Shown here one piece after another: positions 1-64,000 of a stretch of DNA of 64,000 nt. A program made the position numbers and the translations under genes. The stretch lies in IMG/VR virus record IMGVR_UViG_3300006217_000024; one strand, 5' to 3'. Positions within the stretch are counted from its first letter, which is position 1; the number at the start of each line of letters is the position of its first letter. The notes below the pieces were generated by a model. It did not search any database. It was given only the letters and a program-made list of their open reading frames with translations, and had not been told where the DNA came from. The stretch comes from an uncultured virus (IMG/VR IMGVR_UViG_3300006217_000024) (taxonomy: Duplodnaviria; Heunggongvirae; Uroviricota; Caudoviricetes).

Positions 1-183
1 ATGAGCGCCCCCTGGAACGAGCCTGAGGCCCCGTATTGGTCTGAGGTCTATGCAGATGCCTACGTGGACCTGCTTATGGCTCAGGAGGTCCCTGGGGTCC
101 AGACAAGGGATGACGCGCTCCGGGACCTGAGGCGCATAGCGCGTGATCTCGATGACTACATTTCAGATTTGGAGGCAGCATGA
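1..183 (+). CDS. Hypothetical phage protein
   Basis: 60-aa ORF whose stop overlaps the next start (ATGA). Confidence 0.5.
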   Translation: MSAPWNEPEAPYWSEVYADAYVDLLMAQEVPGVQTRDDALRDLRRIARDLDDYISDLEAA

Positions 184-701
184 GTGGTTGTTTTCGAGAC
201 CTTCCGCCAGTGCTTGATCCATGCTGCGGAAGTCGAATGTTCTATTTCAACGATCATCATCCTTCCGTTCTGTTCTGCGACAATCGCGATGTGACCGAAA
301 TGCTCTGCGACGGCCGGATGCTCACGATCCGCCCAGATGTGGTATCCGATGTGACCGCACTCCCGTTCGAGGATGAAGCGTTCCCCTTGGTCGTGTTCGA
401 CCCACCTCATCTGTTCGCAGGGTCTAACGGTTGGCAAGCCAAGAAGTATGGAACGCTCCCGAAGGACTGGCGGGAGTGGATGACTCAAGCATTCTCAGAA
501 TGCTGGCGCGTGTTGGCCAGCAACGGAACGCTCATCTTCAAATGGTTTGAGTATCGTATCCCTCTTTCTGAGGTGTTGGAATGTGCCCCGACAGAACCCT
601 TATTCGGAAATCGTAGGCCGGGAGCGAGCAAGACCCACTGGCTCGTGTTCTTCAAGCCTGAATCAACTGAAAGGAAAACTGATGACGAAACTGCTGCATG
701 A
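180..701 (+). CDS. Phage SAM-dependent (amino-type DNA) methyltransferase
   Basis: VLDPCCGSRMF SAM-binding motif and VFDPPH catalytic-type motif. Confidence 0.85.
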   Translation: MSGCFRDLPPVLDPCCGSRMFYFNDHHPSVLFCDNRDVTEMLCDGRMLTIRPDVVSDVTALPFEDEAFPLVVFDPPHLFAGSNGWQAKKYGTLPKDWREWMTQAFSECWRVLASNGTLIFKWFEYRIPLSEVLECAPTEPLFGNRRPGASKTHWLVFFKPESTERKTDDETAA

Positions 702-2019
702 GCGGCTGAGGGAATACATGAAAGATGGCGTACTCATAGACCATGAATCGCCATTAACTCAGGCATTGGAGCATTACAAGTTAACCCCAAGACTTGGCAG
801 CGTCTATGTTGAATCGTGTTTCTTTAAGAAACTTGCCGACGAAATAGAACGCTACTACATCCCACGCCCACGCTATGAAGATGGGGAACCTGTGCAGTTC
901 GGAGATTCGGCAGAGCGTGATTTCGGAACAGATGACGCTAAGAATATCGACAAGTTCGTTTTCTACAGCGGTGGTACCGTTGATGTTTGTGGCTCGAATG
1001 GGCATTTCTCTACCAGCAGAAACGGCAAAGGACTAAAGCGCCTCACTCCCAAGGTACTGGATGCCGATGGAGTGGAGATAAAGGTCGGGGATACAGTTTA
1101 CAACCTTGAAGATAAATGGGCGCAGGGTATCGTCGAAAGCATCTACAAGGGAACAATGCCTACAACGGAGAATAATTGGTACGTAGGATGCTTGGACAAT
1201 AGAGGCGAGTTTGCTTTCAACAAGAGCCCAGAAAACCTTACCCACGAACGCCCCGTATTCGATGCAAACGGTGAGCGCATCTGCAAGGGCGATACGGTGT
1301 ATGTTTCAGAGAAGTATCGCGACAGATGGTCAAGAGCCTGGTATGACGAGGACGGTATGTTCTTCGGGCTGAAAGGCGGGAAGATGGCTAGGGTGCTCAT
1401 AGCCTGTGAGGAGAGCCAAGCGGTATGCAAGGCTTTCCGTGCGCGTGGCCATGAGGCGTACAGTTGCGATCTGCAACCGTGCAGCGGTGGCCACCCTGAA
1501 TGGCACATCCAAGGGGACGCGCTGGAGGCTCTTCACGCTGAGGATTGGAATCTGCTGATCGCCCACCCTCCTTGCACCTATATGAGCAAGGCTGGGGCGC
1601 GTTGGATGTACCCAACAGCTGGATCACCCAGCAAGGAGCGGTACCGTAAGGCCATGGAAGCGAAAGAGTTCTTCATGCGTTTCCTTGATTCTGACGTACC
1701 GCGCATTGCGGTCGAGAACCCGCGACCAATGAAAATAGTGGGATTGCCCGAGCCATCTCAGACCATCCAGCCTTACGCTTTCGGAGACCCATACAGCAAG
1801 GCTACGCATCTATGGTTACGCAACCTACCTCCGCTGATGGCAACGTTGATTTGCTCAACCCATGTTCCTTGGGTGCAAAGCAACACCGGAGCAAAAGCAA
1901 GGGGAGGCAAGTCGCATCCAGGTATCGCCCGAAGCGCGAAAGAACGAAGCAAAACATTCCCCGGCATCGCCCAAGCCATGGCAGACCAATGGGGTCCATT
2001 GTTGGAGGAGGAATCATGA
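682..2019 (+). CDS. Hypothetical phage protein fused in frame to a DNA cytosine methyltransferase-like protein (second start at 1384)
   Basis: RBS AAAGGA before ATG 682; internal AAAGGCGG before ATG 1384; C-terminal part has VLIACEESQ, AHPPC and AVENP motifs. Confidence 0.7.
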   Translation: MTKLLHERLREYMKDGVLIDHESPLTQALEHYKLTPRLGSVYVESCFFKKLADEIERYYIPRPRYEDGEPVQFGDSAERDFGTDDAKNIDKFVFYSGGTVDVCGSNGHFSTSRNGKGLKRLTPKVLDADGVEIKVGDTVYNLEDKWAQGIVESIYKGTMPTTENNWYVGCLDNRGEFAFNKSPENLTHERPVFDANGERICKGDTVYVSEKYRDRWSRAWYDEDGMFFGLKGGKMARVLIACEESQAVCKAFRARGHEAYSCDLQPCSGGHPEWHIQGDALEALHAEDWNLLIAHPPCTYMSKAGARWMYPTAGSPSKERYRKAMEAKEFFMRFLDSDVPRIAVENPRPMKIVGLPEPSQTIQPYAFGDPYSKATHLWLRNLPPLMATLICSTHVPWVQSNTGAKARGGKSHPGIARSAKERSKTFPGIAQAMADQWGPLLEEES

Positions 2020-2408
2020 GCGATTGCAGCACGCAAGCAATGGCACCGAAAGAGCCGCCTAAGACTTGCGGGACGTGTGCCAACTTCGTGAAGGAGCCTT
2101 ACAAGCAACATGCGGGAGCATGCATGGCGAGCTATAAGCATTGCCCAGTGAACGGCTATCTCTGCGTAAGTGATATGTGGCCGTGTGAGAGGACTGATCT
2201 GTACATCCAGAGAGAAGACACGCTAGAACAACGCTGCCAGCAGCTAGAACTTGTGGCGAAAGAGCTGTACACAGAACTCAAGGTTCACATGATCGACGAG
2301 ATGGTTTCGAGATGTGCAACGCCGAAAGAAGCGTCTGATAGAACTCGCTTTTGTCTATCAAATCAGAGATACAGGCTCGAAGCGTTAGGGGTGAGCGTAG
2401 ATGACTAA
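2016..2408 (+). CDS. Hypothetical Cys-rich phage protein
   Basis: GGAGGAGG RBS, ATGA overlap with upstream stop, CxxCxxF motif. Confidence 0.65.
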   Translation: MSDCSTQAMAPKEPPKTCGTCANFVKEPYKQHAGACMASYKHCPVNGYLCVSDMWPCERTDLYIQREDTLEQRCQQLELVAKELYTELKVHMIDEMVSRCATPKEASDRTRFCLSNQRYRLEALGVSVDD

Positions 2409-2658
2409 CGAACTGAAACCGTGCCCGTTCTGCGGGGAAACGCCGAGCGTTGGACTGTGCGGTGATCGTGTCATGCACGACTGCGAAACGTTAGGAGATC
2501 TCATCGTATGCACCGTTGAGGCATGGAACACCCGCTATGAGCACACATGCGAGTTGATCATGCACGAAGGTTCGCCAGCATGTTCGGAATACCTGGCTGA
2601 GCAAGATTATGGTGCTCGATTCTGTGATCAATGCGGGGCCAAGGTGGTGCGCGGATGA
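2401..2658 (+). CDS. Lar-like (restriction alleviation family) zinc-finger protein
   Basis: ELKPCPFCG N-terminus, AWNTR, C-terminal FCDQCGAK. Confidence 0.7.
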   Translation: MTNELKPCPFCGETPSVGLCGDRVMHDCETLGDLIVCTVEAWNTRYEHTCELIMHEGSPACSEYLAEQDYGARFCDQCGAKVVRG

Positions 2659-3005
2659 GGCTATACGTGATCGGTCCGGTATCGGGGATAAAGAAAAACA
2701 ACCGACCGGCATTCGAGGAGGTTGCGACGGTGCTCATGGCCGAGGGCTATGGCGTTGACATACCGCACAACATAGTCCCGGAATGCGTCGATGATTGGAG
2801 GGGCGCGATGCTCCACTGCCTCCACCATTTGACCATAACGCGCGTCAGATGCGACAAAGGGCATGAGGGCGAGCACACTGGCAACCCTTACATACAGGGT
2901 ATCGCCATGCTGGACGGCTGGGAGAAGTCCAGGGGAGCGCGGATCGAGCATGATCTCGCCGAGGCGCTGGGAATCCCATGTAAGCCGTGGAGAGAATGGC
3001 TGTGA
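2655..3005 (+). CDS. DUF4406-like (nucleoside deoxyribosyltransferase-like) protein
   Basis: LYVIGPVSG...NRPAF and GWEKSRGARIEHDLA motifs; homolog at 43620. Confidence 0.8.
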   Translation: MRLYVIGPVSGIKKNNRPAFEEVATVLMAEGYGVDIPHNIVPECVDDWRGAMLHCLHHLTITRVRCDKGHEGEHTGNPYIQGIAMLDGWEKSRGARIEHDLAEALGIPCKPWREWL

Positions 3006-3024
3006 GCGACACCTAACCCATACT
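3006..3024 (+). promoter_or_regulatory. Candidate late promoter GCGACAC-N7-A-N3-T
   Basis: Same spacing at 3095, 4768, 8509, 8999, 9217, 13079, 22296. Confidence 0.6.
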
Positions 3025-3059
3025 GACACTGCGGTTGGGTACCGTCTCCTTTCTAGGTT

Positions 3060-3090
3060 AGGCCGTCTTTCGGGGCGGCCTTTCCGCTTT
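3060..3090 (+). terminator. Hairpin with TTCG loop, probable intrinsic terminator
   Basis: AGGCCGTCT-TTCG-GGGCGGCCT followed by TTCCGCTTT. Confidence 0.6.
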
Positions 3091-3094
3091 CAGA

Positions 3095-3113
3095 GCGACA
3101 CATTGCGCACTAT
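3095..3113 (+). promoter_or_regulatory. Candidate late promoter for terminase (probably leaderless)
   Basis: GCGACAC-ATTGCG-CACTAT; ATG 8 nt after the -10 element; no clear SD. Confidence 0.6.
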
Positions 3114-3120
3114 CAGGGGC

Positions 3121-4788
3121 ATGTTGACCAACCCCAGACATGAGACCTTCGTGCAGTCGATCATTGGCGGCATGTCACAGCGCAAGGCCTACATAGAGGC
3201 CTATCCCAACGCTGCGAAATGGAAGCCTGAGACCGTGGATTCCAAGGCCTCTCACCTCTTCGCCGAAGATAAGGTTCGGACAAGGTACGAGGAGCTTCAG
3301 GCGGAGACGGCGAAGGATGCCAAGATCTCGCGCGTGAAACTCCTCAAGCGCCTTGATTGCCTTGCTGACAAGTCCGAGCGGGTGATCACGCAGGTATACG
3401 ACGAAGAGGGCCGCATCAATTTCAATGCATCCCAGGCGCTTATATCGGCTACGAAGGAACTGCTTCCCTTCGCTGAGGACGAAGCCGAGGAAAAAAAGCT
3501 TTTCGTAGCAGACTTCGGATTGCTCCTCGCCCCTGACTTCCTGAAGCCCCACCGCATGATCGCACGCCGAGAGGCTGTGGATTTCTGGGCAGGGGGCGGA
3601 CGCGGGTCCATGAAGTCGTCGTGGGCATCCCTTGAAGTCGTGAAGGATATAGAGGAGAACCCCGACCACCACGCCCTCGTGATGATGCGTTACAAGAACC
3701 AGCTACGGGACTCAGCTTACACGCAAGTGGTGTGGGCCATTCAGATCCTAGGCCTTGAAGATGACTACGAGATGCCAGCCTCCACCCTGCGCATCCGAAA
3801 GAAATCCACGGGGCAGCTCATCATTTTCAAAGGTTGCGACAATCCGAACAAGGTAAAGGGTGTCAAGGTCCCATTCGGATACATCGCCATCCTATGGATG
3901 GAAGAGTGCGACATGTTCCGAGGCATGGCCGAAATCCGAAAGGTCCAGCAGTCGGCCATCCGCGGCGGCGATGACTACATCCGTATGTACACCTTCAACC
4001 CTCCACGCTCCAAGCAGTGCTGGATCAATGAGCATGTTCAGGGCCTTAAGGATAGAGGACTACCCTACTTCGAAAGCAATTACCTCCGTGCTCCCGTCGA
4101 ATGGCTAGGTGAGCAGTTCATCGAGGATGCCGAAGAGCTCAAGCGCACAGACCCCCAAGCCTATGAGCATGAGTACATGGGCATTCCCGTGGGTCTTGGC
4201 GGGGATGTGTTCGACCGCTACACCTTCCGAGAGATCACCGATGGCGAGATAGCTGCGTTTGATAACCTCAGATGCGGCCAAGATTTCGGTTGGTTCCCTG
4301 ACCCATGGGCATTCACGATGTCCGAATGGCAGGCCGCCACGCGCACCATCCTCACCTGGTACGAAGACGGCGGGAACAAGCTTCCTCCCAATATCCAGGC
4401 AGAGCGGATCAAGGCCGCGCTCACATGGTCCGATGATGGACGCACCGAGACCTACCACCATGCCCGCGTGCTCTCAGATGATGCCCGAAACGACCTCATA
4501 TCAGCCCAGAGGGATGCCGGTGTCAATGCCAGAGCATCCGAAAAGGGTTTCATGCGCGAGGCATCCTACGAATTCTTGCAGTCATGCACCTGGGTAATAG
4601 ACCCAGTGCGCTGCCCACACCTCGCCAAAGAGGTGCGAGAGATGCAGTACGAGAAGAATGCAGATGACGAATGGCTTAACTCGATTCCGGATGGCAATGA
4701 CCACTGGGTAGATGCCACCCGCTACGCCTTCATGAGAGAGGCCAAGAAGCGCAGAGCCTACCGCGGAGCGACACCTCCGCCAAAGTAG
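3121..4788 (+). CDS. terL: PBSX-family terminase large subunit with N-terminal small-subunit-like domain
   Basis: GGGRGSMKS Walker A, LWMEE Walker B, TFNPP, GQDFG, NDHWVDATRY. Confidence 0.93.
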   Translation: MLTNPRHETFVQSIIGGMSQRKAYIEAYPNAAKWKPETVDSKASHLFAEDKVRTRYEELQAETAKDAKISRVKLLKRLDCLADKSERVITQVYDEEGRINFNASQALISATKELLPFAEDEAEEKKLFVADFGLLLAPDFLKPHRMIARREAVDFWAGGGRGSMKSSWASLEVVKDIEENPDHHALVMMRYKNQLRDSAYTQVVWAIQILGLEDDYEMPASTLRIRKKSTGQLIIFKGCDNPNKVKGVKVPFGYIAILWMEECDMFRGMAEIRKVQQSAIRGGDDYIRMYTFNPPRSKQCWINEHVQGLKDRGLPYFESNYLRAPVEWLGEQFIEDAEELKRTDPQAYEHEYMGIPVGLGGDVFDRYTFREITDGEIAAFDNLRCGQDFGWFPDPWAFTMSEWQAATRTILTWYEDGGNKLPPNIQAERIKAALTWSDDGRTETYHHARVLSDDARNDLISAQRDAGVNARASEKGFMREASYEFLQSCTWVIDPVRCPHLAKEVREMQYEKNADDEWLNSIPDGNDHWVDATRYAFMREAKKRRAYRGATPPPK

Positions 4789-4815
4789 CCTCAAACGGCG
4801 CGAGAAAGGCTTGGC

Positions 4816-6228
4816 GTGACGCTCGAAGAGTTCTCCCTATCCTCGAAAGCTAAAGAAATCATCAAAGATGCGGGCTATGAGCTGTACACCACCATGGATA
4901 CTCATATCCAAGAGTGGTATAGCTGGTACACCACAAGCAATGATGATTTCTACAAGGTCGATTATGTAGTGAAAGCGGGTGATACAGAGAGCAAGAAAAG
5001 CCGTGATCGCTACAGCTTAAAGCCTGCGAAGAGAGTATGTCGCGAATATGCCTCCCTAATCCTCACCGAAGATACAGAAATCTCAGTAGATACCTCGAAA
5101 GCCAATGCGTGGCTCCAGGACTACCTGTCCCGGAACAGCTTCTGGCCGTCTGGACAGAACCTGATAGAGAGAGCCTTCGCTATCGGAACAGGCGCGTGGG
5201 TGCTCGACTACGACATTAAGCAGAACGCAGCAGAGAGCAAGGTACGTATTCAGCGCCACGATGCGCGCATGTTGAAACCGCTCTCATGGGACGTTGAAGG
5301 GATATCCGAGTGCGCAATAGCCGACAGGATCACTCATAAGGGCAAGAGCATTGAACGGCTTGCTCTCTACGTCCTAGATGAGGGCACATACCACGTCAAG
5401 ATGCACCTCATCAAGGATAATGCCGAGATAACCCCAGAGGAACTTGGATATATCTCAGACTTCGACACGCAGAGCCCCCGTAAACCCTTCGGCATCGTCA
5501 TCCCCGGGATTGATAACACCCTCGCGGACTTCTCTCCCTATGGCATGAGCATCTTCGCTGATGCCGTGGATGCGATCAAGGCCGTTGATCTCGCTTTCGA
5601 TTCGCTCTATCAGGAGGTCGACTTGACCCAGGTCAAGATATTCGCCTCTGAGGAGATGCTAGATATCGACGTGCGGAACGGGAAAGCAATTCCGTTGTCA
5701 AAGCAGGATATGCAGACCTATCGGATGATGGAGGGGCAAAATGCAAGCAGGTTCATCGATATATTCTCTCCCAACATCCGCACCGACCCGCTCAAACAAG
5801 CTCTTAACATCGCACTTGCAGAGCTAGGTGAGGAGTGCGGTTTCGGCCAAAACTACTTCACGCTCGACAAGGCAGGCGGCCTCAAGACTGCGACTGAGGT
5901 AGTGGCCGACAATGGCGCCCTCATGCGAAACGTGAAGAAGCATGAGAACGTAGTGCGCACTGCCATCCAGGATGTCATGGGTGCATTGCTCGATACTGCA
6001 AGGATTCACTGTGATGCGGATATAGAACAAGACTTCGGCGCTGTTTCAGTCAAATTCGATGATTCCGTTATTACAGACACCCAGACCGCCAAGAACCAGA
6101 TGCTGGCCGAGATAGCAGCAGGGGTCCTTCCGAAGTGGAAATACGCTGAAACCTGGTACGGGATGACCGAGGAGCAGGCGAAGGCCGAGCTACCGCAGCA
6201 AGAGCAAGCGTTTGACCCGGGATTCTAA
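4816..6228 (+). CDS. Portal protein (SPP1/A118-like)
   Basis: Follows terminase; SPYGMSIF, KTATEV, VKFDDSVI motifs; homolog at 46072. Confidence 0.9.
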   Translation: MTLEEFSLSSKAKEIIKDAGYELYTTMDTHIQEWYSWYTTSNDDFYKVDYVVKAGDTESKKSRDRYSLKPAKRVCREYASLILTEDTEISVDTSKANAWLQDYLSRNSFWPSGQNLIERAFAIGTGAWVLDYDIKQNAAESKVRIQRHDARMLKPLSWDVEGISECAIADRITHKGKSIERLALYVLDEGTYHVKMHLIKDNAEITPEELGYISDFDTQSPRKPFGIVIPGIDNTLADFSPYGMSIFADAVDAIKAVDLAFDSLYQEVDLTQVKIFASEEMLDIDVRNGKAIPLSKQDMQTYRMMEGQNASRFIDIFSPNIRTDPLKQALNIALAELGEECGFGQNYFTLDKAGGLKTATEVVADNGALMRNVKKHENVVRTAIQDVMGALLDTARIHCDADIEQDFGAVSVKFDDSVITDTQTAKNQMLAEIAAGVLPKWKYAETWYGMTEEQAKAELPQQEQAFDPGF

Positions 6229-8232
6229 ATGCTCTCCCCTGAATTGATGGGGGAAGCCGGGGATGCAGTAGCCACCGTCTACACCCAGATAGAAGCGGAG
6301 ATGCTGGCCCATCTTACGGCCACGATGCTCTCAGGGGATATCACCTCCAAGACCGCCGGGGAGCTCGCCCTGTTGGCCCAGACCCACGAAAGCGAACTTC
6401 GGGCTATCATCGAAGCTAACAGGGATGCCATAGATGCCGCAGTCCTTGACACAGCAGAACGGCTCCTAGAGGCCTCGGACGCTGATGACCGCTCAAGGCT
6501 CCTCTCAGATGAGCGAAAAGCTCCTGCCCAGATAATCTCTACAGTAGCCGGGATAGCAGAGGTCCTAAGCCGCGATAACCTTGCCATGCTCAAAGGCGCA
6601 AAAGAGGCATTCCTCCAGGCCTCCATCGAAGCGGTGACCCAGGTCAACACCGGATACCTCACAGCGGATAAGGCAGTGCATAAGGCGGTCCGCAAGCTGG
6701 CTAGAGGCGGCATCCCTATAACCCATGTGACCTACAAGGACGGCCAGGGCAATGTGACCGTCCGCAATAACGTGGATGTGGCCGTGAGGCGTCATGTGAG
6801 GACCCAGATAGCCCAAGACGCTAACCGGATGTCAATGGAGCGCCTGGACAAGCTGGAGATCAAGCTGGTAGAGGTCTCAAGTCATGCTGATGCACGCCCC
6901 TCCCATGCCGAATGGCAGGGCCAGTGCTACTCCTTAAACGGCGAGATTACGATAGATGATGTGACTTATAAGGACTTTTACCTCCATTGCATGAGCGGGG
7001 ACCTGGGAGATATCTTGGGAGGGGTAAATTGTCGGCATTCATTCGGTCCATATCGTCATGGAGCACCTAGGAGATACAGCCCGAATCCCGAGCATCCTTC
7101 CGGCCTTTCCGGTGAGGAGATCTACAACCTCGAGCAGAAGCAACGGTACCTAGAGCGTGCCATCCGTGCTGATAAGCGCGAACTGATGACCGCACAAGAG
7201 GCCTATGAGCAGGATTCCACCCTCTCGAACAAGACCGCTCTCATAAAGGCCCAGGAGCGCCTGAAGAAGCGCCAGGAGACCATGCGGGAGTTCATCAAGG
7301 AGGCGAACGCCCGGAGCAAGAACCCTCGTGTGAGCGTGCTCACCAGAAAGCCGAACCGCGAATGGGCGGGCGATATGCCTAAATCCAAGATGGTTCCAGC
7401 TTCGCATCGGAGCGTGAGCAAGTTCCTTAACCAGAAGAGCATCAAGTCCCAGATGCAATCTGCTGGCATCTCCAAGACCCGCATGAAGGCCGAGATATCC
7501 GCGGAGATGCTGCGGCGGGGTGGAACGACTGCTGACTTCGCGTCGCTCAGCGCCAAGGAGCAGCAGAGCATCTTCAGCAAGGTCAGAGGAGCCATAGATT
7601 CCAAGCTACCAAGCACGAAGAAGGCAAGGGTGGGGGTGCATACTAAACCCAAGTTCTCCCTAGAAGATTACCTTTATGAACTCGAAGGGGAACGAAGACC
7701 CATGACCTTTAAACAGGCAGACGGAAACAGAGTCAATCCGAACTATTTAAAAAAGCGTGGCTCTACGAAAAATTGTCAAACGTGCGCTGCGGTCTATGAA
7801 GCAAGACGGCAAGGATGGAATGTTGTCGCAAGGCTACGGTACAACAACAAGACGATGGATAATCTTGCGAAAAAACCAGAACGTATCTGGCTCGACCCGA
7901 ACACCTGGCGCCCCCCGACGAGAATCGAACATTCTTCTCACAATGGAGTCAATAATGCATCTTTCGTTAACACAATCGTGGGGCAAGATGAGCGATACTC
8001 CATGCGATACACCTATTTGGGCATGGACAATAAATGGCACGGACATGTCGTCTCCGCTGAGCGTGATAAACATGGAGACCTGTTTATCTATGATGGACAA
8101 AATGGCAGGGTGTATCAAGGCGAGGAATTCAAGAAATTCATGGCGCTCCCTCGTGAAATAGGCTTATTCAGAGTTGATAACGCTATACTCAATGTTGACA
8201 TTGCCAAGCAAGTCTTCCAGTTAGGATTCTAA
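6229..8232 (+). CDS. Minor capsid protein (MuF-like) with C-terminal papain-fold toxin-like domain
   Basis: VSSHADARPSHAEWQG and GVNCRHSF motifs; C-terminus with NCQTC, GHV, YDGQ. Confidence 0.85.
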   Translation: MLSPELMGEAGDAVATVYTQIEAEMLAHLTATMLSGDITSKTAGELALLAQTHESELRAIIEANRDAIDAAVLDTAERLLEASDADDRSRLLSDERKAPAQIISTVAGIAEVLSRDNLAMLKGAKEAFLQASIEAVTQVNTGYLTADKAVHKAVRKLARGGIPITHVTYKDGQGNVTVRNNVDVAVRRHVRTQIAQDANRMSMERLDKLEIKLVEVSSHADARPSHAEWQGQCYSLNGEITIDDVTYKDFYLHCMSGDLGDILGGVNCRHSFGPYRHGAPRRYSPNPEHPSGLSGEEIYNLEQKQRYLERAIRADKRELMTAQEAYEQDSTLSNKTALIKAQERLKKRQETMREFIKEANARSKNPRVSVLTRKPNREWAGDMPKSKMVPASHRSVSKFLNQKSIKSQMQSAGISKTRMKAEISAEMLRRGGTTADFASLSAKEQQSIFSKVRGAIDSKLPSTKKARVGVHTKPKFSLEDYLYELEGERRPMTFKQADGNRVNPNYLKKRGSTKNCQTCAAVYEARRQGWNVVARLRYNNKTMDNLAKKPERIWLDPNTWRPPTRIEHSSHNGVNNASFVNTIVGQDERYSMRYTYLGMDNKWHGHVVSAERDKHGDLFIYDGQNGRVYQGEEFKKFMALPREIGLFRVDNAILNVDIAKQVFQLGF

Positions 8233-8507
8233 TGGAGCTAAGATACGAAATAGAAGCAACACGCTTTGCTCAGAAAAACGGATTTGATGGTGTCTACAAT
8301 GCGCGGATAAATTCTGACGGCTCCGAAGAATACCAAGCTGGATGGTTTGACGAGAACGCTATGGGTGGATTGTTAGGTGGTTGGACTTGCCCATTTGACG
8401 ATCAATCCTACGGAATCACAGCCAACGAAAACGGTGTGCATTGGTCTAACGATAGTCATTGCACCTATGATCAGAGCTTCCGAAACCCTCTTATACCCGA
8501 TGTTTAG
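8232..8507 (+). CDS. Small protein, candidate immunity partner
   Basis: TAATG coupling to the toxin-like gene; visibly lower GC. Confidence 0.6.
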   Translation: MELRYEIEATRFAQKNGFDGVYNARINSDGSEEYQAGWFDENAMGGLLGGWTCPFDDQSYGITANENGVHWSNDSHCTYDQSFRNPLIPDV

Positions 8508-8549
8508 CGCGACACCTCATGCACACTGCCTCCATCGGAAGGAGACATC

Positions 8550-8921
8550 ATGAAACGGGATATGGATCTGGTTCGGAATATCCTCTTTGCCGTGGAAGAT
8601 TCCGACGAACCGCTTGATACCGACTTCCTGGACTTCGGAGAACATACGTCCGAAGAGGTTTCCTATCATGTGCGCATGCTCACCGCGCATGGCCTTCTTG
8701 ATTCTCACGATGATGGAGATTACGGTTCCCCGAACCGCATCATCATTGACGGTCTGACGTGGGACGGATGTGATTATCTTGATGCCATCAGGAACGCCCG
8801 TGTCTGGGATAAGACTAAGGAAACTGTGAAGAAAGCAGTAGGATCTACCACTATGAGCGTCATCAAAGAGACCGCCGTGAAGATAGCATCGAAGCTGATA
8901 GACATAGAGATCTATTCATGA
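8550..8921 (+). CDS. DUF2513-like accessory protein
   Basis: MKRDMDLVRNIL...LTWDGCDYLDAIR; AAGGAG RBS; own promoter motif at 8509. Confidence 0.8.
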   Translation: MKRDMDLVRNILFAVEDSDEPLDTDFLDFGEHTSEEVSYHVRMLTAHGLLDSHDDGDYGSPNRIIIDGLTWDGCDYLDAIRNARVWDKTKETVKKAVGSTTMSVIKETAVKIASKLIDIEIYS

Positions 8922-8950
8922 AGCCCACGCGACAATGAGTCTTTCCTCTG

Positions 8951-8972
8951 GCCCCGCTTCAGCGGGGCTTTT
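8951..8972 (+). terminator. Intrinsic terminator
   Basis: GCCCCGC-TTCA-GCGGGGC followed by TTTT. Confidence 0.8.
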
Positions 8973-9023
8973 CAATTGCCTCGAATTCGATGCCTTTAGC
9001 GACACGCTCCATATCATCTCAGC

Positions 9024-9212
9024 ATGCAGACCATCACCTCATATTCATGCCTCACCTGCGCATGGTCATCCACCGTTGATGAAGACGGTTTCGTAGAGTG
9101 CCGTCGCTTCCCACCAGAGGTCCACATCATCGACAACAAGCCCATTCAGCTTCGACCGCGCATGCATCCCAGTGACATCTGTGGAGAGCATACAGACCCT
9201 GACGATATCTAG
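9024..9212 (+). CDS. Small Cys-rich (metal-binding) protein, probably leaderless
   Basis: CxxC...CRRFPP...CGEH; promoter motif at 8999 with ATG 7 nt after the -10 element. Confidence 0.6.
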   Translation: MQTITSYSCLTCAWSSTVDEDGFVECRRFPPEVHIIDNKPIQLRPRMHPSDICGEHTDPDDI

Positions 9213-9316
9213 CCAAGCGACACCTGTCAGAACCTGTTCCTGCTTGGGATAGCGCAAAAAACCCACCTGATGCGCAGAGAAGCGCGCAAACAAACCCAGG
9301 ACGAAAGGACAGGAAC

Positions 9317-9829
9317 ATGGGTGAGGAAGAGAAGGGCTTGGAAGGTCAGGAAGAGCAGAAGCCTGAGACCCCTCCTGCTGACGAGCAGAAGAAGGGTGAC
9401 GCTGCTCCTGACGGCAAGAAAGCCGAGGAGGACATCAAGGACTCCCACGGTCAGCCTGGCATCAACAAGGAGCGCCATGAGAAGGAGATGGCGGCCAAGG
9501 ATGCCAAGATCAAGGAGCTAGAAGCCAAGATCGATGAGAGTGCCAAGACCGAGAAGGGCCGCGAGGACATGAAAGCGGAGCTTGAGAAGGTCAAGGCTGA
9601 GATGGCTGATGAGCGTGTAACCCACAAGCTAGAGCTTGCAGGGTGTCGCTCCGTCAAGGCCGCAAAGGCTCTCCTTGACGACTTCGACGGCGACGTCTCC
9701 AAGCTCAAGGCCGAGCACCCCTATCTGTTCGAAGCAGACAAGAAGACAGGCCGCGCGGGCGGAAAGCCTGGCGGCGCACCCAATGGCATTGACAGCAAGA
9801 TTGACGATGCCATGGGCGTGAAGGGCTGA
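9317..9829 (+). CDS. Capsid scaffolding protein
   Basis: Charged coiled-coil protein ending HPYLF..., directly before major capsid. Confidence 0.85.
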   Translation: MGEEEKGLEGQEEQKPETPPADEQKKGDAAPDGKKAEEDIKDSHGQPGINKERHEKEMAAKDAKIKELEAKIDESAKTEKGREDMKAELEKVKAEMADERVTHKLELAGCRSVKAAKALLDDFDGDVSKLKAEHPYLFEADKKTGRAGGKPGGAPNGIDSKIDDAMGVKG

Positions 9830-9841
9830 AAGGACTAGAGC

Positions 9842-10738
9842 ATGCCTAACAATCTTGGAGGCAATGTATCCAAGTTCACCCGGAACTTGGATAAGATTAT
9901 CGAGCGAGAGTCCATGACCTCGTTCCTGAACATCAATGGCGCTCTGCTGGGCGAGTTCGTAGGTGTCGGTGAGATCAAGATCGCGAAGATCGGCATGGAC
10001 TGGCTGGCAGACTATGACCGCACCAATGGGTTTGTTGACGGCGGCGTGAGCCTCGAATGGGAGACGCGCAAGCTGGAGTTCGACCGCGGGCGCGGATTCT
10101 CCATCGACGTGATGGATGACGAGGAGCATGAGACGCTCGTCTCCGCTAATGTCATGGCGGAGTTCGAGCGTACGAAGGTCATTCCGGAAATGGATGCCAT
10201 CCGTTTCGCACGACTGGCCGAGAATGCAGGGAACACGGTCTCCGAGGACTACGAGGACCCCGCGAAGGCGCTCAAAGCCGTGCGGCTCATGAAGGAATCC
10301 TTCGAGGACCTAGGCAAGGATCCCTCCGATATCGTGCTGTGCCTGACAAGCACCATGAAAGGTATGCTGCGCGATGCCATGCCGTACATGATGGGCCAGG
10401 GTGAAGCACCCAACGGGAACTTCGACACCTTTGACCAAATGCGCCTTAAGGTCATACCCTCCGGGCGCTTCTATACCGCTATCGACCTCAAGGACGGCAA
10501 GTCAACCGACGAGGCTACCGGCGGGTATCAGAAGGCGGCTGCGGGCGCAGGGATCAACTTCATGGGCCTCACATCGGATGCAGCAGAGGCCATCCAGAAG
10601 CATCAGAAGCTGCGCTACTTCACACCAGATCAGAACCAGAAGGCCGATGCGCACCTTTGGCAATACCGCGTATTCCATGACCTCATCGTCTTGGATAACA
10701 AGAAGCCGCTGATCTATTGCTCACACGCAACAGCCTAG
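9842..10738 (+). CDS. Major capsid protein
   Basis: Position, size, DRGRGFSIDVMD and VIPEMDAIRF motifs. Confidence 0.88.
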   Translation: MPNNLGGNVSKFTRNLDKIIERESMTSFLNINGALLGEFVGVGEIKIAKIGMDWLADYDRTNGFVDGGVSLEWETRKLEFDRGRGFSIDVMDDEEHETLVSANVMAEFERTKVIPEMDAIRFARLAENAGNTVSEDYEDPAKALKAVRLMKESFEDLGKDPSDIVLCLTSTMKGMLRDAMPYMMGQGEAPNGNFDTFDQMRLKVIPSGRFYTAIDLKDGKSTDEATGGYQKAAAGAGINFMGLTSDAAEAIQKHQKLRYFTPDQNQKADAHLWQYRVFHDLIVLDNKKPLIYCSHATA

Positions 10739-10747
10739 GAGGTGACC

Positions 10748-10906
10748 ATGAAGACCGTAGGATTGCAGATCAAGAAGGCTTCAAAGGCTCGGAAGCAGCC
10801 CAAGGCCGAAGAGGTAGCCAAGGATGAAACCAAAGCCGGTGAGACATCCGTTCGTAAGAAGGGCGAGAAGCCAGCAGAGCAGCCCAAGGCCGAAGAGGTA
10901 GCCTAG
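10748..10906 (+). CDS. 52-aa Lys/Glu-rich protein (not in ORF track)
   Basis: AGGAGGT RBS; MKTVGLQIKK...QPKAEEVA; contains 26-bp direct repeat. Confidence 0.7.
   Translation: MKTVGLQIKKASKARKQPKAEEVAKDETKAGETSVRKKGEKPAEQPKAEEVA
10794..10903 (+). repeat. 26-bp direct repeat AGCAGCCCAAGGCCGAAGAGGTAGCC (10794-10819, 10878-10903)
   Basis: Read directly from sequence. Confidence 0.9.
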
Positions 10907-11263
10907 TTGCTCCCCATGGTGACATACGAGCGGTATCAGGAGCTTGGCGGCAAGCTCGAAAGGGATGCCTTCGAAGCATCCCTTCGAGCTGCCGTGGCTT
11001 CCGTTCGCGAGGTCATAGGCTTTAATGTGCCAAACGAAGCAAGCCTAGAAGCCTACGAGCGAGCGGTGTGCGCAGCGGTGGAAGTGGATCACCACTATGG
11101 AGCCTCAGGCGGCATCGGTGAGGGCGCTGAGTCTATGAGCCTAGGTGGGTTCTCGCTTTCAGGACTCGCGAAGGATGGGCTATCTTCATACGATGCGGAC
11201 ATGCGCCGCGCGATCAAGCAGGAACTCACAGGTTCCGGGCTGCTGTACCAGGGGATAGGCTGA
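10907..11263 (+). CDS. Head-tail connector/adaptor protein
   Basis: Position; VTYERY...GLLYQGI pattern. Confidence 0.75.
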   Translation: MLPMVTYERYQELGGKLERDAFEASLRAAVASVREVIGFNVPNEASLEAYERAVCAAVEVDHHYGASGGIGEGAESMSLGGFSLSGLAKDGLSSYDADMRRAIKQELTGSGLLYQGIG

Positions 11264-11595
11264 TGAGGCCCATCCCCAAAAGGATGCTGCCTGACTCCTG
11301 TTCAGTGCAGGTACCTAAAACCGATGCGCTCATGGGTGGCGAGTACGCAGACCCTATAACGCTTTCGGGGGTCTACGTGGAGCCTGTGAGCAGGGTACGC
11401 CCAACCTCCTATCAGCTCCAGGATGTCACCAATGCGGTGATGTATGTGGATGCCACGAACACCAAGGGGGCGCTCCGCATCCCGTCTGGCTCTCTGGTGA
11501 CCCTTGAGGGAGAGGTATCCCCCTCAAGCGTTGCAGCGTGTCATGAGTTCTCGGCATTCGGGCGTGTGCATCACTGGGAGGTAGAGCTGGCATGA
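11263..11595 (+). CDS. Head closure / minor structural protein
   Basis: Position; C-terminal HHWEVEL. Confidence 0.7.
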   Translation: MRPIPKRMLPDSCSVQVPKTDALMGGEYADPITLSGVYVEPVSRVRPTSYQLQDVTNAVMYVDATNTKGALRIPSGSLVTLEGEVSPSSVAACHEFSAFGRVHHWEVELA

Positions 11596-11921
11596 CAGTG
11601 ACAGTGGATACTCCCCTGCTGGATAGCCTGATAAGCCCATCAGCGCACAGAGCACGGCTTGAAGAGATATCCATGCGGGCAGAAGAGCTGATGAAGCCCT
11701 ATGTGCCAGTGAGGGATAACACCTTGAGACCATCGGTCATGGCATCTGATTTCGCATCGGGAATGCTCACTTGGAACACGCCTTACGCGGCCAAGCAGTA
11801 TCACGTGCCCATGAACCACTCGGAGGCTGGAACCCAGGACCACTGGGATGAGGCAATGAAACGTAACGATATGCCACTACTTGAGGACTACGTGGCAAAG
11901 GTCTATGAGGAGGTGTTCTGA
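11592..11921 (+). CDS. Minor capsid/neck protein
   Basis: PYVPVRDNTLR...TPYAAKQY motif; homolog at 52052. Confidence 0.75.
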   Translation: MTVTVDTPLLDSLISPSAHRARLEEISMRAEELMKPYVPVRDNTLRPSVMASDFASGMLTWNTPYAAKQYHVPMNHSEAGTQDHWDEAMKRNDMPLLEDYVAKVYEEVF

Positions 11922-12325
11922 TGGATGACATTCCGGAGCTTGACCTGCTGAGCGTCTTGAAGGAACGCATCACAGAGGCAGGTGTTGAGGTACCCGTATG
12001 CCTCACCGCTGCCAATTCTCAGAAGACACCTGAGTGCGTGGTGCTGTCTTTCGGGACTCCTCGCCAGAGTGAAACCTACTACGACCTCACAGAGGATGCA
12101 CCCATGCGCATCTCGGTCATCTGCAAGCGTATCAGCGAGCTGGAGGCCATGCTCGATGCTCGCAAGATAGCGGAGTCCATCGAATACGGCTCCCTGGACT
12201 CTGAGAACGGCTCCTATGAGGTAACAGACCTCGAGAAGAGCAAACCGCGCCCCATGCCCTGGGACGAGTCGGGCAGATGGGTGTGGGTGTTCGATATAAA
12301 CCTTACGATTGAAAGGAACGCATGA
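11921..12325 (+). CDS. Tail terminator/completion protein
   Basis: Position before major tail protein; acidic, about 134 aa. Confidence 0.65.
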   Translation: MDDIPELDLLSVLKERITEAGVEVPVCLTAANSQKTPECVVLSFGTPRQSETYYDLTEDAPMRISVICKRISELEAMLDARKIAESIEYGSLDSENGSYEVTDLEKSKPRPMPWDESGRWVWVFDINLTIERNA

Positions 12326-13074
12326 TGGATATCGGATTCGCTATGAATTACCAGTACCTGAACGAGATCGACATGAACCCCGGCGGTGATGAACCTGAAT
12401 GGGGTTGGTTCGGCCCCGGCATCAACACCTTCACGAAGGATAAATCCGAAACCACCGAAGAGGAATACTTCTACAGCAACTTTGGCGAAGCCGATACACA
12501 GGTATCCGGCATGAGTCAGTCGATCTCAGTCGAAGGCAAGCGCCGCCTGGATGATCCGTGCCAGAACTTCGTTGCAAGCCTTGACGAGCAGACGGGCGAC
12601 GCGCTCATCACAACACTTCGCCGCACCTTTCCCGACGGCAAGGTGATCGAACGTGATGTGACCATTCACGAAATCAAGGCAGACCAAGATGGCGCCCCGA
12701 ACGAGAAGGCGAAGTTTGCTTGCAAACTGTCATTCAACGGGCCTTCGCGCGTGGTAACCGAACCGGTAGGCATTGCCTACCCTGAAGAGGTTGCAGCCGA
12801 GGCAGTTAACGTCGCTGTTGGCGAAACATCCACGATCATTACAACGGTAACCCCCGCTGATGCCAATCCGCGCTGCGTCTTTGCAACAGGCAATCATAAG
12901 GTTGCAACCGTCACTCCTGATGGCCTCGTGAAGGGTGTATCTGCTGGCAAGACGCGCATCACCATCAAATGCGTCTCCAAGCCATCCGTTGCGAAGCAAG
13001 TAGACGTGACCGTAACCGCACCCACACGACAGGCATCCTCCACTAAGAGCGCAGGAACATCAGAGGACAAGTAG
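12322..13074 (+). CDS. Major tail (tube) protein with C-terminal Ig-like domain
   Basis: VTPADA...VATVTPDGLVKGVSAGKTRIT Big_2-type pattern. Confidence 0.85.
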   Translation: MMDIGFAMNYQYLNEIDMNPGGDEPEWGWFGPGINTFTKDKSETTEEEYFYSNFGEADTQVSGMSQSISVEGKRRLDDPCQNFVASLDEQTGDALITTLRRTFPDGKVIERDVTIHEIKADQDGAPNEKAKFACKLSFNGPSRVVTEPVGIAYPEEVAAEAVNVAVGETSTIITTVTPADANPRCVFATGNHKVATVTPDGLVKGVSAGKTRITIKCVSKPSVAKQVDVTVTAPTRQASSTKSAGTSEDK

Positions 13075-13100
13075 CCGAGCGACACATATCCGATTATCAG

Positions 13101-13143
13101 GACCGAGGCCGGGGCGAACTGCGCCGCCTCGGTCTCTTGTTTT
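13101..13143 (+). terminator. Terminator-like hairpin after major tail gene
   Basis: GACCGAGGC...GCCTCGGTC followed by TCTTGTTTT. Confidence 0.55.
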
Positions 13144-13174
13144 GTAAGCGCAGGAATCTGACAGAGGAGCGCAG

Positions 13175-13621
13175 ATGAAGAAGATCAGTCTGAACGCCGT
13201 ATATGAGCCTCTGGTATTCGAGATCAACGGCGAAGAGGTGCGCGTGAAGGTCGATACCACGCCCAAGAATCTCAAGCCGCTATCCGAGCTTTGCCACAAA
13301 AATGGGACTGAGATGAAGCCCATTGAGAAGGCAAGGAACAAAGCTATCGCAGAGGGTGACGTGAGGGAGGCCGAAAGAACCAGTTCCGCACTCGCCGATA
13401 AGATCATGCCTATCCTCAATGCAGCACTGGTCGGGAATGGAACCGAAGAACTCATCACAGCCCTTGGCGGCGGAGTCCCTGTGAACCCATCAGATTGCAT
13501 AGAACAGCTTGTCATGGTCATGGATGCAATCATCCACACCATTCGTGATCATTTCGGATTGTCCGCAGCGCAGATGACGGCAGGAGCCGCAGATGCGTTG
13601 CAAGCCACTAACAACAACTAG
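13175..13621 (+). CDS. Tail assembly chaperone
   Basis: Position between tail tube and tape measure; GAGGAG RBS. Confidence 0.7.
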   Translation: MKKISLNAVYEPLVFEINGEEVRVKVDTTPKNLKPLSELCHKNGTEMKPIEKARNKAIAEGDVREAERTSSALADKIMPILNAALVGNGTEELITALGGGVPVNPSDCIEQLVMVMDAIIHTIRDHFGLSAAQMTAGAADALQATNNN

Positions 13622-14243
13622 CGCACGAAAGACAGATGCATACGGGCGGAAACGCCTAGTCAGCTCCTATGAGTGGCATGGGAGCGAGATAGAGGTATGC
13701 GATTCCGCCCGGAACATCCTGTCCATCATCGAACTCCTCACAGGATATGGTGACCAAGATGATGTGAGCCTGGTCCTAGTGGACAGGCTGCTCTTTGACC
13801 CTCCTGCGGCCTATGAGATTGCAGGAGATGAGATTCACCAGCTCATCTATGACGCCATGTGGGATGTATGCGGCCTTGATGTCACCCCAGACGGTGAGCA
13901 CATGGCCGGAGAAGACGGCGATAAATGGTTCGACTGGGAAGAAGATGCAGACCGCATCCGTAATTCCCTCAGAGCCGCCTATGGCATCTCCTGGGATGAG
14001 ACCTCAGACAACATCACATTCAGCGAAGCGACCTCGCTTATAACCCAGCTTGCTGAGTATGGGGTGAACACCCCCTTCCAACAGGCCGTCCATTACCGAC
14101 TTGGAAAGCCCCCATCGGCAAAGGTAGTGGGCTCTGATGCCGTAGATGCCTGGCATGAGGCCAGGGACTTCTATGAGCTCAAAGGCTCTGACTCCATCTC
14201 CGTGCAGAACGACGGCATAGATGATCTGTTCGAGGTGGCGTGA
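13593..14243 (+). CDS. Gp15-like tail assembly protein
   Basis: FDWEEDADRI...AYGI motif; homolog at 53925. Confidence 0.7.
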   Translation: MRCKPLTTTSARKTDAYGRKRLVSSYEWHGSEIEVCDSARNILSIIELLTGYGDQDDVSLVLVDRLLFDPPAAYEIAGDEIHQLIYDAMWDVCGLDVTPDGEHMAGEDGDKWFDWEEDADRIRNSLRAAYGISWDETSDNITFSEATSLITQLAEYGVNTPFQQAVHYRLGKPPSAKVVGSDAVDAWHEARDFYELKGSDSISVQNDGIDDLFEVA

Positions 14244-17200
14244 TGGCTGACGGTAAGGTAGTCATCCAGATAGACGCCAAGGACTCTAACGCAGTCAATA
14301 GCGCGAAGAAGGTCAAAGGATCCCTCGAAGACATCAAGAAGGCCGACGCGGGACTGAACTGGGCTGGCCTGGATAAGGGCGCAGTTACCGCCGAGCGGTC
14401 TAACGGCATGATAGGTGCCATGAGCGTGGCTCTGGGCAACCTTGCAGCCCAAGGCTTGCAGATGGTGCTCTCTAAGACCACCGAGCTTGCCCAACAAGTG
14501 GTCGAGATAGGCTCCGGTTTCGAGACCTCCATGTCAAAGGTGTCAGCTCTCTCCGGCGCACAGGGAGAGGAACTAGGCCAGCTTGAGACGAAAGCCCGAG
14601 AACTAGGGGCATCCACTACCTTCTCGGCCTCTCAAGCTGCTGATGCTCTGGGATACATGGCTTTAGCCGGTTGGGATACCCAGCAGATGCTCCAGGGCGT
14701 TGATTCGGTGCTCACGCTTGCCCAGGCAGGCGAGATGGACCTCGCCGCTGCCTCTGACCTTGTGACTGACTACCTCTCCGCTTTCGGGATGCAGGCAGAC
14801 GAGACCCAGCGCATGGTGGACGTGCTGGCTTACTCCCAGGCAAACGCCAACACCACCGTTGAGGGGCTAGGTGCAGCCTATAAGAATTGTGCTGCGAACT
14901 GCCATGCCTTCGGCATGGACGTGGAGACCACCTCATCTGCCATTGCCATGATGGCTAACCAAGGTCTCAAGGGGCAAGAAGCAGGTACTGCGCTCAATGC
15001 GGTCATGCGCGATATGACCGCTCGCATGAAAGACGGTGCCATCGCCATCGGGGATACTGCCGTTCAGGTCATGGATGCTGAGGGTAATTATCGTGACTTC
15101 ATCGACATCCTAGCTGACGTTCAAGCGGCCACCGATGGCATGGGAGATGCCGAGAAGGCAGCAGCCCTCCAGTCAACCTTCACGGCTGACAGCATCAAGG
15201 GCCTGAATCTGCTTCTCAACGCTGGGGCCGGAGAAGCGGCAACCTTCCGCGAAGAGCTCTACAACTGCGCAGGCACCGCGCAGGCCACCGCAGACACCAT
15301 GACCAATAATCTCGGTGGCGATGTCGCAGCGATGGGTTCCGCCTTCGAGGAGCTGGCTATCAAGGTCTACCAGGAGCTGCAGGAGCCCCTGAGAGAGACG
15401 GTTCAGTTCATCACCTCCACCGTAGTACCGGGCCTTGAGTGGATGCTCCAGAACCTGGACAAGGTAGGCCCCGTTCTCATAGGCATAGGGTCCGGGTTCG
15501 CTGTCATGGCTAAGGGCGGCAAGGTGATGGATCTACTTCGCGCCTCGCAGCACAACTTCGCCAAGGCCCTGAATGAAACCGAGGTTGCTCATACAAAGCT
15601 GACAGTTAAGCAGACGGCCAACGGCCTAATGCTAACGAAGTTCAATGCGCAAACGAAGCAAGCAACCATCCTGACGAATCAAAGCGCCGCATCAATCAAG
15701 ATGCACATGGCCGCCACCAAAGCATCCGAAACCGCCATGAAGCTCGGCTCTGTCGCCGCACGAACCATGGGCACAGCCATGAAGGCTATTGCTCCTCTTG
15801 CGGTCATGACCGTTTTAGTGGAGCTGGCTACCGTCATCGGAGGAGCTGCTGAAAAGGCCGCTCAGTTCGATAAGGCAACATCCGGCCTCAATGATGCCAT
15901 GAGTGCTGGCGAGAAAGCATTCCAGGATTACAAGGCGAACGCAGAGGCCGCAGCAGAGGCGAATCAGAACATTAAGATATCCGCTGATGAGGTCATAGCA
16001 TCTCAGGCAGAACTGGCCGAAAAGACCGCAGACACATGGGCAGATGCCGGAACGGATGCTGCCGTAGTCCAGACCTACGCAGACACCATGGCTGAGCTTG
16101 CCGATAAGGGAAAGCTCAACGCAGATGAGCAAGCACGCCTTAAGGCCGCTGTAGAGGGATTCAACGAGGCGACCGGTGAGTCCATCGGCATTACCGACCT
16201 TCAAAACGGCAAACTCACCGTTGCCAAGGATAAGGTTTTGGAAATGGCCGAAGCATACAAGCAGGAGGCCATGGCCGAAGCTGCACGAGAACTATACAAA
16301 GAGCACGCCAAACAGCTCGTCCAGGACCAGATGGCGCTTAAAGAAGCCACTGACAAGCTTTCAGCGGCGCAGAAAGAATGCGCCGATGCCGAGCAATATC
16401 TAACAGGTGACGCTCTTACGCCCTATGCCGACGCTGTGAACGCTGCGCAGGCAGAGGTCGACCGCCTCACCCAGGTCACCAATTCTGAGAAGGATGCGCT
16501 GGATCAAGTCTTTTCAGTCATGCAAGAGAACACTGGTGTGTTCGGGACCCTTGAAGAGGCGCTGGGGTCTTGCCAGATCTCCATGGAATCCTTCGGCGAT
16601 ATCTCCGACGCGCAAATCGCTGCGTTACAGAACGGCTTCGACGGCGGTCTTGCATCCATTGTGAACACATGCGCAACGCAAGGGATAGCCATCCCGTCGG
16701 CCCTTGCGAACGCAATCACGGCCAACAGCGGGCTTCCGCAGGGTGAGCAGCAAGCAATGCTTGATGCCATGGTCCTCCAGATGACCGGCGGAGACGTGGC
16801 AGCAGCCGCAGCTGTGCTCGGACACGACATAGATCAGGGTCTTGTTGATGGCATCACAGGAGATGCCGAAATGCCTGCCAGCGCCGTAGGCGTTATGTCT
16901 GATGAGGTCATCAATCGAGCCAAAGAGCATTTCCAAAGCCATTCCCCCTCCCTCGTCATGACCCAGCTTGGCTCCGACATAGACGCAGGTCTTGCCAATG
17001 GCATCAGCGAGAATCAAGGTGGCCCGACTACCGCCATGAGCACCCTGGGTGCTGCGGCGCTCGGAGCCATATCCGGACTCGCTGGCCTCATCGGAGGAGA
17101 GGGCTATGCATCAGCATCTAACCTTGCTGCTGGCATCCAGAGCGGTGTCAACGGAGCGGCCGGAGCGGCCGCAAATGTGGCGAACTCGGCCCTCAGAGGT

Positions 17201-17884
17201 GTAGAAGGTACAAAAGACACCTTCACAAAGGCCGGGCAGAATGCCGTAGATGGTTATGGAAACACCATCGGTGCCGCAGATGCTTACAACCAGGCCCATG
17301 CTCTCGCTGTCACAGCTGAGCGCGGATTGCAAAACTCAGGGGAGGTAGCTCGGAGGCTCGGACAGGATTTCGGGCAGGGTTACGGCCAGGGCATCAGCAG
17401 CAAAGAAAGTTGGGTCTACCAGAAAGCCTATAACCTGGCTCAGCAGGCTGTAAGAGCCGTGCAGAATGCCCAAGATTCGGCATCTCCGTCAAAGGTTGCA
17501 CGGAGCCTGGGACAGGACTTCGGCCAGGGTTATGCGCTCGGCATGCCTGATGAGTACAACCAGGTGACCAAGCTCGCCTCAGGGCTACCAGAGGCCGCTG
17601 TCAAAGCAATCAAGCTGGTGGGTATCCCAACGCTTGATATCAACTATCGTGCCGCTGCCATGGGCAGGTTCGCCCCTGTTCCCCAGCCGGTGATGCAGGC
17701 ATCCACGCCCCAACAGACAGCAACGTCCTCAGATGAGGTCTTATCGGTCCTCAAGGCCATCCTGATAGAGCTGCAACTCCTCCATAAGGGGCTCCCGAAG
17801 ATGCTCATGGATAGCTGCAAGGGAGATGAGATGACCATGCGCGATTTCGCCAGCCTCGTTGAGCTCTCAAAGGAGTACCTATGA
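14243..17884 (+). CDS. Tape measure protein (TP901-type)
   Basis: About 1213 aa, Ala-rich; ARELGASTTFSASQAADAL, GLKGQEAGTAL, HSPS motifs. Confidence 0.95.
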   Translation: MADGKVVIQIDAKDSNAVNSAKKVKGSLEDIKKADAGLNWAGLDKGAVTAERSNGMIGAMSVALGNLAAQGLQMVLSKTTELAQQVVEIGSGFETSMSKVSALSGAQGEELGQLETKARELGASTTFSASQAADALGYMALAGWDTQQMLQGVDSVLTLAQAGEMDLAAASDLVTDYLSAFGMQADETQRMVDVLAYSQANANTTVEGLGAAYKNCAANCHAFGMDVETTSSAIAMMANQGLKGQEAGTALNAVMRDMTARMKDGAIAIGDTAVQVMDAEGNYRDFIDILADVQAATDGMGDAEKAAALQSTFTADSIKGLNLLLNAGAGEAATFREELYNCAGTAQATADTMTNNLGGDVAAMGSAFEELAIKVYQELQEPLRETVQFITSTVVPGLEWMLQNLDKVGPVLIGIGSGFAVMAKGGKVMDLLRASQHNFAKALNETEVAHTKLTVKQTANGLMLTKFNAQTKQATILTNQSAASIKMHMAATKASETAMKLGSVAARTMGTAMKAIAPLAVMTVLVELATVIGGAAEKAAQFDKATSGLNDAMSAGEKAFQDYKANAEAAAEANQNIKISADEVIASQAELAEKTADTWADAGTDAAVVQTYADTMAELADKGKLNADEQARLKAAVEGFNEATGESIGITDLQNGKLTVAKDKVLEMAEAYKQEAMAEAARELYKEHAKQLVQDQMALKEATDKLSAAQKECADAEQYLTGDALTPYADAVNAAQAEVDRLTQVTNSEKDALDQVFSVMQENTGVFGTLEEALGSCQISMESFGDISDAQIAALQNGFDGGLASIVNTCATQGIAIPSALANAITANSGLPQGEQQAMLDAMVLQMTGGDVAAAAAVLGHDIDQGLVDGITGDAEMPASAVGVMSDEVINRAKEHFQSHSPSLVMTQLGSDIDAGLANGISENQGGPTTAMSTLGAAALGAISGLAGLIGGEGYASASNLAAGIQSGVNGAAGAAANVANSALRGVEGTKDTFTKAGQNAVDGYGNTIGAADAYNQAHALAVTAERGLQNSGEVARRLGQDFGQGYGQGISSKESWVYQKAYNLAQQAVRAVQNAQDSASPSKVARSLGQDFGQGYALGMPDEYNQVTKLASGLPEAAVKAIKLVGIPTLDINYRAAAMGRFAPVPQPVMQASTPQQTATSSDEVLSVLKAILIELQLLHKGLPKMLMDSCKGDEMTMRDFASLVELSKEYL

Positions 17885-18729
17885 TCAATGAGATCACATA
17901 CATCAATTCCAGGGGAGACTCCATCACATTCGGCGGAGACGATGCAGGGAACCCCTGGCATTATGGGGTAACAGATATCTTCGACATCAAGCAGGACTAC
18001 GAAGAGCTGGGCGGGAGGATAATCTCCTTCTTGGGAGGCATCAGAGAACTGGGCCTCCATGCCGTCATGCGCAAAGGCTCCCTCGAAGAGCGTGACCGCT
18101 TGGTAGATGTCTTGAGCTATGATTCGAAATTGGCAACGCCAGGGACGCTCTATGCGGGAGAGTCCTACATCAAGTGCTACGCCAAGGATGTGGAACAGAC
18201 GGGCTGGCATTACGCCGAAGGAAGTCTCACAGCGGATATCGTCTTCGTCTCTGATGACCCGGTATGGGTACGCAAGCACGTGATAACGCTCATGGCAGAT
18301 TCCGAACGTCGTGATGGAGGTCTTGACTACCCCCACGATTACCCCTTCGACTACGGGTATTCCTCAGGGACGTCTCGTATCATAGAGAACCCCTATATGC
18401 TCCCGGTCAAGTGCGATATAGCTTTTCCGGGTCCCTGTGCTGACCCCTACGTGATCATCGGTCCTAACCGTTATCAAGTCAAGGCATCCATCAAGAAAGG
18501 GCAGTTGATCATCATCCAAGGATATCCCGTGGAGGGCAGGAAGCGCATCATCCTGCGTGATGTTGACGGCTCAGAGCGGAGCCTGCTGTCAAATGGAGTC
18601 AGGGAAGAGGGTGCTCATGTGTTCGCCGAAGTGCCTGTTGGGAGGCACGTAGCCGCCTGGTCAGGAGCGTATAACATCGAAGTGACCATGTACGAGGAGA
18701 GGCTATCCCCATGCCAGAACCTCTCCTGA
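17881..18729 (+). CDS. Distal tail protein (Dit-like)
   Basis: Follows tape measure; DYPHDYPFDY motif; homolog at 57927. Confidence 0.8.
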   Translation: MINEITYINSRGDSITFGGDDAGNPWHYGVTDIFDIKQDYEELGGRIISFLGGIRELGLHAVMRKGSLEERDRLVDVLSYDSKLATPGTLYAGESYIKCYAKDVEQTGWHYAEGSLTADIVFVSDDPVWVRKHVITLMADSERRDGGLDYPHDYPFDYGYSSGTSRIIENPYMLPVKCDIAFPGPCADPYVIIGPNRYQVKASIKKGQLIIIQGYPVEGRKRIILRDVDGSERSLLSNGVREEGAHVFAEVPVGRHVAAWSGAYNIEVTMYEERLSPCQNLS

Positions 18730-19685
18730 TATACGCAGATCCCTACGGGCATGAGGTCGATACCATCGGGAAATTCAAAGGTGATTTCATCGTTGGTGGA
18801 GATAGGAACGATTTCTCTCTTGATATCCCTGCAAGCATTGGCGTAGCGAAAGACTGGTATTTGATGCTCGATGGCACAGAATTCGGTGGCATCGTTGATG
18901 GATTGGAGATAGACACCTCTCGGAAGTTCGTGACTGCCACAGGAAGGACTTGGCAGGGAATGCTACAAGGCACGGTGATCGTGCCAGATTCCGAACAGTC
19001 TCATCTAGTGCTGAATGGAGACCTCAACACAATCATTGGCGCACTGATAGAGCGTCAAGGCTTTTCTGACAGGATGGCAGCTCCTGATACGCCTTCCGGC
19101 TTCATGGTGGCCAACTACCGCATCAGAAACCGCTATGGCTACGAAGCCATATGCGAGATGTGCGCCTCAGTAGGGGCTAAGCTCATGTTTCGCTATGACG
19201 GATCTATCAGAAAATGCCTGGTCTATGCCACAGCACGCGGAGACTACGTGGATGACGGCATAGATGGCGACTCAGTACGGTTCAAGATCAGGGATCAGCG
19301 CCTAACCAACCACTGGCTAGGTCTCGGGAAGGGTGAAGGTGCCGCCCGTATCGCGGTCAATGGATATGCGGATGCCCAGGGCAATAAGTCACTTAAACAG
19401 GTGCTCTTCGGCGTGCGGCACATCATGGAGATATACGACTCCCCAAGTGCTGAGAAGGAAGACCTGGAAGAGGCCATAGAGAAACGACGAAAAGAAACCC
19501 AGAAGAAGCTGCTGACCTGCTCCCTGAAGGATGCCACATCAGGGGATTACGACATCGGCGATATCGTAGGCGGCAGATCAACACAACACAAGATATCCGT
19601 TGTGACCGAGATAGCCCAGAAGACCGCGAAGGTCACACCGCAGGGAATCGTATGTACCACGAAGACAGCATTGGAGGTTAGCTGA
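18711..19685 (+). CDS. Baseplate hub / Gp37-like minor tail protein
   Basis: GRTWQG, LGKGEGAAR, YDIGDIVG; homolog at 58799. Confidence 0.75.
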   Translation: MPEPLLIYADPYGHEVDTIGKFKGDFIVGGDRNDFSLDIPASIGVAKDWYLMLDGTEFGGIVDGLEIDTSRKFVTATGRTWQGMLQGTVIVPDSEQSHLVLNGDLNTIIGALIERQGFSDRMAAPDTPSGFMVANYRIRNRYGYEAICEMCASVGAKLMFRYDGSIRKCLVYATARGDYVDDGIDGDSVRFKIRDQRLTNHWLGLGKGEGAARIAVNGYADAQGNKSLKQVLFGVRHIMEIYDSPSAEKEDLEEAIEKRRKETQKKLLTCSLKDATSGDYDIGDIVGGRSTQHKISVVTEIAQKTAKVTPQGIVCTTKTALEVS

Positions 19686-19933
19686 TGGCAATCGAAGAGG
19701 GAGGGATGTTCCGCTGTGACCGAAGCCCTCAAGCCCACAAAGACGGCAAGCCCCATAATGAATTCCTCAACCCTACAGATAAGCGCCGGAGTGACTGGTT
19801 GGAAGTTTCCTGGGAGGATGTCATGGGAGTGACGATCAAGTATCTCATCTGCCCCGAATGCCGAAAGGAATACGAAGCCATTAGACAGGAGCAGCGCCAG
19901 AAGATGCAGAACTACATGTACCTCGGACAGTAA
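19685..19933 (+). CDS. Small Cys-containing protein before tail fibre
   Basis: ICPECRK; positional and sequence counterpart at 59834. Confidence 0.65.
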   Translation: MAIEEGGMFRCDRSPQAHKDGKPHNEFLNPTDKRRSDWLEVSWEDVMGVTIKYLICPECRKEYEAIRQEQRQKMQNYMYLGQ

Positions 19934-19942
19934 GGGATAACA

Positions 19943-20749
19943 ATGCCACACCTGGTCACATCACATCAAGGCGAAGACCATGTTGAATCCTACAATGACC
20001 GACACTACAACGCCGGGCATATCGGCAATGACTCCTATGCCTTCAAGGGTCGTGGGAATTTCGCTTGCTCGATGGTGGATTCGAACACCCTGCGCATCAT
20101 GTCTGGTGATGCTCAGTGTTGCGGAGCTCATTGGTCCATTGATTCTGATTATGAGGAATACACCATCGAGACCGGAACTCCTGGATACAAGCGTACCGAC
20201 CTAGTAGTTGCACACATCGAAACCGCGCCCCAAGAGACCATGGATATCCGTGTGCTCAAGGGCGAGGAGACCACCGGAACGCCCGTCACACCCTCCTATA
20301 TCGAAGGAGATCTGAACGCTGGCGATACTGTGGTGGAAATGCCTCTCTGTAGTGTGGAGCTTAATGGCATCAATCCAGGTCAGCCCAATATGTTGCTTGA
20401 TTTCTTGGTGCCATACAAGGAGTTTTGTGATTCCCTATCACAAAAGATGGAAATAGCCTGCGAGGACGTGATCGTCACCGTGAACCCGGTCACCAACATT
20501 AATAAAACGACCGGGCAACCCAATCCCGTAGTATTACCCTTCAGGAAAGTAACAGCTAGTAACTTCCTCGGTCGCCAGATGTTGAAAGCATGGCCCCGAA
20601 CCACATGGACCCCAGCGGGAGGATCACAGCCTATAGTTACAATGAGCGTAGGCTCGGGCGGTTTTGTATACAACCAGGCAGTTTTCGTTTCTAACCACTC
20701 GCAGCTTTACGAAATCTATGTCCGGGCTTGGTACTTACCGAACAAGTAA
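19943..20749 (+). CDS. Tail fibre/receptor-binding protein: constant N-terminus (163 aa) plus switchable cassette A (105 aa)
   Basis: N-terminus similar to 60067 (HLVT...HV, R-x-DLVV); unrelated after CDSLSQ; crossover core at 20431-20437. Confidence 0.85.
   Translation: MPHLVTSHQGEDHVESYNDRHYNAGHIGNDSYAFKGRGNFACSMVDSNTLRIMSGDAQCCGAHWSIDSDYEEYTIETGTPGYKRTDLVVAHIETAPQETMDIRVLKGEETTGTPVTPSYIEGDLNAGDTVVEMPLCSVELNGINPGQPNMLLDFLVPYKEFCDSLSQKMEIACEDVIVTVNPVTNINKTTGQPNPVVLPFRKVTASNFLGRQMLKAWPRTTWTPAGGSQPIVTMSVGSGGFVYNQAVFVSNHSQLYEIYVRAWYLPNK
20423..20445 (+). repeat. Recombination site S1 (expressed): TTTTGTGA-TTCCCTA-TCACAAAA
   Basis: Perfect 8-bp inverted arms around a 7-bp asymmetric core, in frame as GAT TCC CTA. 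Confidence 0.85.
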
Positions 20750-20767
20750 TTGATCCTATGTAGGCCT

Positions 20768-21067
20768 CTATTGCTTGCCCTGTACAGCAAGTACACCATA
20801 GGCTTGCCAATCGAACTTGCCCGCGTGAGCGAATGCGCCCCCATTGCGCACTTTGACCCGGAAGCCAGTCTCCGTGATGGAAAAGGGCGTGAACTCCATG
20901 TCCTTCGCTGTTTCAGGGGTCATAAGTCCGTCAAATGCGAGGCTAACACTCACTAAAGGAGGGTATCTGTAAGCCTTCGGGAACGATATAACTTCCGACT
21001 CTCTTGTGTTATTGGCTGGACAATCTACCCGGCCTTGGTCTGACTGCCTTCCATCCTGTAATAGGGA
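20768..21067 (-). CDS. Silent tail-fibre cassette B (99 aa, no start codon), H-type-lectin/gp53-like
   Basis: Open from core: SLLQDGRQ...ISFPKAYRYPPLVSVS...ITETGFRVKV...FDWQAYG...KQ*. Confidence 0.8.
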   Translation of the reverse strand, partial: SLLQDGRQSDQGRVDCPANNTRESEVISFPKAYRYPPLVSVSLAFDGLMTPETAKDMEFTPFSITETGFRVKVRNGGAFAHAGKFDWQAYGVLAVQGKQ

Positions 21068-21074
21068 ATAACTA
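21057..21074 (-). repeat. Recombination site S2: TAGTTA-TTCCCTA-TTACA (core 21062-21068)
   Basis: Same core, inverted relative to S1. Confidence 0.85.
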
Positions 21075-21353
21075 ATCTGGGATGAATATTACCCACAACC
21101 GATAGCGCACCACCTGCGAGACTGGAACCCGGATCGTTGCACCATCTCTTAAAGATGCAGCCGCCATAAAGCCGCCGCTGTATGCCATCAGGTCTTCAGA
21201 CTCACATACGGGAACGAAGGTGCCCTTTGCATCCAGGTTCAGCCCTAGATCATTGCGCAGTTGCTCGGGGGAGATGACAACCCTGCTTGTATGAGCTTGA
21301 AACGTTAGGGCATTCGTGTAAAAAGCGACGCGGGTTCGGGTCTGTTCTAGGGA
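21072..21353 (-). CDS. Silent tail-fibre cassette C (93 aa, no start codon; absent from ORF track)
   Basis: Open from core: SLEQTRTRVAFYTNAL...SQVVRYRLWVIFIPD*; stop abuts S2. Confidence 0.8.
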   Translation of the reverse strand, partial: SLEQTRTRVAFYTNALTFQAHTSRVVISPEQLRNDLGLNLDAKGTFVPVCESEDLMAYSGGFMAAASLRDGATIRVPVSQVVRYRLWVIFIPD

Positions 21354-21360
21354 ATAACTA
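21343..21360 (-). repeat. Recombination site S3: TAGTTA-TTCCCTA-GAACA (core 21348-21354)
   Basis: Same core, inverted relative to S1. Confidence 0.85.
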
Positions 21361-21543
21361 CAATGTGCGACTCATTATCGTTTTCCCGTTTTTCTGGATA
21401 GTAATCTGCGCGTATTCGCTTTGCGCCCATAGCTGCCCATACAGGTCTCCGTTTGTTATGCCTATTTGAAAAGCTTTATCAGTCACGGCAAATGTCAGTC
21501 TGCTGAGTTTGCTAATGAGTGTCTGTACTTCTTGCGATAGGGA
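21358..21543 (-). CDS. Silent tail-fibre cassette D (61 aa, no start codon)
   Basis: SLSQEVQTLISK...KTIMSRTL*; begins at core S4, stop abuts S3. Confidence 0.8.
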   Translation of the reverse strand, partial: SLSQEVQTLISKLSRLTFAVTDKAFQIGITNGDLYGQLWAQSEYAQITIQKNGKTIMSRTL

Positions 21544-21550
21544 ATCACGC
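21531..21550 (-). repeat. Recombination site S4: GCGTGA-TTCCCTA-TCGCAAG (core 21538-21544)
   Basis: Same core; the TGA in the arm is the recombinase stop codon. Confidence 0.85.
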
Positions 21551-22255
21551 GGCCATCGGAAGCTCTCTCGCCGGTTGCGGTGCAGGCTGTGGCGGGATGA
21601 TGCCCTTGTACATGTCATCGCAGCTTTTACCAAGCACCAATCGGGCAAGCCTGCGCTGCACCCGTCGCTTGGTCGCAGCAGTGATCTCCATGTAGTATCG
21701 GTAGCAGGTCTGGATATTGCTGTGTCCCATCATCTCAGCCACGTGCTCAATGGCTGCTCCGGCCTTGATCTCTACCGCACCAGTGCGCCAGTCGATGGAT
21801 TCCCAGCTGAGATAGTAGTTCTCGGAGGGACGCAACCCCAAGGCGCTCTGCAGGATTAAGGTCGGTTCAAATAGATGTCCGACAAAGCCGCGGATAAGCT
21901 TTTTCAGGCGACGCTGCGTAAGCGTGTTGAGAGGCTCTTGAGGCTTTTGGGTAATCTCGATCCTCCGTGTGGGGTCTATGGCCTCCAAGCCCTCATCTAT
22001 CGCCCACCGGATGATCTGTCTGAGGCATTTGTACGCCTTCTCTGCGCCTGATGGTCCGCGCAATGGTGTCAACTCGTCAACCCACGCTTGCACATCCTTA
22101 CGCGTGATCTCGCTAACCCTGAGCGCACCCCAGCGTGGCAATACGTGACGGTTGATGGATGACTCGTAGCCGTAAACGGTATCGGGCTTTCTGCGCTCAC
22201 GTTTCTCGGTGAGGTAGTCATTGCAAATCTCGGTGATGGTGCTCAGTTCGTACAT
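21545..22255 (-). CDS. Tyrosine recombinase (shufflon-type invertase candidate) with internal deletion
   Basis: N-terminal core-binding domain, GLRPSE, MGHSNIQTCYRYY; no HxxR segment; AAAGGAGG RBS before ATG 22255. Confidence 0.85.
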   Translation of the reverse strand: MYELSTITEICNDYLTEKRERRKPDTVYGYESSINRHVLPRWGALRVSEITRKDVQAWVDELTPLRGPSGAEKAYKCLRQIIRWAIDEGLEAIDPTRRIEITQKPQEPLNTLTQRRLKKLIRGFVGHLFEPTLILQSALGLRPSENYYLSWESIDWRTGAVEIKAGAAIEHVAEMMGHSNIQTCYRYYMEITAATKRRVQRRLARLVLGKSCDDMYKGIIPPQPAPQPARELPMAA

Positions 22256-22269
22256 AGCTCCTCCTTTGA

Positions 22270-22314
22270 GTGACAGCAGGCGCATCATCTGAGATGCGAC
22301 ATGTGGAGGATTAT
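22270..22314 (+). promoter_or_regulatory. Two tandem late-promoter motifs before holin
   Basis: GTGACAG-CAGGCGC-ATCAT (prophage 2 type) and GCGACAT-GTGGAGG-ATTAT (prophage 1 type). Confidence 0.55.
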
Positions 22315-22342
22315 GTGGCCGTCACGAGCGAAAGGAGAGATT

Positions 22343-22780
22343 GTGGACTGGGTTACAGCAATAGCCTGGCAGCCGATTTTGGTGATAGTCGTGCTGATGG
22401 CGTTCGACATCATCACCGGCTTCGGCGGAGCCGCAAAGGAGGGTGTCATCCAATCAGGCAAGATGCGCGAGGGGCTATGGCATAAAGCGGGATTCCTGGG
22501 GTTGGTCGTCCTTGCGATCATCTGGGAAGTCGCGGTGCTGTGGATCAATTTCGACGCCTATCTAAAGGGCGCGGGCACCATCGTGCCGGAGTTCCCGGCG
22601 GTTTCCGTTGTGTGCGCATTCATAGCCTTGATCGAACTAATAAGCATCGTCGAGAACCTATGCGTACTCAACCCATCGATCGCGACTCTGCCCTTCATAA
22701 AGCAGCTGAAGGCTCACGATCCAGCGGCCCCGGACATCAAGGTCGAGGTTGATGACGGCGACACACGCACAGACGAGTAG
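22343..22780 (+). CDS. Holin (Phage_holin_4_1-like)
   Basis: DIITG...SGKMREGLWHK...ELISIVENL; hydrophobic segments; AAAGGAG RBS before GTG. Confidence 0.9.
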   Translation: MDWVTAIAWQPILVIVVLMAFDIITGFGGAAKEGVIQSGKMREGLWHKAGFLGLVVLAIIWEVAVLWINFDAYLKGAGTIVPEFPAVSVVCAFIALIELISIVENLCVLNPSIATLPFIKQLKAHDPAAPDIKVEVDDGDTRTDE

Positions 22781-23060
22781 CCCTACAGCCAGTCAAGAGC
22801 GGCGCGTGATGCTGATCGCGGCGCTGCTTGCCTTTGGTATGGTGGCCCTTGTCATGGCCATACGCCTCGGGTCGTGGTTTCTCGCGCCCGCTGAGGTGCC
22901 ACCAGAGCCAGAGACGCTCCCTGCTGTTGATCTGCCCCTCCTCACGCCCCTGCAGCGCGAGGAGGCCCGCAGAAGCGGCGTGGGTGCTTATGAGTTTGAC
23001 GGCATGTGGTATGTAAACGCGGCTTTGCCGCCTGAACACTGGGAGGACTGGATTGGCTAA
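22749..23060 (+). CDS. Membrane-anchored protein in lysis module (start uncertain)
   Basis: One hydrophobic segment; lies between holin and endolysin. Confidence 0.55.
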   Translation: MMTATHAQTSSPTASQERRVMLIAALLAFGMVALVMAIRLGSWFLAPAEVPPEPETLPAVDLPLLTPLQREEARRSGVGAYEFDGMWYVNAALPPEHWEDWIG

Positions 23061-23880
23061 GCTATACATCATCTGCGGACATGGTGCCGGTGACCCTGGA
23101 GCCTGTGCTGCAGGACAGACCGAGGCCGACAACGTACGCACGCTAGCGGCACGGATCAAGGAGCTTGGAGGCTCTGAGGTCAACGTCCTGGACACAGGGC
23201 GCAACTGGTATGCCGATGCAGGCATCAACAAGCTGAGCATCTCCAAAGGCTCGGCTCTGCTTGAGTTGCACATGGACTCAGCAGTTGAGACCGCACGGGG
23301 CGGGCATGTCATCATCAAGTCAGGCTATGATGCTGATGACTGGGACAAGGCGCTAGCAGCTGGGATAGCCGCGATTCTGCCCGGGCGTGCTGAGACCATC
23401 GTACATCGCAACAACCTCGCCAACGTCAACCGAGCGGCAGCGCGCGGCATCAACTACCGCCTTCTGGAGACAGGATTCATCAGTAACGAGGATGATCGGA
23501 ATATCTTCAATGACCGCCTTGACGATATCGCACACGTCATCCTGGCATCGTTCGGTATCGGTTCTCATGATGATATCGAGCCGTCTCCGAGCGCACCAGC
23601 CACAGATAGCGACGGCTTCGGTGGCACATACCGCTGCCAGGTCGACGGCTTGCGCGTGCGCACGGGCCCCGGCCTCTCCTACGCCCAGGCTAAGGATGCG
23701 AACGGCAATCTGGTCTGCTACAACAAGGGTGGCGAGGTCATACTGGATGATTGGTTCAGGTCGGCTGACGGCTATATCTGGGGCAGGTATACCGGAGCGC
23801 AAAGCGGCCAGCTGCGATACGTGGCGGTTGGAAAAGCTACCGGCAAGCCGGAGCCTGATGACTTCCTGGTCAAGGTCTAA
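23053..23880 (+). CDS. Endolysin: N-acetylmuramoyl-L-alanine amidase plus SH3-like wall-binding domain
   Basis: GHGAGDPGA, ELHMD, LLETGFISN; C-terminal LRVRTGPG...DGYIWGRY. Confidence 0.92.
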   Translation: MAKLYIICGHGAGDPGACAAGQTEADNVRTLAARIKELGGSEVNVLDTGRNWYADAGINKLSISKGSALLELHMDSAVETARGGHVIIKSGYDADDWDKALAAGIAAILPGRAETIVHRNNLANVNRAAARGINYRLLETGFISNEDDRNIFNDRLDDIAHVILASFGIGSHDDIEPSPSAPATDSDGFGGTYRCQVDGLRVRTGPGLSYAQAKDANGNLVCYNKGGEVILDDWFRSADGYIWGRYTGAQSGQLRYVAVGKATGKPEPDDFLVKV

Positions 23881-23883
23881 GTC

Positions 23884-24691
23884 GTGGCCGCAACACCCAA
23901 AAACCCTACGGCCTTCAATGACTACGAGGGCTTCGTCGAGAAGTTCAAGCCCAAAAAGACCACGGACGATTGCTATACCCCCCCCCCGAGTCTATGACGC
24001 GATTCGCGACTGGGCCTGCGTCGAATACGATATAGACCCCGCGCGGATAGTGCGCCCGTTCTATCCGGGCGGCGACTACGAGCGGTTCGACTACCCCGCA
24101 GACTGTGTGGTCCTAGACAACCCACCCTTCTCGTGCCTCGCAGCCATCAGGCGCTTCTATCAGATGCTTGGTATCGACTACTTTCTTTTCGCCCCGGCAC
24201 TCACCATGCTCTGCAGCAGGGTGGAAGACTGCTGCATCTGCGCTGACGCAAACATCGAATACGAGAACGGCGCCGTGGTTAGAACCGGCTTCGTCACAAA
24301 CCTCGATACTTACGTCTTGCGCACTGCTCCAGGCCTTTATAAAGCAATCGAGGAGGTCAAGCGTGAGATACGTTCGGAACAGAAGAAGCAGCTGCCAAGG
24401 TATGAATACCCGGAAGCCGTCATCACCCCCGCGCTTTGCAACCGATATACAAAGTACGGTATAGACTTCAGGGTGAAACGGGATGAAGCGGTTCGCATCA
24501 GCTCTCTCGATGAACAACGAACGCACAAGAAGGGCATCTTTGGCGGGGGGCTCCTGCTCTCGAAAGAGAAGGCCGCTGAGCGCACCGCCGCCGAACATGC
24601 TGCAGTCGAACGAGCAGCAGCCGAACGTGCCGCCGCGCACACCTGGCACCTCTCAGAGCGCGAGCTCGAGCTGCAGGCGACGCTTGGCTAG
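23884..24691 (+). pseudogene. Putative DNA adenine methyltransferase frameshifted at a C10 tract (23978-23987)
   Basis: Upstream frame ...KKTTDDCYTP; downstream frame PRVYDAIRDW...RPFYPGGDY...DNPPFS; C9 would join them. Confidence 0.75.
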
Positions 24692-24756
24692 AGGCACTGG
24701 TGGCAAATTGCGGCAAGTAAATTCAAAGAGTTCCCAGTTCGGGGGCACATTATCAG

Positions 24757-24783
24757 AGGGTTCGAATCCCTACTCCTCCGCCA
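24757..24783 (+). other. att core: 3' fragment of a tRNA gene (probably Ser) at the prophage junction
   Basis: AGGG-TTCGAAT-CCCTA-CTCCTCC-G-CCA = T arm, acceptor strand, discriminator G, CCA; no 5' half upstream. Confidence 0.85.
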
Positions 24784-24798
24784 TCCTTGATTTTGCAA

Positions 24799-24822
24799 AG
24801 CCCCAGTTCAGGGGCTGTTTTT
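24799..24822 (+). terminator. Terminator after tRNA 3' end
   Basis: AGCCCC-AGTTCA-GGGGCT followed by GTTTTT. Confidence 0.7.
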
Positions 24823-24952
24823 ATGCCGAAAAACGTTCGAAAACCTCCAAGATTTTTGGCAAGTTGATGGCAAGTGAACCCGCAGGTCAGAGCGTTGTTG
24901 CATTCGGTGAACTTTTCAGCGAGGCAAGTTTTTGGCAAGCGGGATGGGGCCG

Positions 24953-26065
24953 TCAGAGGGCCTCGTCGAAGGCCCGGTCTATGAGGGCCGTGTCGCGCTT
25001 CAGGTCTTTCAGACGGGGCTTCACGTAGCGGTTGTAGGTGGTGCTCACATCAGCGTGCCCCATCCACTTGGCGAGCTTGGCCACCTCTATCCCAGCGTCG
25101 ATGCAGGCCGTCCCGAACGAGTGACGCATAGAGAAGATCGTGATGTGCGGAAGGGGCTCTCCGTCATCGAACCTGAGACCGGCGTTGAAGATCTTGTCGA
25201 TGCGCTTGTAGCCCGTCTGGGGCTTCATGCGGCCGCCGTCCCGCCCCTTCACGATAGGCCCGCTCTCCCCCTCTAGAAGCTCCCCCAAGCGCTCGCGCAG
25301 ATAGCGGAACGCTGGGACCTCCCGGAACCCCGCAGGGGTCTTCGGGTCGTCGAGGCCCGCGCCTCCTTCCTTTCGGACGCAGGTCTGCTCCACGCAGAGG
25401 CCCCCGTCCTCCGCGCTCCGCCTCTCGCAGTCCGCGGCGAACACCTCGCCCTTGCGCAGGCCGTAGCCCAGCCCCAGAAGGCAGATGCGCTCCTCAGGCG
25501 TGTCCGGGTAGTGCTCGGCCATGAAGTCCAGGACGCGCTGGATCTCGGCGAAGGTGGACAGCCACGCCCCGCCCTCGTTCTTGGGATGCTTGGTGGCGGC
25601 CGGATAGCGGAAGCGGCAGCTCGCGGGGTTGAACGTGAGCACCTGCATCTCGCAGGCCAAGGAGAAGACGGACGACGCGGTCTCGCGGGCGTTCGTGGCC
25701 ACCTTCTTGGTGGGGCAGCCGTCTATCATCTTCTGCACGTCGAAGCGGTTGATGTCCTCCATGGGCATGGGGCCGAACGCCGGCAGGATGCGGTTGTTCA
25801 GATCCCGCCGGTAGCACCGCTTCGTGTCATAGCGCAAGCCCTCCTTCTGGGGCCAGAAGTACTGCTCGACGAACTCTCCGAAGGGGATGCCGCCGTAGGA
25901 CTTGCCGCGCCGGATCTCCTTGAGCGCCAGGAGACGCCGCTCCTCTTTCTCGGCCTTCGCCTTGGTGCTGAACTGAGGCTGCCGGCGGTCCCTCGTGCCG
26001 TCCAGGCGCTTGCCGAGCGTGACGTCAGCGACCCAGAGGCCGCTCTCCAGCTTCCGCACTGCCAT
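24953..26065 (-). CDS. int: Prophage 2 tyrosine integrase
   Basis: GLRKGE, PKT, SMRHSF, MGHADVSTTYNRY; adjacent to att. Confidence 0.93.
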   Translation of the reverse strand: MAVRKLESGLWVADVTLGKRLDGTRDRRQPQFSTKAKAEKEERRLLALKEIRRGKSYGGIPFGEFVEQYFWPQKEGLRYDTKRCYRRDLNNRILPAFGPMPMEDINRFDVQKMIDGCPTKKVATNARETASSVFSLACEMQVLTFNPASCRFRYPAATKHPKNEGGAWLSTFAEIQRVLDFMAEHYPDTPEERICLLGLGYGLRKGEVFAADCERRSAEDGGLCVEQTCVRKEGGAGLDDPKTPAGFREVPAFRYLRERLGELLEGESGPIVKGRDGGRMKPQTGYKRIDKIFNAGLRFDDGEPLPHITIFSMRHSFGTACIDAGIEVAKLAKWMGHADVSTTYNRYVKPRLKDLKRDTALIDRAFDEAL

Positions 26066-26165
26066 GATGCTACAATGCTCCTGTCTGGCCCTTCGTGGGC
26101 CGTCGTGTGCGAAGCCCCGTGCATCCGCCAAGATTCAGCGGGGCTTCTCCTTTGCTCCTACCCGA

Positions 26166-27182
26166 TCACGTTGTCAGCTCGCTGAGCACCGCGATCCCCT
26201 CATGCACGCACCCTCTAGACGCGACATTGAGCAACGCGCTCCAATCATCCGGCACGCCTACGACGCGCAGCAGATCACCACGCGCCTCAAGATACGGATC
26301 CACGACCTCCTTCAAGTCGAACCAAAGCCGAAACGAGTACAGCAGGTTCACATCAAGGAATCTGATCCTGGCTGAGAGCAAGCGGCCCAAGATGAACACC
26401 ACGTAGAAGGTCGATCGAGTTTCGGCGTCCAGCCCCCTGATCGCTATAGGAGTGCTCGGGATCTCCTTCCGCACAACATAGGGATCAAAATGAGCACAGG
26501 TATTGCGCACCGATACCACGGTCTTCGTCCAATTGGTGAGTTCCGCACGAGAGACCCCAAAGAAGGCAGCAACGGTATCGCTCACGCCCTCGACCTTGGT
26601 GTTCGAGATCAGCTTGCTCAAGGTTCCCAATGTCATGCATTCGACCGCGTCCCGTACGGGGAGGCGGAAGCCGTCAGCGTCGCTGCGCACAAAACTCCTG
26701 ATAATGGGGTCCTTGCTTCTCTGAGCCTCCCTGCGCAGTGAAGCCATCGAACTCTCATAGTGCCGCGCATTGAAGAAGTTTGCGGCATCATACAGCGCCA
26801 TCTTCCCCGCACGCTCCTCAAGCCAGTGCGCATACTGCGCCCGAAGTTGGCCTTCGAGGATACCGATGTACTTGAACACTACCGCCTGGAAGCGCCTGTC
26901 AAAGGCAAGCAGATCATGGGCGTCTTTGATCATCGGCTTGTCCTGCCCCGAAATGCGCTTTGCTGCGCGGAGGTAAGGCAGCATGTGCCGGTAGCTGACG
27001 CGCTCCAACATGAAGACAGCCTCGACGGTATCCGAATCAGTGAAACCCTGCGACCTGAGCTCGTTCACGAAGCTCTCATAGGATCCAGGGACCGAATAAG
27101 ACACGGCCGAGGGATTTCCACTTGCATTGCTGCTAGAAGTGCCCTCGGCTCTATCGCTGCCTATGTTACCACGGTTCTTCAT
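26166..27182 (-). CDS. Abi family (AbiD/AbiF-like, HEPN) protein
   Basis: LERVSY, FDRRF...IGILE, TLGTLSKL, VRNTCAH (R-x4-H). Confidence 0.85.
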   Translation of the reverse strand: MKNRGNIGSDRAEGTSSSNASGNPSAVSYSVPGSYESFVNELRSQGFTDSDTVEAVFMLERVSYRHMLPYLRAAKRISGQDKPMIKDAHDLLAFDRRFQAVVFKYIGILEGQLRAQYAHWLEERAGKMALYDAANFFNARHYESSMASLRREAQRSKDPIIRSFVRSDADGFRLPVRDAVECMTLGTLSKLISNTKVEGVSDTVAAFFGVSRAELTNWTKTVVSVRNTCAHFDPYVVRKEIPSTPIAIRGLDAETRSTFYVVFILGRLLSARIRFLDVNLLYSFRLWFDLKEVVDPYLEARGDLLRVVGVPDDWSALLNVASRGCVHEGIAVLSELTT

Positions 27183-27215
27183 GTGCTTGCCCGAGTCTCC
27201 AAACTATCCGTCAGA

Positions 27216-27235
27216 TGAGCGTCATATGACGCTCA
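27216..27235. promoter_or_regulatory. Perfect 20-bp palindrome upstream of Abi gene
   Basis: TGAGCGTCATATGACGCTCA. Confidence 0.55.
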
Positions 27236-27256
27236 CGCATTTCTAGCCGGTATCCC

Positions 27257-27904
27257 CTACTCCATCTCTCCATTCGCTTGGAACCAGACGACCTTGCCGC
27301 CGTATTCCACTGTTCGCTCATCGTCAGAGGTGATGACGATATCCTTGTTATCTGGGTTGAAGCTGTCAGGAGACAGCACGAGCGTGGAGGCCGTCCGGAA
27401 CATCCGGCGCATGACCGTATCCACGCCGTCGATGGTCACCACGGCCACGCTCCCGTTCTGAGGCTCCTTGTTCGGAGAGACGAAGATGATGCATCCCTCC
27501 GGATATACCCTGTTCATGCAGTCGCCCTCGGAGGTACAGGCATAGAGATCCGGATCAGCGTCTATGAGGAACTGAGGAGCGAGGACCATCTCTTCCTCAT
27601 ATACATCCGGCTCTACTGGCGTGCCCATATGCACGCGGCCACGAAGGGGCACGTAGCCCATCTCCATACCCTTGACAGGACGGGCGCCGGGGACGGTAGC
27701 GCTTTCCGGTGCCTCATCAACGACAGCAGATAGTGGAACTTTGAATATAGTCGCCAGCTGCTCAACCTTACCCATCCTTGGCTGCGACCAGCCGGTCTCC
27801 CATTGAGTAACGGTAGCACGAGTAACTCCAAGTTTCTCCGCAAGCTGCTCTTGAGTCAGCCGCGCTTCTTTTCTCAGGCGCTTTATATTTTCTGCAACGG
27901 TCAT
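27257..27904 (-). CDS. CI/LexA-like repressor (XRE HTH plus S24 peptidase)
   Basis: LTQEQLAEKLGVTRATVTQWETG; VPLRGRVHMG; EGDCM; GGAGGA RBS. Confidence 0.92.
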   Translation of the reverse strand: MTVAENIKRLRKEARLTQEQLAEKLGVTRATVTQWETGWSQPRMGKVEQLATIFKVPLSAVVDEAPESATVPGARPVKGMEMGYVPLRGRVHMGTPVEPDVYEEEMVLAPQFLIDADPDLYACTSEGDCMNRVYPEGCIIFVSPNKEPQNGSVAVVTIDGVDTVMRRMFRTASTLVLSPDSFNPDNKDIVITSDDERTVEYGGKVVWFQANGEME

Positions 27905-27949
27905 GAATTCCTCCGTGTCGCATTTAACGAACATTTTAGTTATATTTAC

Positions 27950-27979
27950 TTGACATTACAATGTTTGTTTGATTAACAT
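27950..27979 (+). promoter_or_regulatory. Probable rightward early promoter
   Basis: TTGACA, 18 bp, TAACAT in AT-rich divergent intergenic region; overlapping AATGTT/AACATT inverted repeat. Confidence 0.6.
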
Positions 27980-28001
27980 TCGATATGACGAGAGGAGGAA
28001 C

Positions 28002-28199
28002 ATGAAGACCCTAAAAGAGGTTCGCGAAGAGCGTGGGATCAAGCAACTCGCCGTTGCGGAACATCTAGGTATTGCGCGGCAAACTTATGCAGGTTACGAG
28101 GACAATCCTCAGTCCATGAGCATCGCACAAGCGCAAGCAGTGTGTAAATTTCTTCATTGCCCCATCGAAGAAATTTTTTTGAGCCAAGAGGTTAATTAA
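28002..28199 (+). CDS. Cro-like HTH regulator
   Basis: LKEVREERGIKQLAVAEHLGIARQTY; divergent from repressor; GAGGAGG RBS. Confidence 0.88.
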   Translation: MKTLKEVREERGIKQLAVAEHLGIARQTYAGYEDNPQSMSIAQAQAVCKFLHCPIEEIFLSQEVN

Positions 28200-28219
28200 A
28201 AGAACATATTGAGCGCACT

Positions 28220-28564
28220 TTGACAACCGAATACCTCGAACGATGGCCACCGGAAACGGAGGCACTAATGAACGACTCTGAAACACGCCTCGACCACTAC
28301 CTCATTCGCTATGAGCTAGATACCGAAGGCGTAGTATCCGTGGAGGCCACGTCCCCAGACGAGGCTCTGAGAGCGTTCAGGGACGTCAAGCCTTCTAGCC
28401 TCTATTCGGCTCGCAAGGTGCAGAGGCTGGATAGATTCGGCCATGTTGTCTGGGAGGACGAGGTGATAAGCCTGTCGAGAGGGCTCGGCAGGGACCGGCC
28501 AAAGACTGTTTCGCTCAGAGATAGGCTCAGAGCCTGGCTAGGCCGAGATCGCTGCAATCGCTGA
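28220..28564 (+). CDS. Hypothetical protein (start uncertain, possibly 28268)
   Basis: ORF downstream of cro; GGAGG before ATG 28268. Confidence 0.5.
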   Translation: MTTEYLERWPPETEALMNDSETRLDHYLIRYELDTEGVVSVEATSPDEALRAFRDVKPSSLYSARKVQRLDRFGHVVWEDEVISLSRGLGRDRPKTVSLRDRLRAWLGRDRCNR

Positions 28565-28957
28565 TCGTATGAGATCGGGGATGAAGGCTCCGCCGAGCGT
28601 GCCGCTGAACAGAGCCATGGTACCGCAGACGATCGCAACCTTATAGTCATGCTTGCGCTGCTCGACAGTTCTCTTCTTCTCGTTCGCGCAGTCTTCTTCA
28701 TAGCCCTCAATGAAATCGAATCCTTTGATCGTTACATATTGGAACTCAATGACATTGGACTCAAGACAATCGGCTTCGACGAGACCGTGTCGGGCGAGTC
28801 CCAAGAGCAGCTTATATTGGTCGGTTTCATAGTTGCAGTCGCACCCTTTAGGGTCTAGCACAGATGCCGGATCACGCCCGTCTCGCACCGCGTCAACCAT
28901 GCTCTGAAGCATCTCATACTCGCTTTTCCACAGCTCTACGTCATTGACTTTGTACAC
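28538..28957 (-). CDS. Counter-oriented accessory protein with C-terminal membrane segment
   Basis: GAGGAG RBS before GTG 28957; VTIKGFDF and hydrophobic C-terminus. Confidence 0.6.
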   Translation of the reverse strand: MYKVNDVELWKSEYEMLQSMVDAVRDGRDPASVLDPKGCDCNYETDQYKLLLGLARHGLVEADCLESNVIEFQYVTIKGFDFIEGYEEDCANEKKRTVEQRKHDYKVAIVCGTMALFSGTLGGAFIPDLIRSAIAAISA

Positions 28958-29035
28958 AGCGGCTCCTCTCAACGAGGAGATTCTAACAAGGCGGCCATCG
29001 TTCGAGGCATTCGGTGCACAAGAGAGGAGAAGGAC

Positions 29036-29329
29036 ATGAGACGCGTTGTAACTCTGCACTACGACGATATGATCCGCGATCTCGCTACACAGCTTCACGG
29101 AGTGATGGAGCGCGCCCGTGCCATCTGGAAGGCGCACGGTATCAAGGGCACAGATCCCGACTGGAGAACATACTGCCTTGAGATGGCGCCGTCTGCTGTG
29201 AGCGCACGCACATCGATCCTCTCTCTCGCCAATCTCTTCGAAACGGACACCGAGACCGTCATCCGGGATATCGCAGCCTACGTAGAGCCACTAGAAGACC
29301 TTTACAACGTGCGCAAACCAAGGCACTGA
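29036..29329 (+). CDS. Hypothetical protein
   Basis: Purine-rich RBS; co-oriented with early genes. Confidence 0.6.
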   Translation: MRRVVTLHYDDMIRDLATQLHGVMERARAIWKAHGIKGTDPDWRTYCLEMAPSAVSARTSILSLANLFETDTETVIRDIAAYVEPLEDLYNVRKPRH

Positions 29330-29341
29330 AAGGAGGTTTAG

Positions 29342-29539
29342 GTGGAGTGGTTAGAGCTCACGATCAAGCTCATCGGGGCAGCAGGTTTTCTTATGTTCGG
29401 CCTTTCGGTCATCCATGAACAGGGAAAGCTGCGCAGAGATGTTCGGAAACTAGAGAAGCAACTTGATCAGCTCAACTATAAGGGGCGAAAGAGCGCTGAC
29501 GATCACGCCAACGACAGATCTGATCGTCGTCTTCCGTGA
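29342..29539 (+). CDS. Small membrane protein
   Basis: AAAGGAGG RBS; N-terminal hydrophobic helix plus coiled coil. Confidence 0.6.
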   Translation: MEWLELTIKLIGAAGFLMFGLSVIHEQGKLRRDVRKLEKQLDQLNYKGRKSADDHANDRSDRRLP

Positions 29540-29694
29540 ATTTCGGTACTCGCATTCGCGCTTTCGCGTTTCCCGCACGTCCATATGTTTCGGCATCTTC
29601 CGCATGCCGCAAGGGTATCCCGGGTGTCGCTTGTCACTCATATCGCGAGGGTAAGCCTGCCGTCACCGCAGGCCAGAAAGGAAAGGAGAACCAG

Positions 29695-29901
29695 ATGGCA
29701 GAAGAGATCACGAGCATCTCGATCACGAAGAACGACTCAGGTGCGCCGAATGTCGAGGTGCGCAGCGAGGCGCTCAAGGGTGCATCACTGAAGTACGCGC
29801 GCCTGGACGTCAATACGGGCGAGCTGCTCGTGGTGTGTGAACCGAAGCCGGAGAACATCCCCGAGGGCTGGGGATTCGAATCCGAGTTCAGGCCGAGGTG
29901 A
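29695..29901 (+). CDS. Hypothetical protein
   Basis: AAAGGAG RBS before ATG 29695. Confidence 0.6.
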   Translation: MAEEITSISITKNDSGAPNVEVRSEALKGASLKYARLDVNTGELLVVCEPKPENIPEGWGFESEFRPR

Positions 29902-29955
29902 GCTGATGGCCCGCAGACGCAAGAGGCGCGTGCTGCGGCGCCCGGGTGGTGACCT

Positions 29956-30165
29956 ATGAGAACGAATGAGAACGACTCGAAGCTCGTGGCCTACTGCCAT
30001 ACCTGCGAACACGAGACCGTCTGGAAACCCGCCAAGCGTTTGCATGTCATAGGCGATGAGGTCGGCTGCACGGACTCGCTCATGTGCGAGGCCTGCGGCA
30101 GGAACGTGATGATCGAAAAGTTCAGCGAATACCAGGCAACTGGATGGGTAAGGCTCGGAGCCTGA
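29956..30165 (+). CDS. Zinc-ribbon protein
   Basis: CHTC...CEACG. Confidence 0.55.
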   Translation: MRTNENDSKLVAYCHTCEHETVWKPAKRLHVIGDEVGCTDSLMCEACGRNVMIEKFSEYQATGWVRLGA

Positions 30166-30175
30166 GAGGGCACCT

Positions 30176-30220
30176 TGCCCGAAGCGGGTCGGGATAACTC
30201 GGACGGACCCGCTTCGGGCA
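30176..30220. repeat. Perfect 15-bp inverted repeat (intergenic hairpin)
   Basis: TGCCCGAAGCGGGTC, 15 nt, GACCCGCTTCGGGCA. Confidence 0.85.
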
Positions 30221-30246
30221 GGGACTCACGAAAGAGAGGAGGAGAC

Positions 30247-30570
30247 ATGATCGAGAAGCGAAGCAAGGCGGACGTGCCGCGGATCCAGCAGCCAATACGG
30301 CAGCGCAGACCCGAGAGCGCGTTCGCGAGACGGCAGGTGGCCGAGTTCCTGGCAAGTGGGCTGGATCTGGCGGAGATCACGAAGATCCCGACGGCGTACA
30401 ACACCACGCGCCTCTACGGCGCTCTAGGAAACGCTATCTGGAGACTCTGCGACCGTCCGAGATCCGTCCGGCCGATCAGGCGGGGCGGCCGCCTGTTCCT
30501 GGCGAAAGAGGAGGTGGCACGTGAGCTCTACCGCGACCATGGCGCAAGCCGAGCCCATCCAGTGGCCTAA
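30247..30570 (+). CDS. Hypothetical protein
   Basis: GAGGAGGAG RBS before ATG 30247. Confidence 0.6.
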   Translation: MIEKRSKADVPRIQQPIRQRRPESAFARRQVAEFLASGLDLAEITKIPTAYNTTRLYGALGNAIWRLCDRPRSVRPIRRGGRLFLAKEEVARELYRDHGASRAHPVA

Positions 30571-30766
30571 CTCGCTGGAGCTGCCGCTCTACGTGAGCAT
30601 CGACCAGGCAGCTGAGCTGGCCGGGGTGGCTCGCGAGGTCATGGCGGCCTGGGTCGACGCAGTGGCCGATCCCATCCCGCACATCAGGGTGGGAGCCAAG
30701 GGCCGCAAGCGGTTGATCCGCACAGCGGCCATACCGGAGTACATGAGGCGAAAGGAGACGAGGTGA
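30521..30766 (+). CDS. Excisionase-like HTH DNA-binding protein
   Basis: YVSIDQAAELAGV...IPHIRVG...RLI. Confidence 0.75.
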   Translation: MSSTATMAQAEPIQWPNSLELPLYVSIDQAAELAGVAREVMAAWVDAVADPIPHIRVGAKGRKRLIRTAAIPEYMRRKETR

Positions 30767-31266
30767 CGAAGGAAGGTGCGAGAGCGGGAGAGCGCGGTGC
30801 GGTCTTGGCGGATGCGCCGCGCCCCTCCCATGCCACCAGTTCACGGAGGCAGGACGTATCGTACCGCACGCCTCACCGGACCTGCATCCGCACCGCGAAG
30901 GAAGCGGCGCGGCAGGCGGCCGCATGGGGCCGGAACAGAGGGGCCGACGGCATGACGAACTTCGACGCGATGGAGCTGGCTTGGAAGCGGCTCCATCGTT
31001 CGCTTTCGCCCGATGCCCTGCGGGCTGACCCCGCCAGGATCGAGGCGGAGATCCTCCGCCTGGAGCATGAGCGCGGCCTGGAGCGCCGATGGCTCCCCGC
31101 CCTTGAGCGCCTCATGGCCATGGACAGCCCGCAGCTGCTCTCCGTCCGCAGGCCCCGGCGCGACGAGCGCCTGGACACCCAGGGCGGGGATGCGGTGCTG
31201 CGCCTGCTCTTCCGCGACGTGACGGGCGGACGGACCCCCCAGGTCAGATCCTGGAGGCTCGCTTAA
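30763..31266 (+). CDS. Hypothetical protein (start uncertain, possibly 30952)
   Basis: GTGA overlap with upstream stop. Confidence 0.45.
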   Translation: MTKEGARAGERGAVLADAPRPSHATSSRRQDVSYRTPHRTCIRTAKEAARQAAAWGRNRGADGMTNFDAMELAWKRLHRSLSPDALRADPARIEAEILRLEHERGLERRWLPALERLMAMDSPQLLSVRRPRRDERLDTQGGDAVLRLLFRDVTGGRTPQVRSWRLA

Positions 31267-31267
31267 C

Positions 31268-31822
31268 GTGGGGCGCCGCAGGACATGGACGGCGGCCGAG
31301 GTCGCGTGGCTGGCCGAGCAGGCGGGCAAGGTCCCCCTGCCGCAGATCGCGCGCGCCCTGGAGCGCTCCGAGATGTCCGTGAAGCTGATGGCGCACCGGC
31401 AGGGGATCTCGTTGCGTTGCAGCAGATGGGGCCTCTCCTGGTGCCCGTCATGCGCCTCATGGAGGGGCGCGCTGCGGCCTGACGGCACCTGCCGGGTGTG
31501 CTTCAAGCGCCAGCAGGCGGAGCGCGACCGCGAGGAGTGCGAGCAGATCCTGTCCGCCCTCTCCCCTGCGCGCCGGACGGAGTTCCTGGCGAACTCCTCC
31601 AAGAGCCGCGGGACCGTGAAGCCCCTGCCGCCGCGCCCTGCCATGCCGCGGAGCTGCGCGGTGAGCGCCTACGAGCGCCAGCGCGCACAGAAGCGCCATG
31701 CGCTGGCCGTGGAAGCCTGGGAGCTGGCGTGCGCCGTGCGCGCGTACGACCGCGAGAAGCAGCGCCTGTCGCGGCTGCGCAAGATCGCGAAAAGCGATTG
31801 TGTGGATTTTGTGAACGAATGA
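31268..31822 (+). CDS. HTH plus zinc-finger protein (possible regulator)
   Basis: WTAAE...QIARALERS; CPSC...CRVC. Confidence 0.6.
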   Translation: MGRRRTWTAAEVAWLAEQAGKVPLPQIARALERSEMSVKLMAHRQGISLRCSRWGLSWCPSCASWRGALRPDGTCRVCFKRQQAERDREECEQILSALSPARRTEFLANSSKSRGTVKPLPPRPAMPRSCAVSAYERQRAQKRHALAVEAWELACAVRAYDREKQRLSRLRKIAKSDCVDFVNE

Positions 31823-31856
31823 AAGTTTTGAAACCTTACCAGTTCAGGAGGCGATT

Positions 31857-32318
31857 TTGAAGACATTCATCAGCATCGAACTAGACCTCGGGGAGACCCT
31901 GGAGGACGCTGCGCAGCAGCTGTTCGGCAAGAGGGAGCGCATCTGCTCCTGCACCACGGACGAGACCGGCCCGGCACCGGCGGACGCGCCCGAAGAGGCA
32001 CCCGCAGAGGAGCCTGTGCTGGCGCAGAAGCGCAAGGCAGCGGCCGCACGCGCGACCGCGCGCGAGAAGGCGAAGGCCGAGAAGGCCAAGGAAGGGGCCG
32101 AGCCTGCGGAGGAGGCCAAAGCGGAGACGGCGGAAGCGCCTGCAGCAGGATCTTCCGATGCCCCCTCGCGCGAAGACGTGCGACGGGCCGCCATGGCCAA
32201 GATGAACGAGGGCAAGCGCGAGGGCGTGGAGGACATCCTCAAGGACCACGGCGGCACCCTGAAGGACGTGCCCGAGGCCGACCTGGCGGACGTCCTGGCC
32301 GAGATCGAGGCGCTCTGA
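31857..32318 (+). CDS. Ala/Glu-rich protein typical upstream of DUF2800
   Basis: AGGAGG RBS; PSREDVR...LKDVPE C-terminus. Confidence 0.7.
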   Translation: MKTFISIELDLGETLEDAAQQLFGKRERICSCTTDETGPAPADAPEEAPAEEPVLAQKRKAAAARATAREKAKAEKAKEGAEPAEEAKAETAEAPAAGSSDAPSREDVRRAAMAKMNEGKREGVEDILKDHGGTLKDVPEADLADVLAEIEAL

Positions 32319-33580
32319 TGGCGCCTCGCGCCCATGCCCTCCTGGGCGCGAGCTCCGCGCACCGCTGGCTCACCTGCACCCCTTCAGCCCGTCTGGAGGA
32401 GGCGCAGGGAGAGCCGGACCGCGGCAGCGTCTACGCGGACGAGGGCACGGCCGCCCATGAGTACGCTGAGATCCTCCTCTCCCACCGTCTGGACAAGATC
32501 AACAACCGCTCCTTCTCCGGCCGCATGAAGAAGGTGAAGGCCGGGCAGTTCTGGGGGCCTGAGATGGAGGAGGCCATCAACGACTACGCCGACTACGTGC
32601 TGGAGACCGTGGAGGGCTGCCGGATGCTGGACCCGGAGGTCTACGTGGACCTGGAGCAGCGCGTGGACTACTCCGCCTACGTGCCTGAAGGGTTCGGCAC
32701 GGCGGACGTCTGCGTGATCGCGGACGGCACGCTGCACGTGATCGATCTGAAGTACGGCAAGGGCGTGGCCGTCTCGGCCGTGGACAACCCGCAGCTGCGC
32801 CTCTACACCCTGGGCGCTGCGCTCAAGTACCGAGTGCTCTTCGGCTTCGAGGACGTGGCCATGACCATCATGCAGCCGCGCTTGGGGTCCGTCTCCACCG
32901 ACACCTTGACGCTGGACGGGCTCCTCATGTGGGCCGAGACCGTGGTGAGGCCTGCGGCGGAGCTGGCCTATGAGGGCAAGGGCGAGCTGCACCCGTCCGA
33001 GAGCGCGTGCCGCTGGTGCCGCGTGAAGGCCACCTGCCGCGCCCGTGCGGACGAGGCCATCGCCCGGGCGTGCACCGAGTTCGATGACGGGCCGGGCTTC
33101 GCGGAAGCGCGCTTCGACGCGGCGAACCCGCCCACGCCGGAGGACGTCACGGACCACGCGCCGCTGCCGGAGCTGCTCACCACCGATGAGGTGGCGGCGC
33201 TCCTGCCGGCGCTCCCTCGCATCCAGGCCTGGGCCAAGGACATGGAGGACTGGGCGCTGGAGCAGGCGCGCGACCACGGCGTGCGCTTCCCCGGCTACAA
33301 GCTGGTGGAAGGGCGCAGCGTCCGCAAGATCGTGGACGCTGAGGGAGCTGACGAGGCTCTGGAGCGAGCCGGATATGACGCCGAGGACATCTACAAGGCC
33401 CCGGAGCTCAAGCCCATCGGGCAGCTGGAGAAGCTGCTCGGCAAGAAGAAGTTCGAAGAGGTCCTGGGCGAGTACGTGGAGAAACCCGCCGGCAAACCCA
33501 CGCTCGTGCCCGAGGACGACAAGCGCCCGGAGATCAACAGCACCGAGAGCGCCATCGCAGATTTCGAGGGGGCCGCATGA
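32318..33580 (+). CDS. DUF2800 family PD-(D/E)xK nuclease
   Basis: HALLGASSAHRW, GFGTAD, IDLKYGKG, NPQLRLY, CRWC. Confidence 0.9.
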   Translation: MAPRAHALLGASSAHRWLTCTPSARLEEAQGEPDRGSVYADEGTAAHEYAEILLSHRLDKINNRSFSGRMKKVKAGQFWGPEMEEAINDYADYVLETVEGCRMLDPEVYVDLEQRVDYSAYVPEGFGTADVCVIADGTLHVIDLKYGKGVAVSAVDNPQLRLYTLGAALKYRVLFGFEDVAMTIMQPRLGSVSTDTLTLDGLLMWAETVVRPAAELAYEGKGELHPSESACRWCRVKATCRARADEAIARACTEFDDGPGFAEARFDAANPPTPEDVTDHAPLPELLTTDEVAALLPALPRIQAWAKDMEDWALEQARDHGVRFPGYKLVEGRSVRKIVDAEGADEALERAGYDAEDIYKAPELKPIGQLEKLLGKKKFEEVLGEYVEKPAGKPTLVPEDDKRPEINSTESAIADFEGAA

Positions 33581-33924
33581 ACGCGGACGCCAAGATCATA
33601 GGCGTGCACGATCGCGCCACATACAAGCCGATGACCGTGTTCCGCATGTACCCGGAGAACGCCCACGAGGCGCGGATCCTTTCTCGTGGAGGGTTCGGTG
33701 CGCATCCAGAGGAGTACACGTTCTTCTATGACTGGAACTCACAAGAGTGCACATATGACCCCTTCAAGCTGAAGGATCAGTACACCTGCGGAGAGGCTGC
33801 GCGCTACATCCGCAAGATCGGCTTCGACGCTCTGGAACCTGGCGCCTTCATCGACTGCGAATACCTCCGCGGCGAGAAAGAAGCGCCCGTGAGCTTCGAG
33901 GACGAATTCGATTATCCCTACTGA
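33577..33924 (+). CDS. Hypothetical protein
   Basis: ATGA overlap; in replication operon. Confidence 0.65.
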   Translation: MNADAKIIGVHDRATYKPMTVFRMYPENAHEARILSRGGFGAHPEEYTFFYDWNSQECTYDPFKLKDQYTCGEAARYIRKIGFDALEPGAFIDCEYLRGEKEAPVSFEDEFDYPY

Positions 33925-33941
33925 CAGACAGGAGAACCGCC

Positions 33942-34535
33942 ATGGCAGACGCCAACAAGCAAGCAACGAAAGTCATCACTGACGAGGTTCGCCTCAGCTT
34001 CGTGCACGCCCTGGAGCCCGACAGCTTCGACGGGGGCGAGCCGAAGTACTCGGTCACGGTCTTGATCCCGAAGGACAACAAGGCCCTGCTGGGCAGGATC
34101 AAAGCGGCGATCAATGCCGCCAAGGAGTACGGCAAGACCGCCAAATGGAACGGCAAGATCCCGAAGGACCTCAAATCTCCCATCCACGATGGGGACGACA
34201 CGGAATACGAGGGCTATGAGGAGATGATCTACATCCGAGCCATCTCCAAGAACAAGCCCGGCATCATCGACCGCTACAAGCAGCCTGTGACCGACAGCAA
34301 CGGCATCTACTCCGGCTGCTATGGGCGCGTCTCGATCAACTTCTACCCCTACAACACCAAGGGCAACAAGGGCGTGGCGGCCGGGCTCAACAACATCCAG
34401 GTGCTGCGTGATGGGGAGCCCTTCGGCGGCCGCAGCAGCGCAGAGCACGACTTCGATGATGACTTCTGCGACCAGTACGAGGGCGAGGATCCCTTCGAGG
34501 GTGACGAGGGCCTCAACGATCTGCTGGGGCTCTAG
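33942..34535 (+). CDS. DUF2815 family ssDNA-binding protein
   Basis: VRLSF, KYSV, YSGCYGR, GNKGVAAGLNNIQ, acidic tail. Confidence 0.9.
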   Translation: MADANKQATKVITDEVRLSFVHALEPDSFDGGEPKYSVTVLIPKDNKALLGRIKAAINAAKEYGKTAKWNGKIPKDLKSPIHDGDDTEYEGYEEMIYIRAISKNKPGIIDRYKQPVTDSNGIYSGCYGRVSINFYPYNTKGNKGVAAGLNNIQVLRDGEPFGGRSSAEHDFDDDFCDQYEGEDPFEGDEGLNDLLGL

Positions 34536-34538
34536 CCC

Positions 34539-37367
34539 ATGCGGACGCTGTCCATCGACATAGAGACGTATTCCCCGGCCGACCTTCCGTCGGTCGGGGT
34601 GTACAGATACGCTGCAGCGCCTGGCTTCCAGGTGCTGCTGTTCGCTTACGCGTTCGATGACGAGGCCGTGGCGGTCGTGGACACAACGCGCGAGGAGCTG
34701 CCCGATGAGGTGCTCTTCGCGCTCATGGACCCGAACGTCGAGAAGCACGCATTCAACGCTTCCTTCGAGCGCGTGTGCCTATCGCGCTACGTGGGGCTGC
34801 CCGAGGGGCAGTATCTGGACCCGGCGCAGTGGCGGTGCACGATGGTGCAGGCGGCCTACTTCGGGGCCATCGGGGGCCTGGCGAACGTCGCCCGGTTCCT
34901 CAAGGTGCCCGTGGAGAAGGACGCGGCCGGCACGCGGCTGATCAACAAGTTCTCCAAGCCCCAGAAAAAGCCGCCGGCGCGCGAAGGAGAGGACTGGGAG
35001 CGCTTCATGTCCTACTGCGTCCGCGACGTGGAGGTGGAGCGCGCCATAGCGACCGACCTCCCAGGCCCGCTGCCTGAGGAAGAGCAGGCCGTCTACGTGG
35101 CGGACCAGCGGATCAACGATAGGGGCGTGCGCATCGACCGCGCGCTGGCCGCTGCGGCCTGCGACATGGCGGAGGCGGATGCGCGCGCGGCCAAGCGCCG
35201 CCTGGCGGAGGTGACCGGCCTCGCGAACCCCAACTCCGTGGGCCAGCTCCTGGGCTGGCTGCAAGGGCGCGGATGCGCCATCGAGAACTGCGCCCGCGCC
35301 ACGCTGGAAGCGGAACTGGCGCGGCCGGACCTGGACGCGGATGCGCGCGAGGCCATCGAGCTGCGCCTGGGGTCGGCCAAGGCATCAGTGAAGAAGTACA
35401 TCGTGGCCCGAGACGCGCCAGGGACGGACGACCGCCTGCGCGGATCGTTCATGTTCTACGGCGCGGCCACGGGCCGGTGGTGTCTCACGGGCGACCACGA
35501 AGTCCTGACCTGCAACGGTTGGGTTCCTCTTGACTCGTGGAAGGGCGGAGAGATAGCGGTCTGGAACGCCGACACGGAAACGGTGTCCTTCCAATCATCC
35601 CGCGCCCTTCGATTCGAGTACGAGGGCCCGATGGTAGAGATCGAATCAAAACGGGTGTCCCAGCTGAGCACGCCGGATCACAAAATGGCGGTTTGGGACG
35701 ACACGCGTGGCTGGACGGCCAGAGCCGTGAGAAATATGCGTGCTCGGGAAAAAGTGCCCTACACGGGCTACCGTAGAGTGCAGACCGCGCCCGACCCTCT
35801 TGAGCTTAGGATCCTCGTGATGACCCAGGCCGACGGGCACTACACGAGGGAGGGAGCGCTGAGATTCCGATTCAAGCGTGAACGGAAGATCGAGCGCTGC
35901 AAGCATCTACTCCGCCGGGCTGGCATGACCCACGTCTGTCAATCAAACAAAGACGGAAGCGTGTCTATCTCCATCCGCGCCTGCCACCTCCCTGCGTACC
36001 TTCGGTTCTTCAGGAACAAGACGTTCGGCTGGTGGATCCTCAACGAGGACCCCGAGGTGTTTTTCGAGGAACTTGAGCTGTGGGACGGCAGCAGGTCATC
36101 GGACAACTCGATGCAGTACGTAACGACCAATCGACACAACGCCGAGATCGTGCAGACCTTCGCACACCTCAGTGGGAGGGCTTCATGTATCGCGGTAAAG
36201 CACCGGGATACGGAGGACTGGAGCACGGCCTACTGTGTAAACGTTTGGCACCGTCCGGGGAACCGAAACGAACTGCGCTCCGCAAGAAAGGAGATCCCGT
36301 TTTCGGGGATGGTGTACTGCGCCGAGACCCCGACGGGCTTCTTCCTCGTCCGCAGGAACCGAAAGATCTGGGTCACGGGCAACTCGGGCAGGTTGATGCA
36401 GCTGCAGAACATGCCGAGAGGGTCCCTCTCAGGCGAGGACCTGGACGCCGCCCGCGCCCTGGTGCGACAGGGTGACGCGGAGGCCGTGCGGTTGCTCTAC
36501 GGCGACGTGCAGGGCGTGCTCAAGAGCCTGGTGCGCACCACGCTGGTCCCCGAGGACGGGCACCTGTTCGCCGTGGCGGACTACTCGGCCATCGAGGCGC
36601 GCGTGCTCGCATGGCTGGCCGGCGAGGAATGGGTGCTGGAGGTCTTCCGCGGAGACGGCAAGGTCTACGAGGCCACCGCGTCCCGCATGTTCGGCGTGCC
36701 CGTCGAGCAGGTGGACAAGGCCCTGCGCGCCAAGGGCAAGGTGGCCACGCTGGCGCTCGGCTACCAGGGAGGCCCCGCCGCGCTTGAGCGCATGGGCGCG
36801 CTGGAGGCCGGCATCCCGAAAGACGAGCTCCCGAAGATCGTGCGGATGTGGCGCAACGCCAACCCGCGCATCAAGGGCCTGTGGCCGCGCGTGGAGCAGG
36901 CCGTGAGGGACGCTCTGTTGGGCCGCGGATCCTCGCGCGTCTGCATGGGGCGCGTCCGCGTGCGCAAAGCCCCCGAGGTGCGGGGCTTCGCGATCGAGCT
37001 GCCGTCAGGGCGCGAGCTCTTCTACCGCAACGCGAAGGTGCGCGATGAGGATCTGCACATCATCTATGAGGTCTGCAGCAAGGGCGCGGGCGTCCAGACC
37101 GTCGAGACCTACGGCGGCCGCCTGGTGGAGAACATCACCCAAGCGGTCGCGCGCGACCTTCTGGCCGCGAGCCTGGAGCGCGTCGAGAGGCGCGGGTATC
37201 AGCCTGTGGCCCACGTGCACGACGAGGTGGTCTGCGAGGTCCCCGAAGCGGAGGCCGAGGCGTGCCTCGACGGCATCCGCGACGCCATGTGCACGGTGCC
37301 TGCATGGGCCGAAGACCTGCCCTTGGACGCTGACGGCTACGTGTGCCAGAACTACAGGAAGGAATAG
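34539..37367 (+). CDS. Family A DNA polymerase containing an intein
   Basis: DIETYS, HAFNASFE, ATGRW, DYSAIEARV, GKVATLALGY, HVHDE. Confidence 0.95.
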   Translation: MRTLSIDIETYSPADLPSVGVYRYAAAPGFQVLLFAYAFDDEAVAVVDTTREELPDEVLFALMDPNVEKHAFNASFERVCLSRYVGLPEGQYLDPAQWRCTMVQAAYFGAIGGLANVARFLKVPVEKDAAGTRLINKFSKPQKKPPAREGEDWERFMSYCVRDVEVERAIATDLPGPLPEEEQAVYVADQRINDRGVRIDRALAAAACDMAEADARAAKRRLAEVTGLANPNSVGQLLGWLQGRGCAIENCARATLEAELARPDLDADAREAIELRLGSAKASVKKYIVARDAPGTDDRLRGSFMFYGAATGRWCLTGDHEVLTCNGWVPLDSWKGGEIAVWNADTETVSFQSSRALRFEYEGPMVEIESKRVSQLSTPDHKMAVWDDTRGWTARAVRNMRAREKVPYTGYRRVQTAPDPLELRILVMTQADGHYTREGALRFRFKRERKIERCKHLLRRAGMTHVCQSNKDGSVSISIRACHLPAYLRFFRNKTFGWWILNEDPEVFFEELELWDGSRSSDNSMQYVTTNRHNAEIVQTFAHLSGRASCIAVKHRDTEDWSTAYCVNVWHRPGNRNELRSARKEIPFSGMVYCAETPTGFFLVRRNRKIWVTGNSGRLMQLQNMPRGSLSGEDLDAARALVRQGDAEAVRLLYGDVQGVLKSLVRTTLVPEDGHLFAVADYSAIEARVLAWLAGEEWVLEVFRGDGKVYEATASRMFGVPVEQVDKALRAKGKVATLALGYQGGPAALERMGALEAGIPKDELPKIVRMWRNANPRIKGLWPRVEQAVRDALLGRGSSRVCMGRVRVRKAPEVRGFAIELPSGRELFYRNAKVRDEDLHIIYEVCSKGAGVQTVETYGGRLVENITQAVARDLLAASLERVERRGYQPVAHVHDEVVCEVPEAEAEACLDGIRDAMCTVPAWAEDLPLDADGYVCQNYRKE
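35481..36383 (+). mobile_element. Intein (301 aa) with LAGLIDADG-like homing endonuclease
   Basis: Starts CLTGDHEVLT, STPDH block B, MTQADG and ELWDG, ends VYCAE...IWVTGN followed by Ser; removal restores ATGRWSGR. Confidence 0.92.
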
Positions 37368-37369
37368 CC

Positions 37370-39757
37370 GTGGAACGCATCTACACCTTGTCCACCGCCA
37401 GGTCGTCCAAGGCCTCTTCCTGGAAGCGCCGTAGCTTCACGTGGGACGCGCTCGTGGAGCGCTTCTGCGAGGTGCGGCGCACCGAAGAGACCTGCGCCGA
37501 GTTCGACGCCGCGCCCAAGCGCGAGCGGGACGCCATCAAGGACGGACCGGCCTTCGTGGCCGGCTCCCTCAAGGACGGCCGCCGGCGCAAGGGATGCGTG
37601 GAGGCGCGCTCTTGCGTCGTCCTGGACGCGGATGCGTCGGATGCGGAGCTGATGGGCGATTGGCGGATGCTCGTGGGGGACGCGGCCATCCTCTACCCCA
37701 CCCACTCCTCTCGTCCCGGTGCGCTCAAGCACCGGCTTGTGGTCCCGCTCTCGCGCGACGTGAGCGCGGACGAGTACGTGCCGCTGGCCATGAAGCTGGC
37801 CGAGACGCTGGGGCTCGCGCGCTTCGACGCTACGACCTACCAGCCCGAGCGTCTCATGTACTTCCCGAGCGCCTCGGCCGACGCTGAAGCATCCGTGGAG
37901 GTCTGCGAGGGCGATCCGTTGGATCCGGACGAGTGGCTCGCGACCTATGAGAACTGGCGGGACGCGAGCACGTGGCTCGTGCAGCCCAAGGGGGCGGAAC
38001 GGCACGCTGAGAAAGCGCCGGACCCGCGCAACAAGAGGGGGGCCGTGGGCGCGTTCTGCCGGGCGTATCCGGTAGAGGCGGCCATAGAGGAGTTCCTGGG
38101 CGAGGTCTACGCGCCAGCGGGACGAGAGGGGCGCTACACCTACCTGGGCGGCACGTCGGTGGCGGGCGTCGCGTGCTACTCGGGCCTCTGGGCCTATTCC
38201 AACCACGCCACCGACCCTGCCGGCGGAAAGCTCGCAAACGCGTTCGACCTGGTGAGGGTGCACAGATACGGGGACCTGGACGAGGATTCCCCCGAGGATG
38301 CGCCCGTGACGGCTCTGCCGTCCTACAGCGCCATGTGCGAGTGGGCGGCCGGTCTGGACCCGGTGGCCGTGGAGCTCGCGCGCGGCGCCGCCGAAGCTGC
38401 CGCTGAGGACTTCGCGGATGACGTGGAGGACGAAGCGGAAGCTGACGACGCCTGGAAGGCGAAGCTGGCCACGAACGCCAAGACGGGAGCGCTTGAGCAG
38501 TCAGCGGGCAACATCGCCCTCATCTTCGAGAACGACCGGGGCCTGGCGAACAAGCTCTGGCGCGATGTGGAGAGCAGGGCGATCTGGGTGCGCGGCAAGC
38601 GCTTGCCTTGGAGACCCATAGAGAAGGGCGCGGATCTCTGGTCAGACGAGGACGATGCACAGCTGCGCCCATACCTGGAGATCCGCTATGGCTTCACTGC
38701 CAAGGCGAAGATAGACGACGCGGTGAGCTGCGAAGCGGACAAGAGGCCCTATGACCCTCTGCGCGAGAAGCTGGGGGCGCTGCCTGAGTGGGACGGCATC
38801 GAGCGCCTGGACACGCTGCTGATAGACGCACTGGGCGCTGAGGACTGCGAGTACACCCGCCAAGTGACCCGCAAGATGCTTGCAGGTGCCGTGGCCCGGG
38901 CACTAGAGCCTGGATGCAAATGGGACTTCATGCTGATCCTGGAGGGCGCACAGGGCCTCGGGAAGTCTTCGCTGTGGGAGCTGCTTGCAGGGGAAGAGTT
39001 CTTCACGGACAGTCTCACGCTCAGAGACGTCGAAAGCCCGAAGGTCGCAGGCGAGAAGATCCGCGGCAAGTGGATCGTCGAAGTGGCCGAACTGGACGGA
39101 ATGGCCAAGGCCTCCATCGAGCGCTTGAAAGGATGGCTCACGACCAAGGCGGACAACTACCGCGCCGCCTATGCGAGGCGTGCCGCTGTTTACAAGCGCC
39201 GTTGCATAGTGGTCGGCACGGTCAACAACCTGGATGGCTATCTGCGCGATCCGACCGGCAGCCGCCGCTTTTGGCCCGTGGAGGCGGCATCCGCGCTGAA
39301 CCGCGCGCTGCTGACACCCGATTACATAGCACAGGTATGGGCGGAGGCCAGAGCCGCATACGAAGCGGGCGAGAAGCTATACCTCGAAGGAGCGGCGGAA
39401 AAACAAGCGAAGGTGCAACAGCGCAAAGCCATGGAGACTGATCCGCGTGAGGCTGACGTGAGAAGGTACCTAGAAGCACCAGTGCCCCCTGACTTCGATT
39501 CGTGGTCAGAGGAGGACCGAGAGGCCTTCTGGGAGGCCGAGAGCGAGCCTCGGGAAGGCTGGGAGCCACGTACGCAGATAACCATCATGGAGATCTGGCA
39601 CGAGGGCCTGAAGCAACCCCGTTACAAACCGGAGCGACCGGACAGCTTCAAGATAAAGGCCATCTTATCGAGGCTCGGTTGGGGTCCAACGGGAAGAACC
39701 AAGAGCCTCAGGGCCTACGGAAAAGCGAAGGCGTATCAACCGGAAACGGACGCTTAG
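37370..39757 (+). CDS. Primase-helicase (VapE / virulence-associated E family)
   Basis: VLDAD, THSS primase part; EGAQGLGKS, WIVEVAEL, GTVN, DPTGSRRFWP. Confidence 0.9.
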   Translation: MERIYTLSTARSSKASSWKRRSFTWDALVERFCEVRRTEETCAEFDAAPKRERDAIKDGPAFVAGSLKDGRRRKGCVEARSCVVLDADASDAELMGDWRMLVGDAAILYPTHSSRPGALKHRLVVPLSRDVSADEYVPLAMKLAETLGLARFDATTYQPERLMYFPSASADAEASVEVCEGDPLDPDEWLATYENWRDASTWLVQPKGAERHAEKAPDPRNKRGAVGAFCRAYPVEAAIEEFLGEVYAPAGREGRYTYLGGTSVAGVACYSGLWAYSNHATDPAGGKLANAFDLVRVHRYGDLDEDSPEDAPVTALPSYSAMCEWAAGLDPVAVELARGAAEAAAEDFADDVEDEAEADDAWKAKLATNAKTGALEQSAGNIALIFENDRGLANKLWRDVESRAIWVRGKRLPWRPIEKGADLWSDEDDAQLRPYLEIRYGFTAKAKIDDAVSCEADKRPYDPLREKLGALPEWDGIERLDTLLIDALGAEDCEYTRQVTRKMLAGAVARALEPGCKWDFMLILEGAQGLGKSSLWELLAGEEFFTDSLTLRDVESPKVAGEKIRGKWIVEVAELDGMAKASIERLKGWLTTKADNYRAAYARRAAVYKRRCIVVGTVNNLDGYLRDPTGSRRFWPVEAASALNRALLTPDYIAQVWAEARAAYEAGEKLYLEGAAEKQAKVQQRKAMETDPREADVRRYLEAPVPPDFDSWSEEDREAFWEAESEPREGWEPRTQITIMEIWHEGLKQPRYKPERPDSFKIKAILSRLGWGPTGRTKSLRAYGKAKAYQPETDA

Positions 39758-39790
39758 TTCCCCCGAAAGCGAAAGGAGAGTCGGATGACG

Positions 39791-40045
39791 GAACCAAAGA
39801 ACCAGAGAACCAAGAAAGCGAACAGCCCGCGCAAGCTCTTTTCGAGAACTGCCGCTTTTAGTTACCCACTCGGTGGCGGAAACGGTTGTGAAAGAATCGC
39901 CCGTTCAGAGCAAGGAAAACAAAGACACAGAACCAAAGAACCAAAATCTTTATTTAATAAAGTTATTAGTAATAGAGAAATACCCCATACACGCATATAC
40001 GCGTATGGGGTATATAGGGGCCCCGGTTCCCGGTTCTCGGTTCCT
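39791..40045. other. Candidate phage replication origin
   Basis: GAACC iterons, AT-rich tract, 10-bp inverted repeat, opposed GGTTC repeats, directly after primase-helicase. Confidence 0.6.
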
Positions 40046-40077
40046 CTACCCCGCGCTACAGCAGGGAGGTGGTCCTG

Positions 40078-40404
40078 ATGGGAAATGCCCAAGTGATCAT
40101 GACGATGCTCCAAGCCCGCTTCATGTGCGAAAGCGTTGAGGCGGTTGAGCGGGGCGCAAAGGTCTACTGGCTCCAAGACGCAGAAGAGTGGCTTGAGGAC
40201 TTCCCCAATTGTGCGGTGCTATTCCCGGACGGGTGTGTCGATTTCCTCGTGATCCACCCGGGCGTAAAACCGGACGACGTGGACGAGGATCAGCAGAAGT
40301 GGTTCAGGGGCACCCATCACCCCCTGCGCTTCATCCCTAGCCCCGCGTCTGCAGAGAGCTACTGGCGCGAAGCCGCACGCCACCTCGAAGAGGAACGAGC
40401 ATGA
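40078..40404 (+). CDS. Degenerate VRR-NUC-like protein
   Basis: GGGAGGTG RBS; aligns by eye with next gene (FPDG/MPDG, HP, SA..W). Confidence 0.55.
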   Translation: MGNAQVIMTMLQARFMCESVEAVERGAKVYWLQDAEEWLEDFPNCAVLFPDGCVDFLVIHPGVKPDDVDEDQQKWFRGTHHPLRFIPSPASAESYWREAARHLEEERA

Positions 40405-40700
40405 GCTTCGTCACTGAGCGAGATGTGGAGCGCGCCTTCGTAAGAGGGGCCGACCGTGCGGGGGCTCGTGCAGTGAAGCTGGCGTGCCCATCGACCGCTG
40501 GGCTGCCGGATCGCATCGCCTTCATGCCCGACGGCTCCATCCGCTTCGTGGAACTCAAGGCCCCGGGCAAACGGCCGCGCCCCTTGCAGATCCGCCAATT
40601 CGAGCGCCTGGCCGAGCGCGGACACCCTGTAGAGATCATCGATTCGCTGGAGAGCGCGCAAGCGTTCTGGGAGGACCTGCGAGGGGGTGATGAGTCGTGA
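40401..40700 (+). CDS. VRR-NUC nuclease (Holliday junction resolvase-like)
   Basis: ERDVE, GLPDRI, FVELKAPG, RPLQ. Confidence 0.92.
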   Translation: MSFVTERDVERAFVRGADRAGARAVKLACPSTAGLPDRIAFMPDGSIRFVELKAPGKRPRPLQIRQFERLAERGHPVEIIDSLESAQAFWEDLRGGDES

Positions 40701-42055
40701 AAGCGAAATTGCACCCATATCAGGAGCGCGCAGTGAGTTTCTTGCGCGAGCGGGCAGAAGCCGCCTTGCTCCTCGATATGGGCCTTTGACCCGGCAAGAC
40801 CCTGATCGCGCTCACGGCCCTGCAGGACCTGCGGACGCTGGGCGAGGACGTGGGCAAGGCCCTGGTGATCGCGCCGCTGATGCCCGCCAAGCACACCTGG
40901 CCGACCGAGGCGGCGAAGTGGGACCACACGAAGGATCTGCGCGTATCGCTGGTGATGGGCACGACGAAGGAGCGCGAGCGCGCCGTCCGTGCATCGGCCG
41001 ACCTCTACGTGGTCAACCGCGAGAACGTGGTCTGGCTCACGGAGACGTTCGGGCGGGCGTGGCCCTTCCCCACCGTGATCGTGGACGAGCTGTCCAGCTT
41101 CAAGAACCGCACCTCCAAGCGCTTCAAGGCGCTGCGCCGGATGCGGCCGAAGATCCGCCGCATCTGGGGCCTCACGGGAACGCCGGCACCCAACGGCCTC
41201 ATGGACCTCTGGGCGCAGATGAACCTCATCGACTGCGGCGAGCGGCTGGGGCGGCGCATCGGGCAGTACCGGGAGCGCTACTTCGTGCCGGGGGCCAGGA
41301 ACGGCCACGTCGTCTACGACTGGGCGCTGAGGCCAGGGGCGGAGACGGCCATCTACGAGCGGATCGCGGACGCGGCCCTGTCCATGCGCGCGGCGGACGA
41401 GCTGCGCCTGCCGGGCCGCGTGGACAACGCGGTGGAGGTCCGTCTCACGGAGGCGCAGATGCGCGCCTACCGCGCTTTCGAGCGCGACCAGGTGGCCGAC
41501 TTCGGGGACCAGGAGGTGACGGCGGCCTCCGCCGCGTCCCTGGCGAACAAGCTCCTGCAGTGGGCCGGCGGGGCCGTCTACGACGACGAGGGCGGATGGG
41601 CGGAAGTGCACGGCGCCAAGATCGAGGCGCTGCGCGCCATCGTGGAGGAGGCGCAGGGCCAGCCGGTGCTGGTCTTCTACGCCTACCGCCACGACCTGGA
41701 GCGCATCAAGGCCGCCATCCCTGGCGCGCACGTCCTGGACGCGGGAGGCTCCGGGCTGGTGCGGAAATGGAACGCGGGCAGGATCCCCGTCCTCCTGGCG
41801 CACCCGCTGCAAGCGGGCCACGGCCTGAACCTGCAGCACGGAGGCCACACCATCGTGTGGTTCGGCCTCACCTGGAGCCTGGAGGCCTACCTGCAGGCGA
41901 ACGCGCGCCTGGACCGGCAAGGGCAGAAGGACTGCGTGATCGTCCACCACCTCATAGCGAAGGGCACGGCGGACGAGCGCGTGATGGAGGTCCTGCAGGG
42001 CAAGCAGACCCTGCAGGACGCGATGATGGACGCCCTCAAGGGCGAGAGAGGATAG
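40697..42055 (+). pseudogene. SNF2-family helicase interrupted by in-frame TGA (40787-40789) in motif I
   Basis: LHPYQ...LDMGL*PGKT, IVDELS, GLTGTP, AGHGLNLQ, QANARLDRQGQ all in one frame. Confidence 0.85.
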
Positions 42056-42060
42056 ACGAC

Positions 42061-42309
42061 ATGAGCGGGATACGGAATACGATGGGTGACCTCAACGACC
42101 ACCTGTTCGCCGCACTCGAGCGGCTGGGCGATGAGGGACTGGAGGGCGAGGCCCTGGAAGCTGAGATCGAGAGGTCAAAGGCCGTGGCCGAGATAGGGCG
42201 AGCGGCCATCGAGAACGCGAACCTGGTCTTGCGCGCTGCGCAGTTCCAGGAGAACCGCCTCTCGGACGGAGAGCTGCCGCGGATGCTGGGGGATGGCCGA
42301 GATGCGTAG
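42061..42309 (+). CDS. Conserved small phage protein preceding HNH gene
   Basis: DLNDHLFAALERL...EIERSKAV; GAGGA RBS. Confidence 0.75.
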   Translation: MSGIRNTMGDLNDHLFAALERLGDEGLEGEALEAEIERSKAVAEIGRAAIENANLVLRAAQFQENRLSDGELPRMLGDGRDA

Positions 42310-43306
42310 GAAGACAGCCGAAGAGGTCTCCTGGCTGGAGGAGCATGTCCCCAAGGCTCCAGCGCACGAAGTGCGAGAGGCGTTCCGAGAGAGGTTCGAA
42401 TGGGCCCCTGGCGTCCACGCGCTTCAGGTCTGGGCTTCCAAGCGAGGCCTGCGCTTCGGCAGGTGGGGGGACCCCGCACAGAACCGTGCCGTGCATATCG
42501 TCCGCTGGTCCCAAGAGCCTGAGATGGAGGCTTGGATGCTGGAGAACGACCAGGGGCGCACGACAGGCGAGATATCCCGGATGTTCGAGGTGCGCTTCGG
42601 ATTCCCCCTCTCGCAAGCCCAAGTATCGCTCTTCCGCTCTTCCCACGGCACGCAGTCGCGTCGGAGCCATGGAGGCGGCCATCCATCCGTACCCGTGGGC
42701 ACAGAGCGTGCGAGCAAGGACGGCTATCTCAAGGTCAAGGTCCGAGAGAAGCCGATCGTGCCCCAGTCCAAGGACAACTGGCAATTCAAGCATTGGATCG
42801 CATGGGAGGAAGCCAACGGGCAAGAGGTGCCAGAAGGATGGACGGTGCTCTTCGTGGATGGGGACACGCGCAACTTCGCACCCGACAACCTCTATGCCCT
42901 CCCCCGCACCTACATGGCGCAGCTGAACGGGCTTCGCCCCGAGGAGGGCTGGCCTGACCGCGAGACGCTCGAGGCGGCCGTATCCACGGTAAAGCTGTCC
43001 CTAGCCATCACGGATGCGAAGAACCGGCCCCGACCCTGCGCGATCTGCGGTGAGATGTTCACGCCGGACCCAGGCAATCGCTACAGTTGGCAGAAGACCT
43101 GCCGTGCCTGTCTGGATGCGGGGCATAAGAGCAGATCGCCTAAGCAAGGCCGAGGCATCTGCGAGAAGTGCGGGATAACCTACGAGAAGCACGTGAGGCG
43201 ACAGCGATTCTGCTCTGACTGCTCTGACTGCTCGTCAGCGAGGAGCCATCGGAAGCACACCCCCGCAACTCCCCCAGCCCCTCGCGCGAAGGGAGGTAGC
43301 GCATGA
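42302..43306 (+). CDS. HNH endonuclease-like protein with C-terminal zinc fingers
   Basis: PVGTER..KDGY, KHWIAWE, FVDGDTRNFAPDNL, several CxxC. Confidence 0.8.
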   Translation: MRRKTAEEVSWLEEHVPKAPAHEVREAFRERFEWAPGVHALQVWASKRGLRFGRWGDPAQNRAVHIVRWSQEPEMEAWMLENDQGRTTGEISRMFEVRFGFPLSQAQVSLFRSSHGTQSRRSHGGGHPSVPVGTERASKDGYLKVKVREKPIVPQSKDNWQFKHWIAWEEANGQEVPEGWTVLFVDGDTRNFAPDNLYALPRTYMAQLNGLRPEEGWPDRETLEAAVSTVKLSLAITDAKNRPRPCAICGEMFTPDPGNRYSWQKTCRACLDAGHKSRSPKQGRGICEKCGITYEKHVRRQRFCSDCSDCSSARSHRKHTPATPPAPRAKGGSA

Positions 43307-43620
43307 TCTGCTACGGGAACAACTGCAACGCAGGAAGCATCCACAGGAACACGCAGACCGTCTGCGGCGCTGGCGCACCAGCACCTTCGATGCCGCCTCT
43401 GCCGCTGGCCCCTCCCACAACCTGCCGCGACGGCAGGAAGCGCTATCGCGGCCGGGCGGTCATCTGCGTCGAGACGGGGCAGAGGTTCGAGAGCCTCGCC
43501 CAGGCGGCAGAGGCATGCGGCATCGGGTACGCGAACGTGGCTCGGGCGGTCAGCCCAGACTGCCCATATCGCAAGACAGCCGGGGGATACCACTGGACGT
43601 ACACAGGAAAGGAATCGTGA
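43303..43620 (+). CDS. NUMOD1-like DNA-binding protein
   Basis: VICVETGQRFESLAQAA...KTAGGYHW. Confidence 0.7.
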   Translation: MICYGNNCNAGSIHRNTQTVCGAGAPAPSMPPLPLAPPTTCRDGRKRYRGRAVICVETGQRFESLAQAAEACGIGYANVARAVSPDCPYRKTAGGYHWTYTGKES

Positions 43621-43961
43621 TGATATACATCGCCGGGCCCGTCACGGGATATGAGGATGACAACCGGCCAGCATTCGAGGAGGCGCGAAGGGCGCTCAAG
43701 GCGCGAGGGTGCCTCGACGTGCGCATACCACACGACTTCGTACCAGAAGGGGCCGCATGGAGCCATGCGATGCGTCGCTGCATCAAGGAGCTGACCGACG
43801 CCGACGCGTTGGTCTTCTTGCCTGGATCTTGCGACAGCCGCGGAGCGAGCCTGGAGAGCGCGATCGCGAGGGAGCTGGGCATCCCAGCCTTCAGCTTGTG
43901 GGAGGCGCTTAGAACGCCTGGAAGATGCCACATGACAGAAGGAGACCAAGATGCGGAATAG
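43620..43961 (+). CDS. DUF4406-like protein
   Basis: IYIAGPVTG...NRPAF, SRGASLE. Confidence 0.8.
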   Translation: MIYIAGPVTGYEDDNRPAFEEARRALKARGCLDVRIPHDFVPEGAAWSHAMRRCIKELTDADALVFLPGSCDSRGASLESAIARELGIPAFSLWEALRTPGRCHMTEGDQDAE

Positions 43962-44169
43962 ATTTTCTGGCACGTGCTACAAGTGCGGATGCCATGTCCC
44001 GGTCGGCTATGGATTCTTCGAGCGATGCGAAGGAGGTCGGACGAAATGGCGGGTACAGTGCGTGAGATGCGCTGATGGCCGCGAGGTGGGACCGGATGAC
44101 CCAGAGGTCCTTCGCGCTCAACGGCTTCGTGCGAGAAGCCTCGCCAGGAAGGCGGGTGGCGCGAAATGA
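43951..44169 (+). CDS. Small zinc-binding protein
   Basis: MRNRFSGTCYKCG...CVRC; AAGGAG RBS. Confidence 0.65.
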   Translation: MRNRFSGTCYKCGCHVPVGYGFFERCEGGRTKWRVQCVRCADGREVGPDDPEVLRAQRLRARSLARKAGGAK

Positions 44170-44173
44170 GCGA

Positions 44174-44192
44174 GTGACGCCAGGCGCATCAT
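44174..44192 (+). promoter_or_regulatory. Candidate late promoter GTGACGC-CAGGCGC-ATCAT
   Basis: Repeated at 44308, 49513, 59786, 62113. Confidence 0.65.
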
Positions 44193-44198
44193 GGCGCT

Positions 44199-44295
44199 AG
44201 GCGCTCGGGAACGGAGCCGACCAGCACGATCGACCGAGCGCCCCTCTCTCGAACCGCCCCGGGCACCCTCCTGACGCTCGGGGCGGTCGTGCGTT
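44199..44295 (+). ncRNA. Candidate two-hairpin small RNA
   Basis: Stems 44200-44242 and 44253-44287 between two promoter motifs; CCCTCCT in loop. Confidence 0.4.
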
Positions 44296-44307
44296 CGCGA
44301 GCGTCCG

Positions 44308-44326
44308 GTGACGCCAGGCGCATCAT
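44308..44326 (+). promoter_or_regulatory. Candidate late promoter for terminase
   Basis: GTGACGC-CAGGCGC-ATCAT; ATG 9 nt downstream without SD. Confidence 0.65.
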
Positions 44327-44334
44327 GTCCAGCC

Positions 44335-46059
44335 ATGAGCACGCCCAAGAAGATGACGCCCAAGCAGTTCGCGTTCGCGGACGGGATCGCGCACGGCAAG
44401 CGCCCGAGCGAGGCCTACCGCGACGCGGGCTACTCATGCGCGCGCATGAGCTCGGATTCCATCGCCACCGAGGCGAAGCGCCTGCAGCAGCATCCGCTCG
44501 TCCGCGCCCACATCGAGCAGGCCGCAGCAGCGGCCAAGGCGGCGGCGCAGTGGAACCTGGACAAGGCCGTGGAGCGGGTGCAGGTGCTCAATGACAAGGC
44601 GCATGAGGAGATCGCCCGCGCCGGGGTCGTGCAGAAGTCGGACGCCTGGAAGGCGCTCATCCAGTCCACCGACCGCCTGAACGCCTACACGGGCGTGGAC
44701 CGCGAGATCGCCAAGCTGGCGGAGGAGCGCGGCGAGGCGTCCGCCCCGCCCATCGACACCGCCTCCCTCGTGCCCGGCTGCTATGCGGACGCTTGGCGCG
44801 ACATCATGGAGGCGCGGCATTCCGAGTACATCGGCGAGAGCGGGCGCGGCTCGCTCAAGTCCACGGTGCTGCTGTCCTTGGCGCCCATCATGCTGATGCT
44901 CAAGGACCCGAAGCTCTGCGGCGTGGCGCTCCGGCGCGTGGGCAACACGCTCAGGGACTCCATCTTCGCCTCCCTCATCTCCGCCATCCGCCGCCTGGGC
45001 GTGGAGGAGCAGTTCGCCTGGAGCGTGTCCCCCATGGAGATCAAGCGGCCAGCAACGGGGCAGACGATCAAGTTCCGCGGCCTCGATGACGAGGAGAAGG
45101 CCAAGTCCCTGGCGCTGGATGACCCGGACCTCTACCTGGGCTTCGCCCTATGGGAGGAGTTCGACCAGCAGAAGGGCGAGCGGGCCGTGAGGCGCGTGGA
45201 GCAGACCATCAAGCGCGGACAGGCTCCGCACTTCTGGACCTTCCGCGCGTTCAACACGCCAGCGGACCCCGACCACTGGGCGCACGCCTACACGGCGCGC
45301 CAGGAAGCGAGCGGAGAGGCGCTGGTGCTGCGCCAGACCTACCGGGATATGCCGCCGGAGTTCCTGGGAGCGGACTTCATCGCCGACGCCGAGCGGTTGC
45401 GCGCCGTGAACGAGGACGCCTATCGCAACGAGTACCTGGGCGAGGCCGTGGGGCTTTCTGGGCGCGTGTTCACCAACGTGGCGGCGGCCGACATCCTGCC
45501 CACCGACGTGGCGGAGATGAAGTGGATCCGGCGCGGCATCGACTGGGGATTCGAGAACGATCCCTTCGTCTTCCTGTCGGTGGGCTACGACCGCAAGACC
45601 TCCACGCTCTACGTGTTCGACGAACTGTTCAACACCCACACGCTGGATCCGGACAACGTGGAGGCGGCGAAGGCCCTCATGGCCGAGCGCGACGGGGACG
45701 GCCAGCCTCTCTCGGACGCGGAGGGCCGCCCCGTCTTCAGGCGCGCCAAGCCTGAGAACGAGGTGCGCGCTGACGCCGCCGGCGCGAAGGACCGCGCCAC
45801 CTGGAGGCATATGGGCGTGAACGTCATGGGAGCGTCCAAGGCGGTGCCCGTGGCCGACGGCATCCGCTGGCTGGCCAAGCGCCACGCCATCGTCATAGAC
45901 CGCAAGCGCTGTCCCCTCGCCTACCAGGAGTTCACGCGCTACCGCGCCCTGGAGGACGACGAGGGGCGCTTCTTGGGCTACCCGGACAAGGACAACCACA
46001 CGATAGACGCCGTGCGCTATGCGGCGTTCGACCTCATAGCGGACCCGGACATCCCCTAA
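44335..46059 (+). CDS. terL: PBSX-family terminase large subunit with N-terminal small-subunit-like domain
   Basis: SGRGSLKS, LWEE, FNTP, GIDWG, DNHTIDAVRY. Confidence 0.93.
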   Translation: MSTPKKMTPKQFAFADGIAHGKRPSEAYRDAGYSCARMSSDSIATEAKRLQQHPLVRAHIEQAAAAAKAAAQWNLDKAVERVQVLNDKAHEEIARAGVVQKSDAWKALIQSTDRLNAYTGVDREIAKLAEERGEASAPPIDTASLVPGCYADAWRDIMEARHSEYIGESGRGSLKSTVLLSLAPIMLMLKDPKLCGVALRRVGNTLRDSIFASLISAIRRLGVEEQFAWSVSPMEIKRPATGQTIKFRGLDDEEKAKSLALDDPDLYLGFALWEEFDQQKGERAVRRVEQTIKRGQAPHFWTFRAFNTPADPDHWAHAYTARQEASGEALVLRQTYRDMPPEFLGADFIADAERLRAVNEDAYRNEYLGEAVGLSGRVFTNVAAADILPTDVAEMKWIRRGIDWGFENDPFVFLSVGYDRKTSTLYVFDELFNTHTLDPDNVEAAKALMAERDGDGQPLSDAEGRPVFRRAKPENEVRADAAGAKDRATWRHMGVNVMGASKAVPVADGIRWLAKRHAIVIDRKRCPLAYQEFTRYRALEDDEGRFLGYPDKDNHTIDAVRYAAFDLIADPDIP

Positions 46060-46071
46060 AGGAGGGACCAC

Positions 46072-47511
46072 ATGGCAGACGAGCAGATGACGAGGAGCGC
46101 GGCCATCACGGAGTGGCTCGCGCAGCTGGGCTACCCCGCAGCATCGCTGCAGACGCCCATGCAGCCCCACATCGAGCGGTGGTGGGGCTACCTCAGCCGC
46201 GAGGCATCGTTCTACACACGCAGGGAGCGGCTCCAGAACGGGCGCATGGCCGAGGTCCGCGTGCGCAGCTGCTCGCCCGCCGACATGGTGGACACGGACA
46301 TGGCGGCGCTGATCTACAACGAGCGCGCCGAGATCAGCGTTCCCGATGACGCTGAGGCGGACGCGTGGCTCAAGGAGTGGATGGAGAGGGTCGCATGGGC
46401 CGACCGGGCACCGCTTGCCATCAAGCGGATGTGCGACACGGGCACGGCCGCCTGGGCGCTCCATGTCCGCGGGATGCAGACGTTCGGGAGGTCCTCCGTG
46501 CTGGACGTGCGCCCCATGCGCTATGACGCCCGTTCCATCCTGCCCCTGGCCTGGGAGGCCGACGCGTGCAACGCCTGCGCGTTCATGGCCGAGGTCTGGG
46601 TGCGCGGACGGGCGCTCACGCAGGTGGAGGTGCACAGGCCCCAGGACAACGGCGACTACGAGATCATGTGCGCGTTCTTCGACGATGAGGGGAACCGCGT
46701 GCAGCCCGAGGGTTTCCTGGACGCGGACAAGTCCCTCAACACGAAGCAGCCGAACCCCACCTTCGCGCTCATCCGTCTGGCCGACGACAACCGCTACTGG
46801 GACTATTCGCCCATGGGCGTGGCGCTCTTCGACGGCAAGGAGGACGCGCTGGAGACGGTGGACCTGGCCTTCAATGCGCTGGGCGATGAGATCATCCTGG
46901 GGCGGAAGATGCTGGCGCTCCCTGAGGCGATGATGCAGAGGGACGATCAGGGAAACCTGGTCCTTCCCTGGGAGGAGAACCAGCGGTTCTTCCTCGCTAC
47001 CGCCTCCACCACCTACAACGACAAGGCGGCCGTCTACGAATACAACCCGCAGCTGCGAAGCGAAGAGGACCGCCAGCTGCTCTCCACCGCCCTGCAGATG
47101 CTCGGCAAACGCATGGGCTTCGGCATGAAGTACTACGGGCTGGACTCCTCCGGCAGCATCACCACGGCCAAAGAGGTGGCCTCCGACAACGCGGAGCTCA
47201 TGCGCACCGTGCGACGCCACGAGCACGTGATCGCGCCCGCCATAGGAACCCTCATGGCTGCGGCCGCAGGGATCTACCGCAACCACGCCCGCGGCGTGAA
47301 GCTCCCGGACATCACGGGCGCGGTGCAGGTGACCTTGGGCGATTCCATCATCCAGGACGACGATGCGCTGCGCGAGCGTGACCGAGCGGACGTGGCTGCA
47401 GGCCTCCTGGAGCCTTGGCGCTACATGGTGAGATGGCAAGGCTGTTCCGAAGAGGACGCCCGTGCATTCACAGGCGAGGGCACTGACACGGGCGTGCCGC
47501 TTGAGGCTTGA
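46072..47511 (+). CDS. Portal protein
   Basis: SPMGVALF, TTAKEV, TLGDSII; AAAGGAGG RBS. Confidence 0.9.
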   Translation: MADEQMTRSAAITEWLAQLGYPAASLQTPMQPHIERWWGYLSREASFYTRRERLQNGRMAEVRVRSCSPADMVDTDMAALIYNERAEISVPDDAEADAWLKEWMERVAWADRAPLAIKRMCDTGTAAWALHVRGMQTFGRSSVLDVRPMRYDARSILPLAWEADACNACAFMAEVWVRGRALTQVEVHRPQDNGDYEIMCAFFDDEGNRVQPEGFLDADKSLNTKQPNPTFALIRLADDNRYWDYSPMGVALFDGKEDALETVDLAFNALGDEIILGRKMLALPEAMMQRDDQGNLVLPWEENQRFFLATASTTYNDKAAVYEYNPQLRSEEDRQLLSTALQMLGKRMGFGMKYYGLDSSGSITTAKEVASDNAELMRTVRRHEHVIAPAIGTLMAAAAGIYRNHARGVKLPDITGAVQVTLGDSIIQDDDALRERDRADVAAGLLEPWRYMVRWQGCSEEDARAFTGEGTDTGVPLEA

Positions 47512-49295
47512 TGGCGCTCTCCGAGAAGGACATAGACGCACTGGCCGAGCGCATCCTGCACGGCGCGCAGGAACGCTACGTCACCGAGCTCACGGAAACA
47601 GTCGAGCACAACCTGGCCGAACTGGCGAAGCGGGGCTGGACGGCGGCGGCCCTGGAGCAGCTGGCGCTCCTGGTGCCCGCAGCGGCGGCGCAGATCCTGG
47701 CGCAGCACCGCGACGCCGTGGGCGAGGAGGCGGCCTCCGAGGTCTCGGCGGCCCTGGAGGCTTCTGCAGCCGACGATGATGCCGTCCTGGCCGCCATCTA
47801 CGGCGCGCAGGCGGCCGCTGAGGCCGCATCCCGATTCCCGATGGGTGCGACCTCGCATTTCAAGGAGATGGCGCTCCAGACGGCGCGAGGACTGGCCGAC
47901 ATCATCGGACGGCAGAACGTCATCCTGGCCGAGAGCGCGGCGCGCAGATGGTTCGAGGTGGCCGGAGAGGCCGTGACCTCCGCGAACCTGGGCCTCACGC
48001 CCTACGACAAGCTGCTGGCGGAGGCCACCGTGAAGCTCGCGGATGCGGGCATCGTCGCGGTGGAGTACGGCCACGGAGGCGCGCGCACGGTGACGAACAT
48101 GGTGGACGTGGCCGTGCGCCGGCACATCGTGACGCAGGTCTCGCAAGCCTCCGGCCGCATGACGATGGCGCGGATGCGCGCCTATGGCCACAGGCTCGTG
48201 GTGACCTCCTCCCATTACGGCGCGCGCCCTTCGCACGCTGAGTGGCAGGGGCTGCCCTGCGCGATCGATGGAGGGGCCGTCGTGGACGGCGTCCGCTACC
48301 CCGACATCGTGGAGCTCACGGGCTATGGCACCGTGGGCGGCCTCAAGGGCGCGAACTGCAGGCACTCCATCAACCCCTATTTTCCCGGCATCACGGAGCT
48401 GCCGGCGCGGGAGTGGCCGGAGCACGAGGAGAAGTTCGGCTGCAGCTCAGAAGCCTACTATGAGGCGACCCAGCGCCAGCGGGAGCTGGAGCGCCGCATC
48501 CGCAAGACCAAGCGCGAGATAGCAGCGCTTGAGCGCAACGGCTTCGGGCTGGAGGACGCGACCTATGTCCAGAAGCGGCTGCTCCTGGGAAACCAGCAGA
48601 AGACGCTCGCGCGCTGGTGCGACGAGCGGAACCTGGTGCGCCAGTACGCCCGGGAGAAGGCCTACGGCGTGGCCACGCAACCGAGAGCGCTCACAGGGAT
48701 GCTTTGGCGTACGAAGGAGCGGGGCATATCGCGAAAGAAGCTCGCAGCCGCAGGCACAGCCGTAGACCTCGATTACATCCGCTCGACCGCTTATCGGAAG
48801 AAGTTCAACGGGCTCACAGGCAACCGAGCCGCGGACGAGGAGATCCACCGCTGCGCCGTGGCGGCGCTCACGCACAGATCGGGCACCTATGGCGAGGACC
48901 TCCATCTCGTTTCGATCATGACGGGAGAATGCGCCGTCTCGCTGACATCGAGCAAGCAGCCTCTGACCGTGACGCCCACCAAATCCTTGCTCGAAGCGCT
49001 CAAAGAGCATCCCGAAGGCACGCTCTTCGGCGTTCACAACCACCCGAAAAGCTCCCCTCCTTCTGGCTCAGACTTCTCGGCCTCCAAGGCGCGGCGCTAC
49101 GCCGGCGGCGTTGTCGCGCTGCACAATGGGGAGGTATACTTCTACAAACACGGACACACAGAATTCAGTGCGAGAGGGTTCGACGATGCCGTGCAGGCAC
49201 GCATCGGGAAAGGGCTCTCAGAGGTTAAAGCCTACGAAGCTGTCCTTGCGGAGTATGCAGAAAGATTCGGGGTCCAGTGGAAAAAGCTGAGATGA
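47511..49295 (+). CDS. Minor capsid protein (MuF-like) with C-terminal JAB/MPN-like domain
   Basis: SSHYGARPSHAEWQG, GANCRHS; C-terminal HNHPKSSPPSGSD. Confidence 0.85.
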   Translation: MALSEKDIDALAERILHGAQERYVTELTETVEHNLAELAKRGWTAAALEQLALLVPAAAAQILAQHRDAVGEEAASEVSAALEASAADDDAVLAAIYGAQAAAEAASRFPMGATSHFKEMALQTARGLADIIGRQNVILAESAARRWFEVAGEAVTSANLGLTPYDKLLAEATVKLADAGIVAVEYGHGGARTVTNMVDVAVRRHIVTQVSQASGRMTMARMRAYGHRLVVTSSHYGARPSHAEWQGLPCAIDGGAVVDGVRYPDIVELTGYGTVGGLKGANCRHSINPYFPGITELPAREWPEHEEKFGCSSEAYYEATQRQRELERRIRKTKREIAALERNGFGLEDATYVQKRLLLGNQQKTLARWCDERNLVRQYAREKAYGVATQPRALTGMLWRTKERGISRKKLAAAGTAVDLDYIRSTAYRKKFNGLTGNRAADEEIHRCAVAALTHRSGTYGEDLHLVSIMTGECAVSLTSSKQPLTVTPTKSLLEALKEHPEGTLFGVHNHPKSSPPSGSDFSASKARRYAGGVVALHNGEVYFYKHGHTEFSARGFDDAVQARIGKGLSEVKAYEAVLAEYAERFGVQWKKLR

Positions 49296-49453
49296 TACGG
49301 AACTTCAAGACCAACTGCCCTCAGTTGGAGCTTCCGGACGAGTGGTGGTTCGACCTCACCGATGAGCAGCGCGAGAACGCCGAGTCCGCTCCAGTGCCTT
49401 GGAAGCTCGGCATCATCCCTCCCGAGGAATACGATCGCCGCTTCCGGGAATAG
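49292..49453 (+). CDS. 53-aa protein, candidate immunity partner (not in ORF track)
   Basis: ATGA overlap; MIRNFKTNCPQLELPDEWW...RRFRE*. Confidence 0.55.
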   Translation: MIRNFKTNCPQLELPDEWWFDLTDEQRENAESAPVPWKLGIIPPEEYDRRFRE

Positions 49454-49477
49454 CTCTCAACCCACCGGCATCAGCAC

Positions 49478-49503
49478 AAGCCGTCCTCCAGGGCGGCTTT
49501 TTT
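49478..49503 (+). terminator. Intrinsic terminator
   Basis: AAGCCGTCC-TCCA-GGGCGGCTT followed by T run. Confidence 0.8.
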
Positions 49504-49512
49504 CGTGCCCGA

Positions 49513-49531
49513 GTGACGCCTGGCGCACCAT
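49513..49531 (+). promoter_or_regulatory. Candidate late promoter for scaffold/capsid
   Basis: GTGACGC-CTGGCGC-ACCAT just after terminator. Confidence 0.65.
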
Positions 49532-49629
49532 ATCCTCCATCGCCCGAGCCGAGCGGAGAGGCTCACACCCGCCAGCCCTGAGCGGAGAGGGGCACCGTCA
49601 AGCGCGCAGAGAAGCGCGGACCAAACGCG

Positions 49630-50238
49630 ATGGAGGAACAGATGGACCCAGAAGAGAACGGCACGCAGCAGGACCCGGCCGCCGGCACGGGTGGCGGAGA
49701 GGACAAGGGTGCCAAAGGCAGCCCGGACCTCAAGGCTGAGAACACGCGTCTGAACGAGGAGTTGAAGGTCTCCAACAAGCGAGTCGATGACCTGCAGGCG
49801 CAGCTCGAAACCCTGAACGGATCGCTCGCCAAGGCGCTCACCCAAGAGGACGTGGAGGCGGCCGTCAAGGACGCCCAAGAGGCGGCCGAAGAGGCGCACA
49901 AGGAAAGCGAAGAGGCCTGGGAGGCAGAGCGCAAGCGCCTCTCCGTGGAGAACGCGCTCATCGCCGCGGGCTGCACCGACACGATCGGATGCGTGGCGCA
50001 CCTGGACATGGCCAAGATCGAGGTGGCGTCTGACGGCCACCTGAGCGGTCTGGATGTCGAAGCGCTCGCCAAGGACCATCCCCATCTGTTCAAGCAGGGC
50101 GGCAACACCGGCACCGTGGCCAGCGCGGCCGCACCCGGAGGGCCCGCCAAGAAGATGACCAAGGAAGAGATCATGAAGGAGACGGACCCGACCAAGCGCC
50201 GGCAGCTCATCTCCGAGAACATGGACCTCTTCGAGTAG
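49630..50238 (+). CDS. Capsid scaffolding protein
   Basis: Coiled coil, HPHLF, position before capsid. Confidence 0.85.
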   Translation: MEEQMDPEENGTQQDPAAGTGGGEDKGAKGSPDLKAENTRLNEELKVSNKRVDDLQAQLETLNGSLAKALTQEDVEAAVKDAQEAAEEAHKESEEAWEAERKRLSVENALIAAGCTDTIGCVAHLDMAKIEVASDGHLSGLDVEALAKDHPHLFKQGGNTGTVASAAAPGGPAKKMTKEEIMKETDPTKRRQLISENMDLFE

Positions 50239-50252
50239 AAAGGAACAAAGCC

Positions 50253-51386
50253 ATGGCAGAGGCGAACCTCTCCACAGCGGCAGACTTCGCGAAGGTCTCC
50301 GCGATCGACTTCACCGCCCGTTTCGGGACCAACATCAACCAGCTGATGGAGCTGCTGGGGCTCACCCGCAAGATCGAGAAGCAGCCAGGCACCGTCGTCA
50401 AGACCTACAAGGTCGTGGGCGAGCTGGCCGACGGCGAGGTGGGCGAAGGCGAGACCATCCCGCTGTCCAAGTACACCACCGAGGTGGGCCAGACCTTCGA
50501 GATGAAGCTGCGCAAGTACCGCAAGGCGACCTCCCTGGAGGCCATCAATGACAAGGGCTATGAGCAGGCCGTGGACGACACGGACAACGCCATGCTCAAG
50601 GACGTGCAGAACGGGGTCCGTGCGGACTTCTACAGCTTCCTCACAGAGAAGCGCGAGGCCTTCGCCACCAAGGGCGGCCTCCAGGCAGCTCTGGCGGCGC
50701 TCTGGACCAAGAACCAGATCCTCTGGGAGGACACCGACGCCTCCGGCTTCCTGTACTTCGTCAGCCCCGAGGACATCGGCGAGTACCTGGAGGGCGCCGC
50801 CATCACGACGCAGAACGCGTTCGGGATGACCTACATCAAGGACTTCCTGGGCATCTACGACGTCGTGTCCTATTCGGGCATCCCGAAGGGCAAGGTCTTC
50901 TCGACCGCCAAAGACAACATCATCCTGTACTACGTGAACCCGAAGAACGGCGATCTGGCGAAGGTCTTCGAGTTCGTCACGGATGCCACCGGCTACATCG
51001 GCGTGCACCGTGATGTGGAGTACAACAACCTCACCACCGAGACCGTGATGCTCTGCGGCGTGAAGCTCTTCGCTGAGATCGAGGACGGCATCGTGTGCGC
51101 AGCAATCGGCGGCGGTGCAGCCACGGCATCCACCGAGGGCGGTGCTCCCATGACGCTCTCCCTGGACACGGCGGAGATCGCAGGCGCGGTGGCCGCGGGC
51201 GTGGCCGACGCCCTGGCGGCTCAGGACGGGACGGCGGATGGTCCGAACGCACCCGAGTCCGTGGACGCCAAGTCCTCTACGGCAGAGCTTGAGGCCTACG
51301 CCGCAGCGCACGGCATCGACCTGGCTGACTGCAAGACCAACGGCGACCGCCTGAACGCGATCAAGGCAGCGGAGGCCGCCGACTAG
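50253..51386 (+). CDS. Major capsid protein with C-terminal HeH/Rho-N-like extension
   Basis: VGEGETIPLSK, KYRKATSLEAI; tail ELEAYAAAHGIDL. Confidence 0.88.
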   Translation: MAEANLSTAADFAKVSAIDFTARFGTNINQLMELLGLTRKIEKQPGTVVKTYKVVGELADGEVGEGETIPLSKYTTEVGQTFEMKLRKYRKATSLEAINDKGYEQAVDDTDNAMLKDVQNGVRADFYSFLTEKREAFATKGGLQAALAALWTKNQILWEDTDASGFLYFVSPEDIGEYLEGAAITTQNAFGMTYIKDFLGIYDVVSYSGIPKGKVFSTAKDNIILYYVNPKNGDLAKVFEFVTDATGYIGVHRDVEYNNLTTETVMLCGVKLFAEIEDGIVCAAIGGGAATASTEGGAPMTLSLDTAEIAGAVAAGVADALAAQDGTADGPNAPESVDAKSSTAELEAYAAAHGIDLADCKTNGDRLNAIKAAEAAD

Positions 51387-51712
51387 TGGCCCTGGAGGTC
51401 ACATACGCGTGGTACGCGGAGACGTACCAGGGCAGCTTGGAAGCGCAGGCGTTCCAGGCTGCCCTGCCCCGTGCTGAGTCGCGCGTGCGCGCCCGGTGCG
51501 CCGCGCATGACCTGGACGCGCTGGAAGAGCCAGAGGCCACGGCCTACCGCCGAGCGGTCTGCTCGGCCTGCGACGCGATGAGCGACCCCGCCGTCTCGTC
51601 CTGGAAGAGCGGCAGCGCATCCATGGAGTACGTCGACGCGGCCGCCAACAGCACGGACTCCGTCATCGAGCGGGAGCTGTCAGGCACGCGCCTGGCGAGC
51701 TGCTGGGTGTGA
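51386..51712 (+). CDS. Head-tail connector protein
   Basis: VTYAWY...RAVC; counterpart of 10907. Confidence 0.72.
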   Translation: MALEVTYAWYAETYQGSLEAQAFQAALPRAESRVRARCAAHDLDALEEPEATAYRRAVCSACDAMSDPAVSSWKSGSASMEYVDAAANSTDSVIERELSGTRLASCWV

Positions 51713-51713
51713 C

Positions 51714-52055
51714 ATGGGCGCGCGCGAGCAGATGTATCCCCAGGTGATGACCGCCTGGAAAAAGCACCCCGAGGGCCGGAGCGCCAGCTGGGAGAACCTG
51801 GGGCAGGTGCGCTGCCGATGGGAAGCCCAGCGCGGCGCGCGGCGGAGCGCATCAGGTGACGTCAGCACGTCTTCCGCGCTGGTCCTGGTCCCCTTCGGGC
51901 CGTGCCCGCACATCGACCCCTTCACGATGGAGCGCATCGCACAAGGGACGCGCGAGGTGCAGGAGCCGCCGGCAGACGCGCTGGCGGTCACCTCCGTGTC
52001 CGCTTTCACGGTGGGCTCTTCTCAGGTCGACCACTGGGAGCTGACCGCGGAATGA
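51714..52055 (+). CDS. Head closure / minor structural protein
   Basis: C-terminal DHWELT; position. Confidence 0.68.
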   Translation: MGAREQMYPQVMTAWKKHPEGRSASWENLGQVRCRWEAQRGARRSASGDVSTSSALVLVPFGPCPHIDPFTMERIAQGTREVQEPPADALAVTSVSAFTVGSSQVDHWELTAE

Positions 52056-52405
52056 GGCTGTCCGTCAAGAGCGCAGATGTCTCGGGCGCGGCCCGCAAGG
52101 CGGTGCCCATCGAGAAAGCCGCCGTGGGAGCGTACGCCATGGCCGCCATCCGCGACGCCGAGCCGCTCGTGCCGTACCTGAACGGCCCCCTCCGCGGGTC
52201 GGCCCATTCGGAGAGCACGCCGGAAGAGGGCCGGATCATCTATGGCAGCGCAGCAGTGCCCTACGCACGGGCGCAGTACTACGGCCACCCGCACAAGAGG
52301 TGGCCCGGCACCACGATGGAATGGTTCCCGAAAGCGCAAGCGAAGCACGGGGACGCTTGGGCCCGCGAAGCCCAAGAGGCAGCGAAGGAGGCAGCAGGAA
52401 GATGA
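52052..52405 (+). CDS. Minor capsid/neck protein
   Basis: PLVPYLNGPLR...PYARAQYYG. Confidence 0.75.
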   Translation: MRLSVKSADVSGAARKAVPIEKAAVGAYAMAAIRDAEPLVPYLNGPLRGSAHSESTPEEGRIIYGSAAVPYARAQYYGHPHKRWPGTTMEWFPKAQAKHGDAWAREAQEAAKEAAGR

Positions 52406-52848
52406 GTGAGCAACAGCAGCAGGCGGTATACGACCCTTACATGGCCACCGCCGTCCTGGATCGCGTGGAGATTCTGGCGGGGGGCTTCAAGCCGCCTGTG
52501 CCCGTAGCATTCGAGGAGCTGACCGCAGAGCCGGGGCTGATGCCGCGGATCATGCTGAAGCCCTTGTCCGCCGACGCAACGGAAAGGCGCTACATAAGCG
52601 GAGAGGCTATCCGCGCATTCCCGTTCTCCGCCACCTTGCGGGTGGCGGCTGACTGCGAGCAGGACAGCCTGGACGCCGCAAGCCTCCTGCAGATGCTTGC
52701 AGATGCCTGGAGCGCCACAAAGATGAGCGTACCGGGCTACGCCATCTTCCGCACGCAGCAGCTCACGGTGCCTACCTGCCTCGGACGCACCGAGCGCTTT
52801 GAGGACTGGCAGGTGACGCTGGAGCTGAAATACAAGCAAGTCCGCTAG
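52402..52848 (+). CDS. Tail terminator/completion protein
   Basis: Position; ATGA overlap. Confidence 0.65.
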   Translation: MSEQQQQAVYDPYMATAVLDRVEILAGGFKPPVPVAFEELTAEPGLMPRIMLKPLSADATERRYISGEAIRAFPFSATLRVAADCEQDSLDAASLLQMLADAWSATKMSVPGYAIFRTQQLTVPTCLGRTERFEDWQVTLELKYKQVR

Positions 52849-52861
52849 GAAAGGATGGATC

Positions 52862-53530
52862 ATGACCACAACAGAGACAGAGACCCCGATCTGGGGAGAT
52901 GAGCTGGAGGACTACATCGATATCGGCACTGCCGCAGCGCCGAATTGGATCGAGGCCACCAACCTCCTCGCCTTTGAGTTCGACGGCGATCAGCAGACCT
53001 ATGAGCCGTCCTACATCAACCGACGCACGCCCAAGAAGTACGTGCTTGGGGAAACGGCGTCCATCAGCTACGAGAAGGACATGTACCGCAACAACGAACT
53101 GGACGAGTTCCTGGCTGCCCATGAGGACGAGGCGGACATCCCGGTGCGCGTCTGCCGCGTGCGCAAGTGGGAGCCTTCCGGCGCCGCCTTCGGTGCTAAG
53201 ATGGGCCGCTTCTCACTCACACCGAACCAGCTTGACAAGAACACCGCAGGTGAGCCGGTCAAGCTCAAGGGAACGCTGACGATGCAGGACGAGGTTTGGA
53301 CCAAGGGTACCTTCAACCCAGCCACCCTCACTTTCACTGCTGCCGGGGGGACCTCCGCAACGCCCGAGACGCCCACAACGCCCAAGCCCTTAGACGAGAT
53401 GACCGTCGAGGAGCTCAAAGCATACGCCGCGGAGAACTCCATTGACATCACCGGAAAGACCCTCAAGGCCGACATCCTGGCAGCTATCAAAGCAGCCGAG
53501 GCCACAGAGGTAACCGAGGACACCGAGTAG
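52862..53530 (+). CDS. Major tail (tube) protein with C-terminal HeH-like extension
   Basis: Position; MTVEELKAYAAENSIDITGKTLKADIL. Confidence 0.8.
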   Translation: MTTTETETPIWGDELEDYIDIGTAAAPNWIEATNLLAFEFDGDQQTYEPSYINRRTPKKYVLGETASISYEKDMYRNNELDEFLAAHEDEADIPVRVCRVRKWEPSGAAFGAKMGRFSLTPNQLDKNTAGEPVKLKGTLTMQDEVWTKGTFNPATLTFTAAGGTSATPETPTTPKPLDEMTVEELKAYAAENSIDITGKTLKADILAAIKAAEATEVTEDTE

Positions 53531-53560
53531 GATTGCGCACCCGAAGAGAGAGGACAGACC

Positions 53561-53920
53561 ATGCGCTTTGACTTTTCAAGCACTGAGATCGAGTTGACCA
53601 TCAACGGAGTGGATTGCACCTTGGACGTCGGAGATGCTGAGATGCAAGACCGCCTCATCGAGGCCGCGGAGCTCATACAGCGAAGCGAGCTCGCCGGTAA
53701 CGGGGCGAATGTTCAGGCGTCCGAGCAGCTGCGCCAGATCGTCGAGGCGATTCTCGGCGAGGAGACGACGGGCAAGATCTACAAGGGCACGCGCCCCAAC
53801 GTCTACAAGGACGTGGAGCTCATCCTGTTCCTGCGCCGCGCGCTGGACGAGGCGGAGCCGACCCAGAAGTTCAACACGACGATGGGGGCGCTTGGTTCGT
53901 TGATCGGCTTGGACGACTAG
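53561..53920 (+). CDS. Tail assembly chaperone
   Basis: Position; GAGGA RBS. Confidence 0.7.
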   Translation: MRFDFSSTEIELTINGVDCTLDVGDAEMQDRLIEAAELIQRSELAGNGANVQASEQLRQIVEAILGEETTGKIYKGTRPNVYKDVELILFLRRALDEAEPTQKFNTTMGALGSLIGLDD

Positions 53921-53924
53921 GCCC

Positions 53925-54545
53925 ATGGACCCCAATATCCTGCTCTTCGAGCCCCCGCGGGAGGTCAGCTTCGGCGGGGGCTCCGTGCGCATACGGACCG
54001 AATACCGCGTTTGGATAGCGGCGCAGTGCCTCTGCGATGACCCGAAGGTCCCGCAGAAGAGCCTGGGGCTGCGTCTCCTGCGACTCGCGTTCTCAGACGA
54101 TGCGCGAGAGGGGGAAGACACGTCCCCCTTTGCACTCGCCCTGACGCATCCCCAAGAGGCTCTTGAGGCGGCGCTGCTCTTCTTCAATTTCAACGAACCC
54201 CGACGCCCGCAGACCCCCAGGCAACGCAATCTCGCTCAGATCCGTGCGTTCGACTGGGAGTGGGACGCCTGCTACGTCATTGCGGATTTTCAACACCTCT
54301 ACGGCATCGACCTGACTGACCCCGCGCTGCGTATGCACTGGTGGCGCTTCTGGTCGCTGTTTCGGGGCATGAGTGACGGCAGCCATACCATGGAGGTCAT
54401 CCGAACCAGGACGGCCGAGGAGGACGGTCTTTCCAGCGAAGAGAGGTCAGCTCTTCGCGAGCGCAAGCAGGCGCTCATGCTGCCTGCGAGAACGAGAGAG
54501 GAGGCGGAACGAAACAGGAACCTCAGATGGGGGCAGGATGTCTGA
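53925..54545 (+). CDS. Gp15-like tail assembly protein
   Basis: IRTEYRVW, FDWEWDA...YGIDL...MHWWRF. Confidence 0.82.
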   Translation: MDPNILLFEPPREVSFGGGSVRIRTEYRVWIAAQCLCDDPKVPQKSLGLRLLRLAFSDDAREGEDTSPFALALTHPQEALEAALLFFNFNEPRRPQTPRQRNLAQIRAFDWEWDACYVIADFQHLYGIDLTDPALRMHWWRFWSLFRGMSDGSHTMEVIRTRTAEEDGLSSEERSALRERKQALMLPARTREEAERNRNLRWGQDV

Positions 54546-57500
54546 CGGGCGCGTAGTCATTGACATAACCGGCGATGCGTCCGGATATGAGCGGGCAGTC
54601 AAGGAACTCGGCGCTCGCACACAAAAGCAGCTCTCATCCCTTTCGGGCACCCTCAGCACAGCCGGGGGCGCTCTCACCAAGTACATCACCACGCCAGCCA
54701 TAGGAGCCGCCACCGCCGTTGGCTCCATTTTCGCCCTCAAGGGCTGGCAGCGCCTTGAGGCCATCGACACCGCCAAGTCCAAGCTCAAGGGCCTCGGCTA
54801 CACCGCAGAAGACATAACCTCCATCATGGGCTCGGCCCTCACATCCGTGAAGGGCACTGCCTACGGCCTCGGAGATGCGGCTACCGTGGCCGTGGGTGCA
54901 CTCGCCTCAGGCATCAACAAGGGCGAGGACCTCACGCGTGTCCTCAAGACCATCGGAGACGTGGCCACGATCGCGGGCGGCGACTTCCAGGCCGTTGCCG
55001 CGGTCTTCAACAAGGTCATGAGCAAAGGCAAGCTGCAGGGTGATGAGATCCTCCAGCTCTCAGAGCGCGGCGTGCCCGTGCTCCAGATCTTAGCCAAGCA
55101 CCTCGGCGTCACAGCAGAAAAGGTATCCGAACTCGCATCGAAAGGCGAGATCGACTTCGCCACGTTCGAAGAGGCGATGCGCAGCGCCTTCGGGGGAGCC
55201 GCTCTGGCTTCTGGCGAGTCCATGCGCGGAACCATTGAGAACACCTGGGCGGCAGTAAGTCGCGTGGGAGCCGCCTTCCTTGAGGGCGGCGAGAGCGGAA
55301 AAGGCTTCTTCAATATCCTCAAGCCCCTTCTGGGCGAGCTCACGGGCGATATCGATAGCCTGAGCGAGACTGCAGGCGAGTGGGGCGCGGCCTTCGGAGA
55401 CGTCGTGCTGGACGGCGTTGACCGTATCCGTGAACTGATAGGCGCCTTCAATGAGCTCTACCCCTTCCAAAAGCGTCAGATAGCCCAGGCTGCAGCTATG
55501 GCTGTAGCTGCAGGGCCTGTACTCAAGATCGGATCGAAACTAGTTGCAGGTGCGGGGACCCTTGCCGGAGGACTCTCCAAAACTGCAACCCTGTCGAATC
55601 GGGTCATCACAGCGACCAAGGCTATGGAAGGGGCCTACCGGAAGAACCTGCAGACGCAGAGCCTCTACACCAAGCAGATGGGCAACGGGGCCACCACCTA
55701 TTTCAAGCTGGACAAGGCGACGCAGACCTATGTGAAGACCGACAAGACCCTTCGAGTGTCGCTTCTGAGCACCTCTGCAGGCCACAAGGCACAGGCAGCT
55801 GCGGCCACCATAAGCGCCCGGGCCATGGATGCGGGCAAGGTTGCCGCTCGCGGATTCTCAACAGCGCTCAAGGCTGTGGCACCCATCGCGATCATATCCG
55901 GCGTCATCGCGCTCATCTCAGCCTTTTCCGACTACGCGCAGAAGGCTGAGACCAGCCGACAGGCCACGGAGGGTCTCGAGGCAGCTGCAAGCGGGGCAAC
56001 GATTGCCTTCAACGAAGAAACCGGAGCGATAGAATCCGTCGGAGCAGCCGCGGGCAGCGTGAACCTGGAGCAGATGGCCCAAGAGCATGCCGACCTCGCC
56101 CGCTCCATCACCGAGACCAACCAATCCATGGCAGCCTCCACGGGCATGCTCGCCGGATACGGCGACACTATCGCAGCTCTCGCTGGTCGCACCGATCTGA
56201 CCGAGGAGGAGATCGCCTCCCTCAAGCTAGCAGTGGAAGGCATGAACGACGCCTGCGGCACCTCCTACACCGTAGCCCAAGACATGGACGGCGCTTGGCA
56301 GGTCATGGCGGATGGTGCCATCGTTGCCAAGGATGCCGTTCTCGGCCTCATTGAGGCACAGAAGGCACAGGTCCGCGCTGAGGCCGAGGCAGCCAATTAC
56401 AAAAGCACCTATGAGCAGCTCGCCAAGGATGCGGAGGCCTACGCCTCTGCCCAATCAGATGTCACAGCCAAACAAGAGGCGCTGAACGCCAAGCTGGACG
56501 AGCTGGGCGAGAACAGGTATCTGACCACGACGAACGGCGTGATCGACCTAGCCGAGGCCGAGCAGACAGCGTTGGATGCGGCCAAGGAAGGCCTTGCGGG
56601 TGTGGAGTCGCAGATGGGCTCCACCCAGTCGGCGCTCAATCGCACCGAGGAGCAGATGAAGCTCACTGCCATGGCCGCCGCAGAAGGTGCCAGCGAGATC
56701 TTGAAACTGGTCGATGGCAACCTGCAGATGAAGGCCGCCGTGCAGCAGACCGGCACCGACCTTGTGGGCTTCACGCAAGCGCTCCAGGACATGGGCTTCA
56801 CTGCCGAACAGGTAGCGGCCATGGCCCCCGAACAGGCGGCTGCCATGGCGCAAGGGTGGCAAGGCGGCACCTTGGAGATGATCGCCGCCTGCGAGAAGCT
56901 CGGCATTGAGGTGCCCGGCGCTCTGCGCACCATGGGCGAGCAGGCGCAGGCCGAGGCAGAGGCCGCAGCCCACGCCACAGGACAGAGCATGGCGACGGGG
57001 CTTTCGGCCGAGACTGAGGCGGTCGTGGGAGCCGCTCTCGAACTGACAGGGCTGACTCGCGCCCAGTTTGACAAGATGGCCGCGGAAGCGGGGGTAGAGG
57101 GCAACGAGGCCACTGCTGCCTTCGCCCAGAGCATCGCTGCCGGAGCCTTCGAATCCGGGGACGCCGCTGCCCTCAACGCTGCCCTGGCCGATGAAGGCTT
57201 TGGCTCGGTGAACGAGACAGGCACCGGCAATGAGGCGGCATCCCAGTATTACCAGGCGCTGGGCAGCGCGCGTAACCAGAACGCCAGCACTCGATCAGGC
57301 AAAGCGGACGCACAGGCCGCCTATGACGGCATCTCATCGAAGAACGGCGAGTTCAGGACCTCGGGCAACCACGCAGGCAACAACTTCGCGGACGGCCTTA
57401 GGGGAGCGATAGACGCGGTGACCGGAGCGGCCAACTTCGTCATCGGGGCCGTTGCGTCCATCCTCCAGTTCTCCGTGCCTGAGAAGGGGCCCTTCTCAGG

Positions 57501-57930
57501 GTCAGAGCAAGGCGGCAAGCGAAGCGGCCGACACCTCGTGCAGAACATCGCTGCAGGGATGTTGGCGGGGAGAACGAGTCTCAAAGCGGCCACCGCAACC
57601 ACGGCCGAAGCGCTGATGGACGGTCTTGACCGCGCCATTGCCAACCTCGACGTTCCCGCCGTTGACGTACCCGTAGCGCTGAGCCTGGCGCAGGCTGATC
57701 TGCGCACGCTTTCCGGCTTCGGGTTCGCTGCGGCCATGGAAGACAGATCCGGACGAGGTGAGAGCGCAAGCCTGATCAAGCTCGACCTCTCCCCTGTCAC
57801 GGATGCCCTTGAACGCATAGAGGACCAGATAGAAGCGGCTACGGAAAGAACAGCCGACGCCTATCGCCAGCCCGTTGAGGTCAAGCTGACCGGGCGACAG
57901 ATCGGACGCGTCATCAGGGAGCACGCATGA
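54538..57930 (+). CDS. Tape measure protein
   Basis: About 1130 aa, Ala-rich; SVKGTAYGL, KGKLQGDEILQL, FSVPEKGP. Confidence 0.95.
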   Translation: MSDGRVVIDITGDASGYERAVKELGARTQKQLSSLSGTLSTAGGALTKYITTPAIGAATAVGSIFALKGWQRLEAIDTAKSKLKGLGYTAEDITSIMGSALTSVKGTAYGLGDAATVAVGALASGINKGEDLTRVLKTIGDVATIAGGDFQAVAAVFNKVMSKGKLQGDEILQLSERGVPVLQILAKHLGVTAEKVSELASKGEIDFATFEEAMRSAFGGAALASGESMRGTIENTWAAVSRVGAAFLEGGESGKGFFNILKPLLGELTGDIDSLSETAGEWGAAFGDVVLDGVDRIRELIGAFNELYPFQKRQIAQAAAMAVAAGPVLKIGSKLVAGAGTLAGGLSKTATLSNRVITATKAMEGAYRKNLQTQSLYTKQMGNGATTYFKLDKATQTYVKTDKTLRVSLLSTSAGHKAQAAAATISARAMDAGKVAARGFSTALKAVAPIAIISGVIALISAFSDYAQKAETSRQATEGLEAAASGATIAFNEETGAIESVGAAAGSVNLEQMAQEHADLARSITETNQSMAASTGMLAGYGDTIAALAGRTDLTEEEIASLKLAVEGMNDACGTSYTVAQDMDGAWQVMADGAIVAKDAVLGLIEAQKAQVRAEAEAANYKSTYEQLAKDAEAYASAQSDVTAKQEALNAKLDELGENRYLTTTNGVIDLAEAEQTALDAAKEGLAGVESQMGSTQSALNRTEEQMKLTAMAAAEGASEILKLVDGNLQMKAAVQQTGTDLVGFTQALQDMGFTAEQVAAMAPEQAAAMAQGWQGGTLEMIAACEKLGIEVPGALRTMGEQAQAEAEAAAHATGQSMATGLSAETEAVVGAALELTGLTRAQFDKMAAEAGVEGNEATAAFAQSIAAGAFESGDAAALNAALADEGFGSVNETGTGNEAASQYYQALGSARNQNASTRSGKADAQAAYDGISSKNGEFRTSGNHAGNNFADGLRGAIDAVTGAANFVIGAVASILQFSVPEKGPFSGSEQGGKRSGRHLVQNIAAGMLAGRTSLKAATATTAEALMDGLDRAIANLDVPAVDVPVALSLAQADLRTLSGFGFAAAMEDRSGRGESASLIKLDLSPVTDALERIEDQIEAATERTADAYRQPVEVKLTGRQIGRVIREHA

Positions 57931-58799
57931 TGGATACGAGGATCACCTACACCAACCATCTGGGAGCCTCCATTACCTTCGGAGGCACGGATGAGACGCT
58001 CAACTACCTGGCGCACACCCTACGCAACTACAAATGGGGGTATACCGCCCGCGGAAACAGAATAGAGCGCTTCAAGATGGAACCGAAGGAGGCCACCTTT
58101 CCCGTCGGCATCGCGGCATCAACCGAAGAGGAGGGCTTGCGGCTGCGCAATCACATCCACGCGCTCACGACGGTAGATCGCGCAGCGAAGATTCCCGGAA
58201 GCCTGGAGATCTGCGGATACACGGCTCTGTGCTACGTCATAGGGGCCGTGCCTACGAACTACTGGATGGATGACCGCTTCGCCGAGATCACCCTGACCAT
58301 CCTCCTACCCGAAGGTCTCTGGACGCGCGAGACGCTCCATCACTTCACCCCAGAGATGTCTACCGGGTTCGGCTCAGGCGTGGATTTCCCCTTCGAGTTC
58401 CCCTTCGACCTGGCGGCCTCCAGACCTCCCCGAGCGATCACGAACGATGCCACAGGAGCGGGTCCTTTCATCTGGCGCGTCTTCGGACCCGCGCGCGACC
58501 CCTACTTCAAAGCGAACGACGACGTCCATCAGGTCAACGTGGTCTTGAGAAACGGCGAGAGGCTTGAGGTGGACTCACGCCCCGGCAAGCGCCGCGCGAT
58601 CAAGCTGAGTGCAGCAGGAGAGGTCACCGATGTTTTCCATCTACGTCTTCGGGGCAGCCTCGGCAGCGGCAGCTACCTCTACGAGCCGATCCCGTCCGGG
58701 CGCGTCTCGTTCTCCTGGGATAACGGCTACGCTTTCGATCTTGTGCTCATCGACCAGACAGACACGCCCCCTTGGCTGCCCTTCGAGGGGGAACTCTGA
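57927..58799 (+). CDS. Distal tail protein (Dit-like)
   Basis: DFPFEFPFD; counterpart of 17881. Confidence 0.8.
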   Translation: MMDTRITYTNHLGASITFGGTDETLNYLAHTLRNYKWGYTARGNRIERFKMEPKEATFPVGIAASTEEEGLRLRNHIHALTTVDRAAKIPGSLEICGYTALCYVIGAVPTNYWMDDRFAEITLTILLPEGLWTRETLHHFTPEMSTGFGSGVDFPFEFPFDLAASRPPRAITNDATGAGPFIWRVFGPARDPYFKANDDVHQVNVVLRNGERLEVDSRPGKRRAIKLSAAGEVTDVFHLRLRGSLGSGSYLYEPIPSGRVSFSWDNGYAFDLVLIDQTDTPPWLPFEGEL

Positions 58800-59785
58800 T
58801 GGCGCTCGTCATCACGGACAAGGCGGGGCAGGACCTGCGGGAGCTGGAGGATGTTGATTTCGATCTGGCCTACGGCAGCGAGGAGAACGACTGGGAGCTC
58901 GTCATCGACACCGCCTCCGATATCCGCCTAGAGCCACGAGCGCGGATATACATGGAGGGGACCGAATATATCGGCATCTATGACGGACGCGAGGTGGACA
59001 CTGGCGAGAAGACGATCACCTATACCGGTAGGACATGGAGCGGGGTGCTTGCCTCCAGGTTCCTGATCCCAGACACAGGAAGCGATTACATCACCTACCA
59101 GCAAGACGCGAACCGTCTCATCGAATGGGCGATCACGCGCTTGGGCCTGGGCGAGTTCTTCAGGGCCCGCACAAGTGACGCCGGAATCGTCGTGACCGGA
59201 AGGTTCGACCGCTTTGCCGACGGGTATGCGGGGCTTTGCAAGGCTCTCTCCTCTGGCGGCGCGAAACTCAAGGCGATCTATGACGGTGAGCGCGTAGAGC
59301 TTTACGCCCTTCCGGTCGCCCGCTACACCGAGGGAGAGGCCCTTGACGCGGATGAGATCACGCTTGTGATCAAGCAGAACCGAGGGTGCGTGAACCATCT
59401 GATCTGTGCGGGAAAGGGTGAACTGCGGGACCGCATCGTGGTGCATCTCTACGCCGATCGCAAGCATCGGATATCACGCACCCAGACCCTGTTCGGCGTG
59501 GATGAGGTTGCCGAGTTCTACGACTACAGCAACGCCGAGGAGGCAGATCTGTTAGAGAAGGGCATCGCCAAGCTGCAGGAGTATCAAGAGACCAGCGAGA
59601 TGGTGGAGGTCACGATCAACAGCGAACGCGAGCTCGATATAGGGGACGTGGTGGGTGCTACTGATCCAGAGACAGGGCTTGCCGCCACAGCGACAGTAAC
59701 CAAGAAGATCGTGACAAGCGATGGGGAGACATGGACGGCAGAGTACAAGGCCTCGGCCGCTGCCACAGTCAGCATAGCCGCCTGA
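58799..59785 (+). CDS. Baseplate hub / Gp37-like minor tail protein
   Basis: GRTWSG, AGKGELRDR, LDIGDVVG. Confidence 0.75.
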   Translation: MALVITDKAGQDLRELEDVDFDLAYGSEENDWELVIDTASDIRLEPRARIYMEGTEYIGIYDGREVDTGEKTITYTGRTWSGVLASRFLIPDTGSDYITYQQDANRLIEWAITRLGLGEFFRARTSDAGIVVTGRFDRFADGYAGLCKALSSGGAKLKAIYDGERVELYALPVARYTEGEALDADEITLVIKQNRGCVNHLICAGKGELRDRIVVHLYADRKHRISRTQTLFGVDEVAEFYDYSNAEEADLLEKGIAKLQEYQETSEMVEVTINSERELDIGDVVGATDPETGLAATATVTKKIVTSDGETWTAEYKASAAATVSIAA

Positions 59786-59804
59786 GTGACACCAGGCGCA
59801 TGAT
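59786..59804 (+). promoter_or_regulatory. Candidate late promoter before tail-fibre genes
   Basis: GTGACAC-CAGGCGC-ATGAT. Confidence 0.6.
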
Positions 59805-59833
59805 GGAGGCGAAACGCGAAGGAAGGACAGGAT

Positions 59834-60070
59834 ATGGGTGTTACTTCTGGATACTCAGAGTACGTATGCGAGGGCTGCGACGAGCTGGCCATGATCAAGG
59901 ACGATGACAACACCGCCAAGAACAAGTGGCAGGAGATCGAGCGTGTGACCGCTGATGGGCAGCACATCAAGCGGATGCTGTGCGAGAAGTGCCGCAAGGC
60001 CTACAGCCCCTTTGCTGCTGAACAGGACGCCGCCTTCAACGCCTTCATGGCCTCTCGCAGGAGCGCATGA
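59834..60070 (+). CDS. Small zinc-finger-like protein before tail fibre
   Basis: CEGC...LCEKCRK. Confidence 0.65.
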   Translation: MGVTSGYSEYVCEGCDELAMIKDDDNTAKNKWQEIERVTADGQHIKRMLCEKCRKAYSPFAAEQDAAFNAFMASRRSA

Positions 60071-60918
60071 TGGAGATCGTAACCGGCTTCCAGGGGAAGA
60101 ACCACGTCACCGCCCAGCAGCTCTCTCGCCTGATCTCCGGCTTAGCAGGAGACGAGACCTATGTCCTTGACACGCAGGACCAGCTGGCGATAGAAGTTGT
60201 CTCAGCCAACAAGGTGACCATAGCCACAGGCGATCTGATTGCTCAAGGCACCTACTTCACCAACGAGGCCCCCGAGGATCTGGTGATCGAGAACGGCGTA
60301 ACGGGTCTGAACCGCAACGATCTCATCGTCTGCAGGTACGAGAAGGCGGAACCTGCAGTCGACGAAGATGGGAATCCGGACTACACGATTCCGCGTATCG
60401 AAAGCGGTGACTGGGCTGTGGTGAAAGGCACGCCCTCCTCAGGCACCCCAGAAGACCCGTCGGTCGTCACTGCATCCCTTCAGGATCCGAACACGTCCCT
60501 GGCAGAGTTCCCCGTTTACCGTATTCCGATACGCGGGCTGTCTGTAGGGACACCCGAGCGGATACCCCCGGTGATCCCCTCTATGCGTGAAGCTTGTGAT
60601 TCCCTATCACAAACGCTCGAAGGCACATGGCAGCGCATCTCTGGAGGCAAGGGAAACGGACAGTGGTTCAATAGTCCGCTTCTTGGCGCCACGAAAATCA
60701 TCCTCGCAGTCGAACATGATGCTCACGAGTCATTGATTGTTTGGCGCACGGTCACCCTCGAAGAGCTGGAGCAGGCGAACGCATCAAATCCAGTGGTTGT
60801 ATCATCCTTGATCGAGCCGCAGACCTACTCCATCTCAGCATACATTTCGAATGGAAACATATATGGAAAGAACGCAAATCCGAACTTTGCGACAGTATGG
60901 ATCTATGGACTCGTGTAG
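60067..60918 (+). CDS. Tail fibre/receptor-binding protein: constant N-terminus plus switchable cassette A' (105 aa)
   Basis: Similar to 19943 up to CDSLSQ; core at 60600-60606. Confidence 0.85.
   Translation: MMEIVTGFQGKNHVTAQQLSRLISGLAGDETYVLDTQDQLAIEVVSANKVTIATGDLIAQGTYFTNEAPEDLVIENGVTGLNRNDLIVCRYEKAEPAVDEDGNPDYTIPRIESGDWAVVKGTPSSGTPEDPSVVTASLQDPNTSLAEFPVYRIPIRGLSVGTPERIPPVIPSMREACDSLSQTLEGTWQRISGGKGNGQWFNSPLLGATKIILAVEHDAHESLIVWRTVTLEELEQANASNPVVVSSLIEPQTYSISAYISNGNIYGKNANPNFATVWIYGLV
60594..60612 (+). repeat. Recombination site S1': TTGTGA-TTCCCTA-TCACAA
   Basis: Same core and inverted arms as S1. Confidence 0.85.
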
Positions 60919-61196
60919 ATGGTCATATGGCATAGGGGGATGCAGAGCAGATCAACCGTTGGGCGAACCGTATGCGCGCCGCTTATGAGATTCCTAATAC
61001 GTCCAGATATAGCATTCTCATAGAGAAGACATCTGGTTATCACGGCATCGGCTGAATACGAATCAAACCCCGCGATACCCATTACCCTGTAGTCTTCCTG
61101 GATCTTCGTGATGTCGACGGAAAAGACCTCGGCACCGTTAGGCCTAAGGGCAATATCACCCGCCGCAACACTGATTCTGGTGGACTGTAATAGGGA
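60903..61196 (-). CDS. Silent tail-fibre cassette B' (97 aa, no start codon; absent from ORF track)
   Basis: Open from core: SLLQSTRISVAAGDIAL...VDLLCIPLCHMTIYTSP*. Confidence 0.78.
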   Translation of the reverse strand, partial: SLLQSTRISVAAGDIALRPNGAEVFSVDITKIQEDYRVMGIAGFDSYSADAVITRCLLYENAISGRIRNLISGAHTVRPTVDLLCIPLCHMTIYTSP

Positions 61197-61203
61197 ATAA
61201 CTA
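61185..61203 (-). repeat. Recombination site S2': TAGTTA-TTCCCTA-TTACAG (core 61191-61197)
   Basis: Matches S2 over both arms. Confidence 0.85.
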
Positions 61204-61386
61204 CAATGTGCGACTCATTATCGTTTTCCCGTTTTTCTGGATAGTAATCTGCGCGTATTCGCTTTGCGCCCATAGCTGCCCATACAGGTCTCCGTTTGTT
61301 ATGCCTATTTGAAAAGCTTTATCAGTCACGGCAAATGTCAGTCTGCTGAGTTTGCTAATGAGTGTCTGTACTTCTTGCGATAGGGA
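61201..61386 (-). CDS. Silent tail-fibre cassette D (same as prophage 1)
   Basis: SLSQEVQTL...MSRTL*; core at 61381-61387. Confidence 0.8.
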   Translation of the reverse strand, partial: SLSQEVQTLISKLSRLTFAVTDKAFQIGITNGDLYGQLWAQSEYAQITIQKNGKTIMSRTL

Positions 61387-61387
61387 A

Positions 61388-62098
61388 TCACGCGGCCATC
61401 GGAAGCTCTCTCGCCGGTTGCGGTGCAGGCTGTGGCGGGATGATGCCCTTGTACATGTCATCGCAGCTTTTACCAAGCACCAATCGGGCAAGCCTGCGCT
61501 GCACCCGTCGCTTGGTCGCAGCAGTGATCTCCATGTAGTATCGGTAGCAGGTCTGGATATTGCTGTGTCCCATCATCTCAGCCACGTGCTCAATGGCTGC
61601 TCCGGCCTTGATCTCTACCGCACCAGTGCGCCAGTCGATGGATTCCCAGCTGAGATAGTAGTTCTCGGAGGGACGCAACCCCAAGGCGCTCTGCAGGATT
61701 AAGGTCGGTTCAAATAGATGTCCGACAAAGCCGCGGATAAGCTTTTTCAGGCGACGCTGCGTAAGCGTGTTGAGAGGCTCTTGAGGCTTTTGGGTAATCT
61801 CGATCCTCCGTGTGGGGTCTATGGCCTCCAAGCCCTCATCTATCGCCCACCGGATGATCTGTCTGAGGCATTTGTACGCCTTCTCTGCGCCTGATGGTCC
61901 GCGCAATGGTGTCAACTCGTCAACCCACGCTTGCACATCCTTACGCGTGATCTCGCTAACCCTGAGCGCACCCCAGCGTGGCAATACGTGACGGTTGATG
62001 GATGACTCGTAGCCGTAAACGGTATCGGGCTTTCTGCGCTCACGTTTCTCGGTGAGGTAGTCATTGCAAATCTCGGTGATGGTGCTCAGTTCGTACAT
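61388..62098 (-). CDS. Tyrosine recombinase with internal deletion (same as 21545-22255)
   Basis: Identical translation. Confidence 0.85.
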   Translation of the reverse strand: MYELSTITEICNDYLTEKRERRKPDTVYGYESSINRHVLPRWGALRVSEITRKDVQAWVDELTPLRGPSGAEKAYKCLRQIIRWAIDEGLEAIDPTRRIEITQKPQEPLNTLTQRRLKKLIRGFVGHLFEPTLILQSALGLRPSENYYLSWESIDWRTGAVEIKAGAAIEHVAEMMGHSNIQTCYRYYMEITAATKRRVQRRLARLVLGKSCDDMYKGIIPPQPAPQPARELPMAA

Positions 62099-62185
62099 AG
62101 CTCCTCCTTTGAGTGACAGCAGGCGCATCATCTGAGATGCGACATGTGGAGGATTATGTGGCCGTCACGAGCGAAAGGAGAGATT

Positions 62186-62623
62186 GTGGACTGGGTTACA
62201 GCAATAGCCTGGCAGCCGATTTTGGTGATAGTCGTGCTGATGGCGTTCGACATCATCACCGGCTTCGGCGGAGCCGCAAAGGAGGGTGTCATCCAATCAG
62301 GCAAGATGCGCGAGGGGCTATGGCATAAAGCGGGATTCCTGGGGTTGGTCGTCCTTGCGATCATCTGGGAAGTCGCGGTGCTGTGGATCAATTTCGACGC
62401 CTATCTAAAGGGCGCGGGCACCATCGTGCCGGAGTTCCCGGCGGTTTCCGTTGTGTGCGCATTCATAGCCTTGATCGAACTAATAAGCATCGTCGAGAAC
62501 CTATGCGTACTCAACCCATCGATCGCGACTCTGCCCTTCATAAAGCAGCTGAAGGCTCACGATCCAGCGGCCCCGGACATCAAGGTCGAGGTTGATGACG
62601 GCGACACACGCACAGACGAGTAG
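62186..62623 (+). CDS. Holin
   Basis: Identical to 22343-22780. Confidence 0.9.
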   Translation: MDWVTAIAWQPILVIVVLMAFDIITGFGGAAKEGVIQSGKMREGLWHKAGFLGLVVLAIIWEVAVLWINFDAYLKGAGTIVPEFPAVSVVCAFIALIELISIVENLCVLNPSIATLPFIKQLKAHDPAAPDIKVEVDDGDTRTDE

Positions 62624-62903
62624 CCCTACAGCCAGTCAAGAGCGGCGCGTGATGCTGATCGCGGCGCTGCTTGCCTTTGGTATGGTGGCCCTTGTCATGG
62701 CCATACGCCTCGGGTCGTGGTTTCTCGCGCCCGCTGAGGTGCCACCAGAGCCAGAGACGCTCCCTGCTGTTGATCTGCCCCTCCTCACGCCCCTGCAGCG
62801 CGAGGAGGCCCGCAGAAGCGGCGTGGGTGCTTATGAGTTTGACGGCATGTGGTATGTAAACGCGGCTTTGCCGCCTGAACACTGGGAGGACTGGATTGGC
62901 TAA
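62592..62903 (+). CDS. Membrane-anchored protein in lysis module
   Basis: Identical to 22749-23060. Confidence 0.55.
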   Translation: MMTATHAQTSSPTASQERRVMLIAALLAFGMVALVMAIRLGSWFLAPAEVPPEPETLPAVDLPLLTPLQREEARRSGVGAYEFDGMWYVNAALPPEHWEDWIG

Positions 62904-63738
62904 GCTATACATCATCTGCGGCCATGGAGCAGGGGACCCTGGAGCCTGCGCGGCAGGCCAGACCGAGGAGGAGCGCGTCCGTGCGCTGGCGGCGATCATC
63001 AAAGAGCGCGGCGGCGCGGATGTGGAAGTGCTTGACACATCACGCAACTGGTACGTGGATGGCGGCATCAACAGTCTCACGTTGCCAGAGGGCGCTATGC
63101 TGTTGGAGCTGCATCGTGATTGGGCGGGAGAGAGCGCACGCGGTGCCCACGTGATCATCTATGCGGGCTTCGAGGCCGATGACTTCGATAAAGCCCTGGC
63201 ATCCAAGCTGTCCGCCATCCTTCCGGGACGTTCGCAGACCATCGTGAAGCGCAGCGATCTGGCAAACCCGAAGCGTGCTGCCAGACGCGGCATCAACTAC
63301 CGCCTCGTCGAGGTGGGCTTCATCTCCAACGCTGAAGACCGCAACATTTTCGACACGCGCATCACCGACATCGCTGACGCCATTCTGGCGGCAGCTGACA
63401 TCAGCATCCTGGCAACGAACCCACAGCCTGCTCAACCTGCCCCTACGCCGTCCAGCCCATCGGCATCTAGCTCGGCCGAGAAAGCTGGCTCTGGTTTCGG
63501 CGGCACCTATCGCTGCACCGTCTCCAAGCTCAACGTGCGGGACGCTCCGGGCCTCAGCGGAAACATCGTCACCAGCTATGCCAAGGGACAGACAGTCGTG
63601 CTCGATGATTGGTACGTATCACGAGATGGATACATCTGGGGACGTTACACAGGTGCTCAGAGTGGCAAGTTGCGGTATGTGGCTGTTGGCCGTGCCACCG
63701 GCAAACCAGAGCCGGATGACTATCTGATAAAGGTCTAG
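62896..63738 (+). CDS. Endolysin: amidase plus SH3-like domain
   Basis: GHGAGDPGA, ELHRD, LVEVGFISN, LNVRDAPG; diverges from the prophage 1 copy after about codon 9. Confidence 0.92.
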   Translation: MAKLYIICGHGAGDPGACAAGQTEEERVRALAAIIKERGGADVEVLDTSRNWYVDGGINSLTLPEGAMLLELHRDWAGESARGAHVIIYAGFEADDFDKALASKLSAILPGRSQTIVKRSDLANPKRAARRGINYRLVEVGFISNAEDRNIFDTRITDIADAILAAADISILATNPQPAQPAPTPSSPSASSSAEKAGSGFGGTYRCTVSKLNVRDAPGLSGNIVTSYAKGQTVVLDDWYVSRDGYIWGRYTGAQSGKLRYVAVGRATGKPEPDDYLIKV

Positions 63739-64000
63739 CTGTCCAGCTCTCTGAGGTAGATGTGGATGATGGGGACGGTGCCCATTATCATCTCGTCGGT
63801 GGACACGGTGGCATCATCCATCTTCGAGGCTGGGTAGGTGTGCGTTCCGAAGCGCACCATGTCCTCGCCCCGCTTGGACACGAACGGCTCAAGCTGCTCG
63901 TTGTGCAAGAGAGCGTACTGACGAGGTGTGATCTTGACGAAATCATAGGTGGGGATGTCTGTTGTGTAGACCTCCCGCCTTATGTCGATGACCTCATACG
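63735..64000 (-). CDS. Partial hypothetical protein (5' end outside window)
   Basis: Open frame ...YEVIDIRREVY...IHIYLRELDS*, converging on endolysin. Confidence 0.55.
   Translation of the reverse strand, partial: YEVIDIRREVYTTDIPTYDFVKITPRQYALLHNEQLEPFVSKRGEDMVRFGTHTYPASKMDDATVSTDEMIMGTVPIIHIYLRELDS

Follow-up and report, generated by a model that had tools for sequence, protein, structure and literature searches.

A Rin-type shufflon, probably locked, at the receptor-binding protein genes of two tandem prophages in a mouse-gut Eggerthellaceae bacterium

The DNA analyzed here (the window) is a stretch of 64 kb that contains prophages 1 and 2 in tandem, in a mouse-gut Eggerthellaceae bacterium. 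In prophage 1 a gene for a putative receptor-binding protein (RBP) and an array of further coding segments lie between an upstream tail module (14240-19933) and a downstream lysis module (22301-23880). Rc denotes the constant N-terminal part of the RBP, Rv the cassettes encoding its alternative tips, rix the recombination sites, and rin the gene of the shufflon invertase. The features of this region, in window coordinates, are as follows.

14240-17884, plus strand: tape measure gene, tail module
17881-18729, plus strand: 282-aa gene in the distal-tail position, no family match
18711-19685, plus strand: minor tail protein gene, tail module
19685-19933, plus strand: gene for an 82-aa Cys-rich protein, tail module
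19943-20430, plus strand: Rc, constant N-terminal RBP part, 163 aa of the open reading frame up to the core
20423-20445, plus strand: rix S1, an 8-bp arm, the core TTCCCTA (20431-20437) and an 8-bp inverted arm
20438-20749, plus strand: cassette A (Rv-A), in frame with Rc, the tip expressed in the window
20768-21061, minus strand: cassette B (Rv-B), silent in the window, 97 aa past the core by translation
21062-21068, minus strand: rix S2 core, inverted TTCCCTA
21072-21347, minus strand: cassette C (Rv-C), silent in the window, 91 aa past the core by translation
21348-21354, minus strand: rix S3 core, inverted TTCCCTA
21358-21537, minus strand: cassette D (Rv-D), silent in the window, 59 aa past the core, with an identical copy at 61201-61380
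21538-21544, minus strand: rix S4 core, inverted TTCCCTA
21545-22255, minus strand: rin, shufflon tyrosine invertase gene in a deleted form, 236 aa instead of 324, its stop codon TGA adjoining the S4 core
22301-22780, plus strand: holin gene, lysis module
23053-23880, plus strand: amidase endolysin gene, lysis module

A 268-aa open reading frame (19943-20749) runs through the S1 core and reads it as D-S-L; the arms of this core, TTTTGTGA and TCACAAAA, form a perfect 8-bp inverted repeat around it. The inverted cores S2, S3, and S4 open minus-strand frames, all in the same phase, of 99 aa (B), 93 aa (C), and 61 aa (D). Cassette B ends tail-to-tail with A (stop codon at 20768-20770), and cassettes C (stop TAG at 21072-21074) and D (stop at 21358-21360) both terminate with TAG-TTA directly ahead of the next core. 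A preliminary description of this DNA had reported the site with its perfect arms inside the tail gene, the three inverted cores at 21062, 21348, and 21538, the start-less frames of these lengths, and the way the cassettes end; sequence, translation, and stop positions bore out each of these points.

The window contains the bare core TTCCCTA 7 times (3.62 expected), a count that 12 of 100 shuffles also reached and that is not significant. The 11-mer GTKATTCCCTA likewise occurs 7 times, against 0.02 expected, and none of 100 shuffles reached that number; four of these belong to the prophage 1 locus, and the other three to a second copy of the system, located at 60.6-61.4 kb. On the flanks of the seven cores, GTKA is present at all and TYRC at six, with GAAC at S3. 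In this window of 60% GC, 31, 22, and 20% of positions are open for at least 61, 93, and 99 codons, respectively (product ∼0.014), and the open frames of the cassettes are by themselves weak evidence.

Rc matches PHROG 9994, 13141, and 25635, none of which has a known function. It is conserved over ∼165 aa, and similarity stops at the junction motif (35 aligned of the 120 homologs among the matches listed). In an AF2 model of Rc, residues 10-160 have pLDDT values of 73-93. VIA-align superimposed this model on the RBP of phage 1358 (4l92_B) with a Z-score of 12.9 over 147 aligned residues and a root mean square deviation of 4.6 (Foldseek E 1.7e-3), and on the p2 RBP with Z-scores of 11.5-11.9 (2bsd_A, 11.9). 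A Foldseek search of the PDB gave no match at E ≤0.001, and the fold assignment rests on VIA-align. As modeled, Rc folds like the shoulder domain of lactococcal phage RBPs.

Cassette A folded with low confidence (<50), so we infer its role as a binding head from position only. Pfam searches with Rc-A, the prophage 2 fusion Rc'-A', the database protein P0121 (see below), C, and the prophage 2 cassette B' found no family. Cassette B gave a weak match to H-type lectins (H_lectin, E 2.5e-4; score 21.5 bits, cut-off 24). When the cassettes were compared among themselves, the best similarity had an E-value of 0.009 over 21 residues; such dissimilarity is expected for Rv tips. Of the cassettes, D alone had a match in the 120 Rc homologs among the matches listed, and A, B, C, A', and B' had none; dedicated searches with B and C then found related tips (P0242 and P0241, respectively).

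Prophage 2 carries a second copy of the system, as follows.

60067-60918, plus strand: Rc' fused to cassette A', rix S1' core at 60600-60606, same PHROGs as Rc
60903-61190, minus strand: cassette B', in the array 60903-61387
61191-61197, minus strand: rix S2', core TTCCCTA
61201-61380, minus strand: cassette D copy, identical to D of prophage 1
61381-61387, minus strand: rix S3', core TTCCCTA
61388-62098, minus strand: second rin copy

This copy, with its cores at 60600 (plus), 61191 (minus), and 61381 (minus), is absent from the preliminary description. Prophage 1 thus has four sites and four tips and prophage 2 three of each. Rc' is 28% identical to Rc. A segment of 1731 bp is 100% identical between the two prophages, and its left edge coincides exactly with the S3 core.

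Searches of Rin against Pfam and NCBIfam gave tyrosine recombinase families only; in NCBIfam nothing scored above any curated cut-off, and no Rci-specific family was found. A 324-aa protein (P0001) that is 99% identical to the window Rin has SAM-like, central, and catalytic domains and aligns with XerA (4a8e). Intact Rin is a predicted armless, Xer-like tyrosine recombinase. Rin homologs are 306-358 aa long in 117 of 120 cases among the matches listed.

That a tyrosine recombinase gene follows the cassettes had been recognized in the preliminary description; the gene is indeed present, but the loss of 88 residues from its catalytic domain had been overlooked. The lesion is an in-frame deletion of 264 bp, with its junction at 21763-21770 and a microhomology of 4 bases (AAGG; 6 of 7 bases alike). 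It removes residues 165-252, which comprise the K-hairpin region and an R-N-L-R-H motif that, in intact Rin, lines up with H-x-L-R-H in XerA 4a8e. The deletion is predicted to take out the region of the catalytic lysine together with the second arginine. In the window protein, Pfam recognized the SAM-like and central domains and, of the catalytic domain, no more than a 23-bit remnant. The second rin copy carries the identical deletion, and a catalytically competent invertase was not found in the 64-kb window. Two different rin deletions occur in one allele lineage, each of which retains the DNA-binding half of the protein.

Because both rin copies lack the catalytic lysine and the second arginine, the switch is probably locked here. 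To judge from the sequence, prophage 1 is probably fixed as Rc-A and prophage 2 as Rc'-A', and the locus is probably a Rin shufflon by descent rather than a working one. The four alternative tips postulated in the preliminary description are all encoded, but switching between them is probably impossible in this genome.

The shufflon could nevertheless be kept switching by a recombinase acting in trans, either an intact rin on a third prophage elsewhere in the genome or one of the prophage integrases. The same habitat harbors intact rin alleles, as judged by four of four sequencing runs examined, and the available excerpts of Mavrich et al. (2018; PMC6109161) discuss trans-acting invertases for another locus. 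We nevertheless regard this as unlikely, given that both rin copies are deleted, that the missing 264 bp were absent when searched for in the 64-kb window, and that the sole other tyrosine recombinase of the window, the prophage integrase, is a separate protein of 392 aa with only 23% identity to Rin. Integrases, moreover, normally require their own att sites.

The deletion might instead be an artefact of assembly or consensus calling, with the real rin genes of the strain intact. Both copies lie within the 1731-bp identical repeat, which an assembler could collapse and copy, and the same four runs all contain the intact form. Against this, an IMG/VR contig (L006) has the same junction, the 4-base microhomology is much below any assembly word, and the deletion is in frame with clean flanks. 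An artefact is accordingly improbable, and we retain the reading of a shufflon whose switch is probably locked in this genome.

Precise alternative junctions at the cores, and fused proteins for B, C, and D, were found in public data. The evidence from runs consists of assembled Logan contigs from four runs, three of which are metagenomes with possible strain mixing, and frequencies or switching in single cells cannot be read from it. Contigs broke at rix sites in all four runs. In the run that is labelled with an organism (X15), a 10.2-kb contig shows S1 and S2 recombined by inversion, with the two reciprocal junctions present and B fused to Rc; the joint falls within 9 bases common to the two sites, and there are no other mismatches. 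Rc-D junctions were present in contigs of X1 (depth 3 versus ∼9) and X4. In a further contig of X4 the start of A' adjoins the end of rin, which is the product of an inversion between S1' and S3' in prophage 2. At the protein level, P0121 (224 aa) consists of Rc and D, the D part being 100% identical over 59 aa. P0241 is a prophage-2-type constant part fused at D-S-L to a tip 95% identical to C, and P0242 combines a prophage-2-type constant part with a tip 86% identical to B.

The preliminary description had proposed that a tyrosine recombinase inverts DNA between S1 and S2, S3, or S4 to place alternative tips on a constant part of ∼163 aa, and had named alternative junctions and the cassettes of relatives as the places to look. 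Both were found, in the contigs of X15, X1, and X4 and in P0121, P0241, and P0242, and the proposal is supported by the reciprocal S1-S2 junctions, by Rc-D, and by the C- and B-like tips fused at the same junction in relatives. Three near-identical assemblies covering the locus (L001/L002, L005, and L006), two of which have intact rin, keep the cassette order of the window, so inversion is not seen everywhere.

With blastn, none of 50,697 phage records matched the locus. Among more distant relatives, L007 retains the design with a TTCCATA core present four times, and Bifidobacterium phage PMBT6 has TTCCGTA four times in its tail module, around an "integrase" 35% identical to Rin (E 9e-34). As relatives have the cores TTCCGTA or TTCCATA, the site varies within the Rin shufflon family. 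In an Eggerthella MAG (L004), whose Rin is 60% identical to that of the window and whose Rc belongs to another family, rin is divided between two frames, and site matches do not exceed chance (9 versus 5.4 expected). The contig of another relative (L003, Rin 85% identical) stops just past the first site and is uninformative on cassettes.

It is very improbable that the cores are scars of modular exchange by homologous recombination, without site-specific inversion, and that the junctions are chimeras arising from mixed strains. Such a reading could draw on the metagenomic origin of three of the four runs and on the visible mosaicism of MAG and IMG/VR contigs, in which a prophage-2-type lysin is joined to the prophage 1 shufflon. 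Against it, the two reciprocal junctions of a conservative inversion lie on one X15 contig and the exchange falls within 9 shared bases, much less homology than homologous recombination requires, and a dedicated recombinase lies at the array in every relative examined.

Site-specific inversion of this kind places the locus among known systems. The authors of the preliminary description knew of no account of such a site or system in this host group, a view that does not stand. As described in the available excerpts of two reports, the Rin shufflon is found in dnaJ2-integrated prophages of Bifidobacterium breve and B. longum, with the rix sequence TTCCCTAACCC (Mavrich et al. 2018; PMC6109161), and in clade 1 prophages of Eggerthella lenta, with the rix repeat ttccgtat and H-type lectin tips (PMC8778435, 2022). 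Going by those excerpts, the Bifidobacterium system shares with the present one an Rc that has an internal crossover site and is related to the RBP of lactococcal phage 1358, dissimilar start-less Rv tips each preceded by a site, and a flanking tyrosine invertase that lacks an arm-binding domain and is separate from the prophage integrase (PMC6109161). All seven sites in the window share the first 7 of the 11 bases of TTCCCTAACCC and depart from it in the last 4, which are TCAC, TTAC, GAAC, or TCGC after the core here as opposed to ACCC in the excerpted Bifidobacterium rix. Also unlike in the Bifidobacterium system, the host is a member of the Eggerthellaceae, the S1 arms form a perfect 8-bp inverted repeat, every spare tip is inverted relative to Rc in the present state, and two tandem prophages have one identical rin-D module. 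A defective rin allele is likewise on record in the excerpts of PMC6109161, where it is due to a stop codon (Bl30698phi1), in contrast to the in-frame deletion in both copies here. The E. lenta shufflon, as excerpted (PMC8778435), comes from the same bacterial family and has the same layout; its tips have H-type lectin domains, compared with the weak match of tip B here, and the middle base of its core is G instead of C. The locus opens no new class of system and belongs to the known Rin shufflons.

The shufflon of R64 and other IncI plasmids, which consists of the tyrosine recombinase Rci, sfx sites, and pilV tips, resembles the present locus in its type of recombinase, in the 7-bp length of its core, and in having several invertible segments from which a single adhesin-like protein acquires different C-termini. 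It differs in being plasmid-borne and in targeting a pilus adhesin; membership of the R64 type was rejected for the present locus on the basis of its prophage tail context, its RBP target, and the lack of an Rci family match. Tail-fiber tips are switched by DNA inversion also in the Gin (Mu), Cin (P1), and Min (p15B) systems, the last of which handles several segments. These systems use serine invertases, according to the excerpts of PMC6109161, and a switch of that type is ruled out here by the exclusively tyrosine recombinase families found in Pfam and NCBIfam.

We conclude, with a probability of about 0.85, that the locus is a Rin-type shufflon for switching the RBP in a siphovirus-like prophage, that both tandem prophages carry such a system, and that it is probably locked here. 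Rc ends at a rix site in which an asymmetric 7-bp TTCCCTA core is set between short inverted arms. After it come three tips that lack promoters and start codons and are encoded on the opposite strand, each opened in the same phase by an inverted rix and stopping just before the next. In the proposed mechanism, Rin, the presumed catalyst of inversion, would recombine the Rc site with any of the inverted sites by strand exchange inside the core, and the resulting flip of the intervening DNA would fuse Rc to a different tip. Successive flips would permute the cassette order, and exchange between directly oriented sites might delete cassettes. The switched tips may alter host range. The available excerpts of PMC6109161 and PMC8778435 report no enzyme assay of Rin.

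More tentatively, rix might possibly also be a docking point at which co-resident or related prophages trade tips, with recurrent in-frame rin deletions then freezing the current tip. Behind this idea are the observations that an identical rin/rix/tip-D module serves both prophages in spite of constant parts that are only 28% identical, that this module begins exactly at a rix core, that tips C and B of prophage 1 are found in public data on prophage-2-type constant parts, and that a B-like tip is found on an unrelated fibrous constant part with a TTCCATA-type junction. The edge of the module at the core was rejected as proof of Rin-mediated exchange between prophages, because homology necessarily stops where the neighboring cassettes differ.

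Rin shufflons are a little-studied route by which temperate gut phages hedge their host range. The present locus adds a clean natural example from a mouse-gut Eggerthellaceae bacterium, with evidence from public data for the use of three spare tips. Its perfect inverted arms make the S1 site suitable for a biochemical test, and the natural pair of intact and catalytically deleted rin alleles would allow switching lysogens to be compared with locked ones. Systems differ in whether the core has C, G, or A as its middle base, a hint that this position could keep co-resident shufflons apart.

The tail-fibre switch of prophage 1 belongs to the known Rin shufflon family and is not a new kind of system. 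Mavrich et al. 2018 (PMC6109161) describe the family in Bifidobacterium prophages, where a constant Rc gene goes with dissimilar Rv tips, an 11-bp site, TTCCCTAACCC, and a tyrosine invertase that is organised like XerD and separate from the integrase. There, Rc is distantly related to the receptor-binding protein (RBP) of phage 1358, and virion DNA was found inverted relative to the prophage. The preliminary description knew of no account of this site sequence or system in phages of the host group; PMC8778435 reports a Rin shufflon in clade 1 prophages of Eggerthella lenta, where the repeat is ttccgtat and the tips have H-type lectin domains. The present host is of the same family, Eggerthellaceae. 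One contig with the locus (L002) is from an uncultured Eggerthellaceae bacterium, and the named Rc homologs among the matches listed come from Adlercreutzia and Parvibacter. The locus was found in 18 runs, of which 14 are metagenomes from mouse gut or mouse and the other 4 have a coded organism label.

Features of the two RBP loci in the window
19943-20749, open reading frame Rc-A of prophage 1 (constant part plus tip A), 268 aa
20431-20437, core TTCCCTA of site S1, flanked by perfect 8-bp inverted arms, at codons 163-165 of Rc-A
21062, 21348 and 21538, inverted TTCCCTA cores, opposite in orientation to S1
24953-26131, integrase gene of prophage 1, after which come the repressor and replication genes of prophage 2
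60067-60599, Rc′ of prophage 2, 28% identical to Rc, followed in order by its own tips A′ and B′, tip D, the invertase gene rin and holin

Upstream of the Rc-A frame lie, in order, genes for the tape measure, a 282-aa protein at the distal-tail position (no family match), a minor tail protein and a Cys-rich protein of 82 aa; holin and amidase endolysin genes follow it. Translation bore out the cassette structure proposed from the sequence. The core with its inverted arms lies within the tail gene, the three inverted cores open start-less minus-strand frames of 99, 93 and 61 codons in the same phase, cassettes A and B meet tail-to-tail, and C and D both terminate in TAG-TTA immediately 5′ of the next core. 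The open frames by themselves are weak evidence (product ∼0.014 in DNA of 60% GC); the cassette region has 50% GC. The bare 7-mer is not significant, with 7 occurrences in the window against 3.62 expected and at least 7 in 12 of 100 shuffles. The 11-mer GTKATTCCCTA matches all seven sites, three of them in prophage 2, with 0.02 expected in the window.

By eye, the sequence TAATTGATCCTATG at 20747-20760, just 3′ of the tip A stop, resembles the TAG-TTA-core ends of C and D minus one base. Possibly this is the remnant of a site in direct orientation, like the one 3′ of the full-length RBP gene described by Mavrich et al. 2018 (PMC6109161). A public RBP variant on four contigs (P0122, 186 aa) has an extra T right after the core (compare window 20431-20445), which shifts the frame of tip A so that the protein ends 21 residues on; this T is absent from the public contigs L001, L002 and L006.

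Thirty-five Rc homologs, chosen by hand from throughout a list of 120, were aligned with the two window proteins. Around 165 N-terminal residues are conserved, and similarity ends exactly at the junction motif C/R-D-S/Y-L/K-S-Q. AlphaFold modelled residues 10-160 with confidence but tip A poorly. No Foldseek match reached E ≤0.001, the best rows being a phi812 baseplate protein and the RBPs of phages 1358 and p2. VIA-align Z-scores were 12.9 for 1358 (147 residues aligned, rmsd 4.6), 11.5-11.9 for p2 and 12.9 for phi812, with model residues 4-167 covered in all three. Tip B has an H_lectin match below threshold and also matches multi-repeat lectin-like proteins.

Alternative arrangements were sought in relatives and in Logan contigs of four runs, which are assembled contigs rather than reads and come from metagenomes in three cases; they were found, in support of the inversion proposed earlier. 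The window order recurs in three near-identical assemblies (L001/L002, L005 and L006). A 10.2-kb contig of run X15, which is labelled with an organism and not as a metagenome, reads Rc, core, tip B, inverted A, core and the end of C. It thus holds both reciprocal junctions of an S1×S2 inversion, jointed within 9 shared bases with zero other mismatches. A short contig of run X1 joins Rc to tip D at depth 3 versus ∼9 for the main form, and its sole mismatch is the position where the S4 right arm differs from that of S1. Run X4 has the same Rc-D junction, a junction setting A′ beside rin, and a molecule running Rc, A, B, D, rin; this molecule, which lacks C, represents a deletion (or a variant) between sites in direct orientation. 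C adjoins rin in X4 and X15, a placement that two successive inversions could produce. In all four runs contigs break at the rix sites and rin is intact. The public protein P0121 is exactly Rc plus D.

Across contigs and called proteins, the constant part of prophage 1 occurs fused to A, to B and to D; C is seen only on the prophage-2-type constant part, where a B-like tip also occurs. The proteins concerned carry tips 95% identical to C (P0241) and 86% identical to B (P0242), and in P0243 a B-like tip follows a constant part that is fibrous and unrelated. X15 has another C-like cassette that differs at four bases (21130, 21157, 21188 and 21196, within 21056-21230), and in both X14 and X15 one contig has a loose end at 21056 formed by the start of B′. 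If the contig runs on into C, an adjacency that we infer, prophage 2 of these strains would have a C-type tip next to B′. The window's prophage 2 has no C-type tip, possibly through loss between direct sites.

A tyrosine recombinase gene does follow the cassettes, its stop codon directly adjoining the last core, but part of its catalytic domain is deleted. The true start of rin is the ATG at 22255, 5 bases past the AAGGAGGAG stretch, giving 236 aa; 117 of 120 Rin homologs among the matches listed have 306-358 aa. Pfam detected the SAM-like and central DNA-binding domains, but the catalytic domain gave no more than a 23-bit fragment. The intact form, P0001 (324 aa, 99% identical), is encoded by the nearest genome found, an Eggerthellaceae MAG from a mouse catalogue. 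Compared with the DNA of this MAG, 264 bp are missing in frame from the window between ATCAAGG and ATTAAGG, corresponding to Rin residues 165-252. In an alignment to the solved XerA structure 4a8e, the R-N-L-R-H motif, which in this enzyme family provides the second catalytic arginine, and the catalytic lysine hairpin region lie in the missing segment; the first arginine, late histidine and tyrosine are kept.

Both rin copies of the window carry the deletion, and the missing 264 bp were found nowhere else in it. A single deleted repeat could have been duplicated into the two positions during assembly; against such an artefact, the identical junction occurs in the IMG/VR contig L006 (rin is intact in the IMG/VR contig L005), and the microhomology at the junction is just 4 bases. 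Judged from sequence, the shufflon in the window is most likely frozen by the catalytic deletion in both invertase copies. Defective rin alleles recur: 4 of the 15 best matches, relatives of window 21545-22255, are aberrant, although some may be assembly products. P0012 shares its C-terminal E with the window's allele and is of the same lineage, but its in-frame deletion is a different one and lies between two W-A-I-D repeats. P0013 and P0014 have divergent C termini, and P0015 is truncated. Mavrich et al. 2018 (PMC6109161) also mention one rin with a stop codon.

The order of integrase, then prophage 2 repressor and replication genes, identifies the window as two tandem prophages. They share 1731 bp at 100% identity (21348-23078 and 61191-62921), comprising tip D, the deleted rin, holin and the endolysin start. 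The left edge is the first base of a rix core and the right edge lies inside the endolysin gene. This identity suggests that the co-resident prophages have recently undergone gene conversion or exchange with each other. L002, L005 and L006 join a prophage-2-type endolysin region to a prophage-1-type shufflon across the shared module (compare window 61.6-64.0 kb and 18.6-21.8 kb), and these joins are real recombinants or else chimeras assembled through the 1.7-kb repeat. Small Cys-rich proteins with C-x-x-C pairs lie directly 5′ of the constant part in both prophages (19685-19933, 82 aa; 59834-60070, 78 aa); that of prophage 2 alone has a PHROG match, of function unknown in PHROG. The prophage 1 integrase and prophage 2 repressor genes are separated by an Abi-like gene (26166-27182; PHROG 2158, abortive infection resistance protein).

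At related Rin loci (L007, 1919-2851; L008, 5341-6358; L004, 4922-5601) the cores differ in the middle base only. L007, with a Rin 55% identical, has four TTCCATA cores, the same layout and the junction N-S-I-F-Q; the L004 core is probably TTCCATA too. Bifidobacterium phage PMBT6 has a 35% identical recombinase surrounded by four TTCCGTA cores; it is annotated as an integrase despite its location in the tail module. With the published sites included, the core is TTCC-N-TA, N being C, G or A according to the system.

What the first reader, a model, noticed from the sequence alone, without database searches (positions are those of the whole stretch)
21545..22255. The cassette recombinase lacks the middle of its catalytic domain (switch may be locked)
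Seen: only about 36 residues separate the first catalytic Arg (GLRPSE) from the MGH His, against about 133 in the integrase at 24953. The sequence runs ...IDWRTGAVEIKAGAAIEHVAEMMGH..., with no Lys loop or HxxR box. Known: tyrosine recombinases need R-K-H-R-H/W-Y. Inference: an in-frame deletion of roughly 95 codons near 21760-21780 inactivates it in both prophages, freezing the current tips unless an intact enzyme acts in trans. The truncated protein might still bind sites.
Basis: partly seen in the sequence, partly recalled or inferred. Interest (0 to 1): 0.7.

Follow-up and report, generated by a model that had tools for sequence, protein, structure and literature searches.

The report
Broken phage tail-switch recombinase allele
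A mouse-gut bacteriophage gene for the enzyme predicted to flip tail-tip DNA cassettes has lost 88 codons, including three conserved catalytic residues, so this copy is likely dead; the intact gene is the common form in public data, which makes this most likely ordinary decay of a known kind of switch.

Summary
The deletion is real in the sequence. Gene 21545-22255(-) lacks exactly 264 bp (88 codons, not about 95) against an otherwise identical 324-aa allele. The junction is a 4-bp microhomology (AAGG, 21763-21766). K180, R243 and H244 are lost; R142, H266 and Y275 remain. The gene is a Rin-type tyrosine invertase of a tail-tip shufflon in phages of Eggerthellaceae. The intact allele is on 66 contigs and in 8 of 8 mouse-gut runs laid, with joints at the crossover sites in 6; the 264-bp deletion is on 4 JGI contigs. 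'Both prophages' is not shown: the contig is two excised phage circles joined through one 1,731-bp identical module, likely printed twice by the assembler. Other broken alleles exist: a 327-bp in-frame deletion at about half depth beside an intact copy in 3 runs, a 61-bp frameshifting deletion and two nonsense changes. They keep different parts of the protein, and the phage integrase decays similarly, so neutral loss, likely complemented in trans, fits best. The scan noted this before on the same DNA (e1-7964332); sequence and word look-ups found no note on other DNA. Low interest.

The parts
21545..22255 (-). rin-type tyrosine invertase gene, 264-bp in-frame deletion allele (236 aa; intact allele 324 aa). 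Keeps the core-binding domain, R142, H266 and Y275 (intact numbering); loses residues 165-252 with K180, R243 and H244
21763..21766 (-). deletion junction: exact 4-bp microhomology AAGG within a 9-of-11 imperfect direct repeat
   Evidence: window vs L006
19943..20749 (+). phage B tail-tip gene: 162-aa constant part plus 106-aa active tip (receptor binding inferred)
   Evidence: only unknown-function PHROGs
20427..20437 (+). crossover (rix-like) site inside the phage B tail gene; core TTCCCTA between inverted 8-bp arms
   Evidence: joint 20438>21060 on opposite strands in run X15
20768..21072 (-). silent tip 1 of phage B (100 aa) with its crossover site at 21062-21072
21072..21358 (-). silent tip 2 of phage B (94 aa) with its crossover site at 21348-21358
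21358..21548 (-). silent tip 3, shared by both phages (62 aa); its crossover site at 21538-21548 overlaps the recombinase stop codon
21348..23078 (.). 1,731-bp module (tip 3, recombinase, holin, start of amidase), 100% identical to 61191-62921; the join point of the two phage circles
   Evidence: branching at 23079 in runs X3, X4 and X15
24757..24784 (.). attP core of phage A: 28 bp identical to the 3' end of a host tRNA-Ser(gct)
   Evidence: L040 from G001
24953..26065 (-). phage A integrase, intact; distinct from the invertase
60067..60918 (+). phage A tail-tip gene (177-aa constant part plus 106-aa tip), crossover site at 60596-60606
60903..61201 (-). silent tip of phage A (98 aa) with crossover site at 61191-61201
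61388..62098 (-). second printing of the same deleted recombinase gene, with a crossover site at 61381-61391

Best explanation
The gene is a likely dead allele of a Rin-type tail-tip invertase: it lacks 264 bp in frame, likely lost by slippage between two short imperfect repeats, and with them K180, R243 and H244 and the predicted core of the catalytic domain. The intact enzyme likely inverts DNA between the TTCCCTA site in the tail gene and the opposed sites before each silent tip, which would swap the last 60-106 residues of the tail protein. A phage with only the deleted copy would keep its current tip unless an intact copy is in the same cell. Two phages of one host share this module, so a second copy is likely often at hand and the loss is likely close to neutral. 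The contig is likely an assembly figure-eight of two excised phage genomes of about 39-40 kb, so it cannot show that both carry the deletion. Shown: the deletion, the lost residues, the sites, the in-frame tips, joints at the sites in other samples and the excised attachment cores. Inferred: inactivity, slippage, action in trans, neutrality and the assembly join.
For: Deletion and junction. Lost residues are conserved: K180 in 141, R243 in 138 and H244 in 137 of 144 homologs. The intact model (pLDDT 92.5) puts three beta strands (166-189) and helices 192-204, 218-231 and 239-252 in the deleted span, and it matches Tn1549 integrase, XerA and lambda integrase. The intact allele (at least 99.6% identical) is on 66 contigs: P0129 61, P0128 2, and P0001, P0139 and P0141 one each. 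The 264-bp junction is on 4 contigs: P0121, P0123, P0124 and P0126. All 8 runs laid (of 18 holders, 6 studies) hold the missing segment, and 6 of them (X1, X3, X8, X10, X15, X18) show joints or loose ends at the sites. Three of the 8 (X3, X15, X18; 2 studies) also hold a different 327-bp deletion, with the intact middle at about half the depth of its flanks: 20.2 vs 38.5-41.3, 15.4 vs 26-34.9, and 16.3 vs 34.1-38.8. Broken alleles keep different parts: the 264-bp deletion keeps R142 and loses R243/H244, the 327-bp deletion does the reverse, and there are also a 61-bp frameshifting deletion, G67* and E204*. The phage A integrase has frameshifted alleles too: P0283 on 8 contigs, and P0196. Figure-eight: the circles are 39,843 bp (GC 0.63) and 39,149 bp (GC 0.545), each with its own terminase, tape measure and integrase, and both att cores are unsplit. 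L001, L002 and L006 link the tail at 19-21 kb to the genes at 63-66 kb, not as in the window.
Against: No enzyme assay exists. No reads of the window's own sample were available, and none of the 8 runs shows the 264-bp junction among the rows listed (tables were cut, and contigs drop rare variants). All 4 contigs with this junction come from one source collection (JGI/IMG) and may not be independent. Both private changes in the gene in L002 are nonsense (chance about 0.006 for G>T changes), which fits selection against the enzyme better than drift, or else a mosaic consensus or damage. Contig depth is not copy number, so 'one of two copies' is a reading of rough figures. At least four distinct broken alleles in a nearly invariant gene is not a small number.
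Confidence: 0.8

Rival explanations
1. Both phages in the source sample really carry the deletion (the module was copied between them after the loss), so both switches are frozen there.
For: The contig shows no trace of the intact path. The module is shared by both phages in other samples too (branch at 23079 in X3, X4 and X15), so it moves between them. A 264-bp bubble is too large for ordinary bulge removal (own knowledge of de Bruijn assemblers).
Against: A collapsed repeat is printed identically on both passes, and a low-coverage intact path can be pruned. In 3 runs with both alleles the broken one is about half. All four combinations of G67* and the 264-bp deletion occur among contigs, which points to mixed populations.
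Confidence: 0.35
2. Null alleles are selected: in a gut with one fixed host strain, switching wastes progeny on wrong tips or excises cassettes, so phages that lose or halve the invertase gain.
For: Three different deletions and two nonsense changes occur in one nearly invariant gene. The 327-bp allele recurs in two studies. Joints that skip cassettes between direct sites (286 and 190 bp) occur in runs with the intact enzyme.
Against: Intact alleles dominate (66 contigs; 8 of 8 runs). The integrase control is broken at a similar order of frequency. In the family, none of 30 genome loci has an internal gap over 7 residues, and 26 of 30 viral records show no break in the matched span. The 327-bp deletion uses the best repeat in the gene (12 of 13), so recurrence needs no selection. 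The skip joints can also reflect the second phage's cassette order.
Confidence: 0.2
3. The junction is a library artefact (template switching during amplification) or an assembly error.
For: It has microhomology, is seen only in JGI/IMG contigs, and is absent from the rows listed for 8 runs. These contigs also carry private single-base changes.
Against: Four bases of exact homology cannot collapse a k-mer graph (the contig's terminal overlap is 77 bp). The same junction stands in 4 contigs that differ in private changes. A comparable natural deletion in the same gene reaches about half depth in other studies.
Confidence: 0.08
4. The 236-aa protein is a functional blocker: it binds the crossover sites through its core-binding domain and damps an intact enzyme.
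For: The frame is kept. The N-terminal domain (PF14659, PF22022) and the C-terminal 72 residues remain, in the 327-bp allele as well.
Against: Good repeats in this gene are biased to be in frame (34 of 63 pairs at 9-of-11, and all 5 windows at 11-of-13). Out-of-frame and nonsense alleles also exist. No relative shows a conserved short form. The remnant catalytic domain has lost its predicted core.
Confidence: 0.07

Closest known systems
Rin shufflon of Bifidobacterium breve/longum prophages (Mavrich et al. 2018, PMC6109161; section 8 read whole, plus passages)
   Same: Armless tyrosine recombinase beside small variable tip cassettes and a constant tail gene. The crossover core shares TTCCCTA with the published TTCCCTAACCC. 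The constant part is 162-177 aa (168 published) and the tips are 13-22% alike (6-30% published). The paper's methods note a premature stop in one rin allele (mutation or sequencing error).
   Different: Host family Eggerthellaceae. The sites have inverted arms around the core. In the window's arrangement no site follows the 3' end of the tail gene. The allele is broken by an internal deletion. The module is shared by two unrelated phages. The Bifidobacterium Rin protein itself was not compared.
Rin shufflon of Eggerthella lenta clade 1 prophages (PMC8778435; passages read)
   Same: Same host family and layout. Homologs at 51-57% identity to the intact allele sit beside ATTCCGTA repeats (L020, L023, L052, L054, L060), matching the published site ttccgtat.
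   Different: Site core TTCCCTA rather than TTCCGTA. Tips were not shown to be H-type lectins (no Pfam hit for either tail gene). 'truncat' has no occurrence in that paper's main text.
Tyrosine recombinases with the RKHRH pentad and tyrosine nucleophile (PMC8138268; passages read); solved relatives XerA 4A8E, Tn1549 integrase 6EMZ
   Same: The intact allele has the core-binding plus catalytic fold and R142, K180, R243, H244, H266 and Y275.
   Different: The first His slot holds K or R in 117 of 144 homologs. The window allele lacks K180 and the second Arg box.

Membership tests
Rin shufflon (phage tyrosine-invertase tail-tip switch) | Armless tyrosine recombinase, distinct from the phage integrase, flanking the cassettes | tested here: met
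   The intact allele starts at the core-binding domain. Separate integrases lie at 24953 and 66071.
Rin shufflon (phage tyrosine-invertase tail-tip switch) | Short asymmetric site inside the constant gene and, inverted, before each variable cassette; rare elsewhere | tested here: met
   7 matches to GTKATTCCCTA, all in the two cassettes; 0.02 expected.
Rin shufflon (phage tyrosine-invertase tail-tip switch) | Variable cassettes in frame with the constant part and unlike each other | tested here: met
   Tips of 62-106 aa open from the core in the tail gene's frame, 13-22% alike.
Rin shufflon (phage tyrosine-invertase tail-tip switch) | Rearranged variants with breakpoints at the sites | tested here: met
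   Joints or loose ends at the sites in X1, X3, X8, X10, X15 and X18, all of which hold the intact gene. Not testable for the window's own sample.
Rin shufflon (phage tyrosine-invertase tail-tip switch) | The rearranged gene is the receptor-binding protein | tested here: inconclusive
   Last gene of the tail module, but no Pfam hit and only unknown-function PHROGs.
Rin shufflon (phage tyrosine-invertase tail-tip switch) | Recombinase groups with the published Rin proteins | tested here: inconclusive
   Homologs at 51-57% identity lie beside the published E. lenta site. No published Rin sequence was fetched and no tree was built.
Active tyrosine recombinase (window allele) | First catalytic Arg, last His and Tyr nucleophile | tested here: met
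   R142, H266 and Y275 (intact numbering) are retained.
Active tyrosine recombinase (window allele) | Catalytic Lys and second Arg box | tested here: not met
   K180, R243 and H244 are deleted; conserved in 137-141 of 144 homologs.
Active tyrosine recombinase (window allele) | DNA cleavage and strand exchange | not testable with these tools
   Needs an assay.

The most novel reading that the evidence does not exclude
Two co-resident gut phages share one invertase and one pool of tail tips, and the invertase is knocked out again and again (264-bp, 327-bp and 61-bp deletions, two nonsense changes) because locking a winning tip, or halving enzyme dose in double lysogens, is selected in the mouse gut. 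The switch would then be tuned by losing its own enzyme and borrowing the partner phage's.
Probability: 0.2. Interest if true: 0.55.

Novelty: new member of a known kind. Interest (0 to 1): 0.22.

Why it matters
As it stands this is a broken allele of a described system, useful mainly as a warning that a repeat printed twice in an assembly is one observation. It does supply natural null and intact alleles, with defined sites, for a phage invertase whose activity was inferred from genomes in the two papers read. If null alleles proved to be selected in the gut, it would give a direct test of when bet-hedging over host range stops paying for a temperate phage.

Tried and rejected
Short active family form: rejected, since spacing is 123-125 in 135 of 137 homologs. 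Intact paralog in G000: none found. In G001 there is one match, and it is intact. Single-sequence fold of the intact protein failed (pLDDT 39); the alignment-based fold worked. The deleted protein was not folded. A degenerate pattern gave 2 viral records, both already held, and 1 distant metagenome contig. Phage A tail searches gave nothing in viral contigs or in 339 family genomes, so phage A's own linkage was not seen in a fetched locus. Assigning the 327-bp deletion to phage A or B from contig depth was dropped, because the three runs disagree. Six literature searches listed no paper on deleted or locked rin alleles beyond the stop-codon remark in PMC6109161; only listings were seen for papers other than the four opened, and no supplements were opened. 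No complex prediction was run, as no protein-protein claim is made. Scan look-ups by sequence and by words returned nothing.

Full report
Observation. The gene at 21545-22255 on the minus strand encodes 236 aa. R142 of GLRPSE is 36 residues from the His of MGH, against 133 in the integrase at 24953. A homolog search returned 176 proteins, the best a 324-aa protein 99% identical over the aligned part. An identical-sequence intact gene lies in a MAG titled uncultured Eggerthellaceae bacterium (L006). Against it the window gene is 711 rather than 975 nt: one clean 264-bp in-frame gap with 4 bp of exact homology (AAGG, 21763-21766) inside a 9-of-11 imperfect repeat.

What is lost. Among 144 cluster representatives, R142 is present in 141, K180 in 141, R243 in 138, H244 in 137, H266 in 140 and Y275 in 132. 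The Arg-to-His spacing is 123-125 in 135 of the 137 that have both residues. Residues 165-252, with K180, R243 and H244, are deleted. This family has (K/R)NLRH where the textbook has HxxR; weaker conservation of that first His is described for another subgroup (PMC8138268, passages). The same paper names the RKHRH pentad and the tyrosine as catalytic. Calling Y275 the nucleophile rests on its spacing from H266 (own knowledge), and Y276 is also conserved. A model of the intact protein from a 109-sequence alignment (pLDDT 92.5) places three strands and three helices of the catalytic domain in the deleted span. It matches Tn1549 integrase, XerA and lambda integrase. Inactivity is an inference, but a strong one.

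The system. Seven copies of GTKATTCCCTA occur in the window, with 0.02 expected. One lies inside each of two tail-tip genes, and the others lie in opposite orientation before silent tips that read in the same frame and are 13-22% alike. One site overlaps the recombinase stop codon. This is the layout of the Rin shufflon (PMC6109161, section 8 read whole; published site TTCCCTAACCC), also described in E. lenta prophages (PMC8778435, passages). Homologs at 51-57% identity sit beside ATTCCGTA repeats that match the E. lenta site. The Bifidobacterium paper already notes one rin with a premature stop.

'Both prophages'. G000 is one 79,069-bp contig with a 77-bp terminal repeat. The two gene copies lie in a 1,731-bp run with no difference, 21348-23078 and 61191-62921, that starts at a crossover site. 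Cutting there gives circles of 39,843 bp (GC 0.63) and 39,149 bp (GC 0.545) with almost nothing else in common. Each has its own terminase and tape measure and its own integrase. Their attachment cores match the 3' ends of two tRNA-Ser genes about 5 kb apart in G001 and are unsplit here, so both are in the excised form. L001, L002 and L006 join the tail at 19-21 kb to the genes at 63-66 kb, the linkage of one circle and not that of the window. Runs X3, X4 and X15 show both exits at 23079, so the sharing of the module is real. The join is most simply an assembly figure-eight. A collapsed repeat is printed twice, so the second copy adds nothing.

How common the deletion is. The intact allele at 99.6% identity or more stands on 66 contigs (15 of 16 cluster members were listed). 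The 264-bp junction stands on 4, all JGI/IMG, of 79,069, 38,690, 6,006 and 2,202 bp. Eighteen public runs in 6 studies hold the region: 14 are labelled mouse gut or mouse metagenome and 4 carry a coded organism name. I laid 8, covering all 6 studies. All 8 contain the missing segment and none shows the 264-bp junction among the listed rows. Those tables were cut (9 and 1 loose ends, 37 and 43 pieces not shown), and contigs drop rare variants. Six of the 8 show joints or loose ends at the crossover sites, including an inversion of 20438-21060 in X15 and phage A's constant part joined to the shared tip in X8 and X18.

Other broken alleles. P0012 is the same gene with a 327-bp in-frame deletion at the gene's best repeat (12 of 13). 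Its junction appears in X3, X15 and X18, where the intact middle has about half the depth of the flanks. This suggests one broken and one intact copy, though depth is not copy number. P0127 implies a 61-bp frameshifting deletion. G67* is on 3 contigs, and L002 carries both G67* and E204*. The two in-frame deletions keep opposite halves of the active site, which argues against a conserved short product. Against drift, both private changes in the gene in L002 are nonsense (chance about 0.006). For drift, the phage A integrase has frameshifted alleles on 8 contigs against about 115 intact ones listed (15 of 31 members shown), plus a second frameshifted cluster. Across the family, 36 of 339 genomes match. 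Of the 30 loci examined, none has an internal gap over 7 residues, one is frameshifted, one lacks its 5' half and one is cut by a contig end. Of 30 viral records (31 loci), 26 show no break in the matched span; the other four are this deletion, L002's stops and two frameshifted relatives.

Mechanism and odds. Most likely (0.8) this is a dead allele made by slippage at a short repeat, carried by at least the dominant phage in the source sample and tolerated because a second phage in the same host usually supplies the same enzyme. That both phages in that sample carry it is open (0.35). Selection for locking gets 0.2, artefact 0.08 and a functional blocker 0.07; these are not all exclusive.

Verdict. 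It is a new member of a known kind, in a broken state. An earlier follow-up on the other printing of this DNA reached the same view that the enzyme is likely dead, which is not independent support. Interest 0.22.

Noticed in passing
window 23978-23987: A run of 10 C breaks the frame of the gene after phage A's amidase (PHROG 21498, NPPF motif, possibly a DNA methyltransferase; that label is recalled). Runs X3 and X4 have one base fewer, which joins the upstream and downstream frames. Possible slipped-strand on/off switch or assembly error.
   Followed up: partly
window 24757-24784 and G000 65894-65955; G001:C20 (L040): The two phages target neighbouring tRNA-Ser genes, (gct) and (tga), about 5 kb apart in one host. 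In G001 phage B is integrated and phage A's genes were not found; a 21-bp second copy of A's core lies about 200 bp away.
   Followed up: partly
window 21062-21348 (L006 7294-7420): Silent tip 2 occurs as two alleles differing at 4 bases in X4, X8, X10, X15 and X18, and phage A sequence abuts several phage B sites, suggesting tips are held by both phages.
   Followed up: partly
window 19943-20749 (P0175): A 186-aa allele of the phage B tail gene on 4 Logan contigs is frameshifted at the crossover site, as if the palindromic site had been partly lost.
   Followed up: no
window 21348-23078: A diverged 319-aa intact invertase (P0132) shares a longest-contig length of 39,002 bp with phage A's integrase, amidase and the holin, hinting that phage A elsewhere has its own version of the module. 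Inferred from equal lengths only.
   Followed up: no
L010-L039, L049-L076: Rin-type cassettes are widespread in this host family with varied site cores (ATTCCATA, ATTCGCTG, ATTCCGTA, ATTCCTTA, ATTGCTTG); L050 and L070 have 8-9 sites.
   Followed up: no
window 26166-27182: Phage A carries an Abi_2 (Abi-like) gene between integrase and repressor.
   Followed up: no
window 2863-4788 and 44308-46059: In both phages, small-subunit and large-subunit terminase profiles hit one open frame, suggesting fused terminases.
   Followed up: no
L009 3938-4810: Bifidobacterium phage PMBT6 has a 290-aa gene annotated as integrase among its tail genes, 34% identical to the intact allele; it may be a Rin-type invertase.
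   Followed up: no

Follow-up and report, generated by a model that had tools for sequence, protein, structure and literature searches.

The switch at 60067..62098 of the 64,000-nt stretch of DNA analysed here (the window) is almost certainly a Rin shufflon, and its variable tips are very probably common, in nature, to two phages with only about 30% protein identity to each other. As an explanation of the whole, a Rin shufflon with tips moving between phages appears probable. The contig is a circle (77-nt terminal repeat) of the two ~39-kb phages joined crosswise via a 1,731-bp identical block, and the hosts of both are mouse-gut Eggerthellaceae. No host genes were found among the ORFs listed for the contig, so what the first-pass annotation called a prophage is here a temperate phage. 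No tRNA was detected by ARAGORN and Rfam, and no promoter-like site was found in 59700-62400.

The constant part of the phage-2 switch, Rc2 (60067..60600, plus strand), is an ORF part encoding the N-terminal 178 aa of what is likely a receptor-binding (tail tip) protein. Within the tail module it comes last, behind the tape measure gene and the minor tail genes. Rc2 has 46% identity to 268-aa Bifidobacterium longum proteins with a 168+100 layout and a DSLT junction, gives a weak match to a solved receptor-binding protein in a PDB profile search (E 0.004), and has as its nearest named Atlas cluster the lactophage RBP shoulder domain, on 25% of its members. Judged by sequence, the fused product of constant region and tip is likely a receptor-binding protein. 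The expressed position is occupied in frame by cassette A' (105 aa, 60601..60918, plus strand). Silent cassettes B' (97 aa, 60903..61196, its end overlapping the end of A') and D (61 aa, 61201..61386, identical in both phages) follow on the minus strand. The phage-1 counterpart at 19943..22255 consists of Rc1 fused to A (105 aa), silent B (99 aa), C (93 aa) and D (61 aa), and the same recombinase gene, rin; Rc1 and Rc2 are 27% identical over 179 aa. The six distinct tips counted across both phages by the first-pass annotation have no significant mutual similarity and are frame-compatible, as it had claimed: each of the seven cores leads into an open frame in one common register, while in base-shuffled copies of the four silent tips (5,000 shuffles each) the frame is open in just 0.7-2.7%. 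Tip B matches the Pfam H-type lectin family PF09458 (E 0.0003, below the curated cut-off). Nothing credible was found in Pfam for A', B', C, D or A, and Atlas held no usable match for B'.

The sequence ATTCCCTA occurs seven times in the window against 0.48 expected, a count reached by none of 100 shuffles. Phage 1 has it at 20430 (+), 21062-21069 (−), 21348-21355 (−) and 21538-21545 (−), and phage 2 at 60599 (+), 61191-61198 (−) and 61381-61388 (−). The expression-site crossover sequence (rix) of phage 2, TTGTGA-TTCCCTA-TCACAA (19 bp, 60594..60612, plus strand), codes for CDSLSQ, and the same 19 bp at 20425-20443 of phage 1 likewise code for C-D-S-L-S-Q, in agreement with the first-pass annotation, which also correctly located the two inverted cores heading B' and D at 61191 and 61381. 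The inverted rix of B' (TAGTTA-TTCCCTA-TTACAG, 61185..61203, minus strand) forms the left border of the shared block, and that of D (GCGTGA-TTCCCTA-TCGCAA, 61375..61393, minus strand) overlaps the rin stop codon; most relatives have a comparable site after the rin stop. Arms are complementary at 6/6 bases at both expression sites and 3/6 at the five silent sites. A secondary imperfect site, GATTCCTAAT, with two mismatches to the consensus, lies inside B' (60989..60998, plus strand). From 177 distinct sites the family consensus is A-TTC-(C/G)-N-T-(A/G)-TCCC, its core columns reflecting the search pattern. A scan of viral contigs with a 17-base site returned four stretches, of which one was L002 and three, without a rin homolog or genome similarity, were put down to chance.

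The rin gene (61388..62098, minus strand) encodes a 236-aa tyrosine recombinase (Pfam PF14659, PF22022, PF00589). Only tyrosine-recombinase families match at the locus, a serine-family invertase not being among them. With the recombinase located next to TTCCGTAACCC sites in Bifidobacterium phage PMBT6 the intact Rin shares 34% identity, with phage 2's own integrase 23%; Rin of Bb423phi1 was not among the search matches. The enzyme flanks the cassettes, is separate from the phage integrase and has no arm-binding domain: its SAM-like domain (Pfam) begins at residue 6, and the integrase has ~60 extra N-terminal residues. Compared with a 324-aa allele (mapped against L032), the window allele has an in-frame 264-nt (88-aa) deletion at ~61606-61613. 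The first-pass annotation did not mention this deletion. It removes K180 and R243 (the invariant Lys and box-II Arg) and H244, which we take to be residues of the catalytic set; K180 and R243 are each invariant in 47 of 47 aligned homologs. The intact set (R, K, H/K/R-x-x-R, H, Y) is thus absent from the window allele, and since the 324-aa allele of the same gene (P0001, L032) retains all three residues, the window rin is a broken member of the Rin shufflons. Its product is, with high probability, inactive. Among the homologs listed, 117 of 120 are at least 305 aa long. The same 88-aa deletion is present in L002 and P0263, and samples X2, X15 and X17 contain an intact allele beside a differently deleted one. 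Both rin copies in the window carry the deletion, though collapse of the repeat by the assembler may have made both read so. With both copies deleted, the switch in the window's sample is probably stuck on A', barring an intact Rin that acts in trans.

In integrons a tyrosine recombinase sits beside a series of cassettes that lack promoters, can be excised and reordered, and are common across replicons. Here, in contrast, the cassettes are gene halves, fused in frame, present in both orientations and served by one short double-stranded site. The Min, Cin and Gin invertases, which cross-complement each other, are serine recombinases with ~26-bp sites, and mosaic tail fibres occur across coliphages; the present locus differs in having a tyrosine recombinase with a 7-bp core. 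It resembles Min (p15B), Cin (P1) and Gin (Mu) in its constant-variable tail gene switched by inversion, Min being multi-cassette according to the available text of PMC6109161. Decay of invertases is known as well, a truncated cin being described for P1-like elements in the accessible part of PMC6906374.

Several hallmarks of a Rin shufflon are found here: a constant N-terminus of a likely receptor-binding protein with an in-frame internal crossover site (the 178-aa Rc2 ends there), one asymmetric repeat heading A', B' and D (cores at 60599 (+), 61198 (−) and 61388 (−)), and alternative arrangements broken at the sites, both in other samples and in public proteins in which Rc2 is fused to B', D or C. 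The text available from Mavrich et al. 2018 (PMC6109161) describes the Rin shufflon in dnaJ2-integrated prophages of Bifidobacterium breve/longum, reports inversion within related prophages, asks how deletion is avoided and leaves recombinase activity on rix to future studies. Shared with that system, as far as its available description goes, are an Rc gene, small Rv cassettes each with a short asymmetric repeat, a flanking tyrosine recombinase other than the integrase, and mutually dissimilar tips of about 95-100 aa; the Bifidobacterium rix, TTCCCTAACCC, contains the same 7-mer, TTCCCTA, as the window core (PMC6109161). Unlike it, the present system belongs to Eggerthellaceae, has TTGTGA/TCACAA arms, lacks a second direct rix just after the expressed gene and has an internally deleted rin that, with its cassettes, is common to ~30%-identity phages. 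The Rin shufflon of Eggerthella lenta clade 1 prophages, a single prophage clade in the accessible text of Buttimer et al. 2022 (PMC8778435), has the same host family and the same layout, and it carries H-type lectin tips, the family that tip B matches weakly here (PF09458). Its repeat, ttccgtat, corresponds to the commonest core among loci related to ours (TTCCGTA, 22 of 48) and differs from the window core, TTCCCTA, in one base. The consulted portion of that paper contains no discussion of exchange between unrelated phages or of dead rins. In the literature covered by our search, most subscription journals and supplements lying outside it, Rin appeared in these two papers and in one mention in PMC12282274, and no paper on Rin exchange between unrelated phages was found. 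The switch type is already known, described in the available texts as flipping DNA within one phage lineage; here, ~30%-identity phages have one identical recombinase and overlapping tip sets.

We propose that the 7-bp core with inverted arms, which separates the constant from the variable half in frame and also precedes every spare tip, allows an intact Rin to pair two identical cores. Pairing of inverted cores would flip the DNA and bring a new tip into the gene, and pairing of direct cores would excise one or more cassettes. Arrangements in contigs from other samples, the material (rather than reads or long molecules) on which the junctions were scored, are consistent with this scheme. Junctions at cores were found in X1, X2, X3, X12 and X13, and contigs of three of four runs end at the expression site 60594..60612. 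There Rc2 is joined to D in X3 (a 19,162-nt contig) and in X12, where Rc2-D-C lies on one 1,296-nt contig. C is followed by A' in X1, X3 and X13; rin is followed by C (X1, X3), by B (X13, 146 nt past the joint) and by A' and B' (X3); and the Rc1 site is followed by D in X1 (11 loose letters). In X1 and X3, C has roughly twice the depth and two SNP alleles. One X12 joint falls at base 60994, in the GATTCCTAAT site, if its 190-nt gap, the sequence of which was unseen, is counted along B'; from this we infer use of the secondary site. The contigs point likewise to cassette loss elsewhere and suggest that deletion between direct sites is not fully avoided, which bears on the question left open in the available text of PMC6109161. 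A 506-nt X13 contig with both its start and its finish at the end of C (D-C, 476+30 nt) fits an excised circle but was rejected as proof of one, as a tandem or two low-depth isomers would fit too. Short loose ends (X15 61203, X2 60594, X3 6446 and 6464) were ambiguous, since up to 20 nt are common to the sites, and were left aside.

The two switches are linked by the 1,731-bp block at 61191..62921, which is 100% identical to 21348..23078. It comprises a core, D, rin, a holin gene (62144..62623, plus strand, PF05105, E 3.5e-14), a 102-aa ORF and the first codons of an amidase endolysin (62896..63738, plus strand, PF01520), and ends within a conserved amidase motif; the second copy also runs into an endolysin. 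The block's depth is about twice that of either flank in X1, X2, X3, X15 and X17. D was, as noted in the first-pass annotation, common to both phages, though as part of this block, and its position there with rin, the holin and the endolysin start implies that D travelled with rin.

The order of phage parts along the contig is likely an assembly artefact. Its path is the one expected of two circles sharing one repeat, and in independent assemblies the flanks are connected in the opposite sense: in L001, L002 and L032 the phage-1 cassettes and the block continue at 62922, so that the DNA beyond 62921 is phage 1 in these assemblies; an X13 contig has the same phage-1 linkage, and an X12 contig links phage-2 cassette DNA to the endolysin after the second block copy. 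Could entanglement of the phages at short identical sites and collapse of a near-identical repeat also have made cassettes look shared and yielded a spurious second dead rin? Chimeras are conceivable among assembled proteins, for example P0124, an Rc2 fusion carrying the C allele seen in X12 and X13. We nevertheless consider such wider artefact very improbable. The block forms a single contig at twice the flank depth in both X1 (16.1 vs 8) and X3 (27 vs 13.9), hence it is identical in both phages in these samples; in X12, where phage-1 cassettes A and B are without cover, C still sits among phage-2 parts on two contigs, one with Rc2-D beside it and the other with B' DNA, rin and the phage-2 endolysin; and the 88-aa deletion recurs in L002 and P0263. 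Also improbable is a true cointegrate of the two phages as the origin of the 79-kb circle, arising by recombination across the block or at a core; it would concern contig order rather than the switch. The 1,731 bp of perfect identity are ample substrate, and the two phages have similar depths in X1, X2, X3, X15 and X17, as in a double lysogen. Against it, the phage-1 contigs (L001, L002, L032, X13) and the phage-2 contig (X12) have the opposite linkage, each half has its own terminase, portal, capsid and tape measure gene, and short reads cannot span the block.

Beyond the window, tips do not always co-vary with their backbone, as the first-pass annotation had expected of a pool. Rc2 carries eight different tips among nine stored proteins, including D (100%, P0123) and C of phage 1 (94%); B' is fused to Rc2 in P0126, and D is also fused to Rc1 (P0267). 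An A'-like tip (84%) is found on a constant region 26% identical to Rc2 (P0136). B', called unique in the first-pass annotation, is so in the window, but 80% relatives are present on two other constant regions (P0121, P0387), and a B'-like tip carried both by Rc2 and by an N-terminus unrelated to it is identical at 92/92 positions. At least four unrelated constant regions bear identical tips, and four such regions end in the same CDSLSQ junction. Rc1 fused to A' or B' was not found among the 120 listed of 229 homologs, so reciprocity is seen only for D. Outside these proteins, an Rc2 match at E<=1e-30 was present in one of 339 genomes of the family of G001 (48% identity); G001 itself contains phage 1 and the block with no phage-2 match, the genomes being incomplete and this absence accordingly not proof. 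No phage-2 relative was confirmed among viral contigs (38 candidates), and an earlier rin of phage 2's own, if any, was therefore not found. Tips likely circulate between the two phages, and the idea of a shared pool is largely supported; the shared core may be its cause.

For transfer itself, cores on two phage genomes in one cell would likely permit crossover between phages. Such a crossover, together with a second, homologous one in the conserved endolysin start, would yield the exact D-rin-holin block and would explain how ~30%-identity phages share a block beginning precisely at a core. Once rin and core were shared, Rin crossover and homologous recombination within shared cassettes would maintain one tip set. 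Whether Rin itself makes the between-phage crossover we regard, on these sequences, as evenly balanced; the block could also have arisen by homologous recombination alone, its edge falling at a core since later shuffling scrambles whatever lies beyond.

A different view, which we consider unlikely, is that Rin flips DNA within one genome only and that tips cross as passengers of larger blocks (array, rin and holin) by homologous or relaxed-homology recombination, the shared core being a result of transfer. The shared DNA of the window is indeed one block, from D to the endolysin start, ending in a conserved amidase motif; L011 and L013 share 1.5 kb upstream through rin at 93.5% plus a cassette; in 10 of the 18 locus pairs with a cassette in common, rin identity is 90% or higher, meaning that whole modules often move; and the cassette-C allele of L001 mixes SNPs of two alleles in the manner of gene conversion, a weak point from one contig. 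Other pairs speak against it: L017 and L048 share three cassettes at 79-98%, yet rin is 68% and Rc 40% identical; L017 and L018 share Rc and four cassettes with rin at 69%, the change falling at the rin-side core; and L003 and L056 share one 150-nt site-bounded cassette at 94.7% DNA identity with rin at 66%. Moreover, an array can join an unrelated Rc in frame only at the core, the point at which the four unrelated constant regions end in CDSLSQ.

The site is not conserved among homologs, which counts in part against the first-pass annotation: the middle of the 7-bp core varies, with 10 types among the 48 related loci, so any pool is divided into core groups, and exchange would mostly stay inside them. 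The same core is present in 16 of 18 cassette-sharing pairs against a baseline of 22% of 666 pairs (none of 20,000 label shuffles reaches 16), a figure confounded by kinship, since related rins have related cores. The two remaining pairs, L003/L056 (90%) and L044/L059 (87%), have cassettes in common but different cores, which means that core identity is not a strict requirement or that cores change later. Tentatively, Rin shufflons of gut Coriobacteriia phages may form an integron-like exchange network, in which tip circles are excised and inserted or crossed into matching cores of unrelated co-resident phages and the core middle sets the trading partners; one intact Rin would serve two phages, so that spare rins would be repeatedly deleted, locking a tip. 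If Rin does make the between-phage crossover, site-specific recombination would give host-range parts a transfer route of their own, and a few bases would decide which partners are compatible. With one 324-aa enzyme and a 19-bp site, plus dead alleles and core variants that occur naturally, the system is small enough for these points to be tested directly.

Shuffling is also visible among related loci: L023 and L064 have the same five cassettes in different order, and L025 shares two of them on a 97-98% identical Rc. As to the origin of the block, by GC content it (56%) lies nearer phage 1 (54-55%) than phage 2 (63%), but its GC3 overlaps both phages.

The 8-mer ATTCCCTA occurs seven times in the window, against 0.48 copies expected, with four copies in phage 1 and three in phage 2. 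The phage-2 copies mark cores (7-bp TTCCCTA crossover sites) at 60599 (+), 61198 (-) and 61388 (-). In both phages the expressed site reads TTGTGA-TTCCCTA-TCACAA, and its arms are complementary at every base; in the arms of silent sites three of six bases match. From every core a reading frame is open, all in one register, yielding the variable tips A, B, C and D in phage 1 and A' (105 aa), B' (97 aa) and D (61 aa) in phage 2. The six distinct tips are mutually unrelated, and Rc1 and Rc2, the constant N-terminal regions of the likely receptor-binding proteins of phages 1 and 2, are 27% identical. The seven cores, common register and six unrelated tips bear out the site, inverted cores and frame-compatible tips described in the first-pass annotation of the phage-2 tail-fibre switch (60067..62098). 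A 78-aa CxxC protein (phrog_28750; 59834-60070) is encoded immediately upstream of Rc2.

PMC6109161 defines Rc, Rv (variable cassette), rin (the adjacent tyrosine recombinase gene) and rix (the Rin repeat, TTCCCTAACCC), and asks how deletion is avoided. PMC8778435 describes a Rin system in E. lenta with the repeat ttccgtat, PMC9881135 common targeting of tail-fibre genes by inversions, and PMC6906374 P1-like elements with truncated cin. The phage-2 locus resembles a Rin shufflon in layout, site and homology: Rc2 is 46% identical to 268-aa proteins of B. longum, and intact Rin shares 34% identity with the recombinase of Bifidobacterium phage PMBT6 but 23% with the integrase of phage 2 itself. 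A Rin shufflon is the best reading of the locus, which differs, however, in the incomplete catalytic residue set of the window rin allele. Hints that the protein may bind a receptor are weak: Rc2 gave a profile match to a solved receptor-binding protein at E 0.004, its nearest named Atlas cluster is the lactophage RBP shoulder domain (on 25% of the members), and tip B matched the Pfam H-type lectin family at E 0.0003, below the curated cut-off.

The window rin encodes 236 aa counted from the second Met, while its intact, 99% identical homolog P0001 has 324 aa; 117 of 120 rin homologs among the matches listed have at least 305 aa. Compared with P0001, the window gene has lost 264 nt in a single in-frame deletion, which shows exact microhomology of 4 nt. 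Residues 165-252 are gone, among them K180 and R243 (47/47 in the alignment) and H244 (46/47); R142, H266 and the tyrosines are retained. Going by established tyrosine-recombinase chemistry, the product of the window rin should be inactive. The identical deletion was found in related contig L002 and public protein P0263. A second deletion, of 110 aa with loss of R142, is represented by P0012 and co-occurs with an intact allele in sequencing runs X2, X15 and X17; only intact rin was seen in X1, X3, X12 and X13. Since the 88-aa and 110-aa deletions are different, rin was lost at least twice. The switch is real and of a known kind, with the enzyme broken in the window copy, and is likely locked in the window's sample, barring collapse of the repeat in assembly or the action of an intact Rin in trans. 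In P0013, a rin relative, the C-terminus is swapped for unrelated sequence.

The virus record is 79,069 bp long, has a terminal repeat of 77 nt and contains a single long internal repeat (21348-23078 = 61191-62921; 1,731 bp, identical throughout) comprising, in order, core, D, rin, holin, a small ORF and the endolysin start. Splitting the record at this block yields circles of 39,843 and 39,149 bp; genes for terminase, portal, capsid and tape measure are present on both. Proteins common to the two phages are 23-38% identical (endolysins 60%). In three independent assemblies (L001, L002 and L032) the phage-1 cassettes and block run on to 62922 onward, and in an X12 contig the block is joined to the endolysin located at 23126. 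Relative to these linkages the window's order is crosswise, which is the expected assembler output for two circles with a common repeat; that the 79-kb circle is a genuine cointegrate of both phages is less likely. L032, whose rin is 100% identical, comes from a bin entitled 'uncultured Eggerthellaceae bacterium'. Of 24 listed runs, 18 contain the stretch; they belong to seven studies, and 14 runs are labelled mouse or mouse gut.

Several features of the two genomes were noted besides. tRNA-like 3' halves adjoin each integrase (window ~24749-24785; genome C1 ~65935-65990) and are likely attachment sites; ARAGORN and Rfam called neither, and the serine type was assigned by eye. In L032 the second of them is the boundary between phage 1 and host DNA that, by its motif, resembles a citrate synthase gene. 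Small and large terminase are seemingly one open frame in both phages (2863-4788, with a predicted start in phage 1, and 44335-46059), with PHROG TerS matching the N-terminal and TerL the C-terminal part. The small ORF that separates holin from endolysin (62595-62903; 102 aa, hydrophobic at its N-terminus) had no PHROG match at 1e-8. A DNA polymerase of 942 aa (phrog_17; 34539-37367) is encoded by phage 2.

Contigs of 7 of the 18 runs were aligned; contigs report presence, not frequency. Against L032, the block was a single contig at twice the flank depth in X1 (16.1 vs 8) and X3 (27 vs 13.9). Junctions were located at cores: Rc2-D in X3 (19,162-nt contig) and X12, C-A' in X1, X3 and X13, rin-C in X1 and X3, rin-B in X13, rin-A' in X2 and X3, and rin-B' in X3. 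A 1,296-nt X12 contig has the order Rc2-D-C; a second runs from the phage-2 endolysin through intact rin and, after a gap of 190 nt, into reversed C. Counted along B', 190 nt end exactly at base 60994, within an imperfect site inside B'. The X12 array, we infer, is Rc2-D-C-B'(truncated)-rin and has lost A'. In the window C is confined to phage 1; in X1 and X3 this cassette has double depth and occurs as two alleles, and its X12/X13 allele is the one found in P0124, a protein fused to Rc2. In X13, a 506-nt contig (L032:5975-6459) spans D and C with both ends at the end of C, a candidate excised 476-bp circle; a separate contig joins rin straight to B.

Assembled proteins may be chimeric and were therefore weighed jointly with contig junctions. 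The Rc2 junction was found in nine stored proteins with eight different tips: A', B' and D (100%), C (94%), relatives of B (82%) and B' (72%, whole tip), and two further tips that the window lacks. D is also fused to Rc1 (P0267), and an A' relative (84%) to a constant region that shares 26% identity with Rc2 (P0136). P0121 and P0387 have tips identical at 92/92 positions and unrelated N-termini. No fusion of Rc1 with A' or B' appeared among the 120 homologs listed. In P0268, Rc1 is followed by a short tip that is out of frame.

In the proposed mechanism intact Rin would recombine identical 7-bp cores, flipping DNA between inverted sites and deleting it between direct ones. We infer that one D-rin-holin block entered two unrelated co-resident phages through a crossover at a core together with homologous recombination at the start of the endolysin gene, and that these phages have since drawn from overlapping tip sets. 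The main rival, in which Rin acts in cis only and blocks are transferred by homologous recombination, is less likely but compatible with the data. None of the papers listed by literature searches treats the exchange of Rin systems by unrelated phages. The new element is that unrelated phages are documented to have one recombinase block and tips in common, with a division by core type.

Scans that used P0001 and its alignment as queries gave overlapping sets of 3, 25, 21 and 80 loci; 78 loci and the two window copies were taken and 54 distant loci (<= 29% identity) excluded. Of those taken, 3 had no rin, 14 had <300 nt downstream, 14 were duplicates or had no recognisable core, and L008 was a pattern miss; the remaining 48 loci yielded 216 cassettes in 122 clusters, and a small number of these cassettes could have matched by chance. 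In most loci a site follows the rin stop, and its middle is variable: TTCCGTA (22 loci), TTCGCTG (6), TTCCCTA (5, all phage 1 or phage 2), TTCCATA (5), TTCCTTA (4) and five other types. L023 and L064 are isomers with five cassettes.

Removal of 11 near-duplicates left 37 non-redundant loci, in which 18 pairs have a cassette in common at >= 75%; their Rc are <50% identical in 8, close in 2 and without a call in 8. The core is the same in 16 of the 18 (baseline 22%; 0/20,000 shuffles), an excess confounded by kinship because rin is >= 90% identical in 10 pairs; two pairs share cassettes across different cores. The earlier proposal of a cassette pool open to unrelated phages is largely supported by the same tips on Rc1 and Rc2 and the eight on Rc2; a common core is a possible cause of the exchange.

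L017 and L018 have the same Rc, four 100% identical cassettes and 69% identical rin, with three extra cassettes in L018; identity ends at the rin-side core, which looks like replacement of rin and cassettes at the core. In five loci (L010, L020, L044, L053, L056) 8-12 short cassettes of 40-100 aa form a long array, and the cores are TTCGCTG, TTCCTTG or TCTATTT. PMBT6 (MK932884.1) and OY725605.1 contain Rin-type arrays with 3 and 7 TTCCGTAACCC sites, respectively, and recombinases annotated merely as 'integrase'; the three sites detected in PMBT6 are all in direct orientation.
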